Origin: Perna viridis
Lineage: Eukaryota
Reading direction: 5' to 3'
Length of the DNA: 64,000 nucleotides
NCBI GenBank assembly: GCA_037379345.1
Contig: CM074521.1
Coordinates: 186,001 to 250,000, forward strand
In this document: piece by piece, positions 1-64,000 of the stretch
Layout: the number at the start of each line of letters is the position of its first letter
Numbering within the stretch: the first letter of the stretch is position 1
Notes under the pieces: generated by a model
The model's input: the letters and a program-made list of their open reading frames with translations, nothing else
The model's database searches: none
Told to the model about the DNA's origin: nothing
Translations under genes and position numbers: made by a program

Positions 1-2300
1 TAAAACTAGCTCTAGTAGACCCTCAACTGAATTCGACACCACAACAAGATCGTTAGAATATAAAAGACAGCTTATCATTTAAGACAAATCATGACCCCTT
101 TTATAACTGTTTGAATAAGTACATGTAGCACTAGATCGTCTGCAAAAAGGATAGCTGCAACCTTGACGAACACCAATATCTACAATAATCCAATCCGTGA
201 ACAATAATAAAAATATCGTACAGTACTAAAGATACGATCCTGAAACTCATAGTATTGTGTGATTTACAGGATCAAACGCTATGCTGAAGTCATTGAAACA
301 CACATATATATGTTTGTTTCAATGACTTCAGCATAGCGTTTGATCCTGTCAATGTGAAACACATATATGTGTCCTTCTACTGATTTGCGATTTCACAGGA
401 CAGAACATAGAGAAGAGATATGATTGAGTCAGGACCTTAAACTTCTAAAACCGTTGTATTCCTCGCTGACTTAAATTTTCTAGATACTAGACTAGTCTAT
501 CGTTCAAGATTTGCTACTCTATTCAACACCATAGCGACGGCTGACATCATGCTTATGGATCTATAGCTGTGAAGTTTACAATAGTCCTTTCCTTACTTTG
601 ACAACGGACAAATTATACTCGCACCAAGCACCAGGCATCACGCCATGTAAAAAACAGACATTGCATAGTTCAGGTAGAATGTTTGTCAATTTATCACTTT
701 TAAAAATTCGTTTGGTTTATTGTCTACACCGACGGTTTCCCTATTTTTATGAAGGTAACGCCTTTTTAGTTTCTTCGAGAGCAATAATGTCATTGACCTC
801 CATCATATCGTTTGCATTACCATTGTCTTTTGGGTAGAAGTTCTATAGTTTCCAGTTCTAGACGCGAAATCTAGTCCAGAAGATCTGACAAAAACTAGTC
901 ATCAGCTTTCACTATTTCACTTGTAATCAGTTTTGAGTATTCCTCTTTCCACCTGTCTAATTGTCTGTCTGGTTATGTGAAAGTGATACATCAATAGTGT
1001 TTACAGCATCTTTTGGAGTCTACTGTTTTCCTGGAATAAATTTGTTTACCTCTCGCCAAAATTCCTTTGGTTTATTGCGGTTGAAAAGTTTATGTTTATC
1101 TAACTTAACGCCATACTGTCTTATCGCATGACGAGGATTTTTTTTAAATGTCATTGTTTTGCTTTGAATATATTCCTTGAAAGTGTTTTCTCTCGTCAGT
1201 CATATTTGAATTTTAGATACTTTAGATACACGGTTTTGTTCTCGGCAAACAGTTGATTTTTCAGATCGTCCGCCCAAATTGCTCTTTCTTGATGTTTGTT
1301 TCTTCCTTGATTTTCACAACTGTGTGTTGTCTATAAATTCGAGTTTATCGTCCATTTCTGTATATTCATTCAATTTGTTTATGTTTCTGTTAACAAGTAA
1401 AGAGTCAATCACTCTTCCAGGACTTTGCATGCATTATTAGTTGGGATGTCTATCACTTATATTTCCGTTAGTGAAGTTTAATTTCCGATTTAAGTTGTAC
1501 TTATGAAAAATCCATCTTGTTTCGAATGTGCTCGAAATCGCTGTACACAAAAATGCACATAAGAATGGAGTGGTCATGAATTCTCGAAGCAGGTTACACT
1601 AGTATGCCAGAATCTAACAAAATGTCTGATGCAAGTTTACTTTAAAATCATAGTATTTGTCTATGTATGTGTCAAAGACTGACCTCCCCTGTGACGATAC
1701 ACAAGAGAAATGGTCTTTTGAAGGATCCCCGCGACCGATCAACAATTAAAAGGTTGCATTCTTTGACAAATCAAGAGAATGGTCACACACAAACTACATA
1801 GTTCTTTAACATGTCAACGTTTCGGAAGATAATTCATTGAGTCTAGTCTTGAAAGTCTTGAAAACTACCAATACGTTCATTGAAATCGCCATTTAAAAAA
1901 AAGAATTTCTTGTACTTTAAAAATATATTTGTGATAGAAGATGCTTTTAAAACTAATCAGAAATGTTGCCTATGCTCAGTTTTTATTGTTGTCGGTGGGT
2001 GATACAGATTAAAAAAAAATAAATCTGGATCACATCGGCATTTTAGATAAATCCACAATCTATCATCTCCACTCTTATTAAGAAAACCAATTACACAAAT
2101 ATCCAATAATGGGTTTTTAAACTAGAAATTCGAAAACCTTGCTACCTTGGTATCGGACCGGTTCCATGTATATATTTTTGGCATGCATAGTCAACGTCTT
2201 TCAAGTTGTATTTGCCCTTTAAACCTCTACGCCATTATTGAAAAGAACTAATACTTGTCTCATACAAACCGAACTAATTGCATTAACCAAACCGTTATCT
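1..2300 (-). mobile_element. Decayed non-LTR retrotransposon (LINE) with APE endonuclease and RT relics
   Basis: Hand translation of the minus strand gives ordered motifs: GDFNERIG (~1870-1892), DHSI (~1570), NKPKEFWREVNKF (~1040-1080), SYRSISMMSAV (~540-570), EEYNGFRSLRS (~430-465), CFNDFSIAFDPVNH (~255-300), GVRQGC next to FADDLV (~130-175). Many stops, frameshifts and deletions; outer boundary approximate. Confidence 0.85.
266..349. repeat. Near-perfect 84-bp palindrome inside the LINE RT relic
   Basis: Arms 266-300 and 315-349 are exact 35-bp reverse complements; the spacer contains ACATATATATGT, itself palindromic. Confidence 0.95.
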
Positions 2301-5300
2301 TGACCTCCAATCACTTGAGCAGCGGTCACTACGTATCCTATTCTGATTGCGTCTAAATTCCGTTAACATATACATTAAGGCTATCGTGGTCGGTGCCGTC
2401 GAATTGAAGAACCAGTTTATGTTTTTACAGAATTAATTGACTGACGTCTTCTTGGTTCCATGTTTTGATTCGATCCATCTTTGGACATTTTCATATATTT
2501 TAATCCTGTTTTCACCCTAGGCGAAGTCTTAAGTCATTTCATCGTTCAAATCATTTACATGTGTTTTGATTTCCTTTTTTGTGCTTAGATGAGGTTGTAG
2601 ACGGAGGACGTGAGGGAGGTGAGGTTATAGTCTGAATAGCGGGAATGATTTTGTAGGGTTAGGCAAATCAATGTGCTAAGTTTATACTTTCCAAAGTCTT
2701 GATCGAGTTTTAAGTAAACAATAGCAGTCGTGACTGTGAAACTTTCTATTTGATCGTTATGATTTGATTATCTCAGAAAAAATAGACGTCCATCTTGTTA
2801 GTCTCACTTTCACGTCGTGTCTACACAACTAACATGTAGCTATTTGCAAAAAAAAATACCTAGTCCATTTAATTAAAGTGATGTTGTTTACAACACAAAG
2901 GATATACGTTCACAGTTTAATAGTTGATCTATTCAATTCATTATAAACCTCGTCTTCACGAAGTAATTGTTGTTTGACGATTACAATGTTACTTTTGATC
3001 TTATGTTTACTGAAAATAGAAACAAATTCTGTTGGATTCCAATCGCTTTGACATTTATTGCTTGCTAACATAGAAAGACTATTATATTATTTTATGATAG
3101 ACAGACATTAAAGCTACCAAAAATGAAGGAAGGTAATAATAACATAATAAAGATTTTAAGATGTCAGGGTAATAATGAAATGGCTATTAACGCGTTATTT
3201 GTGTATTAGATATGAACTTAAATTCTAATTACGAGTTTGGAGAAAGGACAGTATTGCAATAAAACTCTGTTATTTTTAAGCTTTAATTATACAAAACAGA
3301 GATTGCTTGCTGAGATAGTTAATAATATTCATCCGTCTAAGAACTGTGCAGACGGCAAAAATGTAAGATACAAATAAAACAAATATTCATACGATGTCTA
3401 GAATTTGTTTACAAAGAAATTAAGAAATGTGAGGTCTAACTGAAAACACACACAACCGTGACAAGTTATATATTCACTGAAAAAAAATAAATGTTAAAGG
3501 TTAATATGGTCAGGCTTCATTTTGTTTTAACTGATTAACAGTTTCTTGTAAAATACAAATCTCTATGGAAGTTGTCTATGGTTAAGACTATATACTCGGT
3601 TGTAGCCAATTAATTATTAAATACATACACGACAGACAATTTTATGTTAACAGGGTACCATAGATATTAAGACGTTATCATTATTGTTAGAACTATTGAT
3701 GATTATTTATACCTGAAACATCAATTCATGCAGCGTAGGTTTCCATATTGATAGTCAGTCATTTTACTTCAATACGTGTAGATATCTTGAAAGTTATAAA
3801 CCTCCGTTTACACTATATAACATATCTGTATTCCTCTATTACATATTTTCCACATTCCAAAAAGAAAATTTCATCTTCATTTCATTTTTACCATGAAAGA
3901 GGCTTATAAAATATGGATTTAAGATTTACCATGCATGACACACAAATTTGAGAATAATTAAACGATAACATTTTTCATAGAACAATGATTAAAGGCGTTG
4001 CCTATTAGGGCTAAAATATATGTATTCAACGTCATACTAATGCATGTTATAAATTTACATATTTAAAAAATATTTTTCTGGATATTCGTACTTGAAATAC
4101 AGATTTGTATATACATGTAGTTTTTGAACAATTCAATTAGAACGTCTTGCAGGATTCCTTGGTTGCATTTACCAGTTGTAATATCTAACAACGGTATGGA
4201 GTCAATTCGTATCCGCAGTTTTGAAGCATTAGTGTTGAGTTCCACACAAAGAGATGCCTCATGTTAAACGTTTTACTGCTTCTACCACAAGATACTATTG
4301 TAAATATGAGCTCAAAATGGACGTTTTATACTGATTGTCCCGTTCCTGAAATCTCTCGTTGTCACCTCTTTTAAGATACATTCCTGTACGTTTATTGTTC
4401 ATATATGTTTGTCCAGTAATTCGGAATTCTCAAATCCCCACACGATTTAAATTAAAGCTGCATTAGCTGCCCAATTTGTTCAGTTTTGATTTTTAATCAA
4501 AGAAGATCGATAGCTCAGATCTAATTATTATTAGTCAATACTTCCGAAGGTTGCCAACAGGACATTAACCTGGGTTAAAAATACTTTAACCTTGGTAAAA
4601 CAAATAACAATAACGGATACACAGGTAAGCATGTATCTTGTTTTCATTTCATTTCATCTATTTCTTGATTAGTTTTCAAATAAAGAATGACAGTTACTGA
4701 ACATATTTGTGTCACATCGTATCACAATACATTTCAAATTCAAAAAATACTTGCATTAAATTCGAATTATTTTCCTTTTACGGATTGAGTCCTACGGCCT
4801 TCCATTGATTAACCATTTTTGCTTTGCAATAAGATTTATTTAAAAAAAAAGCGACCCTTACAGCATATGCAGGGATTAAGGTCACCAGAAGTCACATACA
4901 TACGAATGTATCTCGGTCGACTTTTTGTCTTGACAATAAATATATAGACACCTATTTCATGTATTTAACACGTTTTATTTGTGGATTTCGAATGAAATTA
5001 TACAGGGAAAGTACAATTTAGTAGAAATAATTCAAAGTTAAGTCATAACAGAAACACAAAATTACAAAAATGACATCTAATGCAGCGTAAAAAAAAAAAC
5101 TATTGTAAAAACAACCACTGTCTCATACGAAAATAATACAAATGAAATTAGACATTAGAAATTTAACTCGAGAAAAGATAATAAAACGACAACCGATCAG
5201 CCAGATCTCCCCAAAATATAACACAATCAAATGAACCAATTATGTGTTAATTGAACAATACTTCAATCAGATTTAATTGATATCAATCCGGTTGAACAAT

Positions 5301-6419
5301 ACTTCAATCATCCTTTAACATTGTTGTCAAGTTAAGGGATCCATATACATTCATATTATGTCTTTGGTTAGAAATACAATAAAACATTTGTAGCATTTAA
5401 TGAGCATGTGCATTATACTAAATCAACTCTAAAACATCGATTTAGCATAGTAGCAATGATGGATGCTTGTTGTTCATTGAATAACACAAATCATTCTTGT
5501 GATACTGATGATTATGACATTGATTACTTGCCAGCATAAATAGATAATATAACATCTCAAAAAAGACGTCTATTACCGGACAGGAAACAGTTTTCAATTA
5601 AGTCTGAAGTGTAAAAGGGTGATGGGTAGACCGGTCTGAAGTTGGAGTACAGTTCACTATTCACTATTGAAAAGTGAATAAAAACTAGTGTACTATTCAT
5701 TATTCGAACCTACATGAAACATCAGACAGGTCATTAAGTAGATATCTACTTCAAGACTAGCTAGATAAATATTTTCAAGATTATGAAATGAACAAGTCGT
5801 TAATATTTCAACGGTATCATTTATGATACTAGGTACACATGCTACAGATAAAATACACTCGGGGGCTCGGGGGAACTCCAATATTTCTTTGACCTCTTAT
5901 ATAAGGAGTGTTCCCTTGATTATGATACACTACTAGGACACATTTATTGACATACATGTATCATATTTTTCCCCACCTATTCGCATATTTGCAAGCTGGA
6001 AATGGAATATTAAGGAAGTGCCCCCAACTCCCACACCGAACAAATGAAAGATAAAATTATAACAATCATATTAATATATTAATGTTACAATACTTACAAT
6101 TAATATATAGCAAAATCAATATTTATTACATTTGAAAGTAAAAATTATCACGATGAAAAATGAAAAAAAAGAGAGAGGTTTAATTAATGATTTTGCATCT
6201 GCATCTACAACCACGTTCAATGAAGTGTGACTGATTTAACTCTCCACATAAAATAATAAAAGAATGAATAGACGAAGTCTGGCAAGCAGTTCATATACAT
6301 TAAGCACAAACAATCGTTATTTTAGCTGTGGGGTGGACACCAAGACGTGATTTTTACGCTGTTGCCGTACGTACGCAGCATGTCTTAACATTCCGTTCCC
6401 GTCAAAAATATGACAGTAT

Positions 6420-7010
6420 TTAGTAATATATTTATTCAGCAAAATACATATGTCATTTAATACAAAACAACTTTATATCTGACAGGATCTGGAAACAAGC
6501 CTCAAGGATTTTACAAGTCCGTCTCCTGCGAAATTGACAACAATATAATACAAAGATTACATGCTCTTAATACATGTAACATAATTTAAACTGTTAACAC
6601 ATCGTGGAAAAGGAGATGGTGAAGAGTTCAATTCGGAAAAAAATGAAATTAATCAAGTTGCAAGTCAATTAATAATTAATAATTAATAATTAATTAGAAT
6701 AAATTTCCGCACCTTGATAAAAACTGCTTATTTTGATCGTCGGTCATCTGATCAGAACCAAATAGTAAACTATTAGTATTTAACATAACTGGTAAATTTA
6801 TGGAAAATAGAGTCTCTGCGAAGTTCTCGATATCTTTCACATTGTAATAAGAAATGAGATATTGATTCACTTCTACCGCAAACGCAATTCGGTGAATCCA
6901 CTAGGTTGCGGGAAAAAAGATTCTTTCACAGTCTAGCATGTAAAATCTGTCCAATTCTTGATCCGCTATGATAATAGGCAGCATTGATATTACTATAACA
7001 ATCATCAATG
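6420..7010 (-). mobile_element. 3' fragment of a LINE (C-terminal Cys/His region plus 3' UTR)
   Basis: Minus strand reads RIGQILHARL...NLFSRNLVDSPNCVCGRSESISHFLLQCERYRELR, the CxC..E...H...C motif typical of the C-terminus of LINE ORF2 proteins. Confidence 0.75.
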
Positions 7011-8139
7011 AGGAAATACTGCAAAAGAAGCAAAAATACAAAATGTACTATTTTGTTTTGGAAAAATACTTGCGATTTAAAACAATACATGTCAGGAATT
7101 GAAAAACAAATACATTGTAAATATAGAGTGTTTATTAGCTAAATAAAAATTCTACAAGTTCTTCTCGCAGATCCGGTCCTGATTTCTGTAAAAGAAAACA
7201 AAGGTTACTATTACTCAGACAAAAAAAAAAAGCCCAAATGTTTCCTGAAATTTCTAACGCAAGAAAAAGACAAAGTAATATAACACTGTATCAAATGATA
7301 TTACTGCTAAGAAACAACTTCAGAGATATGTAATAGGCGTCATAATTGTAATCCTAAAGTTTTGGAATCTTAATTTCACACTAAAACAAAGAATGACTCT
7401 TACATTTCCTGGTATATTTATGTTATTCAAAAAATGAAGTGCTTTAGCTGTTGAAATAACAAATACTCCAGTCTCCCGCTGAAGTCCTATGTTCTAACCT
7501 CTGAAAGAATCAGTACACATCAAATGATAAAGTGTATAGATGTCCAAAAATTCCGGGTACAATTTCTGACTTCGAAATAGTATATTCAACGAAACTTTCT
7601 TCACTCATTTCGTACGTGTAAATCTAATTTTCGTAAGAAAAAAGTCTTTTCATTCAAACCGCCTTATCCCTGCTGTTCGTAAATACAATGGAATTCATCA
7701 TGACATGCATACAATGAAACGATATCACAAAAGCTTATTAATTTGATGTACAGAAATACAATCATATTCTTGCTTGTGTACTGTGCATTTTCCCATGGTA
7801 ATAGTTACCTTTGGACTATCAAATACTGCACGAGTCTCGCTCTACTTTTTCTTTATAACGTCTTATAATGTCTTATAATACAAGTTATAGCTAAAGATAA
7901 TCACTAAGTGAGAAATGCACACCCTCTTCCTCATTTGGTAAAATGCAACGTTTGACCTCCATTTTGATTCGGATCAAAATCAAAAATAGAAGGCGCACAT
8001 TGTGAATATGAGAAGTGTCGTCCAATTACATTCGGTGGTGTAGGAAGAGTAACGGATTAGAGGTGTTATTCTTCTGTGCAACGGAATGAAAGAAATAGAA
8101 AGTACAGACGGAAGAAAGGACAGACAGGCGGAATAAAAT

Positions 8140-8430
8140 TCAATTTTGTGAGACAAAAGTCTATTTTGTGTCACAAAATTCGCTTACTATATCCACTGAG
8201 AGACCTTCTTACAAAATCGTGATGAGAGAATTCATTTACATATCTAAAGGATTATGTAAATTAATTGCATACAAAATTGACTTTTGTCTCACAAAAGTGA
8301 ATTTTGTGTCACAGAATCGAATTTTGTGACACATAATTGAACTTTGTGACACAGAATTGACTTTTGTGACACAGAATTGAAAATTTATAATGTTATTTTT
8401 GTTGAACAAAATTCACTTTTGTCTGTACAA
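8140..8430. repeat. Short ~20-bp tandem array (AATTTTGTGACACAGAATTG-like) in an intron
   Basis: About 6 consecutive 20-bp units at 8270-8382, plus dispersed units at 8140-8180 and 8395-8430. Confidence 0.8.
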
Positions 8431-10469
8431 AACCACAAGAGTCCCATTCGACACCCTGTACGGACACCCCCATCACTCATAAACGAACCCTTATCAGGCT
8501 GGGATTCATATGGAGCTGCCACGGCGTACGTAATTTATTTTTTTTACTAAAGTCTCTTTATCTGAAGTCATGGATTCGCCCCAACGTAATGTAGATATTA
8601 GATATTAAATGTACCCATATAATACGTTCAAAAAGTAGTATAAGTACCTCATTACTTTCATTGCTTTTTGTTTTTCACTTTCGCTGATCAAATGCATTGG
8701 ATCAGCAATAAAAATTCGTCGTTTGATGAAATCAGTGACATAGAATAAATAAATAAGTGATTCCTGTTCGGAAAAAAAAACATTTAGATTGCTGCTACAT
8801 ATTATATTCTCAATATAATTCTGATACATTCTAAATGTCATGCAACATTGATGCCAACAGACAATAACAGTATAATGACTTGAATACGGATGAGACTTAG
8901 TATCCGTTTAAAACGGCAGTCTTGCTGAGGTTTTTTTTTACTCGTGCCGAATTCGTATTTTGTTTTTATTTCTAGTCAATCCACTTTAATTTTCTTCATC
9001 CTTATTATCATGATGTTTGATGTGTGTAGGCCTCGGTCATGATACGTGTCTCCCCCACCTATGATACGTTTCTTTCTCACTAATGATCCTGATAGTAATG
9101 CGACGAACAAGTAGTTATGTAATGGCAGACGAATGGGGGAATGAAAGAGTGACCTCATATATCACCAATAAATATACTGCCAATATATATTGGTTGCTCA
9201 AATGGAACGATTGCAGTATAAATATGTATATTACAGGAGAAATGACCGTATCGACAGCCATATTTACCAACATTTGCTGTTGTTGTTGCTTTTACCATAA
9301 CCAAAATACTTGATCTATCTTAGAAATCGTCTTTCTAATTTTCCACTTAAAACATTACCATTAAAGACCAATGATCCGACGTATGCACCGGTACGAAAAC
9401 GTATCTTTTGGATAAAATGTCAGTCTTGACATTTAGGTTTTGCCTGTTTTTCCATCTTGGAAAAAACGAATCTAAGAATAAGCACGAACCATCCAAACAT
9501 ACTTTTTCCAATGCCGCACCAATGACCTGAAGGAAAGTAAATTGAAACTCAATGTTGCGTTTCAACTGTTCTGTATCCGTTAATGATATGATTTTTTTCT
9601 CTTTACACCAAAAGTAAAAAAAAAAAAAAACTGAAAATGTGTTAAGTATCTACAAGATAAATGAATCATACAGCATTGTGTATTGCTTAGTTCCATTGTC
9701 TTTTGTTTGACTTGTACAAGTTTCAAGTTGTTGAACATTTGTGTATTGCTACTTATCAGTTTTATTAAAGGCAAATAGTCCTAATATTCTAATAACACTT
9801 TTTCAGTTCACTGGAAGATATTGTTGCGATAAATGCTATTTTGGCTCTAGCATTAGGTTTTGCCTGTTTTTCCATCTAGGAAAAAACGAATATAATAATA
9901 AGCACGAACCATCCAAACATACTTTTTCCAATGCCGAATCCAATTGCCAGCCTTTGGACAACTGTTCTCGTTTGATTATGACTTTGGTGTAATTTAACAA
10001 AACGGACAAATTGCCAACTAAATCCTTGTCGCTATCACTGAAAACTTCTCCCTGAAATACAACAAAACTTATCATTCTTTAATCATACCATTCTGAAATA
10101 AATGTAGTAAGACAAAGTAGGTTAAACAATGAGCAGAGGGTACTGTAGTTATGAAATTGAAGCAGGAAATATCAGGGTTAGGTGTGATATTCTGTGCAGA
10201 CATTCAATACTCGCATTATTATATCTCAAGTGGTACGAAATTTCGACAAAAATATAGCAAAGCGCCAATATTAGGACAATTTTTGGTACATCAAAGTCCT
10301 AATACGTACATGACCTGTACATGAAAACATAAACAAACTCTAAAGTCGAAAATAAAAAAATGAAAATAAAAATTGAATAAAAAATGATAATCACAAAAAA
10401 ATAACATTTATACTAAATTACTCTTTTTCATTATATTATCTTATCCGGCAAATACGTAATAGTCTTGTG

Positions 10470-10471
<2 letters not shown>

Positions 10472-10502
<31 letters not shown>
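10472..10502. repeat. (CA)n microsatellite
   Basis: Pure dinucleotide run. Confidence 0.95.
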
Positions 10503-10504
<2 letters not shown>

Positions 10505-11690
10505 TCATCAATAATGATGATATACCAGTACTACTTACCATACACGTTGAATTATCTTCTTCAGTTCTTGTGTAATTTAAATATTTAGTATAGGCAAATA
10601 TATACGAAGATTTCTAACAAAAAAGAACAAAAAAAAGGGAGAAACTATTAAAATACAGTTGTTGTAACCTGTACAGATACTGTGTGAACGATATAAAGAC
10701 TATAACAGCAAATATTAGTATTTACTTAGTTTCAAGTTAATTTTATCATTGGTAATATACAACAGAGGTAGGTCTAAAATTTATACTCCAATATTTGATT
10801 TGAATATAGTGTACAAATATTCAGTAGAGAGTTCAATTTTAAAACAGCCTGGAATTTGTTTAGAAACAATCATTTTTAACAGCAATTGCTGTAAAAGACC
10901 ACAGTTCTTTAAAAACACGTTTGTTTTAAAAGGGTTAATATATAGTAATAATCCATTATTACAGCTAAGTTCACTTGCAGAACATTTTACTAACTTGTAG
11001 TACTTCATTGTTTATAAACGAGACCGGCTTTCTTGATATTGACTTGTCATCGTAAGTATAAACAGACTGTCTTCAATGACTGCAGCCCAGTCTTAAATCA
11101 AACCATGTGTAAATATACAAACATCTGAGGAGTGCATAGAAATTTTCTAAGAACATAAAGAACAACTTAGTACTAACTAGATGTAATGTGCGTGATTTTT
11201 TTTTATTTTGTACTGGAGTATCCTGTTGGTTCTAAAATACAATATCATTAAATTTTGACATTAGAATATTCCAAATTTGCCAGACGGTATTTTTTCTAAA
11301 TTCAAATAGTTATGCAAGAACAAAAACTTGAGTTTGAAACCCGACCAAAATTCGATTCGTGTACATTCAAAACCAGTGGGTCTTTAATCTTGGATATTAA
11401 TATTCACCATGTTGCAAAGTGAAATAGTTAAATGTAATCATCACTGAATGAACATCAGCGGAATATTACAGCCACTTAACATTTAGGAGAATTTAAAAAA
11501 AAATCAGTGTATAATGTACCTTTATCAACAGTTTCTGTTAGAACATGCATTTATTCTTCTGTCTTGATCATGTTGACCCACATTTCCTGTTTACTATTTA
11601 AACATGTTAGAAGATCCATACAATCCAATGTTGTTTGAAATGCAATTTAGTTTCCATGCAGCAGCACTAACACGAAGCGATCCATATACA

Positions 11691-12450
11691 TGTTATGTCG
11701 TAAATTGTGTGGTCGGGACGGAGAGGTCGAGGGCATGGCATGGCTCCTCGAGATGTCGACTGCCTCCCCGTCCGACACGTTTTTATGAACAGTCACTATA
11801 ATTTTCGAGTGGAGTGACGGTGTTCTCTTGCTATGTCTGGTATGCATGTAGTTTGGTTTTGCGTCCCTGGCCTATCGGACACTGCATGCTTTCGAGGCTG
11901 GCCTGGTATATAAAGATATCAAGTTTTTACTCTTTATTTTCCTGAACGTACACAGTGATGCCAGGACTGGGTTGAGCTCTCTTAAAAACCCAGTATCACG
12001 TGCTGTCGGTCCTGTCTTTATTTACCAATGAAATCTCTTAATTTTATTTAATTTCCAAAGATGAATATACATAACGCCTTAGTATAGGAAACGTTTGGTT
12101 ATGTATATTGCATTTACTCCACCTTACTTTATCTTTTTATGTCTGATACTCTTTTAATTTATTTATCCTTAAACAATGGAAACTATTACCTAAAGCAATT
12201 ATTTTGCTAATCTCTATAAAGTGGCAGCTGTTTACCTAAATTATTAGCAAGACAATTGAGTAGGCACCAAAGAATTCAAACCTATTTAGTCTATCGACAC
12301 AGATTACGTATTATTTAATGTTACAAATATTTCTTTCTTTCGGCTAAATTTACAAATATGTCAAGACATTATCAATTTACTTAAGCTAAAATGTAATTTT
12401 ATTTATTTTTAATTTATGCTGAATCATATAGAATTTTACTGCATCACATA
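11691..12450. repeat. Copy A of a ~0.8-kb direct duplication (partner 16615-17429)
   Basis: Colinear high identity from TATGTCGTAAATTGTGTGG to GCATCACATA; copy A lacks ~55-60 bp present in copy B. Confidence 0.95.
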
Positions 12451-13045
12451 TTCTTGTTGTTCAAAGAAATTGTTCCTGCAGTTTTATTTATTATCTAACA
12501 TTTTCTTTTCATTGTTACTATTAGATTATTCCTGCTGTTCAAGGCTTTATATATAGCCATCTATTTATTCATAATCTTTGCTGAATCATATAAAATTTTA
12601 TGCTGATAAAAGCAATTCTTACAGATTAGAATGTTTCTTTTCTCAATAACTCATGTTTCATTTAAATGTACCATTTAAGTATTTCGCTATACATGTATAT
12701 TTCTACATATTAAGTTGAGTATCTCACTTTTTCGGTAGTTTGCGCGAACCCCAAGACATGCCACGGCGTTTAACTCTCTTTTCTGGAGCAACCCGTATTC
12801 CTGGCAGCTTGTTCCGACCCCAAATTCTACCGTGAGTCATACCCTCGGCTTTTTTTCATATTTAACCTCGCTTTTTAAAACCTTTTAGTGCAACAAGCTT
12901 ACAAGCAGTGTGTATACTCAGTCTACAATTATTTAATTTATAAAAATGTTCCTACATATAAACTTGTATACGATACCATCACGTTACGGGGATCTGCCCC
13001 TTGAGCACTAAACTTAAATACACTTGTTAGCAAGACTACTTAAAT

Positions 13046-15691
13046 TCTTATGATGCATCCTATACTTGTCCTTATGATGCATCCTATACTTGTCCTTATG
13101 ATGCATCCTATACTTGTCCTTATGATGCACCCTATACTTGTCCTTATGATGCATCCTATACTTCAATACTTGTCCTTATGATGCATCCTACACTTGTCCT
13201 TATGATGCACCCTATACTTGTCCTTATGATGCATCCTATACTTGTCCTTATGATGCACCCTATACTTGTCCTTATGATGCATCCTATACTTGTCCTTATG
13301 ATACACCGTATACTTGTCCTTATGATGCATCCTATACTTGTCCTTATGATACACCCTATAGTTGTCCTTATGATGCATCCTATACTTGTCCTTATGATGC
13401 ATCCTATAGTTGTCCTTATGATGCATCCTATACTTGTCCTTATGATGCACCCTATACGTGTCCTTATGATGCATCCTATACTTGTTCTTATGATGCATCC
13501 TATACTTGTCCTTATGATGCATCCTATACTTGTCCTTATGATGCACCCTATACTGGCCCTTATGATGCATCCTATACTTGTTCCTATGATGCATCCTATA
13601 CTTGTCCTTATGATGCACCCTATACTTGTCCTTATGATGCATCCTATACTTGTCCTTATGATGCACCCTATACTTGTCCTTATGATGCATCCTATACTTG
13701 TTCTTATGGTGCATCCTATACTTGTCCTTATGATGCACCTTATACTTGTCCTTATGATGCACCCTATATTTGTCCTTATGATGCACCCTATACCTGTCCT
13801 TTTGATGCACCCTATACCTGTCCTTATGATGCATCCTATACCTGTCCTTATGATGCATCCTATACTTGTCCTTATGATGCACCCTATACTTGTCCTTATG
13901 ATGCATCCTATACTTGTCCTTATGATGCATCCTATACTTGTCCTTATGATGCATCCTATACTTGTCCTTATGATGCACCCTATACGTGTCCTTATGATGC
14001 ATCCTATACTTGTCCTTATGATGCACCCTATACTTGTCCTTATGATGCACCCTATACTTGTCCTTATGATGCACCCTATACCTGTCCTTATGATGCATCC
14101 TATACTTGTCCTTATGATGCATCCTATACTTCAATACTTGTCCTTATGATGCATCCTATACTTGTCCTTATTATGCATCCTATACTTGTCCTTATGATGC
14201 AACCTATACTTGTCCTTATGATGCACCCTATACTTGTCCTTATGATGCATCCTATACTTGTTCTTATGATGCATCCTATACTTGTCCTTATGATGCACCC
14301 TATACTTGTCCTTATGATGCATCCTATACTTGTCCTTATGATGCACCCTATACCTGTCCTTATGATGCATCCTATACTTCAATACTTGTCCTTATGATAC
14401 ATCCTATACCTGTCCTTATGATGCATCCTATACTTGTCCTTATGATGCATCCTATACTTGTCCTTATGATGCATCCTATACCTGTCCTTATGATGCATCC
14501 TATACTTCAATACTTGTCCTTATGATGCATCCTATACTTGTCCTGATGATGCATCCTATACTTGTCCTTATGATGCATCCTATACTTGTCCTTATGATGC
14601 ACCCTATACTTGTCCTTATGATGCATCCTATACTTGTTCTTATGATGCATCCTATACTTGTCCTTATGATGCACCCTATACTTGTCCTTATGATGCATCC
14701 TATACTTGTCCTTATGATGCACCCTATACCTGTCCTTATGATGCATCCTATACTTCAATACTTGTCCTTATGATGCATCCTATACTTCAATACTTGTCCT
14801 TATGATACATCCTATACCTGTCCTTATGATGCATCCTATACTTGTCCTTATGATGCATCCTATACCTGTCCTTATTATGCATCCTATACTTGTCCTTATG
14901 ATACATCCTATACCTGTCCTTATGATGCATCCTATACTTGTCCTTATGATGCATCCTATACCTGTCCTTATGATGCATCCTATACTTGTCCTTATGATGC
15001 ATCCTATACTTGTCCTTATGATGCATCCTATACCTGTCCTTATGATGCATCCTATACTTCAATACTTGTCCTTATGATACATCCTATACCTGTCCTTATG
15101 ATGCATCCTATACTTGTCCTTATGATGCATCCTATACCTGTCCTTATGATGCATTCTATACTTGTCCTTATGATGCATCCTATACCTGTCCTTATAATGC
15201 ATCCTTTATTTGTCCTTATGATGCATCCTATACCTGTCCTTATGATGCATCGTATACTTGTCCTTATGATGCACCCTATACCTGTCCTTATGATGCACCC
15301 TATACTTGTCCTTATGATGCACCCTATACCTGTCCTTATGATGCATCCTATACTTCAATGCTTGTCCTTATGATGCATCCTATACTTGTCCTTATGATGC
15401 ATCCTATACCTGTCCTTATGATGCATCCTATACTTCAATACTTGTCCTTATGATACATCCTATACCTGTCCTTATGATGCATCCTATACTTGTCCTTATG
15501 ATGCATCCTATACTTGTCCTTATGATGCATTCTATACTTGTCCTTATGATGCACCCTATACCTGTCCTTATGATGCATCCTTTACTTGTCCTTATGATGC
15601 ACCCTATACTTGTCGTTATGATGCATCCTTTACTTGTCCTTATGATGCACCCTATACCTGTCCTTATGATGCATCCTATATTGGTCCTCAT
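13046..15691. repeat. 24-bp minisatellite (CTTATGATGCATCCTATACTTGTC)n, roughly 105-110 units
   Basis: Continuous 24-bp period with variant units (CAC/CAT, CCT/CTT) and a recurrent 8-bp insertion (ATACTTCA). Confidence 0.99.
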
Positions 15692-16614
15692 GGCAGAAAA
15701 TCTCTACTAAATCAATATTTAACTCAACATTTACATAGCAACCGCTGTAGCAACAATGTTTTTACTTGAACCCTTTTATGCACATTTTCACACTGTCCCT
15801 ATGGGACAAGTGCCTCTACCTTGTAGGTATCTGCTTCTTATTTATAATGATACATTTAAAAGAACTTAACATGATTATTTGTTTTATTCTTGATGTTTAA
15901 GTTACATTATTTTACTAAGTTATTTATAAGACACACATTATTTCACTGCCAGTTCTCACTAAAACAAAAGGATTATTCCGAATTTCTTGAGTTATCGCCC
16001 TTCAGTTATATGAATTTGAACTTAATCTTTATAAATTTAACATTAGTGTGCAATTTACTATTTCGCATCTATACTTTTTGACTCTTTTATATATATGTAT
16101 CTTATTCATTTTAAAATATGCAAATTAATATCTATTCTACAGCAGTAATTGCTTTTGAAATGTTACTGAAATTTTAGCTTTAAAACACAATTTAAAAGTT
16201 ACATTAATGTTTATGAATTTCAAAATTTACAACTTTAACTTGTTTAGTTCTTGCCTTATGAAGTGAAATAAAATTAAGTTTATCACTTACTGGTTTTTAA
16301 GATCACGTGCATTAAATACAACATAGAGAACACAAAACAACATATTAACATAATGTATGGAAAACATATATACAAAATGGTACATATCAGCAAATTGTCC
16401 AAAATAAAAGATAATCCGTATTTCATCGGCAAATTCCTTCGGTTTTTACTTCTTTTACGCGACACATTACCTGTAAAATTCAAAGTTCAGAAATAAAATA
16501 ACTGCATTTTGTAATGCCATAGTCCAAAAATTAACACAAAAAAAAACTTTTCAATCTCTCCACCGCTTACAAATGAAACAGATACCAGGAGATCTTCCTC
16601 TCTTCTGCACAATC

Positions 16615-17429
16615 TGCTATGTCGTAAATTGTGTGGTCGGAACGGAGAGGTCGAGGGCATGGCATGGCTCCTCGAGATGTCGACTGCCTCCCCGTCCGAC
16701 ACGTTTTTATGAACTCCATCTTTTCGAGTGACATATTTTGTTGTTTGTTATTTGGGGAGAACTCGCTCGTGGTAGAGTCTTGGTGGAGCGGTGGTGTTTT
16801 CTTGCTATGACTGGTATGCATGTAGTTTGGTTTTGTGTCCCTGGCCCATTGGACACTGCATGCTTTCGAGGCTGGCCTGGTATATAAAGATATCAAGTTT
16901 GTACTCTTTATTGTCCTGAACGTACACAGTAATACCAGGGCTGGGTTGAGCTCTCTTAAAAACCCAGTATCACGTGCTGTCGGACCTGTCTTTATTTACC
17001 AATGAAATCTCTTAATTTTATTTAATTTCCAAAGATGAATATACATAACGCCTTAGTATAGGAAACGTTTGGTTATGTAATATTACGTTTACTCCAACTT
17101 ACTTTATCTTTTTATGTCTGATACTCTTTTAATTTATTTATCCTTAAACAATGGAAACTACTACCTAAAGCAATTAAATATATTTTGCTAATCTCTATAA
17201 AGTGTCAGTTGTTTACCTAAATTATTAGCAAGACAATTGAGCAGGCACCAAAGAATTCAAACCTATTTAGTCTATCGTCACTGATTACGTATTATTTAAT
17301 GTTACAAATATTACTTTCTTTCGGCTAAATTTACAAATATGTCCAGACATTATCAATTTACTTAGCTAAAATGCAATTTTATTTATTTTAATTTATGCTG
17401 AATCATATAGAATTTTATTGCATCACATA
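16615..17429. repeat. Copy B of the ~0.8-kb direct duplication; overlaps a degenerate minus-strand exon (~16915-16586)
   Basis: See copy A. The minus strand has TTCAG|GACAATAAAGAG ... CTCCTG|GTATCT, with two in-frame stops in that frame. Confidence 0.9.
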
Positions 17430-18085
17430 CGTATAAGTAAAACAAAATGCTCTGCAGGTCACAGCTTGATAAGATTGTAGATGACGAAATCTGAACGATT
17501 GTAAAATTGTAAACACAACTTTCAAAATTCATACTGCTCTTCATACAATTTTTGAATATAGTCTGGCAAGAATGGAAACTGCTAACTTACATGCAGCTTC
17601 AAAATATTAAAAGAAAATGTTTAATGCTTATCCCTTTTTACTTAACTAAAGTTCAAAATTCCCTGAAAAGCGTTTCTTCATGGTATTGTAGAGATATCTG
17701 CAATTTTAGTCAAGTTATTGTCACCGGGTAAACATAAATTTGGCTCCTTTTTGTGTCAAAATGTCATGCCAGAAGAGTAATCAGCCCTAAAACGATATAA
17801 GCCTGACTGGTGGCATGGCACATTGTGATGCAGTTTCATGTAACTGTTTAAAACTTTATCAATTATTTGTTAAGTTGTAAAAGAAAACTAAGTGTCTATG
17901 GACTACGGCAACGATACAGGCGAAAACAATTTACTATCCCCAAAAGTTTATTGTTATAAGGTATGTGATTTGATCGATCGGAGTATGTGTTAATCGGTTA
18001 GTATTTAAGAGCCTAGTCACAATGAAATGTTTCAATAAAATACTCAACGAATGGCAACATTATACGATCTCATTCGCTTACCGCC

Positions 18086-18290
18086 GCAGTGGCGGATCTA
18101 TAGGGGGTGCAGGGGGTTGGTACATGTACCCCTCTTTTCATCGGAAAGTTTGTCATTTTCTCGTGTAAAATTGACAAAAAATAGCTAGAAATGTCCTAGC
18201 ATGTCCCTTTTAATTGCAAATTTGTCATGTTTATGTGTAAACTTGCCCCAAAATCGCAAATAACGTCCCAGCACCCCCTATTTCTCAGGA
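18086..18290. repeat. GC-tipped short interspersed repeat (GGCGGATC...GGGG type), related to 49676-49903
   Basis: Starts GTGGCGGATCTATAGGGGGTGCAGGGGG; the same style of end occurs at 49676 (GGCGGATCCAGG...GAATCCGCC). Confidence 0.5.
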
Positions 18291-20339
18291 ACCTTGACCG
18301 GCATCATGAGTGTAAGTATGAGGGCTATATCTTTGTTCCTACAACTCTACATGTACTGTAGTATCCAGTAGAAATATAATTCATTAACACAAAAAATGTA
18401 ATAAAAATTATGGAGGAACTGCGAATTGTAATTTTAATCACCATTTCTACCATAGTAGTAGAATTTGTAAAACATTGAAATTAGATAGGAGACTGAGATC
18501 TCTTTAACAAGAATCCCAAGCTCAAGAGGTACTGGAGTATGAGATCTGCTTTATTGGGTTATTATTACCTTATTGTTCTAGGTTAAGTGATTAGCTGTGG
18601 AGCAAATTGATTCGTCTGTTTCTTTGAATTAATGAAGTATTTCGGGAACAAATTAACGACAGGATATTCATTGAAACATGTGTACAGTGAATCGAACTTT
18701 TTGATACATGTATTAATATATGTAAATTGTATTTTTGTATAAAATAGTACTGCTAAATCCTTGTCACTAGCACCGGAAAGGGACGGAAAAAATAATTCTT
18801 ATCACATGTTGCTGTACATTTACATGTGAGTGATATATGTACATATACAATTCTAGTATGCAATTGGATGCATTTTGAAGAAAAAGAATAGGAAAATGGT
18901 ACATCCGAAACGAGACAATGTAACTTAGACTTTAAAGTTAGTAATTTACAATTACCAAGAATAATCGAATAAATTACAATGGCCACTTGTGATTCTTTTT
19001 CCAGTGTGACACTAAAAGTATTCTAGCATTTTATTTATATGAAACACTGAAGAAAGGATTATGCTTTATAAAGTGTGTCATTATGGATGCAGGGGGATCG
19101 TATATGTTGTAAGTTAGATGAAATTTTATCATAACATTATTATATTTTCTTCTATCAAAATCTGATATATTAATGATAAAATAGACTTCATAATAATTTG
19201 AATTTCAAAGATTCAAAGCAAATACACGATTTGATGTTACTGCTTTTCTATTGAAAATATAGAACACAGTCGAATGTTTATACAAATGCACTGTTAACTA
19301 CATGTGCAGCATTTATTTATCATTTTTCAAACGGTACAACTTTATAATTGTCAATACGAATTAAGTGCACTTCAGTGCGCTCAAAACATTTATTATTGAA
19401 TGTTTGATCCTTAAAAAAATGTGCAACACTAGTTTTGTTTAAATTTATGTATTTCTTTGAACATACCATTACAGATTTCAAATAATATTTTCTGTCTATT
19501 GATCTGCCACCATCACGTCTTTGTACTACTGGAGGAAAGTCTAGATGCCTAGATTAATTAAATAGACAAACATGAGACAAGGACATAGTTTCGGTAATAT
19601 TCGACGGTATAAAATAATAGTGTCCCCATTATGAAGGCATACAATACAAAACGTTCAAGTCATACAGAAAAATGTCTTCTAATATAATCAAAGTATTCAT
19701 GTACTGAATCAATTTATATCGCTCATTTGAATTTTCACGCCTCAAATAATATCGTCAAATTGCAAAAATATGGGATAAAAGCAGGGATAAAAGAAAAATA
19801 CACGAATCGAATTCAAACGTATATGTATTGTTCTAAATAGTAAATATTGAACTCTTTGGTTTTTTTTTTAAATTCACCATTCTGATTAATCAGGACATTC
19901 AATAAACACACAACAAAATTCGCGATGTATCGTAGCGTGCAATGAACCAAATTGCGAAAAATATTTAGGTTCGATGATGGTTTACATGAAATACCTAAGT
20001 GAATTAATACAAAACATCCAACATACTGCATGATTGAACTACAAACTACTAGTTGGCCTTTCCCAGTTTATAAATTTTCAATTCGAAATTCAATTTAAAG
20101 ATCTTTAGGTCGAATTAGTCTGTCAAACAAATCAAACTTAAGCCACAGTCATTTAAATAAACCATGCTATTAGATACAATTCCCTCTCAATTAGCTACAT
20201 TTCCCAGTCGATAAGCTTAATAGCTCAAGTCCTACAAGTTAAAATATAAACAGCTGTGCGTCATGTTAAATTGCCTATTTTCTAGGTAACCAGTTCCAGA
20301 GACATTTACATTAACATAAATACCAAAGTCTTAGAATAC

Positions 20340-20680
20340 TATTTCAACTATTACACTTGCATGCACTTCTAAGGCACAGACCACAGATTTATACCATTCC
20401 TAAGAAATGTATTATCGAAATTCCTGTGACATCGTCTATACGCAAAGTTTCATTTTCATCTCCGGGCTTCCGATGTCGCGCAGTTACCATAAAAAAATAC
20501 ATGATACAGTGGGTGATAGAACAGGGTGGTTTCGGGGGTTCAGCTTCCTTTTTGCTAAAAGTTAAGCAAAACAATGATCGACAAATATTAGCCAGGAACG
20601 AGGAGTGTAGTCCTTGCCTGTCGCCTGGAACCTCTTTCTTTATGTAAGTATCTTGATCGGAACCACTGCCCCCTTTTTGT
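20340..20680 (+). mobile_element. Highly degenerate LINE RT fragment
   Basis: Broken motifs YR-IPVTSSIRKV, QGGF and ERGV*...CLSP occur in RT order. Confidence 0.45.
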
Positions 20681-20682
20681 GG

Positions 20683-21065
20683 AAGAGTAATCAAGGGAAC
20701 CAAGGTTATAGCGGTAATCAAAAGAATGTAATCCAGGGACAAAGACCAGACATGGAAAACAGACATGGAAAACAGACATACACAACAAAGAACATAAAGT
20801 AACTAAAACCACACATACAAAGTAACAAAAGTAAATGAGCAACTCGGACTCTACTTAAACCTGGGAGCATGGACCAGGTGCACCGGTAGGGTAAGCGTCC
20901 TCTGCTTTTCTAGAAACACCCGCCAAGTTGCTCATAAAAAGTCAAGTCCGGGGTAGACAAACGAGGAAAGGAAAACCATGACCCGTTGAATAAATCAGTT
21001 TTCATGGTGCTGATGGATACACCATAACGATCCACGAGTTCATGATGACGACCATAAAACTTCTG
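20683..21065 (-). mobile_element. 3' end of the Penelope-like element (same family as 31390-32808)
   Basis: Reverse complement aligns with ~32440-32808. Confidence 0.9.
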
Positions 21066-21699
21066 TAGTGGAAACTAGTATATGGGTCCGCCAGGCCCTG
21101 CATGAAATTTCTGAAAGACAACCCTTCCAATTGCCAATGCATTTCTTTTCTCATTTTTTTAGCGATGACTACAAGTATTCAAAATCTCGGAGGGTTTTTA
21201 TTTCTAGCTAAACATCGAATGGTTTATTATACTTTTAAGAGTATTGTATATGTGCTAACATATTGAATACAGAATAATGAACGATTGGTTTATTATGGTA
21301 AATGTATAAAATTAAACAGGTACAAATGTACTGGAAATGTTAGAGGTAAATTATTTTGTTTTAATTGGATCGTTGTTAATATCAACTAAATTAATCATCA
21401 TATTTAGTTTGTTGTAAAAGTTGTTTATTGGCGTAAATAGTATAGAACTGAAGATGACTAATTCGAAATACCTATAAAGTGGACCAAAACTATTGCAACT
21501 ATCTGCATTTGAAACTTAATGGGGTATGATGGTATGCTGGGACTGTTTTCCTGTGGTATAAGATAATTTCAGATGCTAACAGGCACTTAAACCCAAAAGC
21601 TCTGGCAACTGCTATATCAGTCCTGATCTTCTATCTAAATTGATAAAAAGTGATACTCCTGGTTGTTTCCGAATCTTCATCGTTCATGTCGAGGAAAGT

Positions 21700-23300
21700 G
21701 TAAAAACCTACTTACAAATAATTTGAACTCTAATGTTGATTCTTTGAAGATTTTCTGTAAACCTCTTGAGCTGTAGGAATAACAATGTAGGAATATCAAT
21801 TAGTCACTAGGTTCGTTGATGCGGTGTTCTCTTTTGGCAGTTATAACAATTTCTATATAATTTGTAGAGTATTTTCATTAATAAAAAATAAATATTAAAG
21901 AGTCATTTGATTTATAATGGTGAATACTGTCCTGAGCACATAACGTTTTGCACGAAGTCGCCAGTGCAATTTCATATTCTGCGATGGATGATATTGAAAT
22001 AATTGAAACAATTAAAATGAACGAGCATTTTTTTATAACTACACGATAACCATATATGTGTTTGAAAAAAAAGAACTATTTGTGGTAAAATGTAAACCAT
22101 CGTGACGATGTCTAATTACTTATATAAGTATAATTTTTTTAAAATTTATATTATGTCGATTAAATTTAATTAGTAGATTATCATCTCCTCACGTCCATAA
22201 AAATGGACAAAAATTTAAAAAAAGGCGGGAATTTCGAAATAAGGAATCTGAGATATTATAGTACGTAAATCTTTTATTATTCCTTGATGACCAAAACAAT
22301 ATTCCTTCTTTTAAACTGAAATGGCTATGGATGTAGGACATATCTAGACTCAAAATAGCTGAAATTAGGCTAGCACATATCTGTCGGAAATAAAAAAGTC
22401 AGAAATAAAATCCTCCCACCGCCGATATTTTTGAAGGTTGGATGAAAACCTACAATCTAAGTTTACTTGGCCTTAATATTAATCAGGTTATTTACACTGC
22501 ATGGTCGTCTATTAATGCTTCGGTTTTCAACGTCTCATAAAGACAATCAACCACGTGAGGCTGTGGTTTTAGTGTCCCAAGATCGAGAGAGAAAATCAAA
22601 TGCTGCTGCTCTACATTAAATCTTTTCTGAAAAAAGACAGTCAATACTTTGCCTTCTATAAAATAAATACTATCAGAAATAATGAAAATAATAACAATTC
22701 TTTGATTTACCCGTTTTTTCTATTGGATTGGGCGTAATTATAATAATTAAGTAAGTAACTATAGCCCAAATTATTTAAAAAAAAAAACAACAAAAAAAAC
22801 TTTTCTACCTGGATTTAAATTTTCGGTTCATTTATAAATTTCTATGGCAAATAATTATCATCATTAGGAAGAGGATTATATAATCCATGTATCACAGATT
22901 TTATTTTAATGTTCATGGGCAAAATAGCTAGCCCTGTTACATGTAAACAAGCATTGTTAAAAGTTCTATCATGTATCCTAAGTGTTTCTTTACGAAAACA
23001 AACTGTGTTCATAATAAAGCAAATCAAGCCAATGAAAGTGCATTTTAAACTGGTCTCAACAGAAAGTGGACTGAATTTTCCAATCAGTGACAACCGCCTG
23101 AGAAATATCAGGAGAAATTGATAGGGGTCCTCTTTTCTCCGACTTCAATTGAAATATCTGCATCACTGGCAACTATTGCCTGAAAATATAGATAAATCAT
23201 TGAACTTATATTTAAATGTATATGAAAATCATTATGGAATGCATTTATCAAATGTTTCATGACAGGGTAATGTTCAGGTGACTTTCCTTGGCTGAAAAAC
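21700..23300 (-). pseudogene. Ubiquitin-specific protease (peptidase C19)-like relic, interrupted by other repeats
   Basis: Minus strand: SRRKEDPYQFLLIFLRRL (~23145-23090; cf. USP QEDAxEFL), TSLKCTF (~23040), then in one frame CYNCQKRTPHQRT**LIDIPTLLFLQLKRFTENLQRINIRV (~21848-21725; cf. USP CxxC...LPxxLxxxLKRF). Cys and His boxes not found. Confidence 0.55.
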
Positions 23301-23456
23301 ACGAAACTATATGTATATCTTTTTTTAAAAATTAACGAATAGCATTTTCATTTAAAACCGTCTAATTTTTTAAATTAAAATTGAAAATATGATTGAGGGA
23401 GGTACATGTTGTTGTTGAGTTGTAGATAAAGATTTCAGTATTCCCTTACTTTCTAT

Positions 23457-24135
23457 TATCATAATCATCATCATCATTATCACCACCTTCATCGACGTCA
23501 TCGTCTCAATCATCATTATCATAGCCGCCACCGCCGCCGCCACTTTCACCTAAACAAACATTACTGTCATCATCACCATAATCACCACCGCTGCCTTTAT
23601 CGACGTCATCACCACCATCATCATTATCAATGTCGCCGCCAACTTCATTGACATCCTCATCACTGCAATCATTGTCGTCGCCTCCACCGCCTTCATCAAC
23701 ATCGTCACAACATCATCATTACTATCGTTGCAGCCGCTGTCATTGACACTAATATCATCATCATCATTATCATCATCAATTTCTCTTTTTTTCTACTTCT
23801 TCTTCTTCTTCTTCGTCTTCTTCTTCTTCTTCCTCCTCTTCTCCGCCACCGCCATTATTGTGATCACCATCATTTTCATCATCATCACCGCTGCTGCCCC
23901 AGTATTCATCGTCATTTACATCATCGCCTTTGTCACAATCATTATCCAAATCATTATCATTGTTACTTTCGCAAACATCATCGTCATCATTGCCACCATC
24001 ATTGTCATCATCATCATCATCATCATCATTTTCGCCTCTGTCAGATTCATTGTCACCATTATCATCATCATCTTCTTCTTTTTCTATATTTATATTCTTA
24101 TCATTATTTCTATCACTATCATTATCATCGTTATG
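23457..24135. repeat. Degenerate (CAT/CAC/CTT)n trinucleotide low-complexity tract
   Basis: Visible 3-bp periodicity; gives poly-I/poly-S ORFs on + and D/E/N-rich ORFs on -. Confidence 0.9.
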
Positions 24136-24301
24136 AACATTTTTTACCTCAAACTTCCTTTCACCGCAAGTTTTCTTTCGACTAATCTTTCTGTTCTGTT
24201 TTGATTTTACATTTCTTTTATTTCGATACTGGATCAAGAATTCTCCTGAATTATACTTCCGAGTTCTCTTCAGTGGCCTATCGAGATTAACAACATCATG
24301 A

Positions 24302-25689
24302 TTATTTGCTGGTCTTGTTTTTCTTTCCTGTCTTTTTTGTGGTGTCTTTTATATGTAGTAATAAACAAAGCTCCGTGAGAGTTTTTGAATTTATTTTTAG
24401 ACATTGGGTCCTTGATAATTTCTTTACTACAATTTTAAGTTGGTCTGCACTTAATTTTTTCTTCTTCATTCCTTTTAACTGGGAAAAGAAATTATAACGA
24501 GAAAAAAGTTATGTTTAAGACGCACATAAAAATATTAGGTACAGAAACTGCGTAACCATTTTCTACATCCATCCTTTGAACGCTTTACTTACATTTAATA
24601 GACCTAATTCAGAGTGCCAAAACGTATGGGAGGTTGCTAATACAACGGCTAGACAAACAATTATCACTAAAGCACAATTTTCAATACTTAGCAAAACGCC
24701 TATCAGGGTGCAGCATGAAGCAACCGTTGTTAATATCTACATGAAAAAGTAAATGCTTTCCAAGGCACAGCTTGATAAACCGCAGTGGTCAAACCAAGAA
24801 CAGTCGAGGAAAATATACAAGCGAACTTCTGTGCTATGACTATCCAAAAAGGATTACATGTATAGAGCAAGCACATGTATTGTACACTATTAACTAAACA
24901 TTGTTTTAGATTATTCGTACTAGTAAAAATACCTTCGATAAAAGGAACTCTCTCAAATTGCAGGTATAATCAATTCATCGATACCATTACAGTTCCTAAA
25001 ATACAATCATCCGAAAAAATCCATTAAAAATAAGAAAGTTAAGAATAAGAAGTACAATATTCCTCTTAGATATTGCTTTTCTAAGGGCTACACAATATGT
25101 ATAGTAAATAGAGGGCATCTCGGTTGATATAGCATGTACGGGGGACCCAGAGTGTCAATTATGGGAGCTATGGACGTAAACCATTATAACTATGAACACT
25201 TTGCACATAGTGTCATCCCTTAATTAGTCCTATCTTAAGGCTACACAGTAGGTATTCCTTTTCTCCTTTTAGGAAAGTGCGTAAAAATACTTGTTTGACG
25301 ATAAAACTCCGAAAAGGAAACAAAAATGGTTATGGATTTCTGTATAATTGACATAATATCATTTCTGTGGGTAAGAACTAATTAACAAGATGTAACGAAG
25401 ATTTTATTGGGCACTAAATTACAAAAATTACATAGAAAAATCCCGAAATCGGAGTAGAATCGTGCTTTTAAAAGAAATGACCAGTTGTTAATTCATATTT
25501 TAAATCGTCGACTCGACATAATACATTACATTGTACATGTATTTAATATTATGATGAAATGATAACTTACCTTGGAATTAATTTGCATGTGATGACACCG
25601 TCCACAAAACATGCATCGGCACTAAGGATTGTCAGTAGCTTTATAAAGGTTCTAGGACTGCGATACCCCGTTGAGGTGTGCTTTGACAT
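24302..25689 (-). pseudogene. Putative small 3-exon gene or pseudogene for a secreted Cys-containing protein
   Basis: Exon 25689-25571 (AAAATG; MSKH...TFIKLLTILSADACFVDGVITCKLIP; GTAAGT donor), exon 24995-24933 (AG/GT bounded), exon 24478-24302 (strong polypyrimidine-CAG acceptor). One extra base in exon 2 is needed for read-through. Confidence 0.35.
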
Positions 25690-28600
25690 TTTTATTTTCT
25701 ACTTTAATCGGATAAGAATGGGCACATAAATTTTACACTTCAGTATTTAAGCAAACTCTTTATTTTGTTATCATGACAGATTACTGCCATCACCTTTAAA
25801 CTCATCTCTTATTATGGAAAGAAAATCTTGTGATATTCATAATCCTTGCAATTGGTGGGTGATAATTACGTAAAAGTCCATAAACTGTATGTGTACCCGG
25901 TCTGAATCTCCACCTAATGTAGTATACATATGAACAACTACAATATATAATAGGAAGACATTTTTTCAAGGTGACACCGTGCAATCACGGCTTGGTATCA
26001 TAGATCAGCCTTGGTCTCGGCAAATCATTAAATTAATCTGACCTGATAAAGTGCAATCGTGGATAAAAGAAAATATCAATATTCATATTACCTGGGATAC
26101 CGACGGTGACTGTAGGTCCACCCCCACCATAATATTCACAACTCCAAAACATCACCCATCACGCTTAGGGGTAACTACTCTGTGAAATATATTATTCGAC
26201 CTATGCACAGTATATTCTAGGTTAAAAATATATAATTCACAAAGACAAAAAAGTGATTTATTTTCTATGTGACGATTTGTTTTTGTTTTTTGTTTAATTT
26301 TTTTTAATGAAGAGTAAATATAGAGTGAAAACTTCATAACGATGTAAAAACTGTGAAAAACGCAAAGCAATTTTGTTGTTATCTGCACTCTAACGCCCTG
26401 GACCACTTCATATTCTTTTAATGAACAAGATTGACACATATCCAATATGGACACACATGTTGAACATAGTCAATTATTCAGCAGCAATATATATATAAGC
26501 ACAAAAACGTACTTTCAAAAATTTGTAACCCACATTAATATTATTGAAGTTCAGTCGCCAAAACGAAGATTTGCGACTTGTGTTTTTTTTTATTTTTCTT
26601 CTTGTGAACGTGAAGATGTCCGAGCGATGACTCGACGACCGTTTATTTGATTCATACCAAAGTAAAAAATCAAGCATACTTAGTGCATGCAATTTATGAA
26701 TTTATGAAAAAGCCACCAAAAGAAAACCCGAAAAATGAGAAAACAATCTATAAAATTACTGGAACTATTTAGTTACAAGTGTGAAAGTAAATATAAATAG
26801 CAACTATTGACTTGCTGCCATCACAGGCGTCAACACTTTCTTTAATAAAGCCGCATTTTATTCAAAATGGCCATCAAATCGGCAAAATGCCAACATTGTT
26901 TGATTAAGATGAAATTTAATTTCCAGGTTTAACGTGAACACGGCCTTCTAAATTCAATATCGGCTTCGTAGTTAGGTTGATTCCGACTATTTGCAGGTTT
27001 TGCCAACTTTTGTGTTTTGCATGCATGCAAACGCAGTATCACTTGTTTCATTTTGTCTTTTAGTTGCTTCGTTAATGTTTATGCAGTTATATTGAAGACA
27101 AGTAATATCCGTATTGATTACGATTAAATTATGACTATATTTAGTATAATATACAATAATATAAACCGACTTTAGAACAAAAGTATTTTTAAGCAGTTGT
27201 ACTGATAAAAATGATCACATATTCTAGTAGACATGGATTGTGAGCCAGTCCGTTAGATTGAAAATCTTTCTTTTCCTTGTTTGTTTCTTTCTTTGTCTTT
27301 TTTGATAAATACATGTATTTTTTTCCATTCTTACTGATTGTCTTTTTACCAGAAACATATTTTTGCTCAGTGGAAATAAATGCTACGTAGCACGCATAAT
27401 GTGCATGTACTCCATTTTATATTACGTAAACTCTCTTGTTTATTTTCCATGTAAACAACGTCAGCTCTAGAGATGCAACTTCAAAATAAGATGCAGTGCC
27501 TTAGAATATTCAGTAGGCTAATTTTAACAGGAATGATTGGCAAACGAATATATCAAGCGCTACGTTACACGTCAAAAGTCATATTATACAGACATGTGCC
27601 ATGTGGATAGATAACGTTCACATAGCCACAATATCAACGGTGAACATAATCGTTTTCTATCGTAGATTTATTTGTCAAATGTAAATGTGTCATTGTCTAT
27701 GTAGTCATAAATTTATATGATTAAATTCATTTGCCATTAATTATTAATTACAAATACGTAAAAAATCATGGATAAATACGTAATATGCCGACAGCAAATA
27801 CAGAAAAAAGACAACTTTCTTCTGGAATCATTTATCTCCCGTATAAACCAAACATATGTCTTAAGTGAACAAAAGTTAGGGTTTAAAGTTGATTTGGTTT
27901 CCACATCCATCCATCCATCATAAAATTTTCTTACCATCGACGGTACCATCGTTACCACCATCAAAAATGTTATCAAACTTTAAAGTTATGAAAAATGAAT
28001 AGTAAACTAGTTTACTATTCACTTTTCAATAGTGAATAATGTCCGGTCATTATTTTCTAGTTTCTAAGACTCTTCGGGAATATTTGGCAAATAGCGACAA
28101 ATGTAGTGATCGTAGGTATCTGAAGTCACCAGGTGATACGGGAGGTCAATGTAGGGAACATCAACACCGCTCTCGACAATCACTATCCCTTGTTTTAAGT
28201 AACTAATTATGAGGCACCTGTTTTGGTTATTTTATGATCTTTGTTGTATGTGTCTGTTTTCCGTGTCTGGTTTTTGTCCCTAGATTACATTCTTTTGATC
28301 ACGCTAGAATGAATCTTTGTTCCATTGATTACTCTTTCAATACTTTTAATGTTTATGTGTCCACGATGTGCAAATAGTCATGGCTTCGTAGGTCACAAAT
28401 TTCAGTTGCAAACGAAATATTTATTTTATTTTAACCTTTTAAGTGGACAAGAAGAAACGAAATATAAATTTTATTTAAACCTTATAAGAGGACAAAAAGA
28501 GTGTGCAATTCCACTGTTTTGTATTAAAAATTTGAAGTACATGCGATACTATCATATAATAAGAAAATCAGAATTTTTTAATTATCTCAATAAACAAAAA

Positions 28601-29540
28601 ATAGAAAAGAATTAATTGGCGTCATTGAAAATATACAGTAATTTTCAATGCATTTTTAATTTTTTTCCTGCTTCAAGAAATGTTCAAAGAAAAGTTGGAG
28701 GAAGGTTGCATGCATTGACAAGTGTACTTTTGCGTATCTCTTCGCTGTTCCACATGCTGTTTAAACAACCTTAACCGCCTTGAAAAAAATATAGCCTCCG
28801 CTGTATTGTTCATTTGCAGCATAGCTTTTCTTAGACAGGGAAGGCATTCATATTTTGAATTTTTGGAAAGCTGTCACCTGCGTTTATGCCCCAAGTTATG
28901 TGTAAAATTATCCCACCATCCGTGGAGAATTGTTAAAATTCGGGATTTTATATATATTCTGAAAAATTACCCGCTTAATTTTAAAATGATATAGCCGGAG
29001 CAGCTTGGAAAGTTAAAAGTGAGGGTTAAAAAATGTTGGTGTTCGCTTCTATAGCAATGTATATGCCTACACCATATTACTTTATATGGTAGAATGAAAT
29101 TTTCTACTACCTTTTCCTCTTGTTTAGTTCGTCTGGTTAGTTGTAAGGAACACTGACAGACATTACATTCCAACCATATTTTGGGGTCCATTTAAACTGA
29201 AACCTTACCGTGGGATTTCTTAAAGGATCTACCGGAAAATTGATACAGCTCTGAAATTGTATACACTTCCCATTTTAGCCATATAGCATGCCAAAACGCC
29301 CATTCTCTATTGTTCCCATCCCCATTCCCTACAGAAAATTCTCAATATAAAAATTCCCATCCCCATAGAATCCCATGGCTTTTTTCATCAAGTATTTTCT
29401 TTGTACTTAATACTTTAACATTTAAAGTGTTATTTTGAATATAAATTGATATTCCCGACTTTCGATATATGCAGTTATCTAACCTGAATCGAGTTATCGT
29501 CCTTGACAGTAGGTATATCTACTTCCGTTATCGACCAAGA

Positions 29541-32500
29541 ATGGGGAAAACTACTGCGCTATCAAAGATTGCCACAATACCAAGGGCGTAATAGGACGTT
29601 TTGGTATACCAGTGAAGCTACACCATCTCACAAAGGATAAAGATGTACGCGCAGCGTTGCTACGTGCCATCAGTCGTAAAGATTTTAAGCCAAGCAGCTA
29701 CACGCAGGTAAACAGGAAACGAGCTATATAATGTGTGAATTGACCAAACATACCCACACCCTAGAAGGATTTATTTCTTTTTATCCAACTACCTAACTCA
29801 TTCATTAAGTGTGCTATATTTCCCTTGCATTACTACTATAGAAAAGTGAATTGGAAATGTGAAATGCACATGACTGGTGATATAAAAAATGTACATTGAT
29901 AATTGTATTACATAATCTACATTGTCCCTCATTTCTTTTGGTTCTGTGTTTGCCTTTAGGCACTAGCTTGAAGGTTGTGTCTTAGGGTTTAAAGTGTGAC
30001 TGTTTTAAGTTCACATATACTCCACTTCGCCTCAGCCTGTTTATCAGGGTTTTTTAAATCATTTTTTTAAGCTAAAAAATCCTTTAACAAAATACCATTT
30101 TATTCATATTGTTCTGTACTACAATTCTTATTTTTTTAAATGAAAACAAGCTGAGGTGAAAATGAAGTATGCACAGTTTTCCTACATATGTTTTTAGCCA
30201 GAATTATGTTTTGAATAATAAGAGGCTGGTTATTAAAGATACATTGTATATGTCCAACTGAGTACTATATTTCATTTTATTGTGCTTCTTGGTCTGAACA
30301 CTCTATATTAGTGTACCAAACCTTGATCTTTCAGTGTATTTGGCCCTTGTCAGGTTTCAAGCCTTTATATGTATGATTTTAGTTACTTTATATTCTTTGT
30401 CGTGTATGTCTGTTTTCCTAGTCTGGTCTTTGTCCCTGGATTACATTATTTTGATTACCGCCATAATCTTGGTTTCCTTGATCACTCTGTTACATACATT
30501 TGCTTTTCTCATGGCCATTAAGATAAATGTATCAAATTGACAGTAGAGACTGTATAATTATATTTTGTTTGCAGGTTTTCTCAGATCACTTCCCAGGTGG
30601 TAGAGAGAAAACCTGGTGCCACAAAGTTCCAACTTTGTTCCTGCCGCAGAAGATGACACCAGATACACAAAGCCCAGGAAATCAGTAAATAGCAACAAGC
30701 ATAGGTTTTGGTTCAGTAGTCTTGGTGGTGAAGATGTAAATGACAACATGGAAGTCACTTACACAAATCCAGGATTGTTTGAACATGAAATTCATGCGTA
30801 AGGTTTTATATTGCATTTTTATGTAAAAAAATCATAAAAGTAATGTATATATTTTATTTCGATACAGACCTCAGTACTGTACATGTAAGATCTTTTTTTC
30901 TAAAATCAGACACATTGTACATAATACTTCATGTACATGCCTTATATTTCACCATATCTGTTCTTTTTGCAATGTGTTTCCAGCTGTGGTTATATGTGTA
31001 TTTAATGCAAGTCTGTAACCCAGACCATTTTTCTATTAATTCTAAAGTACACAGCAATTAATCAATTCTATTAGATATCACTATGTATATTGTAAATACC
31101 TTTAGGGAATAGCATATTTCAGTTATTACATTTATTCTTTATTTTGCCGGTATTTTATCTTCAGTTATTCCAAGAGTAATACTGAGCAAGGTATCAATTT
31201 TATGTACACAAGAGGAAGATCCATCCAATGATTAGTGAGGAATAATGTCTTGGTAAATAAAAGTTCTACGGAATTTTATCATCATTTAACACAAAAACCA
31301 TCAGTTTGTGATCTTGACTTCATATTGCACGTGCAATATATGTGGACATGTAATGTTTTTATACTTAATATTGACCTGTCAAGCCATTATTACAAGGACG
31401 ATGATTGTGATTTACCGTCTATGTACTGGATTCCTAAACTTCACAAGAATCCATACAAACAACTTTTCATAGATAGATTTGCAATATGTACCACCAAACC
31501 TCTTTCAAAACTTTTAACTTCTATACCCACAACTGTCAAAGAGGGTCTGCAGTCCTACCACAACACTTGTTACTCCCGTAGTGGTATTAATTCAATGTGG
31601 ATCCTGAAAAATTCGAAAGATCTTTTGGAGACAATCAGTTCAAGACTATTATCTGAATATAATAGCATTAAAACCTTTGATTTGTCAACACGGTATACGT
31701 CTATTCCCCATACTCAGTCCCGACTTAAAAACATCATGCATCGTGTTTTTCCAAAAAAGATGGTACACCTATATACAAATATATAGTTCTTGGTAGAGAT
31801 TCCTCATACTTTGTAAGAAATAATTCCAAATCATCTTCCAAATATACAGAGGAAGATGTTTACAAAATGCTGGAATTTTTAATCGACAATATATTTGTCC
31901 AGTGTGGTGGACATGTTTTTCAATAGACGGTCTGCATTCCAATGGGAACAAATTGTGCTCCTTTACTTGCTGACATATTCCTTCACTCTTATGAGGCTGA
32001 CTTTATAGCTGCTCTGATCAAAAAGAAAGAATATCGTTTGGCTAGATCCTTCATTCTGAATTTCCGCTATATAGATGACGTATTATCTTTCAACAATCCT
32101 AATTTCGGGGATTTGATACATCGCATCTACCCAAAAAGGATACTACAGACACTGTAAAATCAGCCTCATATCTTGACCTACACTTAGAAATCGATGGTAA
32201 GGGAAAACTATTGACCAAACTTTACGACAAACGTGATGACTTTTCATTCAGAATTGTCAACTTTCCTTCATCTGTGGCAACATCCCTTTGGCTCCTGCGT
32301 ATGGCGTGTTCATATTACAACTCATACGTTATGCCAGAGCTTGCCGAAACTACGCAGACTTTTTGTATCGCGCTAGAACTCTAACAAATAGGCTTCTGGA
32401 ACAGGGTTATATGTTGCTACAAGAATGAAGTTATCACTACAGAAGTTTTATGGCTGTCATCAAGAACTCGTGCATCGTTATGGTGTATCTATCACCACCA

Positions 32501-34284
32501 CGAACACTGATTTACTCAACGGGTCATAGTTTTCCTTTTCTCGTTCGTCTACCCCGGACTTGACTTTTTATGAGCAACTCGGCGGGTGTTTCTAGAAAAG
32601 CAGAGGACGCTTACCCTACCGATGCACCTGGTCCATGCTCCCAGTTTTTAGTGGAGTCCGAGTTGCTCATTTACTTTTGTTACTTTGTATGCATGATTTT
32701 AGTTACTTTATATTTTTTGTTGTGTATGTCTGTTTTCTATGTCTGGTCTTTGTCCCTGGATTAAATTCTTTTGATTACCGCTATAACCTTGGTTCCATTA
32801 ATTACTCTTACAATAACTACATACATATATAATTAAAATTATTTCTATGTGTAATAAAAGAAATATTTAAGATTTTCTAACATATTCTCGTGTCTGGGAC
32901 TACATTGAATGTATTAATCAAGATAGAAAATCATGCCTAATGGAAATAAGTACAAAGTGTACATGTACATGTAATATCTCTTAAAGAGAGTTAAAAGAGT
33001 AACGGAATACATTTTGCCCTTTATGAACCTTGTTACTTAATTGATTTCTCATAAAATCTAAACGTTGTATTTCTTTGATTTTGAAGTCCTAACTGAACAT
33101 TCTGTAGCTGAGTAGCAGCTTATTTTTTCTGCCAATTTGGAGCTTTCCCAACCTTACTCCTTTATTTTGTGTAAACTTATAAAATTAATGACAGTTCATC
33201 TACCTTTTTAGTCTATAAAGCATTTTGTAAATTGTTTTTCATTCACTGCAAAATATCATTAAGTTTAGTGTTGTAGTTGTATAAACAATTGCACATGTAA
33301 TGTTTTTATTAATTATTTAGTAATTCAAAGAACGAAATCTATGAAAATATATCCAGTGATGAAAAATGTAAAATGGTTGATAAAAGTGTACAAGTTTGTT
33401 GTCCAGAAATTACCATAGAAGATATCAGAGATTCAGATGTTCAGGTTCTTTTTTATGCTGGTCAGCCGAACTATAATACATTCATTGCATTATATGAGAG
33501 CTTACTGAAGATTGGTGCAGACAGAATGGTTGTCGAAAATGGAACTTTAATGCCAAAAACCCTCTAATCGTAAACTTAGGCTCCTGAATGAATTTCTGAT
33601 GGTGCTAATGAGAACAAGACTTGACCTACTTTTAAATGATTTAGAAGTTAGATCAGCTGTCAGCTGGAAGAATTTGAAGAATATTTAATTCCTGGATAAA
33701 TTTAATGGTTCAAGGATTACGATCAACAGTTTTTATGCATCCTTTAGAGATAATGCAGTCAAAAATTCCAAAGTGCTTTAAATTTTTTCCGATACCAGAG
33801 TTGTATTGGACAGTACAGAGATTTTCACCAAAACAAATTACAAACAAACTCTAATTACAAATCTCATAATACTTTCAAGTCCCTGATTAGTGTAAATATG
33901 ACCGGAGCAGTTGTGTTTGTCTCTCCTTTACGTCTGATGTTTATATAACCAGAAACAGTGGTCTCATTGATTTGTTACAAATTGGGGATGCAGGTATGGT
34001 TCATAAGGTTTTTTTTCCATCTCCATACAGATTTGAATAAGAAAGGAGTTAAACTTTACTGTCCACCATTTTTATCAGCAGTCAACAAACAGTTTACAAA
34101 GTCTGAAATTGAATTTACCAGGAGGGTAGCTTCTGCCAGAATTAACGTTGAACGAAAAACGGAACAGATAAAAAACTCCAGAATATTGCAGGGAATTATG
34201 CCAATAAGTTTGAGTTGTATTGCAAACTCAAGTTTCTTTGTGTGCAGTGCTTTGACAAACTTGCTTCCAGCTTTGGTTAAGTGA
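29541..34284 (+). pseudogene. Intron-containing THAP-domain Harbinger-type (DDE_Tnp_4-like) transposase pseudogene
   Basis: Exon 29541-29707 YCAIKDCHN...RAISRKDFKPSSYTQ splices to 30575 VFSDHFPGG (THAP). Last exon ~33321-34284 has EFLMVLMRTRL, RVVLDSTEIF, NYKSHNTFK, and PPFL...QFTKSEIEFTRRVASARINVER..QIK..RILQG. Frameshifted. Confidence 0.88.
31390..32808 (+). mobile_element. 5'-truncated Penelope-like retroelement RT nested in a transposase intron; no GIY-YIG after the RT (Naiad/Chlamys-like organisation)
   Basis: LPSMYWIPKLHKNPYK, IKTFDLSTRYTSIPH, IPMGTNCAPLLAD, FRYIDD, YLDLHLEI, TKLYDKRDDF, QLIRYARAC. The ORF ends near 32529 and runs straight into a ~280-bp 3' UTR. Confidence 0.9.
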
Positions 34285-34689
34285 ATAATGCATTATACAA
34301 TAAAATTCAACATTTATTACATTTAAACATGTTGGAAGAAATTCTTTTAAAAAAAAGTTGTGATCAGAATTTGAATAGATGCGATAACAATAAGGTCCTG
34401 CATCATGTACATGTACACAAGTTCTGTTGCGGTGGTTTTGAATGAATATTCTAATTGGTTGATTTTCAATAATATTTTCTACAAATCATTGAACCTATTG
34501 ATTATGATATTACTATATCATTGCATATATATTTACATATTAAGGTCCTAAACAAGTATTGTTTCTCACTTTTGAGCAGACCAGAATTTCAAAATTGCCA
34601 CCAAAGGAGATCAAAGTTTGTAACTACTTGATTACATGAATAGTACCATAGATTTATACTAAAATAAAGTAATACATTTAAAAGTATAT

Positions 34690-37232
34690 AGATCCCTTTT
34701 TATTAATCTTCGAGGACATCTTTAGATGCTTCAATAATGAAACGAACCATGTGTGTTGCATAAAATTTGCTCAGTACTGGTCTTATTTCAGACCAGTAGT
34801 CTTGGTCAAACTATACTTCACTACTTTAAAGTCTTTTAAACAATATATAACAAAATCACACTTCATTGCCTGACATATTGCCATTTGGCCTTGTACTTGA
34901 GCATAATATTTGTGTGACCTTTTCAATCGTATTTCATTGTCGTCGTCGATTTCACACAAGAAATCTCGGTCTTTACAGGCATCCCGAATGGATTTAAAGC
35001 GCCATTTATACGGACATTTGGTCACCAAGACCCACGACCTGCACATATTCGTTTTGTAGGTAATAATGCCATCTGGACTTGCTCCTAGGTAGCAGCATGA
35101 TTCACAGAGAAAAAGACCACATTCACGCACACTCACATGTTCAATATGCGGTAGTTTTTTGTAGGTAAGATACTTTTTCCTTGCAATAGCCTCTCGTTTT
35201 CTACCCCATTCCAAATAAGGAGTATCACCATATTTAAGTTTGTTTGAAAACGTTTCTAATAGTTTGTCAACGTTTACCTTTTTTCTGTTAAAATTGCATA
35301 AAAATTTGAAGTTGTAATTTTGAAGTGTCTCGGGGATTGCCAAAGCCGATTTGCATTTTGTCCTATTGTTCTTATTTCAATTTCTTTTAAAGTGTCTTTG
35401 GAATGTTTGAAAACTTTTCAATGATGCCACTTTCGTCAATATTTTCTTTTTTGGCAATAGATAACACATCAATATATTTGTCCGATTCTTTAATGATAAA
35501 TTCTGAGGTTGAAACCTCTTCAAATCGTGATACATTTAAATCATCCGAAATATCGACATTATTCAAAGGCGATGGTATTAGATCGAACAGTACTGGATTT
35601 GCAATTGCGGAGCTTCCGAGGTTAGGGTCAATGTAACGAAGAATTCTTTCCAGGTTTTCTGATTTTGATTTACACTGAAATCCCCTCCATACTTCATTTT
35701 AAAACTGTAATTCATTCACTTCCATTAGCTCATCTTCTTCTTTCCGACCTTACTCCAATCACATTGCTTAAATGTACATGGAACTTCGGCCAATTTATTC
35801 GCAGTAGCCTCGATTGTAAATTTCCTTCGCCTAACCTAAAGGAAAAAGAACCTTCGACAGACGGTTTAACGCCACTCGCAGTCTAAACAAGCAATACAAA
35901 TACTGGCGACGATATTATTAAAATAAATTAATGCTAATAATGAATTATTACAAAAATAAATAGAATAATTGTATAATCTTGACTCACTGAGGATCGGGGG
36001 TACTTGCATGATTATTGGAATGCGGGATTTGCATCTGAATGGTAGAAACCTTGCCATAGTTTATGCAGACCATATGATATTAGAGATCCAAAACTATCCA
36101 AGAAGGAACCGGAATAATTCCAAGCTACCAAACGTTATGGGTACGTTACATCATATAATGTCAAATTCCAATTCTACTTTTAAAAGATCTGTATAGTTAA
36201 TACAAATTGCTGCATGTGACCACGAAGTACCTTCCATCAATACTGACAAAATGAAAATATGATGATATAGACCTGAAATCTATGCAAAACGAGTTCTTCC
36301 TGGGGACAGGTCGACTTGACTATAAAAATGCCAGTTTTGTTTTTAATTTCAAAATCCTGACCGAAATTATTCAGGTCACGCGAATTTCTTGACCAAAAAT
36401 TATGCAATGATGCGAAAAATCTGACCGGACCGGAACTATCAAAATTGAACAATCACAGAAGACAATCAGAAACAAGGTTAATTGTATAAGCCAAAATGTT
36501 CAGAAAAAATAGAGAAGTTTGACTAAAAATTTCAGGAAAACGTATAGCTTTGAACTTTGAACCAAAATCCTGACCTAAATATATCTGCCTCCCCACCCCT
36601 CGGAGCTCTAGATACTATACGTCACCAGTTTATTGTGTCTGAATCTTTACTGTAAATACTAACCCGGCTGGGTAAGTTCAATTAGCCTGTGAAATGTAGA
36701 ATGTTTTTTTCTTTTGTCAACAAGAGCCTTTGAATATATTTTCCCTGTTTCATTGAGGGGATAACACTTGGAGCACCCATCATCTATTGTGTTCACCATA
36801 ACATCATGAATATACTTTTCTTTATAAAAATTGTAACCCCGTATAAACTGGCGATAACATTGCATTTTTTCTTGGTCCTCTGTTCTATGGGAACTTTCCA
36901 ATACATACGCTTCTACGTCTTTATGAGACAGTTTAGGGAGTAACTCTTCTATAACCTTGGTTCCATTGATTACTCCTTCGTTACTTGTCCACCCTGAGTA
37001 AAGCTCAGAAATAAGAGGTATAAATTAATTTTCATTATTTGATAACTCTCCAGACTTCTTGCTATCATTATTCAAATTATGTATTATGCCTTCTTGTTCT
37101 TAGGGCAAGTTTAAATTTATTTCCCAACATTTTGGCATTCGATTTCCCGAGAAAATTGGTAAGATCTACTTTTTTCAAAGTAAGAAAGTCTTCAGGTGTT
37201 GTTTTTGAGTTGACATCGTCAAGTGATTTCAT
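34690..37232 (-). pseudogene. SAP-SWIM-YqaJ (lambda-exonuclease-like) accessory gene of the ISL2EU element
   Basis: ATG 37232 then LTLKKVDLTNFLGKSNAKMLGNKFKLALR (SAP-like); RGYNFYKEKYI; partly deleted SWIM region followed by VPCTFKQCDW; YqaJ motifs WGRKRE, ECGLF..YLGASPDG, KCPY, HKYYAQVQGQM. Confidence 0.88.
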
Positions 37233-39334
37233 TTTTAGGTATTAAAGTTAATAAGATAAATAATAATGTTGCTGTTTTTAAATTTCCGCCCTTGAAATTT
37301 TAATACAGGAAATCGATATACCTACTAAAAGGAACGGTAACTCGTCTTAAGAACGCCAACTCGCGTTTGCCGCAAGTAGGGAATATGTTTTACAAAAATA
37401 AACACTTGAAAAACTTATTTCCCTATCCCCTTTCCCAATTCATAATCCCAAACTCCTTACACTATCTCAATTCCTCATCGTCACATTACCATCACACCAT
37501 ATACGATAAAAAAGAAAGGATTCTCCATTAAAGTACTAGTTTGATATTTACCGAATGTTACAATTTCATTGTTGTTTTGGGTTGTTCCTTTACATCTAGA
37601 TATATGATATGACACAAGCTACAATACAAACAATATCTGAGGACCTAGGTATAAAAAGATAAGACACTTTTACCACATATTTTGTCACTGTTCGATTTTA
37701 TAGACAGATGATTATAGGCACATTTTTGTATGTTCTGAATTTCATATTCATATGATTTGTTGATACTAAAAAGCTATTTACCTTAGACTTGGTTTAATAA
37801 CGATCTTAATTTTACCTCGAGGTGATATAGCTACATGTGTGTCTAAGTCAAATGTTTTGATAAATCTTTTCTGATGCTATTTGATATGACTTAATATATG
37901 TTTCATCAAAGTGTTTAGTCAATGCATGCATCTTGAAAGGAAGAAATAACTGTTCGTCCTAAAACGTTAAATAGCTGCTTAAAATTGTAATCGTAATTTT
38001 GATAATACTACTGTTACATTTTAAGATCACACTTTGTTCAGCAGCAATGTGCATTACAAAACTTACATTTGACCTTGACGGTACTGTCGACAACAATATA
38101 AGTGCGCACAATTTTACTTGAATGTAAGTGCTACAAAGTACATAGTATGAGCACAGTGAAGTGTATACATGTATTGGTTTGAATTATCCTCTTTGTTCAA
38201 ATGTATTCACAAGTACTTATCTTAATTTTAACCAAACATCTTTCTTCAGTTTTCATACTCTCATAATTGACATAGTATGTATAAGTAACACAGGATGATG
38301 CTATTTATGATATTAATTATATATATTTCCGTCGTCAGTATGAATAAATGCTTGTCCTTGCTGGTGAACACAAACGAGTTCGTACAACTACAAACTTGCT
38401 TCAAGGAGGGAAATTTCACCACGTACGTGTGCATTACAATAATATTAAGTTCTTGAATATGAGAAATTCCCCTCTTCTATTACTTCCTTTTTGAAACAAA
38501 ATAACGTTGTAGATTAAAACAGTATCACGAAGCCATGTAAAAATAAATTAGTTTTCTAATACCACAAATCAGGTTCTATCCCATCTTTAATAAAAATCTT
38601 AATTAAAATTCCTTTTTTTATTTCCTAACTGAATAATAAATAATCTATGTATTCACTGTCATGGTGTCTTATAAATGTTTCATAAGAATTTTTGATACTG
38701 ATGTGTCATTTATCTCCATTCATTTAAACTCGTGTTAGTCGAGAGTTTATTGTTGATTCGATTATCTATAGAAAAAAAACAAAAATTTCTGTGAAAGATT
38801 CATTATATCAACGTCTGAATAACATAGTAAAAAGGGGCTTCCCTGTCTGCAACTGATGTCATGTACCAATACTCTTAAACATTTCCCTGTCACACATAAC
38901 TACACTAGTTAAGGCCAGAATCAATCATATATCTTGAGTCAAATAAACTGATGAGCCATTTTACCATAAGACGTATAAAAACAGTTTTTAATATTGGTAA
39001 GATAATACTAAATATATGGAGAACGATGTTATGTTTGAAAGATAACGTTTAAATATCTTCCTGCCATTTGTTTCACCTTAACACCTGTCATATTAACCAT
39101 TAAAGATAACTTGTATTAGTTATATAAAATATAAATTTATAAATATAAATATTAATATATAAATTTTCAGTCAACAAATGACCTTCTTCAGTGCCTTAAA
39201 TAAACTGAGTGTGTATTTAAGGCACTGAAGGTCTACTACAAATTTTATCCATTATATACTTTATTATAGTGTATTAACATCTTTATCGGTATCGTTGTAC
39301 AATTCTTTAGACTTATATATTTAGACTATATATA

Positions 39335-39338
<4 letters not shown>

Positions 39339-39378
<40 letters not shown>
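39339..39378. repeat. (GT)n microsatellite
   Basis: Pure dinucleotide run. Confidence 0.95.
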
Positions 39379-39382
<4 letters not shown>

Positions 39383-40001
39383 ATTGATGAAACGTCCGAT
39401 GAGTACGACATTAACCATTAAATAATTAGTTTTAATGTACGAGAGAACATTTGATTGTCTGCTGCTACACTTATATATAGAATATAAGGTGTGTGCTTCA
39501 CTGATCAAAATAAAATGTGCTTTATTCTTGAAAGAACTTTGTAAAGAACGCCTGTATTAATTAATTAATTAAACGAATGTGGACAACAATTGGAATCACT
39601 GTTCTGCTTTTGTTTATAATATAGCCAGTAATTTGACACTTTTGGCACCTGCGTTTGGAGTGTTCATATCACAACTCATACGTAGAGATGTAAAATATGT
39701 TATGGTAGGGGGTTTTATCCGGAACTTCCTTGTAGTATCTGTAGGCAAACACATAAAAAAGATACTAACTTGCCGGAACTACGCAGACTTTTTTGTATAG
39801 TTAAACCCATAGTACAGACTTTCCCGTAAAGTACTTCCTGTTACCCATAGATATAACTATAAGTGACTTTTAAGATAAACTATAGTGCCGAAATGTGCAG
39901 GAGAGAAAATAGTTGAATTCAAATACATAAGTTGAAGTATATTCATAATACAACTCACTTTCTGGGGGTTAAAACCAACGGTTTTGAAACTTGGAAACAC
40001 C

Positions 40002-40069
40002 ATGAAGTTGACAGGATTAGCTGTTATTACTTTGGTGTTATTGATAGAACCTGTTAACTCTTGGTCTGG
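40002..40069 (+). CDS. Exon 1: signal peptide [23 protein letters not shown]
   Basis: CACCATG start context, hydrophobic core, GTAAGA donor, phase 2 matching the next exon. Confidence 0.75.
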
Positions 40070-43000
40070 GTAAGACATATCATTGCTTGTTTTATATTTA
40101 TATTCTTATAATTTTATTACTTTCTACCTCTGTACAATGATTTTTTTTAAACGAATCACCTCTTATTGTATTATGTTACCATTAAGAAAGCGTTTTATAC
40201 CCATTTAATGTCATAACAGTCACGTTCCTTCTGAGGTCTTACTAATTTGATTGTCAATCATCATACCATGTAATTTACAAATGCTTTAATCAATTGGAAT
40301 CTTTAACTGCTACATTATGGGTAATAACAAAATAACTAAACTATTGAAATCTAGGCCGTATTCAAAAGGACACATAGTTAAAGGGAAAGTTTCGTATAGC
40401 AAAGGGCAATATCAGGGTGTACCTGGAAAATTAGAAAGTTAGGTACAGTCCTTGAACCGATCCGCGTAACGATTTGACAAATCGTATAAATTGATGTTTA
40501 AATCTATTACAGTATATAAATATATGTGAAATTGACAAAGAAAACAACTAAAACATTAAAATATATTCACTGCTCTGTGGTTACGTGATGCGATCATCAG
40601 TTAAATGGATCGGTTTGACGGATCGATGACTGACCTCAAACTGATCGGTGATCGATAACCGATCGCAATTTTTGTTGGACAGGTCGGTTTAGGTACTTTT
40701 CCAGTTTTCGTAGACTTCGTGGGTAAGGTAAACCACGAAATTTGATTCCCAACGAAAAGGATAATTTTCTTTATATTGAATGACAGGATCGCAACAACCA
40801 CAATTCAAGAATCCACGATCTTTTCCTCTTAATCACGAAAGTTGATACCCACGAATATAAGTACTTTCACAGTGAAAAGAATTTAATAGAATACAATTTA
40901 TGTAAATCCGAGCCAAAAGCTTTAGAACAAGTTTTGAATTTTGTGGGGAAAGTGAGTCAAATTCGAAATAAAGTAATAAAGTAAACACTGCAGGAAATGC
41001 ATTTGTAGTCATAAGAGAAAATGCATCATGGAACAGTTAACATGACAATACATCGTCCAATTTAAGCTTTTTGATTTCCCATGATTACTCTTTGATTAAG
41101 GACTTAATTTCAGTCTTTTAAGAATGTTTATGGATAACTTCTCTAAGATAAAATGCCTAATAGATAACTCTATTTAAACGTCAGCTAAAATAAAAACGTT
41201 TACTGAACACCAATAGGATATCACTACTATGTGTACATTTACTAGTATGGGCATGTGCAAAACTGACATAGCAAGCCTGACAAGGAAATCATTACTCAAA
41301 AATTTAGTCGATGAAAATGTGCTTTTGTTTTTCTGATCGTTGTCTCGTATTAAGTACACAGATTATACTTCTAAAATATGTTATGGCAGGGAGTTTTATC
41401 CGGAACTTCCTCTTGTAGTATCTGCAGGCAAACACATAAAGAAGATACTCTACTTTATATTCTGTGCAGTCACATTTGCTAGTTGAAGGCTGTAACTTAA
41501 ATTGTATCTTCAATTACAATAATTTTTATCCATTTTTCTTTTTGATTAACTTTAAAATCCTGATTGCTTTAATTTACCATTCAAATACATTTAGTTTTAT
41601 TTTAAGGTGCAATTAATAAGTTCTTTAGTAAAAGTGATTATTATTTGTGAAAATGGAGAACAGTTTTTCATGCCATCAGTATTGCAAATATTTCGCGTAC
41701 AAAACGATGGAGAGTCGTTCTTATTGAAAGTATGAATGTGAAATGAATTATTATCACAGGGTAAATTTTGTCATTCTATATTCATCGGATGGGTACTTGT
41801 TGTGTTTAATGTGTTTATTTTTTTCAATATCAAATAAATTGTAACGCAGAAAACTACTTGTGACTGTGTATATATTTATGTTTCTTGGAAACATGGACAG
41901 ATACATGTATGCATTATAAAAATGAAAACAATGCAATGCACCCTTTAACGAGTTACAATGGTATAGTTTTGTATGCGTAAAAGTGTTTGTCATTGTTTTT
42001 GTAGCTTTCGGTTTTGAATAACAATATATTTATGATACTATTATTCGGTAAATTCATGTTTTACTGAAAAGTGTTTATGAAACTTTGAAAATGTTAGACT
42101 ATATATTCAAGCTGTCGTTTGGCATTTTCTGTTTCGTCAATATCTATTTTTTTTTACATTTGGTCACATTACAAGAGGCAGTATTCCCTTGCTATGATAC
42201 ATATACTAGCTTATTTGTTGACATAAAATGTTACAAATATGCGAAGACTTTGTTATCAAATGACAATACAAGGCTGTTAAAAACCTAAAAGTATTTGAAT
42301 TTCTTTTTTTGAAATACTTTTCCCACCAACCACTTCATTATATTTTTATCAACTTTCAATATCTATATCAGTTGCTTCAGTTTTTAGTTTTTTTCTAGAA
42401 TTCTCAATAATAACACCAGTTGCATGTAACTTAATATTCTAGCTGCTCTATTATATGAATTTTTCTGACAATACACCCGTTTACCACATGGAGATCTACA
42501 AGTATATTTCGCCTCTATAATAAGTTCATCGCTCCAAAATGTATGTGGTTGTATTTTGAACCTATTTTACTGATATTGAGTGTCTGTTTTTAACATTATA
42601 GGAAAGCTCCATTTGTCATAGATATTATTTCTCCATCGCTAGACCACCTGACCTGACGGAGTCCGAGTTGCTAATTTACTCTGTTACTTTGTATGGATTA
42701 TTTTAGTACTTTGTTGTGTCTGTCTGTTTTCCATGACTGGTTTTGTCCCTGGATTACATACCTGTTTTATTTCCGCTGAAATCTTAGGTCCTTTGACTAC
42801 TCTTTCAACGAACATCAGAGAGTTGTTTATCTCCAAAACGACAGGAAGTGCTCATCTTTTCGGGGTATCTTTGATCACATTCGGGTTTAATGAGAATTCA
42901 TGCTGTTTTTCTGTGTGAACTGTTTAGCACCAACGTGTTGTGTTATTTTTAGAGATTGGCACAGTTCAAAAAGTCTGCGCAGTAAACTCTTTGTAAAATG

Positions 43001-46000
43001 TTAAATCATGTATTGTTTTCTAGCGCCTTCTTCCCTCGAATTATTTTTATCTGGTTGAAACCCTTTCATTACTGTTTTCTGATATGTAAATTTTTAAAAC
43101 CCGACACACATATAATGTATCTTCAATAGCCTAGTAGAGTGGGTGATATGTTTATGATTTAGATATTTTGCCGAAACCATACATTTTTTTTTCATAACAA
43201 ATTGGATGTATATCAAGCAATATGAATACCACACTAAAAGCGTCTGGCTAAACCATTGCAAGAATATCAACTTCAATACAAATAACACTTTATTTGATTC
43301 TTGTAGAGAGTATTTTTTATATTTCAAGTACTGGCTGCATATTTGTTAGTCTTTGTTTGTGTTTAGCTCACTTGGCCCATCCAACTGATTTGGAGCTATT
43401 GTCATCACTTGGCGTACGTTGTTATAAATTACTCATTTTCGTCTCCTCATAAAATACTTGGCAGATTAGAACTACACTTAATGTGAATGTTTCATAAGGT
43501 ATTCTTTATAGAACTGATGAGGGGATCTTTTCATCCGTTGAAAAACATGACTGCTATTACTAAAATAGAACATAGGAGTCAATTTTTTGCATATATCTCC
43601 AAAACCCTACGGTTAATTTCTGACTTGTTCAGCATGATTTTATCTATATTTGTAAACTTTTTGTGCAAACCTATTGAGCCATATTGGAGTTCTTGCCCTT
43701 TTTGACGTTTTTTTGCGATTTCCAATGCTGTCACTATAAAAGACTACAGGACTAGTTATGGCGAAACTTAAAATGACTGCATATAACTGATGTAGGTTTA
43801 TGATCCAACGAAATCCACTGCTACTTAAAATGGAACATTAGGGTCAGACAGAAGTTTTGTGCATATATCTACGCAGACTTTTTGTATCACGTTAGAACTC
43901 TAACAAATAGGCTCCTGGAACAGGGTTATGTTGCTACAAGATTGAAGTCATCACTACATAAGTTTTATGGTCGTCATCAGGAACTCGTGGTTCGTTAATG
44001 GTGTATCCATCAGCACCATGAAAACTGATTTACTCAACGGGTCATAGTTTTCCTTTCCTCGTTTGTCTACCCCGGACTTTACTTTTGATGAGCATCTCGA
44101 CGGGTGTTTCTAGAAAAGCAGAGAACGCTTACCCTACCGATGCACCTTGTCCATGCTCCCAGTTTTTAGTGGAGTCCGAGTTGCTCATTTACTTTTTTTA
44201 CTTTGTATGTATGATTTTAGTTACTTTATGTTCTTTGTTGTGTATATCTGTTTTCCATATCTGGTCTTTGTCCCTGGATTAAATTATTTTGATTACCGCT
44301 ATAACCTTGGTTCCCTTGATTACTTTCTCAAAGACCGTTAGGTTTATCAACTTTCTGACAAGCAGTAAAAGTGTCTAAAGAGATCTATCTGTCGGCAACT
44401 TTTCGGGTAAATCTGTTGAGCCTTTTTGAGGGTTTTGCATTTTCCGACGCATTCAGTATAGTTTCGCCTTTTACCCTTTGACCTTAAGGACGCTGTTCTA
44501 TGGAAACGTTAGTCATCTGATCGCAATTCTGTTTTCTGATTGGCCAAAATGATAACGTAGAAGCATTGTTCTTTTTTTTTATTTTGTGTATTGTATTTTT
44601 ATTTTATCCTAGTTTTAGGTACTGATATGAAAATTGGTTATGTTTGTACACACTTAAATTAATTGGACTATTAACTGTTTTGAATTGTAAAACGAAGACA
44701 TTTTATTATTACTAACAATGTCATCACACGTTTATTCACCAGGCACACTTGTGGCCGAGTTTACAGATACTTCTCGAGCTACAGCTACTGTAGTTGTAGA
44801 GGATGGTGGGGGTAAGCTAAACAATAATATAAATGGTAACAAAACTATTCTTGAAAGCTTGATTTTGTAATTGATGATAGGAATAACAATTTGATGTATA
44901 TTTATAGCATACACATTGCCTATGTTTTTTTCCACACAAATTTGAGTTTCAATTAAAATATTGCCTTATTAAGCTTGTTTTAAACACATTATTTTCGTAG
45001 TACACTATTTTTATTATCACTGATTAAATAACCAGTATTTGGTTTTTAAAATTGATTTCTATTTGATTATAATACAATGTATCCTAGTATTCATTTTCTA
45101 AAGAGTAATGAAAAGTAATATTTGTCATGGAAATAGTGAGGTTTTTTTTATACTTTGCGTTGTGTCAAAAAACTTTGACATCTAATATGCAAATTAAATT
45201 CCAGATGCTTTCACTGGAGCCGTATTCGGAGAACACATTATGCAAGACAAACTTATTGTTGTCCCGGTTGGAGACATAATGGCAATTATGATTGTACTAT
45301 ACGTAAGTAAATATTATACAGAAGACTGATGTTCAAAGTACTGTTACAACAAAAATGTCAAGGTCAGAAATAACCTCTGACAATGATTCAGCCAACAAGT
45401 ACAATGTGCCATTTCTATATTTAGCAATAAAGGTCAAACAAACTTACAATTATTACAAATATACAGCATCCTAACACCCCCCCCTAAAAGAAAGTTTGAA
45501 TGCAATGAAAACTTTTAAACATGCAACAAATACTATATACATATAAAATGAAATATAAATTCAAGACCTAGATGATGCATCAGGTATAACATTTGCTTTA
45601 CCTTTGATATGTTTAATTATATTGTCGTATTCCTGTAATAACAAACTCCATCTGGTCAGTCTTTGATTTTTATTTTTCATTCTATTTAGGAATGTTAGGG
45701 GATGATGATCCGTTAAAACCAAAATTGAATGTCTAGTGAAACCTAAACATGCTAAATAAACATCAAAATACTGTAAAGCTGACAAGATTGCAAAACATTT
45801 ATCAAATTTCTTAGAAAAAATATGTTATTGGTTTGTCAACTAGATCAGGTGTTTCTGGTACAACACAACTCCTAAGAGTGTTTAAGACTGGACTACTGAT
45901 TAAAAGTGACTTGCTATTTTCAAAAGCCATCTCACATTTGTCATTCCACAAAAAATTTGAATTTTTGCCGAAGACGTTGTGTTAAAGGTTCAACAACAGT

Positions 46001-49000
46001 GGCAAAATTTGAACAAAATCTTCTGTAAAAAACAATCATTCCCAAATATCCCGTAAGTTGCTTTTTGTTGGTAGTATGGAACTGAACAATTGCTTCCACC
46101 TCAGCAATTAACGGTTTAACTTGCCCTTTACCTAGAGTACATTTGTATGCCCTAAGTATTCAACTGTAGCTTTACAAAATTCACTTTTTTGCATGTGTTC
46201 AGACCAGCTATCACTACATACAATTAAATCATCAATGTAAACATATCAATAATCCAGATCTTATATAACATTTTTGATCATTCTCTGAAATGTTGGTGGT
46301 GCATTTTTCATTCCAAAAGGCATAATTTATAATAAAACTATGGAGAGGAATATTTAAACGACCTAACTCCACACCAACAAAGCAGAAGCACCAACAGAAG
46401 TGTTCTTAGACGAAGGCAAACACCTTCCAACAACAAAGTCAGAGAAGCAACGGTGTCCATTAAGATGCTAATGGATTAGAAAGCAGAATCTTTTTAAGGC
46501 TTTTAATCCTCCATATAATCACAAAAACTGGACTTAGAAACCTGTCTATCAACAGAATTGATAAGTGTTGTACAACCACTTGGTTTGACCTTTTCCTCTC
46601 TTTCTCAATGTAAACATAACAATAATCGAGATCTTATATAACATTATTGATCATTCTCTGAAATGTTGGTGGTGCATTTTACATTCCAAAAGGCATAACT
46701 TTATATTAAAACAAGCCATCTGGTGTAACAAAAGCAGATAACTTACGGGCTCTCTTTGTCAAGGGAACTTGCCAATATCCTTTTAACAAGTCAAATTTAG
46801 TGTCAAATTTTCATTACCGATTTTATCAATGCAGTCATCTATTCAAAGAATATGATATGAATCGGATTTTGAAACGGAATTAACTTTTCAAAAATCTCTG
46901 ACAAAGCGAAATGTCTTATCAAGTTTAGGAACCAGTAGGCAAGGAGAGCTCCATTCACTTTAACCTGGCTCAATAGTTTCATTTTCTAAAATATATTTGA
47001 CCTCTTTCCTCATGACTTTCAACTAAAAAGGATTGAGTCTGCAAGGATGCTGTCTTATAGGAGCAACATGAGCAACATCAACTTCAGCAGCAACTGTTTT
47101 GTTATGTACATTTGGGAACATTTTTTTTGTAAGAAAGTACCAAAGTTTTAATTTCTTCTTTTTGATCAAAATTCAGATGTACTACGTTTGAACCTAAATA
47201 AGTCAAAATGTATTGTTCAATATTTCATGCTGTACGAACTCTTTAAACCCATTTACCTCTGAAGTTGCGTTGTCATGAGTAGTAACATTAGGTACAATTG
47301 TGGCTAAAGTGGAAATTTGTTTACGATTGTCAGAGCGTTCAAAATACTCTATTAAAATATTAACATGACACTCTCCAGTATTGTACGCCGACTAGGCGTT
47401 TTGACAACATAATTTAGATCATTGATCTTACTATCTATTTTTCGCATGTTAAATTCTGCTTTCCATTTATTCATTTTTTTCTTTTCTTGCATTTCTCTTT
47501 CTTTTTCTTGCAGTCCATTTCCATTTGTAATTATTTGACATTAAGTTGATGGTCCAATTCCATTTGTTTCGATTTAATCATATCTACGTTTTCTATTTTC
47601 ATGTCAAGAGCATCTTCTCCAAAAATGTCAAGTTCAATCATTTTGTCAATTAACAGATTTTTAAAAGTTTGTTTTCTAATTGAAACTTTAAAATCAATGG
47701 CAAGCAACACTAAATCATCTTTTTTTCAACTGATCAAACTCATCTTGACCTGGCTTTTTCAAAAAGTCCTAAGCAACATAAACCATTTAATTTCTTATTG
47801 GCTTTCTAAACATTAAACTGAAATATTTTTAAAATGGCTCCCGGACGAGCTCCCAATGTCTGTTACAACAAAAATGTCGAAGTCAGAAATAACCTCCTAG
47901 AAAGATTTAGCCAACAAGAGACAAATTACAATTTCAATCATTTTAATTTAACTAAATAAGTAACGTGTTACAATTTACAGTATTATAATTACAAAAGTTA
48001 CTTATCAATATACAGTCTAGAAAGTTTACTAATCCGCCAAACTTTTGATGTCCACTTTTGAATTCTGTTATATATAGCAGGAATCCGAAAGTTAATTTAA
48101 ATAGTATTAGTCCGGCACGGAATAATTTCAAGCACTTAATCCAAAGAGTAATCAAGGGAACCAAGGTTATAGCGGTAATCACAAGAATGCAATCCAGGGA
48201 CAAAGAACAGACATGGAAAACAGACATACACAACATAGAACATAAAGTAACTAAAATCATACATACAAAGTAACATGCTACAAAGGTGTCCTCAGTGTTA
48301 ACGCATGAATGTACTAACAAAACAGCATTCAGTCATTCATCAGTCTATTAGATAAATTTCCTTTTCAGATGTCCAGTTTTTAAATAAAATATCATAAAAA
48401 TCTAGAAATACTAAGAAAGTTTTAGGACAATTTAGAAAACAATCATTAATGAGTCAGATAAACAATACTTGTTTGTTTACAAATTCTAGAAAGTTCTATT
48501 ATTGAAATTAAGGTGTTTACAAATGTGCCATTTCTATATTTATCAATAAAGGTCAAATAGATCAGGTCAAACAATCTTACAATTATTACAAATATATAGC
48601 ATCCTAACAGTACAATGTCAACTAAAGTATAAAAGGTTTTAAAAACCGAATGGTCTATTGATTTATATATAATGATAGTCAATGACGCCTTACCGAATAC
48701 TTGAATGGAGGTTTTGGACTTCGAACAATGATATGTAAATGTTTAGCATTAATGAGAAAGCAGTTTTTAGTAAAATATGTACACAGTACTGGACCAATTA
48801 TTTAAGATGGGATACCCCTTTCAACGTATCCCATTTTAGCGTTCGTGCATTGTTTGTCGTGTGTTTACACATCGTTTTATGTTTGTTTTTACGCGCAATA
48901 AGCGAACGATAGCAGCGTTGGTGCTAACGCACGATAGGAGCCTTTGTTTAAACATTTATATTTATACATTCATTATTTCTTTTATTGAACTGTTATTTTT

Positions 49001-52000
49001 TATATTTTCTGCAATATTTCTTTTTTGCTTTTTGATAAGTCTATCTATGTTTTTTTTTTCTTCATCAATATTATATAATTATTTTCCATCGTTTCTGTAT
49101 CGCGCGTTTAAACGCCCGCTAAAAAGCATTTGTTTATCGTGCGTTCGTTTATCATGAGTTAAAACAAACGATGGGAGCGCACATTTAAACACACGATAGA
49201 AGCGTTCGTATATCGTGTGTTTGGTGAACGTTTAGCATGCGTTTAGGTATCGTGGGTGCTAGAAACCTAAATGCACCAAGGATTGTATCTTTTGATGTTA
49301 TGATCTTAATTGTACAGCCCTATACCGAATATTCACATACTTGCATTAAAGAATGGTTAAATGATAATGAATTCTTAATCGTTATCCTTGCAATTTTATA
49401 TCGGATTGAATTTTATCTAAGGTGTTTTTTTTATGATTACAGCTATTTGCAGTCCTTCCTGTCAAAACGGCGGAATCTGTGTCCGACCTAACACTTGTTC
49501 TTGTAGAGACGGATATGAAGGAGACATTTGTAGTGGAAGTTTGTAGATATATGTTTTATTGTTACTTCTAATTGTAAAGTTAACTTACCTTTGTTTCATC
49601 ATATAATTTTGATATATCGAGATGATGAATGAAAAACAAAATCTTCCCATTTCAATAGCTAAATATCATTCTCAGAGGCGGATCCAGGACTTTAGATTGG
49701 GGGGGGGGGCACAATAATTTTTTTTTAGGTTACATGTTTGAAATATTCTTCTAGAGTGGTTGCAATGTAGATATCTTTTATGGTAAAATTAGCGAGAAAT
49801 TAAAGTTTCAACCTAAAATCGCCTAAATCTACCCCTGACAACCCATGCTTTGCAAATTTTAGGGGGGCGCACGCCCGACACGCCCCCGCCTGAATCCGCC
49901 CCCGATTCTTATCTGCTTTGAAAACTGAGGGATCTTATTTCTTCTGTTAAAGTAATTAAAATATTGGTTAAGGAAATAAATATTTTTTTTCACATTTCTA
50001 TTTCTAAGTTGCTGCATGTTCCCACCTAAAGCCGTGTTATCCAGGACGTTGCTATGGGAGTCGACATAATAGCCAGTGCATGTGCTCGGAGGGCTTTGGA
50101 GAATCCACCTGCAAAAGACGTAAGTTATCCTTATTTAGTCTGGCAAACCTGACTTTTCCTGGACCCGGTTTCGATCTTGTTGGATAATATGTATGAAACG
50201 GATCGTAATCTGTGATCTAGAGACTGTGTGACAGATTAAGTTTATATTTACATTTGAAATGGTATTTTGATTTTATATACACTAAACCCTATCATAACCA
50301 TTTCTTTCTATGAAAGTATTAACGGAATTAAAGATTTATTTTTTAGCAGCGCATGAAACTTTTTTTTATATAGTTAAAATTAAACAAAATTACTTGTGCT
50401 ATGACGTTTTAATAGAATACATAATTACCTTTCTAAGCCATTGTTCCTTCTATTACTCTTCTCCAAAGAGTATGTTTTATCTGTCCTTTCTTCAATTATG
50501 TTATACCCATTCCAATTACCAAGCACCAAGAAATGTTTTTGCTTATCTGTGAAATACTTTTTGGAAATAATCTTAGTTCATTTGCATGAAGCGCAACAAT
50601 TTCATCTCTTATCAATTTCAAAAGCATTTCGAATAAAAAGAGAAACAAATTGCGCTGATTGGTTGATGACCATTATACTCCTACAATAATAGGCTTAATT
50701 CAATAACCATTTTCTGTGCCTGCAAATAATTTAATCAAACTAAACACTGCATTAATCACGCAAAGTGTGCACAGTCAAATCAATTGTACCAACGTATTGC
50801 GGAATAAGAATAGTACTGTCATTTGAGTTATTCAGAATAAGAATGTCATTTGTGATTTGTTAATCTATCCAGCCTTTTATTCATGTTTTGTTTATTTATT
50901 CAAAATCAGAATTGTCAGTGATATTTTACTCATTTATTCAGAATGAACACTGTTTTTCGTGTTTCGTTTCGTTCATATATTTAGAATAAGGACCTCTTCG
51001 GATTATTTAAATATTAATTCATTTTTTTGATTAACATGTATATTTGATAAGTTATTTCACATACATTTCTCAGTAAAAGAGCAAGCTTACAGAGGTGTTA
51101 ATCTAACCGAACGTAACCAATGATATGAATTGGAAGCGACACTTTCTATAATTAATTGTTTGTGTTCAGGCACACACTATACATATTTCAGTTCTATTTG
51201 ATTGATATGAGTACTAAAATAATGCTTCCTATTTCAGTTGAAAGTGATGACTACAGACCATTGATAGAAAAAGCTAATGCGACATTTGCCAAGTATTTGT
51301 ATACACAAGGAAATAAAATGCTTTATCTTTTCATGACGGACGCAACAAACTCGACAACTAATGCTCTAATCTGGACAAACCAGGCAGAGTTCAATGATAT
51401 GAAGTTTGATATAGACGCCTCTATTGACGCCAGATATGTGTTTCAACACATACCACCAAAACCACGATATATCAAAAACCAGAAATTCGGAATTGTCGAA
51501 GCAAACGTCTTAATACAGCACTACAAATTGAACAGAGGTGAGATTGTTTTTTTTTTTTGTGTATCACATATACACTTGGTAATAGAACAGGAACCACTAT
51601 TAAAGTTTCAGTGGAATTGTCATTTTTACTCTGACATTTCATCGCAAATGTTATAAAGTTAATTAGATTCAATCAGTTGTACGTTTCTGTTTTTATCGAA
51701 TTTGGTATGTACTTATGGAAATAATAATACAGTTTTTAAAGTTCAAGATTTTAGGATCATAATACAATAATTATCCCTTGAAACTCAAATTATTCAGCTT
51801 TTGTTTAAGGTGATCTATGATTCGAAAGATGCTGAAATAAACATTTCTGCTTCTGGAACTCAGTGTTCTAAAATTGAATGACAAGAATAAAATTATCTAG
51901 TTCTTGCCTTGTCTTCTTAAAGAGTGATAATAAAACGTACTTAGATATAAAGTTTGGAAAGTTGGTTTTATCTGCAGTTTTTTATCAAAACTTTTTGTTG

Positions 52001-55000
52001 TCTTATTAAGTCGCCGATCACGAAGTGGCGGAGACTTATTGCTTTTACTGTGTTTCTGCTTCTTGTCATTATTTTAATTCTCCTGTTATAAAAAAAATCA
52101 CTGATTTGTCCGCTGGTTTTATCTGATTGAGATGAAACTTCACAGAAGGTTATAATGACTCTTTGAAAGATTCAGAACTCAAAAATTTGTATTCCAGCTG
52201 CTGCCATTTTTTTCCAAAATTACCGCCGAATTGAAAATACCCATTTTTTTACACGGGAAATTTGAACATCATATATCTCGAAAACTGCTGACCAGAATTT
52301 GACGAAACTTGGTGTATTTATTCAGCTCAATAATTTGAATTACGAATCGATCCACATTTTCAAAATGGCCGCCACCGCGATAAAAATTAAAAGTTGTTCG
52401 ATTTCGGCAAAATGTGATATCCAGGTAGGTTCTTTGCGCTGTCTCGATTTATTATAAGCTGTTCAATTGACAATATATTGTTCAAAAGATTGATCAGGAA
52501 ATGGGAGGCGACTTCTACACATTTCGAGGCAACGTAAATTTTAATTATTATTATTATTATTTTAATTCTCCGGTCATAAAAATTGTTCGAAGTGTCTGCA
52601 CTTTTTCTCAAAAGTGGCTTCTCCGATTGAGATGAAACTTTTCAGGAAGTTAGAACTACTCTTCAAGGGATGCAGAACTTCTAAAAAAACAAATTCCAGA
52701 TGCCGCTATTATTTTAAAAGGCCGCCGGACTGGACGTATCCATTTTTTTACACCGGAAACATCTTATAACTCGACAATTGCTGATCAGAATTTGACGAAA
52801 CTTGACTTGGTGTATATATTAAGCTCAAAAGTAAAAAAAAAAAAAATCACAAAAAAAGTTGTGTGCGTCTCGGCCGCCATTTTCAAAATGGCCACCACTG
52901 CACGCGAAAATTCAAAGCCGTTCGATTTTGGTGACAATTGGTATCTAGGTTTTTTAAGAATCTGCACCTCAATCGATAAATTGAACTACGTATCGACCGA
53001 CTTTTTTAAAATGGCCACCCCCGCGATAAAAATTCGAAGTTGTTCGCTTTCGATGAAATTTGATATGTAAGTTCTTTGCGCTACCTCGATTTTTTATAAG
53101 CAGTTCCATTAACAATATGTTTCTCAAAAGATTGATCGGGAAACAGGGGGCGACTTCTACACGTTTCGTGGAAACGTAAATTTTAATTAACTTTGTATTT
53201 TGTATTCATTGGATTCCGAAACATGAAAGTAATTTAGTAATATCCTTTCAATGTTTAGAATGAGACATAATTCTCATCCTTTGGGTAAACACGTAAAAAA
53301 GACAAAATGTATTTATTTAATGATTCATAATAGGAAACCCTATTGTTTTCATAACAGAGAGGAAAGAAGAACTTGTGAATCGTGATACATTTATCTGTGA
53401 AGGACTTAGTGACACAGCACCGATTGCAGACGACACATTTCAATGTCGACTGACGAATGGAACAAATCTATTTCAAGTTGATTCCGGGGATAGGTATCAG
53501 TTATTAAGAAAGCTATATGACAAAACAATTTTGGGAAGTACACATATCGATAAAAGGTTACACAAATATATTTAAATACAGATATGTAGTACTTGGTAGA
53601 AATTCCTAATCCTTTGTAAAAAAAGATTCCAAATCATCTTCCAAAATTACCGAAGAACATGCTTTGAAAATCCAGGAATTTTTTGTCCAGTGTTGTGGAT
53701 AGATAAAAGGTACTACAGACACAATGAATTCGTCCTCATACCTTGGCCTACACATGTTGAAGGATGGTAATGGAAAACAACTGACCAAACAATACGACAA
53801 ACGCGATGATGTTTCATTCAGTGCTGTCAACTTTCATTTTATCTGAGGCAAGAACCCTTCTACACCTGCGTATGGAGTTTTCATATCACAACTCATACGT
53901 TATGCCAAAGACTTTTTGTTTCGCGATAGACTTCTTACAATTAGGGTTTTGGAACAGGGTTACAAGATTGAAGTCATCACTTTAAAAGTTTTATGCTTGT
54001 CATCGTATACTCGTTGATCGTTACACTGTAACAATCAGCACCATGAGAATTGATTTTGTCAACGTGTCATAATTTTCCTTTCATCTTTTGTACCCTCAAG
54101 TCTTGATTTTTATGAGCTACTCGGCAGGTGCTTTTAAATAAGTAGAGGATGCTTCCGCTACCAGTTCAGCTAGCCCAGTGGAGTTGCTCATTTACCTTTT
54201 TGAATTGTACCTGTTATTTTGGTCATTTAATATCCTTTGTTGTGTTTGTCTATTTTTCCTTTCTTATCTTTGTCACATTCTTTTGGTATCTATTAGAACC
54301 TTGGTTCCATTGATTACTCTTTGAAAATCAAGACGATATTGTGGAGTATCCATTATTATGTCTATCCACCAGTCCGTTCTGTAATCTCCTACATATAAAT
54401 TCACATCATCACGAATCATAATTTGAAGGATGTTTAGTTACTATATAAATATCATGAAAGTCGACATTCCGATTTACTTCTGCAGTTCTTGTGTGTTCCA
54501 AGTCTGGCGGTAGGATGATGATTAACATTTAGTACTGCGTAGCACGATGTTATATTTCAATGTCATTACAGGTACGTTCTAACTTACACAGTTAAAACCG
54601 GCGGTTACAGAGAACTGATAGACACAAACACTAATAACCTGTATAGCTCAGAAACTTATCAAGGTATTAAATCAAAAAGCACCATGGAGTTCCGGTTTGA
54701 CCGAGATGCTCCGATACACTGCAGCGAGAGTAGTTCATGTCTCGGTAACCAACCACCGTTTAAACTTGAAAAGGATATAACAAAGGTGTTTATATGTAGA
54801 TGTTTTTTTAAAACATTTTGTTTACCAAAACGTTCAATAAATCGGATTTACTTCGAAATCTAATATCAAAGTAAAACGTTTAATGATAGTTGTCATATTC
54901 TAATTAAACACAAACTTGAAAAGGCATAAATTTGTCGGTGCTTATTCATTACTTTAGGGACCAAACAATTATTAAACTTCGTGTCAAATGCTTAAAATCA

Positions 55001-58000
55001 TACTACAACGTAGCTAATTACAAAAAAAAAAAAAAAAAATACCAGTTTTATATATTATAAGTTTCGATATGATGTACACGTATTTCAAGGAGTAATATCT
55101 CAACAGCACATTTAAATCAATTTTTTAGGAAGATCTTAATCAAAATATTAGCTGTATACAAGAAGTATTTAAAACCAAAACTATCGAACGAGGAAGCCAA
55201 ATCCATCATCAAAAGGTTCTACCATATGCATTGCAAGGAATGAAGCCTCAGTGTTTTATATATTTTTAAATTTGGAATACTGCAAGATTTCATAAATAGG
55301 GTAGATAAAATAATGATATATTTCGGGGTCAGACAAGTCTGACAACCGTGTTGGTGAATATCCTCGGGGACCTCAGGTTTAATCGTTTCAATGACATAAA
55401 TGCCACGATGGAAGTACTTTAGTATTGAAATGAAACCGTATGAAAAACCATTTTACATGATAAAGTTGACGAACTGTAAAAACAATACAAACATAAAGGT
55501 GCTTGTTGATCTAATCAACGATTCCTGAATATCATACTTATTATCTAATTGTTGGTCATTTCAGGAATCCTTGAAACCTAGCTGGTTTGGGTGGACAGAC
55601 CACTTATCAGGTATCGTCAGATATTCCTTTGAAGTTTGGAAAATGGAGTACAGTCATGATTATGACGTTTTGAGGGAACCTAATATTAGAAGAAATATCA
55701 ACCCAGTCCCAGATTATATTACCAGTCAGGATTCAGGTAACAGCAACCGTCCTGTCTATGAACCTAAAGTACCTGGTGTATATTCGACAATTTTAGAGGT
55801 GGTTGATATGGCCAATAACTCCCGGTACGCCAGGAGAATAGCTATTTATGATAAGACTTCTAATATAACAACAAGGTCAGAATTTCCATTGTACGTCATT
55901 TCCGCTAATAACGAGTCCAACTATAAGTGGCAGACGACGCCGAATTCCGGAAGTAATCCAAGCGATACAATCACATTAGAGATATCATGGAAAGATCATT
56001 TCATCAATCAAATACATGAAAATGGACACTTCTTGGCAAAGATCCAGTCTTACGAGCCGCGACTCAGTGACGATATCGACAGGATAGATTATAAGAAAAT
56101 TGATCCTCAGTTTGATGACAACGAGGGAAACAGAACAGTTGCAGCCATTCCAAACGTCAACTCCATCGTAAAGTTTGAGTTTAATTATGGCACGGTCACT
56201 TCAAGCGTTCCACCAAGCGGATGGGAAATCATCCCTCTACAAGAACCAAAAAAAACTAAAAGACTTACAGGAGAAACTATTAAGGACGGAGATTTCCGCA
56301 AGATATGGGTTAGAGCTCACGACATCATGGGGAATACCAATGTAGACTCTGTTGTCATAGGCTTTGATAACACTCCGCCCCTTGTGTACGATACATCGAA
56401 CGCTGTACAGAAGAATGTTGATGACGGAAAGTATCCCTTTTCTAGCAGGTAAGTAAAACAATTGAAATCATTCCTATTAAACGTTATTAAATCGTATTAA
56501 ATGTATCCAGTACGTGTCTACTATAATTGTTTTACACGACTTCATTCCCATGTCCTATTAATTTCTTATTGTGAAAACGTTTATTTATATATGTCGGTCT
56601 TAAGCGAATAGTAAATTGAATATGTGAATATCATATATTTTTGTGTCACTTCTGAAATCGATTAACATTGATCACACAGGATATTTGATAAACATAAATT
56701 AATAAATATTCTAAATTTTGAAAAAGAACGTCATATACACTAAAGGGGAGTCAATGCAAAAATCAGGCAGTGGGAGGCACAGGACAAATTTAGTTTTAAA
56801 AAAGTCGCACATTTCATACCAGCAATGCATCCTTTTTCAACGTTGAGTGTTTGTTTTTGATTGCCTTCAACGATTAGAGAAATAAATAACAAAGAAAGCA
56901 TTGAAATTCATACATTAAGAAACGGAGATAGCCTTTCATTTGAACAAAACGTGTTTGTTTCGTTAGGAAGATTTAAAGTCAGTGTCTGATCCATTCATTG
57001 TCGATTAAAACAAATCTTATACTAGTGGACAAACACATCTAAATGCATTACATTGGAACAAAATATCCAGTTGGATAAAATTTACCCTGCGTCAAACATA
57101 TCACAGAATCTGCGCAATTTTAACATGGACAACCTCTTAACTAACATGTATCTTAAATTACGTTTGATTCAGAATAATGGTTAGTGGTGAAGATAGAGAT
57201 AGTGGTATTAGTAAAGTTTCCTTCAAATTCATTGTAAGCGATACTGGAGAGATCAAATCACAACATGACTTCACGATACATCCAAAATCACCAGTAAGTA
57301 ATGTCATATCTAATTTACCGTTAAAAATTGAAATAGTTCTAATAATGCAACCGCAATTACAGAAAAATCATCGGTAACTTGTTACTGCTGTCAGAATCAT
57401 CGGTAAGTTATTACTGCTACCAGAATCATCTATAAGTTGTTTTGTAGTAAAAATTATTTGTAAGTTGTTATTGTGGTTACTATCGTTAGTAAGGAATGGT
57501 ACAAGCACAATCATAATGAGTTATTTTATAATCCCATGAGAAGAAATGAATGACAAAAAAAAATGGTAAAGTCATTATCACCAGTGAGTATAATATGCTG
57601 TGTAATCTGTAAGAGAGTGAAATTGAATAAATTAATATTTTGATATATAAATTATTGGAAAATCTTGAATCGATGCGAGGCTGCAAGTTTGTGATGCAAA
57701 TGTGGTCGCTCCCTCGATTTGAACCCCTTCTCTACTTTAACAACTTTGGCAACAACGACGCCTGCATTAAATCCAACGCTCTAGATTACTGTGGCAACTA
57801 ATATATATAAATATATGGCTTTCATTAACCGAGTAATAAATCTTCGAAAGTAGGTCTAGAGTGTGAACATTAGCAGATGATTATAACAGGATAGTGTTTC
57901 TGATGGTATCGGGTAAGACAGTAGAAAATATGAATCGAAATACAGGTACAACAACACCTAATAATTTACATAGAAACATTACTATATAGACATGTGTCAT

Positions 58001-61000
58001 ACTCGACTAGGATCAACATATGATGTTGATGCAAGGATGCGTATACATATATATTATATACAAGTGTTAAGTCATCCAAACTCTGGAATCGATGCGAGGG
58101 CGAATTTGGTGACTTTCTCAGCGGGATTCGAATGCCTGCGTTTAGTCCAACGTTCTAGACCACTCGGCCAACTAGGCTATAAATACAGTTTTTTTATATA
58201 ACCGATTGATATTTCCTCGAAAGTTAATCGATAGTGTGGACATAAGCACATGTTGTAGACCTTGATTGCTATATCGAAAAGAAAACCTTTGGAGGTATCG
58301 GGAAACACAGCAGGGTATCTGAACGTAAATACAATATAAGCGATATCTATTACGAACCATTGCTTTAAGACCACAAACCAGGTAAGTATGATAAAAAATA
58401 TGACCTCAACCGTTATAAAATATAAAACATGGTACGGACTCAATCTACAGTAAGTATCATATATGATACGGTCGTAATTTTTGGTAGGTATTTTACATAA
58501 CACGGAGGCAATTGTCGGTAAGTATATTACATGATCGAGTCACAATTGTCAAATTGTATCAAAAATGATACGGTTACAATTCACAGCACGTATCGTACAT
58601 GGTACGGTCACAATTGTCGGTAGATTTTGTACATAAAAGAGACGCAGTTGTCTAGTACAATACATGATCTAGTCACACTCGTCAATAAGACATGTTAGTG
58701 TCATAACCACAGAAAGGTTTTGATAGAGATACAATTACCAGTAAATAATGACTAAAGCACAACTGATAATTGGCAGATGATTTATCACGATATCTTTTTT
58801 TAAAAGGGAAATAAATAAAAAACCAATGGATGCATTAGGAAATCTTGCAGTATTCCAAATAAAAAAATAAAAATACGTAAAACACCGAGGCTTTGTTCCT
58901 TACATTGCATATGGTAGAACCATTCGGTGATGGATTTGGCTTCCTCTATCGATAGATTTGATTATGAGTACTTCTTGTATACAACTAATATTTTGATTAT
59001 GATCTTCCTACATATTTGATTTTAATGCTGCTGATGAGAGGTAATCCTTGAAACACGTGTACCGAAAATTTACAATATATAAAACTGGTATTTTTTTTTG
59101 TATTTTACATCTATATGTGTTGGTCATTACTGAAAATTTGTCTTAAAAAAGGATAAATCACGTTTTGATTAACGTTACATAAAATACGCCGATACCCTAA
59201 CAGATAAACACATACAAATGTTCGCTTTAACGACTTTTAGAAATATAAAAAACCAGAAATTAAAAAAAAAGAAAGAAAAAGTAAAAAAGAAAAATAATGA
59301 TAAAAAATACGAGGAAAATATTTGTGTAGAAAAACGTGTTGATATACTAACAGTCACTAAGTATATTAGGTGTAAACTTGTGTGTATTAAAATATCAATA
59401 TAGAATGTCTGTACACATACATTTCCAAATTCAATTTGTTTTTATTTTATTTAGGGAGGAGGCTGCCCAGGGTCAAACTGTTATTGTCTCAATCAACACT
59501 GCTACGAGGAGCAAACGGTTCTTGAGATGAACAATTGTTGGCTTAGAGTTCCAATTGACAGAGTAAAAAACGAGGCTCACGAACTTGAGATAACAGTATA
59601 TAACTCAGCAATGTTATCAAGTTCACGCAATTTAAAGGTGTGTGATACATTTAAATTAATAATATAGATAAAATAAGATACCCTTGCATTAAGTATATTT
59701 TATCGAGGCGTCAGTTGTATATATATATAAACATATACACACTCATTTCCCTACACTGCTCCAACGGATCAAATACAGGGAAGATAACGTATTCATAGAA
59801 GTTCTGAAAAAATCAAATCGATTTTAGAACTGTCAAATTTGCGAGGCAATTTTTTGATTGTTCCTTCCGTGGGACTCGAACTCGTACCGCTGTGACATCT
59901 TTGGCAACACCGCCTGCACTACATCACTTGGACATCTAGGCTATATAACATATAGCTTTCACTGGTCGGGTCATCCCTCCTCGTATGATAAATCACGGGT
60001 TGTAACTTAGGACACGATGTATGTTAGTAAGGAACAGCTCATCTAGGTGTTTTTATCTAGGATAGAAGACCAAATTAACAATACATGTCACAACAAATCA
60101 ATATTATATATACGTCTAAGAATGTTACGAGTCTATTTGCTTCACTGCTCAAGATATACTCTGATTAAATGTACATGTAAAATTAGCGCAAATCACGTGA
60201 ACGTCCAATAAATTATGTGATCAAAGTAACAGTAATCTCAGATCATCATATTATATGAATTTGATTTCAGCTTGGAACGGTTGACGCATTTGATGGCATT
60301 CAAGAATGTTAGTACCTTAACAAATAGGAATGTAAATGTTTAATTTAACATCGTAGAAAACAGTGTGCATCTATAGAATCGGAATGTGTACTACAAACAA
60401 AGAAAAAGAAAAAGAAAGAACACACGTGTTGTGATTAATCGGGGGATTATAATTTTGCAATATGCTAAATTTTGAAAAAGCCCATAATCTTGAATATCTT
60501 TTACATCATTTGATACTTTAAATGGTTTAGAATATCTAAAAGAAATTCATCTGTCTTATGTTTTAGTTTCAAATTTTAAATGCGATTTAATAATTCTGAC
60601 TATATGACTCTTCATTCTCTCTTAATGTGTATGTATTAAGAGACCACAGGTTCCTGGATAATATTCACCTCCCCTTTAGTCCTGTCAGATTTGTTTTGTA
60701 TTGAGAAAAGAGAAATTTATCCCGTCTTGTTTTTGTTACAAGTTTATATTTTTTCATAGATTATAGCCCCTCAAATATTACTGTGCATGACACCACTGAC
60801 ACGTCATTAAGTATCAGTTGGATCCAGGCACCTACTTGCTATGAACGTGCTGGAATTTTGATTCGACTCTTTCGACCCGACAACACATCACAGGACTTTA
60901 AGGTTCACAAGGACGCCACATCATTTGACCTGACAGGACTTTCGGCGACGACCCATTACTGGTTTGAACTATACACCAAGTACGGCAACGATACAAACTT

Positions 61001-61649
61001 TCTTATGAGTGGTTCTCCAGCCATTTTGAAGTTTAGGACAACTGAACCACGTAAGTAATGTTTATTTACTTTTTTGTTATTAAAACATTGTTAGGGTGTA
61101 ATTTCTTCATTATTAAAAACAAACTTGTTTGGATTGATAATAATATGAAGAACAACTTATTATTTGTACAGTTTGGAGAGAGACACCTTTATTTGCGGGG
61201 GCACCGTTATTGGTGGACGCCGTTTTTGTAGAGGCAGGGCATAGACCTTTTGAAAAGAAGTATAAATTGTGCCAAGTCACATTGTCAAGTGTTGTAAATA
61301 ATGTCACTTTTTACAAAAGCACCTTCATTCAGATACATGTGTAGCGCTTGTCAATATAGCTGAAGTATGTACTAGGTACATGCATTCATCGCTCTTTAAA
61401 ATTGTAGTATACTTGTGAGAACACTGTGTCGTCCGATTCTGTTTCTTCTATTATCGCATTAAGTACCCAGAATAATCTAAAAAAATTGAAACAATTCTTC
61501 GAAAATATAATAAGTTTGACTCTTTGTAAAACCGTTAGTTTTAAAAGTGAAATGATTTGGATCATACCAGGACGTTTATACAGGATGACTTTAATTAATT
61601 GCAGTAACTAGTGGACTGCCTCCTGGTGGTGTCGGAGGATTATCTGCAG
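40002..61649 (+). CDS. Multi-exon gene (incomplete at 3' end): signal peptide-EMI-2xEGF-unassigned ectodomain-FN3 protein, probably a cell-surface receptor or adhesion protein; 14 exons, 2653 coding nt (~884 aa) in the window
   Basis: Exons 40002-40069, 44743-44811, 45205-45302, 49443-49538, 50009-50119, 51238-51537, 53358-53493, 54572-54785, 55565-56448, 57173-57293, 59455-59637, 60271-60307, 60760-61050, 61605-61649. All introns are GT-AG, all phases are compatible, and there are no internal stops. Confidence 0.88.
43362..44450. repeat. Interspersed non-autonomous repeat (TTAGCTCAC... start) split by a PLE 3' fragment at ~43870-44328
   Basis: An internal sub-repeat (GCATATATCT-CCAAAACC at ~43590) recurs split across the insertion; the insert aligns with 32350-32808. 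Confidence 0.7.
44743..44811 (+). CDS. Exon 2: N-terminal half of EMI domain ([23 protein letters not shown])
   Basis: ACTAAC branch point, CAG acceptor, GTAAGC donor, phase 2-2. Confidence 0.85.
45205..45302 (+). CDS. Exon 3: C-terminal half of EMI domain (...QTYCCPGW...DCTI)
   Basis: CCxGW motif; CAG acceptor and GTAAGT donor. Confidence 0.88.
45342..48609 (-). mobile_element. Internally deleted Ty3/gypsy LTR retrotransposon of Gmr1 type (integrase before RT)
   Basis: TG...CA LTRs at 47861-48609 and 45342-45476 (the latter internally deleted); GTAC TSD at 45338-41 and 48610-13; G-rich PPT at 45477-45484; RT motifs ([29 protein letters not shown]); RNase H ending ...PDASSRS* directly before the PPT; integrase C-terminal relic at ~47340-47440. 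Confidence 0.92.
47839..47855 (-). promoter_or_regulatory. Primer-binding site complementary to the tRNA-Pro 3' end
   Basis: Minus strand TGGGAGCTCGTCCGGGA versus canonical TGGGGGCTCGTCCGGGA (1 mismatch), 5 nt from the 5' LTR. Confidence 0.88.
49443..49538 (+). CDS. Exon 4: EGF-like domain ([32 protein letters not shown])
   Basis: Six-Cys EGF spacing, phase 1-1. Confidence 0.9.
49676..49903. repeat. Short element with inverted GC-rich ends (GGCGGATCC ... GAATCCGCC)
   Basis: Terminal inverted motif; G-runs and a GGGCG/CGCCC hairpin near the right end. Confidence 0.65.
50009..50119 (+). CDS. Exon 5: EGF-like domain ([12 protein letters not shown]...[12 protein letters not shown])
   Basis: Six-Cys EGF spacing, phase 1-1, GTAAGT donor. 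Confidence 0.9.
51238..51537 (+). CDS. Exon 6 of the EMI-EGF-FN3 gene
   Basis: 300 nt open, TTTCAG acceptor and GTGAG donor; lies inside ORF 51156-51656. Confidence 0.85.
52004..53190 (+). mobile_element. Two tandem copies of a Helentron/HINE-like non-autonomous element
   Basis: 5' AAGTCGCC within a hairpin; complementary GGCGACTT at ~52507 and ~53149, each followed by a 3' stem-loop (ACGTTTC-GTG-GAAACGT); the two halves align. Confidence 0.7.
53358..53493 (+). CDS. Exon 7 of the EMI-EGF-FN3 gene
   Basis: Phase 1-2; overlaps ORF 53375-53575. Confidence 0.82.
53570..54322 (+). mobile_element. Diverged, deleted Penelope-like element 3' portion
   Basis: Aligns in pieces with 31770-32808 ([20 protein letters not shown], same 3' tip TTGATTACTCT). 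Confidence 0.85.
54572..54785 (+). CDS. Exon 8 of the EMI-EGF-FN3 gene ([12 protein letters not shown]...FDRDAPIHC...DITK)
   Basis: Phase 2-0, open frame. Confidence 0.85.
55032..55291 (-). repeat. ~260-bp repeat, inverted partner of 58839-59099
   Basis: Reverse complement aligns along its length (TTCTACCATATGCA, AGGAAGCCAAATCCATCA, TTGGAATACTGCAAGATTTC). Confidence 0.9.
55565..56448 (+). CDS. Exon 9 (884 nt), beta-rich ectodomain repeats
   Basis: Matches ORF 55571-56452; TTCAG acceptor and GTAAGT donor; recurring W..D..SG and D..GN motifs. Confidence 0.92.
57173..57293 (+). CDS. Exon 10 of the EMI-EGF-FN3 gene
   Basis: Phase 2-0; TTCAG acceptor and GTAAGT donor. Confidence 0.85.
57660..58260 (-). 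mobile_element. Two degenerate tRNA-derived SINE-like copies
   Basis: Reverse B-box-like motifs (GATTTGAACC at ~57716, GGGATTCGAA at ~58123); shared blocks with 59780-60060. Confidence 0.55.
58839..59099 (+). repeat. ~260-bp repeat with a degenerate minimal hammerhead ribozyme motif (probable PLE terminal repeat relic)
   Basis: CTGATGA-GAGG TAAT CCTT-GAAA-C ACGT G-TA at 59031-59061. Confidence 0.7.
59455..59637 (+). CDS. Exon 11 ([17 protein letters not shown]...RNLK)
   Basis: 183 nt, phase 0-0, long pyrimidine tract before the acceptor. Confidence 0.85.
59780..60060 (-). mobile_element. tRNA-derived SINE-like copy
   Basis: GGGACTCGAAC (reverse GTTCGAGTCCC B-box) at ~59871; CTTTGGCAAC and CTAGGCTATA blocks shared with 57660-58260. 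Confidence 0.6.
60271..60307 (+). CDS. Exon 12 (37-nt small exon, [12 protein letters not shown])
   Basis: TTTCAG acceptor and GTTAGT donor; supplies the required phase 0-to-1 change. Confidence 0.75.
60760..61050 (+). CDS. Exon 13: fibronectin type III domain
   Basis: PSNITV...TDTSLSISW...[15 protein letters not shown]...FRT pattern, phase 1-1. Confidence 0.92.
61605..61649 (+). CDS. Exon 14 ([16 protein letters not shown]), probable juxtamembrane linker
   Basis: TTGCAG acceptor and GTACGT donor, 45 nt, phase 1-1. Confidence 0.7.
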
Positions 61650-62185
61650 GTACGTAATACAATGACTAGTGGTTACATGTAACCCTTTAGTGGTGTCGGA
61701 GGATTATCTGCAGGTACGTAATACAATGACTAGTGGTTACATGTAACCCTTTAGTGGTATCGGAGGATTATCTGCAGGTACGTAATACAATGACTAGTGG
61801 TTACATGTAACCCTTTAGTGGTATCGGAGGATTATCTGAAGGTAAGTAGATACAGTGACTAACGGTTTACCGCCTGGTAGTGTCGTATGATTATCTGTGT
61901 AACTACAATGACCAGTAGTTTAACCCCCTGGTGGTTTTGTACGAATTATCTGGAAGTAAGTATTGACAAGTGATAAACACCATTGTGATGTTGGATGGTT
62001 ATCTGCAGTTACGTAACTACAATATTTAGTGTGGTACCCGTTGATTTTGTCGGTGGATACCTGCAGGTACATAGCTACAATGACTAGTGTCCCCTTGTGA
62101 TGTCGAAGGATTAACTACTGGTACCTAACTACAGTGACTTGTGCTTTTACCCTTTGTAGTTGTTGGATTATCTTAAGGTACGTAT
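61606..62185 (+). repeat. 64-bp minisatellite built from exon 14 and its splice donor
   Basis: AG|GT recurs at 61650, 61714, 61778 and 61842 (period 64), followed by about 5 more diverged units. Confidence 0.9.
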
Positions 62186-62877
62186 CACAAATGTTTTCCA
62201 TGCCAAATTCGGAAGAAGAAACAGTTGTTAGTTAGGTAGAACAAGTCACCACAGATGTGAATAAGGATTATCTGGGCCATTGTAATCAGCAAGTAGTAAT
62301 TATGATGTGACCGGGTTTGATTTGCATGATACATTTCTTTAATCCTTCATTCATACATTCATTCATCAATCGATCCGTCCCTCTATCAATTCATCCCTTC
62401 ATTCATTACTTCTATCATATTGACGACTACCACAGACTATATTTAACGGTATATGCCTTACGCGCTAAACTAACTGACTGCCTGAGCACTCGCACTACAT
62501 TGGTTTTTAAATCGAATAGGACACTATTCTTTGTCAAGTAGTTTATCACATATATGGCGTATCAGTGACATTGCCGTCTCTCAGGGAGTTATCTAAATAT
62601 TAATATTTGTTAAATTCATTTTGGTGTATAAGTTTATTATTAGAAGAGTTAATGTACAGATTGTATTCTTGTATATTTAGCCTAAAACGTCTCGCTTTTG
62701 TATAGAAAACTCTGAACTTTGGAAATTGAATTTAGCTGTGATTCGAACATTGGCATATTTCTTAATAACAAAAAATAGTTTACTTTGCGGCAATATTTAT
62801 ATAAAGTATGCATGTTACATGTATTGCATGTTCTTTAATATCCTAGGTTACAAATTATTCATATCATTATTGTTTGA

Positions 62878-63131
62878 GAGTTTATTAATTTTGCTCGAAT
62901 TTATTTGCATTTTAGAATTGTAAATGCAGAGTCATAATATGTACTTTTTGAATGAAATTATATTTCCTTAGATGGCCCAATGTGAAGCAGTTGCCATATT
63001 TATACATTAGCAGACCCACACCCATCATTTCCACTGCAACATTTGGAAAGTTTATTGATTTTGGTCGAATTTATTTGCATTTTAGAATTGTAAATGCAGA
63101 ACCATAATATGTACTTTCAGAATGAAATTAA
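62878..63131. repeat. ~80-bp direct duplication (~62878-62960 and ~63048-63131)
   Basis: TCGAATTTATTTGCATTTTAGAATTGTAAATGCAGA is identical in both copies. Confidence 0.85.
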
Positions 63132-64000
63132 AGTCGATTTTGTCCAACCAATATTTTCTTATAGAACAACCCAACAAACTCAAACAATTTGGATGTTCTC
63201 ATAACATTATTCCTGTCCTGGTACAACGTACAATTCTGGAACGGCTTGAAAAGTTACAGATTTCAAAACAAAGCTATGCTCTTGTCTGAAATATTAATTT
63301 AAAGTCAGTTTGTAAATTGTATCAGACTGATGATATGGTCAGTATTTATTTTTCATTTTGTTTCATTTCATTTATTTCCATGCATCATTTATATATTTGT
63401 CTATTAAGGCTTCTAATGGGGTTCGCCGCTGGGAACATAATCCCAAACGAAGGGAGGGGGGCATAGCTACTTGAATCCAGAGAAAATTTAGTTGATAATT
63501 AATCAATCCTCATTCTGAGTACAAAGTTGTAACAACTGCAGAGTATGATAAATAAAATCAGTCCTATCTTAAAACTAGTATTCCTAAGCCATATAAACGT
63601 CAAGGTAAATCTGATACAGGTCTGCAATAGGTCGACCCAACTCCTGTAAATCCTAAACGTGTTAATCCAGTGATTGACAGTAAACATATAACGGATACTT
63701 ATGTACATTCTTATACTACACCCTACATTTTCTGGGGAAGATAATAGTGAAACTCGAGAGCTTGATAAAAGCTATTGTTGAAAAGGACATATAAATCCAA
63801 CAGCTAAAAATAAATGTTAAGATCTTAATTTTGGTCTCAATTGTGGTATTCTTTTTTGAAAATTGCAAGTAAATAAAAAATATGACACAGTTTTGGATTA
63901 TGATAATCTTCAAATACATAAGATTTATAAAATTTATAAAATTATTCCCATAGTCAGATTAGAATATCAAGGACCAACAGCAATGCACTGTGATTCAGTC

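Follow-up and report, generated by a model that had tools for sequence, protein, structure and literature searches.

A dead multi-exon copy of a SUMO-protease-type (Ulp1/SENP) gene in Perna viridis

Exons of a C48 domain

The window analysed here is a 64,000 nt stretch of Perna viridis contig CM074521.1, and all positions are counted from its first letter. The minus strand between 10613 and 7135 holds a multi-exon gene copy of SUMO-protease type (Ulp1/SENP, C48) that is real but dead, in which seven exons, counting a putative exon E, together reconstruct an Ulp1/SENP (C48) domain. Splice sites were scored with a rough matrix, on which 4.8 marks the 99th percentile for the 3468 AGs of the minus strand. 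Exon A (10613-10539, 25 codons, phase 0-0, acceptor 7.1, donor 6.1) stands directly before the C48 core. The domain starts in exon B (10051-9935, acceptor 4.9), whose frame is open to 9839 and whose own donor is missing; its end, W-Q-L-D-S, joined to the V-I of exon C completes the W..D.VI motif. Exon C (9526-9359, 56 codons, phase 0-0, acceptor 6.0) carries the catalytic His (9373-9371) followed by Trp (the pair at 9373-9368), and exon D (8739-8648, 92 nt, phase 0-2) carries the catalytic Asp at 8703-8701, 17 residues past the His. Exon E is likely at 7890-7809 (82 nt, phase 2-0, two in-frame stops); its donor (4.5) is the strongest between exons D and F, its acceptor is weak (-2.4), and it ranks second of 82 phase-compatible candidates. 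Exon F (7500-7404) has 97 nt where 99 would be expected, with a frameshift at the Cys site, and the last exon, G (7185-7135), has 16 codons and TAA behind an acceptor of 10.3, the highest among the scored sites. In an earlier note on this DNA the gene had been spliced by hand, and the six exons other than E, with the end of exon B at approximately 9935, are all seen in the sequence; that set was incomplete, as the likely exon E and the probable upstream exons described below had been overlooked.

Exon C alone retrieved Peptidase_C48 as the sole Pfam family (E=0.0033, 17.7 bits, below the cut-off of 20.7). In the PDB, five of its six matches at E<=10 were Ulp2/SENP chains (Ulp2, SENP7, SENP5 and SENP3, E 0.03-1.4), the nearest being Ulp2 and SENP7 (E 0.03-0.24; best E=0.03). 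Of 275 ORFs, 7 had a match at E<=0.02, and no E-value among these was lower than that of the C48 match; it should be noted that a chance match to PadR in the same scan came close to it (E=0.0054). The other exons queried singly against Pfam gave no match, exons D and F gave none against the PDB at E<=10, and the single NCBIfam match among 5 was irrelevant. The predicted fold of exon C, taken alone, had a mean pLDDT of 43, and in amino-acid composition most exons were not distinguishable from non-coding frames.

The order His, Asp, Cys site is that of SENP and the spacing is SENP-like when exon E is counted. His followed by Trp is a hallmark of ULP proteases according to PMC1847702 and PMC6759571, and the His-Asp spacing of 17, measured with the TAT junction discussed below (25 with the acceptor at 8764), equals that of SENP1 His533/Asp550 (PMC9268427). 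From Asp to the Cys site there are 56 residues with exon E and 26 without it, the SENP1 value being 53. A strict motif for the Asp strand has a single match in the window, which begins at 8739, right behind the TAT. Followed by a D.G motif it was found in none of 6000 simulated 2.5-kb stretches (taken singly, the two motifs occurred in 16 and 217 of the 6000); both motifs were composed after the locus had been seen. A looser chain of three motifs was present in 11 of 300 simulated windows. The C48 identity proposed in the earlier note is upheld by the sub-threshold Pfam match of exon C, the Ulp/SENP matches in the PDB and the control on the ordered motifs.

Lesions and probable upstream exons

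The Cys site in exon F reads GAC-T-GGA (7473-7467), and no reading that we built has a Cys at the catalytic site. The earlier note had described a 2-bp deletion in the Cys codon; the break itself is confirmed, while the identity of the lost bases as GT is inferred, because no intact homologue shows them. Assuming a TGT codon, a TG dropped out of TGTG would be ordinary slippage, and the 592 nt of six exons contain 16 dinucleotide-repeat sites of the TGTG type. The lesion shifts the frame, and with splicing via the better acceptor (7500) a stop follows 8 codons later. The 227-codon domain has about five lesions, of which this is one, and its effect is a frameshift rather than a clean disarming of the enzyme; the special weight that had been placed on a hit at the nucleophile is not justified. 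The missing oxyanion Gln was correctly noticed, as exon F has Arg at Cys-6, the position of SENP1 Gln597 (Gln597/Cys603 in PMC9268427); Gln or Asn close to the Cys is a C48 hallmark according to PMC1847702. Yeast Ulp2 has D-C-G-V-H-V-I at this site in the PDB alignment, with Gln 6 before the Cys.

At 8742-8740, immediately before exon D, the sequence reads TAT, and as AG this acceptor would score 5.8. The proposed change from TAG to TAT stands as far as the TAT is concerned, but the lesion could be bypassed, since an intact in-frame AG lies 24 nt upstream (8765-8764, score 8.0), the use of which adds 8 residues and keeps the frame. The damage is not limited to the two lesions named earlier. 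Exon E contains TAA (7865-7863) and TAG (7844-7842), and the 5' part of exon C (9523-9433) recurs as a 92-bp copy at 9944-9853 on the minus strand (94.6% identity, E=9e-34; 4 mismatches in the 86-nt ungapped part), which is fused to exon B at its end by way of a short ATTGG common to both and takes the place of the exon B donor. Splicing from a donor within the copy (9922, score 2.3) would still keep the frame. With two stops and a frameshift, no open frame runs through the ancestral exons. As far as can be judged from the sequence, no protease is made from this copy today, because no reading puts a Cys at the site and splicing via 7500 stops 8 codons past the break.

The gene probably extends upstream to about 24.5-25.7 kb, with all candidate exons on the minus strand. 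A probable exon at 21770-21716 (phase 2-0) would fit exon A across an 11-kb intron. Further probable exons lie at 22626-22496 (phase 0-2, acceptor 6.0, no family match) and within 23291-23050, where two exons start at 23291 and 23179 (acceptors 4.9 and 5.3) and have uncertain ends. They are preceded by a probable 1-kb exon (24478-23450), Lys-rich and then of Asp/Glu/Gly-rich low complexity, also with no family match. Five further breaks fall in these exons, namely three frame switches (about 24345, 23790 and 23712) and one in-frame TGA (about 23507) in the 1-kb exon, and a frameshift near 23135 in the exon starting at 23179. A possible first exon at 25689-25571 has an ATG and a very strong donor (8.0); its membership is doubtful because its phase misfits the next acceptor. 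A second C48-like start, picked out by eye in the exons between 22626 and 21716, was rejected, the best blastp match having only E=7.6. The usual ULP layout, according to PMC6759571, is a variable N-terminus with the catalytic domain C-terminal.

Relatives and surrounding mobile DNA

Searches for relatives gave no real relative, though the protein set searched includes Mytilus, and the short queries limit sensitivity. With exon C, a word-indexed search of longer proteins scored 0 of 6 candidates; when the exon B frame aligned with exon C served as query, none of 103 candidates scored. HMMER against cluster representatives gave 4 matches, all of them to long repeat proteins of unrelated families, which we rejected. 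High identity to SENPs of related mussels, as for a housekeeping SENP orthologue, was not seen with these short queries, and the remark in the earlier note that the protein is far from housekeeping SENPs agrees with the failure to retrieve a relative from protein sets containing Mytilus proteins. Plasmid and phage tblastn gave no match, and Rfam none within 1-30 kb. There was no second copy of the gene within the window; a stretch near 18.76 kb that looks like exon B was discarded, being absent from the tblastx matches. Literature searches found nothing on Ulp1 expansion in Mytilus, on the Peptidase_C48 gene family in bivalves, or on SENP intron positions or Zisupton domains, which does not imply absence from print.

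The reconstructed copy resembles SENP1/2-type ULP/SENP proteases (clan CE, C48, PF02902) in its His-Trp with Asp 17 residues on, in D-x-G-V-F-V-I at the Cys site and in a domain C-terminal to a long low-complexity part. It differs from them in the broken Cys codon, the Arg for the oxyanion Gln, the stops and frameshifts, and in being too divergent to retrieve any SENP from large protein sets.

Zisupton elements carry a SUMO-protease domain, and unlike Zisupton or KDZ elements this locus has no SWIM, SAP or transposase match. With Ginger1, as described in PMC2836005, the gene shares a C-terminal Ulp1 domain, introns (transposon-borne Ulp1 genes may hold them, 0-4 in Ginger1) and an invertebrate genome. 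Unlike Ginger1 in that description, it has no TGT ends, no two-sided CCGG/CCGT duplication and no Gypsy-like integrase upstream of Ulp1 among minus-strand ORFs of at least 38 aa, a limit that would miss shorter or decayed pieces, and the span is 22 kb against 2.6-7 kb. A divergent ULP domain amid mobile DNA also recalls the ULP-carrying Mutator (KAONASHI) and CACTA elements of PMC2528002, and ULP-carrying Mutator occurs also in hydra and lancelet according to PMC2836005; unlike them, the locus showed no transposase when both strands of 1-31 kb were scanned. The transposase scan covered 275 ORFs of at least 38 aa on both strands of 1-31 kb, so that shorter or more decayed pieces would be missed. 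The minus-strand scan omitted 6 of 132 listed ORFs (low-complexity, 23.5-24.3 kb), one of which was scanned separately, and the ORF scans left out an array at 13.0-15.7 kb and plus-strand ORFs at 23.4-24.2 kb.

An inverted pair of 52 bp brackets the gene, with one self-palindromic arm at 5655-5705 and its partner at 27990-28041 (90% over 52 nt, E=1e-13). As element termini the pair is ambiguous: CCGG adjoins only one arm, neither arm begins with TGT, and no target-site duplication was seen at the pair. The transposon origin suggested earlier keeps its general ground, in that Ulp1 cargo is known from PMC2836005 and PMC2528002, but the window adds only this ambiguous pair, and transposon cargo is unsupported at this locus.

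Origin of the copy and its meaning

We consider it probable that the locus is an unprocessed pseudogene of a divergent SENP-type gene, duplicated at the DNA level and then randomly damaged. The duplication would have given a multi-exon SUMO-protease-type gene whose ancestral product had a long acidic N-terminal part and a C-terminal C48 domain. The duplicate would have diverged strongly and lost its function, after which random damage may have brought the two nonsense codons, the dead acceptor, the internal 92-bp copy and several frameshifts. Among these random lesions would be the loss of 2 bp from the Cys codon, most likely through TG slippage. Four introns of human SENP1 fall at corresponding positions and in matching phases, namely 4 residues after the His (phase 0), one in phase 2, 10 before the Cys (phase 0) and ~21 after the Cys (phase 0). 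We infer descent from a host SENP, rather than carriage by a transposon, from these intron positions, because no homologue was found.

The same dead gene could instead have been cargo of a Mutator-, Ginger1-, CACTA- or Zisupton-like DNA transposon, perhaps one of 22 kb with the inverted pair as its ends and with a transposase decayed or never aboard. This is a possible explanation that we hold as rather unlikely. It is favoured by the Ulp1 domains known in such elements, by a sequence far from every protein searched, by the abundance of mobile DNA in the region and by the fact that the pair encloses all putative exons and that these are the only two long copies in the window. Against this, the 275 ORFs gave no transposase, integrase or SWIM/PHD match, the arms are self-palindromic and match in direct orientation as well (85% over 39 nt), target-site duplication, Ginger1-like ends and a second gene copy inside the window are all missing, and the inverted ends that belong to a nearby THAP/DDE/YqaJ element (~29.4 and ~37.4 kb) leave the gene outside. 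We regard as clearly unlikely a more specific form, a relic of an undescribed, mussel-specific and very divergent SENP-like family carried by a ~22-kb non-autonomous element with intact members elsewhere. In this form the family would have an acidic N-terminus and Arg for the oxyanion Gln, so that its protein would have been non-canonical or catalytically dead before it decayed, and the element would have short palindromic ends.

That exon C is the sole C48 relic, or that everything is chance and patterns were merely read into AT-rich DNA for the downstream exons, is very improbable. The Pfam score is sub-threshold, the other exons lack matches, and the motifs were picked after the fact, with the loose chain recurring in simulation; however, the strict Asp motif matches nowhere else in the window and begins exactly at the TAT junction, the joint control gave no occurrence, the phases fit and both spacings are SENP1-like. 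Very improbable is a live gene which by alternative splice sites makes a Cys-less pseudo-protease, e.g. a SUMO binder. Two stop-free readings with GT-AG sites only do connect exon A with the terminal stop, by way of donor 9922, acceptor 8764 and either acceptor 7494 or a cryptic exon (8073-8030), with His, Trp and Asp intact, but each needs at least three non-ancestral sites (the 7494 acceptor scores -6.2). They also put 8 residues into the strand after the His and lose exon E or the whole start of the Cys helix, and the upstream 1-kb exon has its three frameshifts and stop. Least credible of all are assembly errors in an intact gene. Several upstream frame switches do fall at A runs, but read errors do not typically produce a pair of nonsense codons, a TAT acceptor or a 92-bp copy that has diverged. 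The neighbouring receptor-kinase gene gives ten exon matches over P0006 residues 47-859 without stop or frameshift, which speaks against general noise in the assembly.

Dead SENP-like copies are ordinary, and the lack of any close known relative is the one odd feature of the present copy. Its Cys-codon frameshift is found among about ten lesions, therefore no selection is needed to explain it. Why transposons carry SUMO proteases is an open question raised in PMC2836005. As no relative was retrieved from either protein collection, mussels may have a divergent C48 family that is still unannotated, and should there be intact copies that have Arg for Gln, or should the family move as transposon cargo, it would provide an animal test case for transposon-borne SUMO proteases.

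Exon structure and identity of the locus

The exons A, B, C, D, F and G proposed in the earlier note were all found on the minus strand: A at 10613-10539 (acceptor score 7.1), B from 10051 (4.9), C at 9526-9359 (6.0), D at 8739-8648, F at 7500-7404 (97 nt) and the last exon, G, at 7185-7135 (10.3), which ends with TAA. These scores come from our own rough splice matrix, on which 99% of 3468 minus-strand AGs score no higher than 4.8; the DNA of the window has 31-37% GC and no N. When D is joined straight to F, only 26 residues separate the catalytic Asp from the Cys site, against 53 in SENP1. The spacing becomes 56 with a likely exon E at 7890-7809 on the same strand (82 nt, phases 2 in and 0 out), which has a stronger donor than any other site between D and F, a weak acceptor and in-frame TAA and TAG stops, and which ranks second among 82 candidate segments.

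Exon C, holding the catalytic His, gave a single Pfam match, Peptidase_C48 (E=0.0033; 17.7 bits where the cut-off is 20.7), and a PDB search at E<=10 returned six matches, five of them to Ulp2 or SENP chains. A scan of 275 ORFs from 1-31 kb gave matches at E<=0.02 for seven, of which C48 was the best, with a PadR match (E=0.0054) placing the chance level close to it. The other exons, each queried alone, matched no family, and D and F, the two compared with PDB, matched no entry at E<=10, hence the C48 case depends on order and spacing. The His and Asp are 17 residues apart, as are His533 and Asp550 of SENP1 in an excerpt of PMC9268427, and the Cys site reads D-x-G-V-F-V-I where yeast Ulp2 has D-C-G-V-H-V-I. 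Judged by motif order, spacing and the sub-cut-off Pfam match of exon C, the locus is very likely C48 by descent, as first proposed.

Five probable upstream exons lie on the minus strand at 24478-23450 (Lys-rich, then acidic; three frame switches and one TGA), from 23291, from 23179 (with a frameshift), at 22626-22496 and at 21770-21716. None has a family match; their phases largely match and the chain ends in phase 0, as exon A begins, so that it may be joined to exon A across an 11-kb intron.

In homologue searches 0/6 and 0/103 candidates scored, the short queries excluding close relatives alone; four matches among 1.84 billion representatives were repeat artefacts. That no relative was found though Mytilus proteins were in the searched set argues against a conserved housekeeping orthologue, in agreement with the suggested distance from housekeeping SENPs.

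Lesions and decay

Exon B ends W-Q-L-D-S with no donor and continues directly into a 92-bp copy of the exon C start (94.6% identity, junction at a shared ATTGG), most simply read as a templated copy that would have overwritten the donor. Where the exon D acceptor is expected, directly before the exon, the sequence is TAT (8742-8740); as AG this site would score 5.8, which makes the acceptor lesion described earlier credible, but an intact in-frame acceptor (8.0) lies 24 nt upstream.

The GAC-T-GGA break at the Cys site was seen at 7473-7467, and Arg stands six residues before it, the oxyanion Gln being absent as reported. A 2-nt loss in exon F accounts for both the broken motif and the phase into G. 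Of the proposed deletion of the nucleophile the frameshift stands, while the lost bases are inferred, no intact homologue displaying them having been found. Slippage from TGTG to TG is common and would explain the loss if the codon was TGT; six of the exons, 592 nt together, hold 16 such sites. The lesion is one among about five in 227 codons, and from the 7500 acceptor the frame past the break stops after 8 codons. A pseudo-enzyme would be expected to show a clean substitution, which this lesion does not resemble. Of the features of active C48 members, the locus lacks the Cys, the Gln and a frame that stays open across its ancestral exons.

Neighbouring genes and repeats

An intact-looking, multi-exon gene that matches a Mytilus-expanded EGF/fn3 receptor tyrosine kinase family (45206-61046, plus strand) runs off the window; its exon at 55529-56449 retrieves 26 proteins (24 Mytilus, one Saccostrea, one with an incomplete name; best identity 59%). 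These matches point to a mytilid mussel as the probable host, which may be of a genus other than Mytilus. One of its introns holds an RNase H fragment of an LTR retroelement (45564-45824, minus strand; RT_RNaseH, E=6e-12), and two inverted pairs (165 nt, 85%; 41 nt, 90%) at 55024-55273 and 58863-59106 flank two exons.

A decayed ISL2EU-like element of the PIF/Harbinger group (29421-37411) has imperfect inverted ends of ~110 bp. Its content, THAP (29513-29728, plus; E=0.0016), DDE_Tnp_4 (33949-34281, plus; E=1e-8) and YqaJ (34786-35376, minus; E=3e-10), matches the ISL2EU description. Inserted within it and in the long intron is a dispersed repeat, presumably Penelope-like, with reverse-transcriptase-like frames at 31232-32830, a YIDD motif at 31927-32157 and pieces at 20680-21076, 43927-44349, 48144-48275 and 53705-54326; a Pfam search of its frame 31232-31783 gave no match.

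An array at 13047-15692, in which a 24-bp unit, with variants of 32 bp, recurs 107 times and several frames are open, is set between two ~800-bp direct copies, 11691-12450 and 16615-17429, 89% identical. Near-palindromic 20-bp repeats in both orientations cluster at 8135-8432 in the D-E intron, probably as a small non-autonomous element, and provide cryptic acceptors at 8422 and 8073. Just downstream of the stop codon in exon G a weak zf-RVT match (6776-6925, minus; E=0.0062) is perhaps a retroelement tail. Further, 46-bp inverted arms at 262-353 abut perfectly (96% complementary), and a 64-bp unit is present in 3.7 copies (97% identical) at 61626-61861.

Origin of the locus

That the downstream exons are a chance reading we consider very unlikely. 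A looser motif chain was found in 11 of 300 simulated windows, and the exons other than C lack matches of their own; but the strict Asp-strand motif occurs once in the window, starting at 8739, the base after TAT, and none of 6000 simulated stretches of 2.5 kb had it with the D.G motif behind it (singly 16 and 217), all motifs having been composed after the locus had been seen. Less probable again is a live pseudo-protease: two stop-free GT-AG readings, both Cys-less, can be constructed, but each depends on at least three non-ancestral sites, and one of these sites scores -6.2. Least credible is an assembly error behind the breaks, since ten exons of the kinase gene align cleanly to residues 47-859 of the protein P0006, and the damage is therefore not general assembly noise.

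Zisupton is among the transposons carrying Ulp1. The transposon origin put forward in the earlier note has documented precedent, as excerpts of PMC2836005 and PMC2528002 describe Ulp1 domains in Mutator, CACTA and Ginger1 elements, the Ginger1 genes having as many as four introns (PMC2836005). At the locus itself no transposase was found on either strand among the 275 ORFs of 1-31 kb, and the inverted pair enclosing all exons (52 bp, 5655-5705 and 27990-28041, 90% identical) is self-palindromic and shows neither a target-site duplication nor Ginger1 ends. The ISL2EU-like element has its own inverted ends and leaves the gene outside. We regard transposon cargo as rather unlikely.

The catalytic half has four introns, which we assume to be placed as in human SENP1; if so, the locus would descend at the DNA level from a gene of the SENP1/2 type that was either duplicated or captured. 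With moderate confidence we suggest that a divergent SENP-like gene, which arose by host duplication, has here decayed into an unprocessed pseudogene: a SENP-type host gene would have duplicated at the DNA level, diverged and then lost its function.

Follow-up and report, generated by a model that had tools for sequence, protein, structure and literature searches.

Protease domains of the Ulp1, OTU and C19 types are known singly on DNA transposons, where any role for them has so far only been suggested (PMC2836005). Helitron-like elements stably carry 20 domains, UCH and Peptidase_C48 among them, with UCH almost confined to HLE2 (PMC11417382). Ulp1 and C19 are each documented in these two papers as DNA-transposon cargo. 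The Trichomonas protein XP_001314237.1 (transposase_11 with Peptidase C19) and the CryptonF/S elements with C48 provide further C19 and C48 precedents, respectively, each with one protease only, and Cryptons have no terminal inverted repeats (TIRs) (PMC2836005, PMC3212892).

The locus described here lies in a 64,000-nt stretch of the Perna viridis genome, called the window (GCA_037379345.1, contig CM074521.1, 186,001-250,000, forward strand); all coordinates are relative to it. Mutator-like and Rehavkus elements that carry Ulp1 and/or PHD (PMC2836005, PMC6446971) resemble it in being bounded by TIRs and in having Ulp1 as the last domain of the reading frame, and the 52-bp inverted pair found here falls inside their TIR range of 14-500 bp. 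In contrast to those elements, the locus has a USP domain upstream of Ulp1 and at least 13 exon candidates over 22 kb, and the DDE transposase, PHD finger and 8-11 bp target-site duplication were not found. Ginger1 (PMC2836005) has TIRs of 40-270 bp, introns and a C-terminal Ulp1, all of which have counterparts here, and CCGG occurs near both candidate ends, on the left about 75 bp outside the repeat. However, Ginger1 elements are 2.6-7 kb long, start with TGT and carry a Gypsy-like integrase, whereas the sequence inside CCGG reads ACA...TGT at this locus. Ginger1 termini read TGT...ACA with a CCGG/CCGT duplication; the reversed orientation here and the failure to find an integrase do not fit an assignment to Ginger1. 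HLE2 elements share both domain types as stable cargo, large size and hairpin ends, but their RepHel was not found here, and PMC11417382, in the parts drawn on, does not assign the two domains to a single family.

The Ulp1-like relic

The earlier note had described decayed Ulp1-like and USP-like relics on the minus strand. Both are present and supported by motif tests, whereas their profile matches fall below the curated cut-offs. On the Ulp1 side a single 57-aa exon (9356-9526, minus strand) matched Pfam Peptidase_C48 (E=0.0017, 18.7 bits, cut-off 20.7). Five of its six PDB matches were Ulp2/SENP proteins, the best at E=0.024, and C48 clusters were returned by Atlas at 0.85-0.87, which serves as a lead only. 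The Ulp1 His motif was matched at all nine positions once in both window strands and in none of 856 shuffled strands. The catalytic order is kept, with the His motif followed in the next phase-compatible exon (C) by what we read as the Asp; exon C alone had no PDB or Pfam match. No in-frame Cys was found in exon D for the catalytic Q-x4-D-C-G motif, which is lost. Exon A runs into the partial copy of exon B, and candidate Z is cut on its 5' side by a repeat insertion. The whole chain, which starts well upstream of the Ulp1 domain, comprises eight segments and 312 codons with 4 stops against 21 expected, a difference whose significance is overstated because the exons were picked by hand.

The USP-like relic

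The USP-like motifs gave a sub-threshold C19 profile match, to Pfam UCH at 21600-21908 on the minus strand (E=0.021, 14.9 bits, cut-off 23.9). This match is by itself within chance: 16 of 213 blind ORFs matched unrelated-looking families at E of 0.1 or below (best E=0.0054). In the PDB search five of nine matches were USP18/USP47 (E 0.68-1.6), and the top two were cytochromes c. The LKRF motif occurs once in both window strands and in 2 of 856 shuffled strands. The relic is longer than first described, since a His box split by an intron (19467/19011) follows 2.3 kb downstream of this motif, in phase across a 455-bp GT-AG intron. Eight of the nine positions of the PROSITE-type pattern Y-x-L-x-[SAG]-x3-H-x-G-x(4,5)-G-H-Y are present, the final Tyr not being kept; 40 of 1064 shuffled 64-kb strands matched anywhere in the same spliced search, as did the plus strand of the window, once. 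Past the domain the frame stays on for about 60 codons until it reaches the donor at 18569; the V-L-F-Y-x-K motif in the C-terminal exon is alone at chance level, at about 3 per shuffled strand.

The Cys box of USPs has the pattern G-L-x-N-x-G-N-x-C. Spliced searches of the minus strand returned 33 matches, all with two mismatches and chance-like, and none was seen by eye in the unspliced frames. Taken with the lost Ulp1 Cys motif, this marks the copy as dead. The segment EDPYQFL, which had been assigned to the USP, may still be read as a possible QED box, but it had no match in Pfam or PDB searches, and motifs as strong occur about 75 times per shuffled strand. The possible finger-region exon had no support in PDB, Pfam or Atlas. 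The basic and acidic region further upstream matched no meaningful Pfam family and, by our own reading, may have a SAP/HeH-like look. The USP chain comprises five segments and 184 codons with 5 stops against 12 expected, again overstated in significance by the hand-picking of exons.

Sequence between the two exon chains

Each relic lies in its own phase-consistent exon chain, and the chains are separated by a satellite and, between 16571 and 12922, about 1 kb of non-repeat DNA. Three orphan exons had been proposed to link them. The first, 16915-16586, was rejected as an exon: nearly all of it lies inside a repeat (16615-17429) and is a dispersed repeat, because the 89% identical copy at 11691-12450 stands at about 50-90x single-copy depth. 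The second is exon-like at 12922-12728, where a Pfam search gave no match, and within the third (11125-10725) only 11146-10995 fits an exon. A continuous frame joining USP to Ulp1 could not be traced, as the junctions from 16571 to 12922 and from 12728 to the next exon are out of phase.

Table 1. Features of the locus in gene orientation (window coordinates)
Feature	Position	Strand	Basis or remarks
Right TIR candidate, 18-bp-stem hairpin; 5' end in gene orientation	27990..28041	.	
Basic then strongly acidic (D/E/N-rich) exon-like region, frameshifted, upstream of USP relic	23450..24478	-	translation; strong acceptor 24478, donor 23450
Possible USP QED-box segment EDPYQFL, frameshifted	23000..23179	-	sequence reading; acceptor 23179
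Possible USP finger-region exon	22495..22626	-	own reading; strong acceptor
USP exon with CxxC and P-x-x-L-x-L-Q-L-K-R-F	21716..21978	-	donor GTAAGT; 2 stops in last 48 codons; frameshifted upstream
Nested 3' fragment in USP intron, presumably LINE-like	20680..21076	-	89-90% to 32429-32812 and 43952-44324; other, shorter copies in window
USP exon ending in Y-x-L-x-S lead-in of His box	19467..19540	-	AG..GT; phase 1 in, 0 out; no stops
USP His-box exon, H-x-G-x5-G-H	18956..19011	-	spliced motif match
USP C-terminal exon, V-L-F-Y-x-K	18569..18811	-	phase-consistent; 3 stops in 80 codons
Dispersed repeat copy 1	16615..17429	.	TG...CA ends, TA on both flanks
Short exon candidate next to repeat insertion, on its downstream side	16571..16613	-	AG..GTAAGC; phase-compatible with previous donor; all three frames open
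24-bp satellite, 107 units, between the chains	13047..15692	.	
Exon-like segment	12728..12922	-	AG..GTGAG; 2 stops in best frame; ~1.5-2x depth
Dispersed repeat copy 2	11691..12450	.	TG...CA ends, TA on both flanks
Exon candidate Z, first of Ulp1-side chain	11520..11690	-	2 stops in 57 codons; donor GTACAT; phase fits next exon
Exon candidate W	10995..11146	-	AG..GTTAGT; 1 stop in 50 codons; single-copy depth
Exon candidate V	10539..10613	-	acceptor and donor both strong; 25 codons free of stops
Ulp1 exon A, ends at W-x-L-D-like motif	9938..10051	-	single-copy depth; donor lost
Partial duplicate of Ulp1 exon B	9853..9944	-	94.6% identical to 9433-9523
Ulp1 exon B, catalytic His motif	9359..9526	-	Pfam C48, PDB, motif test
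Ulp1 exon C, candidate catalytic Asp (IADPM)	8648..8763	-	stop-free, with a strong acceptor; phase 0 to 2
High-copy MITE-like repeat, 20-bp units, intron between exons C and D	7950..8560 (borders approximate)	.	depth 42,000-64,000 vs ~110
Ulp1 exon D, Gln and G-V-F-V present, 1 stop	7404..7500	-	multi-copy
Ulp1 last exon, two terminal stops	7132..7185	-	strongest acceptor of region
Nested LINE 3' end	6450..7000 (borders approximate)	-	Pfam zf-RVT E=0.0062 at 6776-6925
Multi-copy terminal segment with last two Ulp1 exons	5650..7500	.	depth 4-6x in exon part
Left TIR candidate, palindromic, 52 bp; 3' end in gene orientation	5655..5705	.	

Candidate termini and copy number

The earlier statement that no termini could be identified is superseded by an inverted pair at 5655-5705/27990-28041 (52 bp, 90% identical, E=1e-11), which faces inward and encloses both relics. 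It is unique within the window, neither copy having another partner there, and its local score is 81 against 36-39 in three shuffles. Strong hairpins are formed by both candidate ends; for 27980-28060 the folding energy is -16 kcal/mol (z=-6.6, 0 of 200 shuffles). A second facing palindrome within 30 kb would be expected about 0.001-0.002 times under random placement of a rough 30-70 copies in a genome no smaller than 0.7 Gb, and 0.02 times, also under random placement, at 1000 copies. A target-site duplication was not found: none was seen for ends at 5570-5661/28036-28134, where five of six terminal bases match and the true ends are uncertain, apart from one 3-bp candidate, and none of the 8-11 bp MULE type lies beside the pair.

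These results bear on whether the USP and Ulp1 relics are two unrelated dead genes or elements, adjacent in a repeat graveyard, with the inverted pair formed by the ends of separate elements. The window is dense in unrelated repeats and holds another inverted pair, of 280 bp (55024-55295/58835-59106); no phase-consistent bridge joins the chains, the target-site duplication is missing, and a shared strand has a prior of one half. However, neither palindrome has another partner in the window, and the USP chain ends in a donor while the Ulp1 chain shows no visible first exon, with about 1 kb of non-repeat DNA between 16571 and 12922. We consider this explanation unlikely.

Summed contig depth, a rough copy measure only, was obtained for the left end and the Ulp1 side from two DNA runs of different samples. 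It is about 1x at 5200-5461, outside the left copy, and about 20-21x in the bin holding that copy; small nested repeats and the LINE end account for part of the 7-34x seen at 5462-7033. Depth is 4-6x over the last Ulp1 exons (7034-7557) and about 1x over the inner ones. One contig over 7145-7470 has a depth of 285 against about 60 for single copy, with 9 differences and 3 gaps. This gradient is as expected of a transposon family with deleted derivatives.

The exons could instead derive from host protease genes, lineage-specific paralogues of USP and SENP, caught between the ends of a non-autonomous element in the style of a Pack-MULE and never serving the element. Many short exons, the failure to find a transposase and the single-copy state of the inner exons at 80% identity or more would agree with such a capture, but a parent gene at this identity was not seen in the DNA runs over exons A-C. 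The domains, with PDB E values of 0.024 or worse, are also far from canonical SENP and USP, as element-borne protease domains usually are. Host capture appears improbable.

Search for a transposase and for relatives

No transposase, integrase, recombinase or Rep/helicase was found by Pfam among 213 ORFs of 42 or more aa in 2-31 kb, in agreement with the earlier note; short broken exons could escape this screen. It gave no DDE transposase or PHD between the repeats and no trace of RepHel or PIF1. KDZ elements (Kyakuja/Dileera/Zisupton) have a transposase with CxC, SAP or SWIM domains. No such Pfam match was obtained, nor was any Pfam family of the KDZ, Ginger integrase or Rep/Hel type for which a search had been proposed. 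In the same screen a THAP domain was found outside the inverted pair. A relative with either domain gave 0 matches among 1.84 billion representatives, and word-based searches also gave none.

The locus could also be the cargo arm of a Helentron (HLE2), with UCH and Peptidase_C48 in separate ORFs. Short inverted repeats and hairpins are typical of Helentrons, and their sub-terminal repeats measure 11-15 bp. The strong hairpins at both ends fit such an origin, as does the stable carriage of both domains by Helitron-like elements (PMC11417382, in the parts drawn on), but the missing RepHel/PIF1 trace, the want of a clear T^T insertion site and an inverted match of 52 bp, above the sub-terminal range, make it very improbable.

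A putative element with two deconjugases

Both relics probably belong to a single dead DNA element, bounded by TIRs and about 22.4 kb long, or 16.6 kb once six nested repeats are subtracted. What is observed are both domains with their exon chains, the inverted pair, the decay, and on the left a gradient in copy number; that the pair represents the ends of the element is our inference. The proposal of a single mobile unit with both domains gains from the enclosing pair, the depth step on the left and the multi-copy 3' Ulp1 exons, whereas no transposase, target-site duplication or second two-domain locus was found, and one linking exon proved to be a repeat insertion. The minus-strand gene would be intron-rich, in the order basic/acidic region, USP (C19), linker exons, Ulp1 (C48) and stop. 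USP and Ulp1 may have formed one polypeptide, for which we see somewhat less than an even chance overall; two genes in one element would be an unlikely arrangement. Movement would have been by cut and paste. No jumping enzyme was found here; this copy may have lost its transposase, or the enzyme may have acted in trans. A later amplification would have produced the short derivatives, in which the left end and the final Ulp1 exons are retained.

From what USP and Ulp1/SENP enzymes do, the intact ancestor would most likely have encoded a nuclear protein that stripped ubiquitin and SUMO from the transposase or from chromatin and repair factors at the element. Such removal would stabilise the transposase and ease silencing or repair, and an anti-silencing role of the element is conceivable by this analogy. 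The present copy, judged by its sequence, should be inactive. More speculatively, and with considerable doubt, it could be the largest remnant of a family of animal DNA transposons, 15-20 kb long and rich in introns, that has not been described before. In that family the main cargo would be one protein, separate from the transposase, that joined a basic/acidic chromatin-binding region, a USP and a C-terminal Ulp1 as a dedicated, trans-acting anti-silencing helper. The copy itself is dead and unclassified, and its terminal repeat and exon coordinates provide queries for an intact member. If real, an element with two deconjugases would offer a testable case that elements gain by removing ubiquitin and SUMO marks.

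Ulp1-like relic

The decayed minus-strand Ulp1 relic claimed in the earlier note was borne out. Exon B (exons are listed in the table) matched Pfam Peptidase_C48 at E=0.0017, slightly below the cut-off, and five of its six PDB matches were Ulp2/SENP proteins. A Ulp1 His motif was matched at all nine positions, at a single place in the two strands of the window together and in none of 856 shuffled strands. Every intron phase was compatible along the five domain exons and three upstream candidates, and this chain held 4 stops in 312 codons where the intron stop rate predicts 21, a deficit whose significance is overstated because the exons were picked with their translations already known. Exon A has lost its donor and reads into a partial exon B copy of 94.6% identity, and exon D, in which there is one stop, no longer has the catalytic Cys motif. 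Since the reading frame terminates in two stops, Ulp1 was the last domain.

Coordinates of the features of the window
Feature	Position	Strand	Remarks
Ulp1 domain exons (A, B, C, D, last)	10051-9938, 9526-9359, 8763-8648, 7500-7404, 7185-7132	minus	
Upstream candidates of the Ulp1 chain (second, W; third, V)	11690-11520, 11146-10995, 10613-10539	minus	
USP chain	21860-21716, 19540-19467, 19011-18956, 18811-18569, 16613-16571	minus	
Exon-like basic and acidic region	24478-23450	minus	upstream of USP relic
Inverted pair	5655-5705, 28041-27990		
Dispersed repeats	16615-17429, 11691-12450		
Satellite	13047-15692		
Short G/C-rich hairpin	~12990-13010	minus	next to satellite
Broken DNA transposon	29513-37024		separate; cut by LINE sequence
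THAP	within 29513-37024	plus	E=0.0016
DDE_Tnp_4	within 29513-37024	plus	E=1e-8
YqaJ nuclease ORF	within 29513-37024	minus	E=3e-10; convergent
LINE endonuclease/RT relic	1-1900	minus	decayed
Palindrome	262-353		92 bp, near-perfect, 46-bp arms, no spacer; inside LINE relic
LINE-like 3' fragments	20680-21076, 28220-28340, 30363-30500, 32134-32812, 42658-42811, 43869-44334, 48142-48275, 53705-54326	both	at least 8 of one family, 70-94% alike
GC-richer segment	20300-20680		adjoins LINE fragment; 110-137-codon open frames on both strands; no Pfam match
Inverted 280-bp pair	55024-55295, 58835-59106		82%; around 307-codon open frame 55529-56452
fn3 exon	60705-61055		E=3e-7
Diverged internal repeats (~220-290 bp units) and 64-bp tandem array	52060-53189, 61602-62190		

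USP-like relic

The USP-like relic of the earlier note stood in part. For the C19 profile on which that note had made it depend there was a weak match below the curated cut-off, fragment 21600-21908 to Pfam UCH at E=0.021; by itself this is within chance, because 16 of 213 blind ORFs from the interval 2-31 kb matched unrelated-looking families at E<=0.1 (lowest value 0.0054). In the PDB, USP18 and USP47 gave five of nine matches and the top two ranks were cytochromes. The LKRF motif occurred once in the two strands of the window together and in 2 of 856 shuffles; the motif patterns were composed after the sequence had been viewed. A USP His box agreeing at eight of nine pattern positions, split by a 455-bp GT-AG intron (19467/19011), lies 2.3 kb downstream of the LKRF exon, sharing its strand and in phase with it; such a match is present somewhere in 64 kb in 40 of 1064 shuffled strands, and the plus strand of the window has one. 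Phases agree throughout the USP chain, which has 5 stops in 184 codons (12 expected). The EDPYQFL segment had no support in Pfam or PDB searches, and a possible exon at 22626-22495 had none in Pfam, PDB or Atlas. No USP Cys box was found, as all 33 spliced minus-strand matches had two mismatches and none was seen in unspliced frames read by eye.

Sequence between the relics

Three segments between the relics had been proposed as orphan exons; of one, ~11125-10725, only the stretch of candidate W fits an exon. The first, 16915-16586, was rejected, since it falls almost wholly in a dispersed repeat insertion: the repeat is 89% identical to its sister at 11691-12450, both (760-815 bp) start with TG, end with CA and are flanked by TA, and the sister has a depth of ~50-90x single-copy. 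This repeat, with two insertions at TA in the space of 5 kb and present also in an RNA-guessed run, is a candidate solo-LTR-like or non-autonomous DNA element. A reading of the two copies as the LTR pair of a single retroelement was dismissed, since TA flanks each of them separately and neither a primer-binding nor a purine-rich tract was seen. The second segment, ~12899-12729, was retained as exon-like (12922-12728), but its phase disagrees with the neighbouring exons in the exon model. The surrounding 12724-13030 is at ~2x depth and occurs in a second variant, which has differences at 12847, 12877 and 12878.

From the last USP-side donor at 16571 to 12922 the gap consists of a 24-bp satellite (107 units) and ~1 kb of other DNA. 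Satellite and hairpin together might represent the array of some Helentron-associated element. One gene for USP and Ulp1 is favoured, because the USP frame extends past the end of its domain as far as a donor, and the chain on the Ulp1 side begins upstream of the Ulp1 domain. That the two domains formed one polypeptide is a tentative reading, which we put a little short of even.

Candidate ends and copy number

Self-comparison gave a 52-bp inverted pair of 90% identity (E=1e-11) enclosing both relics. Neither repeat has another partner in the window, the local score was 81 against 36-39 in three shuffles, and the right repeat folds as a strong hairpin (z=-6.6). Six nested repeats make up 5,780 of the 22,387 bp that the pair spans. 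Of the terminal inverted repeats and target-site duplications proposed for searching in the earlier note, candidates for the former were recovered, but no target-site duplication was found beside the pair, where the scan gave one 3-bp candidate. CCGG occurs near both ends, on the left ~75 bp outside the repeat; the bases inside CCGG run opposite to those of Ginger1 termini.

Contigs from two DNA runs of different samples were aligned to 5200-13030 at 80% likeness, with single-copy reference depths of ~110 and 62; the multiples are rough and, by the tool's own warning, summed contig depth is not a copy number. Depth was 1.1x at 5200-5461, 21-22x in the bin with the left terminal repeat, 4-6x at 7034-7557 and 0.9-1.4x over exons C, A, V and W. 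Provided that the repeat accounts for the raised depth of its bin, there are roughly 30-70 copies of it. At that number, and with random placement, another copy facing the first would occur within 30 kb by chance at ~0.001-0.002, or 0.02 at 1000 copies. We judge it unlikely that the two relics are unrelated neighbours. One contig over 7145-7470 had a depth of 285 and nine differences from the window, indicating that several close copies have the last two Ulp1 exons and not the inner ones. The sister copies of exon D are not identical to that of the window, since this contig differs at 7425, 7429 and 7432 within the exon and has three gaps. The gradient at the left end is compatible with a DNA transposon that has internally deleted derivatives, and also with a short segmental duplication.

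Searches for transposase, relatives and expression

A Pfam scan of ORFs between the inverted repeats found no transposase, integrase, recombinase or helicase family, and hence none of the transposase, integrase or RepHel domains suggested in the earlier note; such scans miss short broken exons, exon B itself being lost inside a 533-residue frame. The THAP/DDE/YqaJ element at 29.5-37 kb, whose layout is reminiscent of ISL2EU elements, was rejected as the missing transposase, as it lies outside the pair.

Protein searches for relatives returned six candidates for exon B and one for the USP fragment, none of them scored, and exons A and B together had no match among 1.84 billion representatives. 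These blanks are weak evidence, because a control query with the YqaJ ORF of the window, yielding 16 proteins at 34-54% identity (one named, from Mercenaria, 45%), shows that animal transposon proteins are sparsely covered. Viral contigs had no match to exon B or the terminal repeat, prokaryote genomes had one palindromic match in a bacterial MAG, four single exons had none in the PDB, Atlas gave no more than leads, and the tRNA and Rfam searches were blank. Two metagenome loci were discarded, as they matched by chance a stretch of 17 residues read in an unrelated frame.

In one raw RNA library (19% read), which says little on expression, depth was 0-0.01 over exons A, C and D, no splice joint was present among the 15 joints listed of 131, and the signal at 9392-9653 derives from poly-A/T loose ends. 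A search of sequencing runs listed no RNA run with a match. The AT-rich window (28-39% GC per kb) is of animal type, with introns and many repeats. Its repeat types, and the Mercenaria protein found with the control query, suggest a bivalve-like host. The fn3 exon points to a large plus-strand gene of the host.

Relation to known elements and possible function

Ginger1 elements (2.6-7 kb) bear OTU or Ulp1, Ulp1 is also found on Mutator elements of hydra, lancelet and plants, and a Trichomonas transposase bears Peptidase C19 (PMC2836005); some Cryptons, which are without TIRs, encode C48 (PMC3212892); and MULEs make target-site duplications of 8-11 bp, with Rehavkus bearing a PHD finger (PMC6446971). 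A term search of PMC10294476 gave nothing on protease cargo carried by the elements of bivalves, and no paper with USP and Ulp1 in one element was listed by literature searches whose scope left out Repbase reports and most subscription journals. In its workings the locus resembles DNA transposons that carry proteases; on the features that could be examined it failed the tests for MULE/Rehavkus, Ginger1, Helentron and KDZ and is therefore placed in none of them. The 20 carried domains of Helitron-like elements include UCH and Peptidase_C48 (PMC11417382). Helentron cargo is a very improbable explanation of this locus.

What the locus shows is a pair of decayed deconjugase domains with their exon chains, an enclosing inverted pair that is unique in the window, and a copy gradient at the left end. 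Capture of host genes, the remaining rival explanation, we regard as distinctly unlikely. The single mobile unit proposed in the earlier note draws support from the inverted pair and the gradient, but not from a transposase or a target-site duplication, and we consider it reasonably probable that both relics belong to one cut-and-paste element. Such an element may have been mobilised by a transposase that the present copy has lost or that acted in trans. To judge by the chemistry of USP and Ulp1/SENP proteases, the intact product would most likely have stripped the transposase, or else chromatin and repair factors, of ubiquitin and SUMO, and this deconjugation may have protected the element against degradation or silencing.
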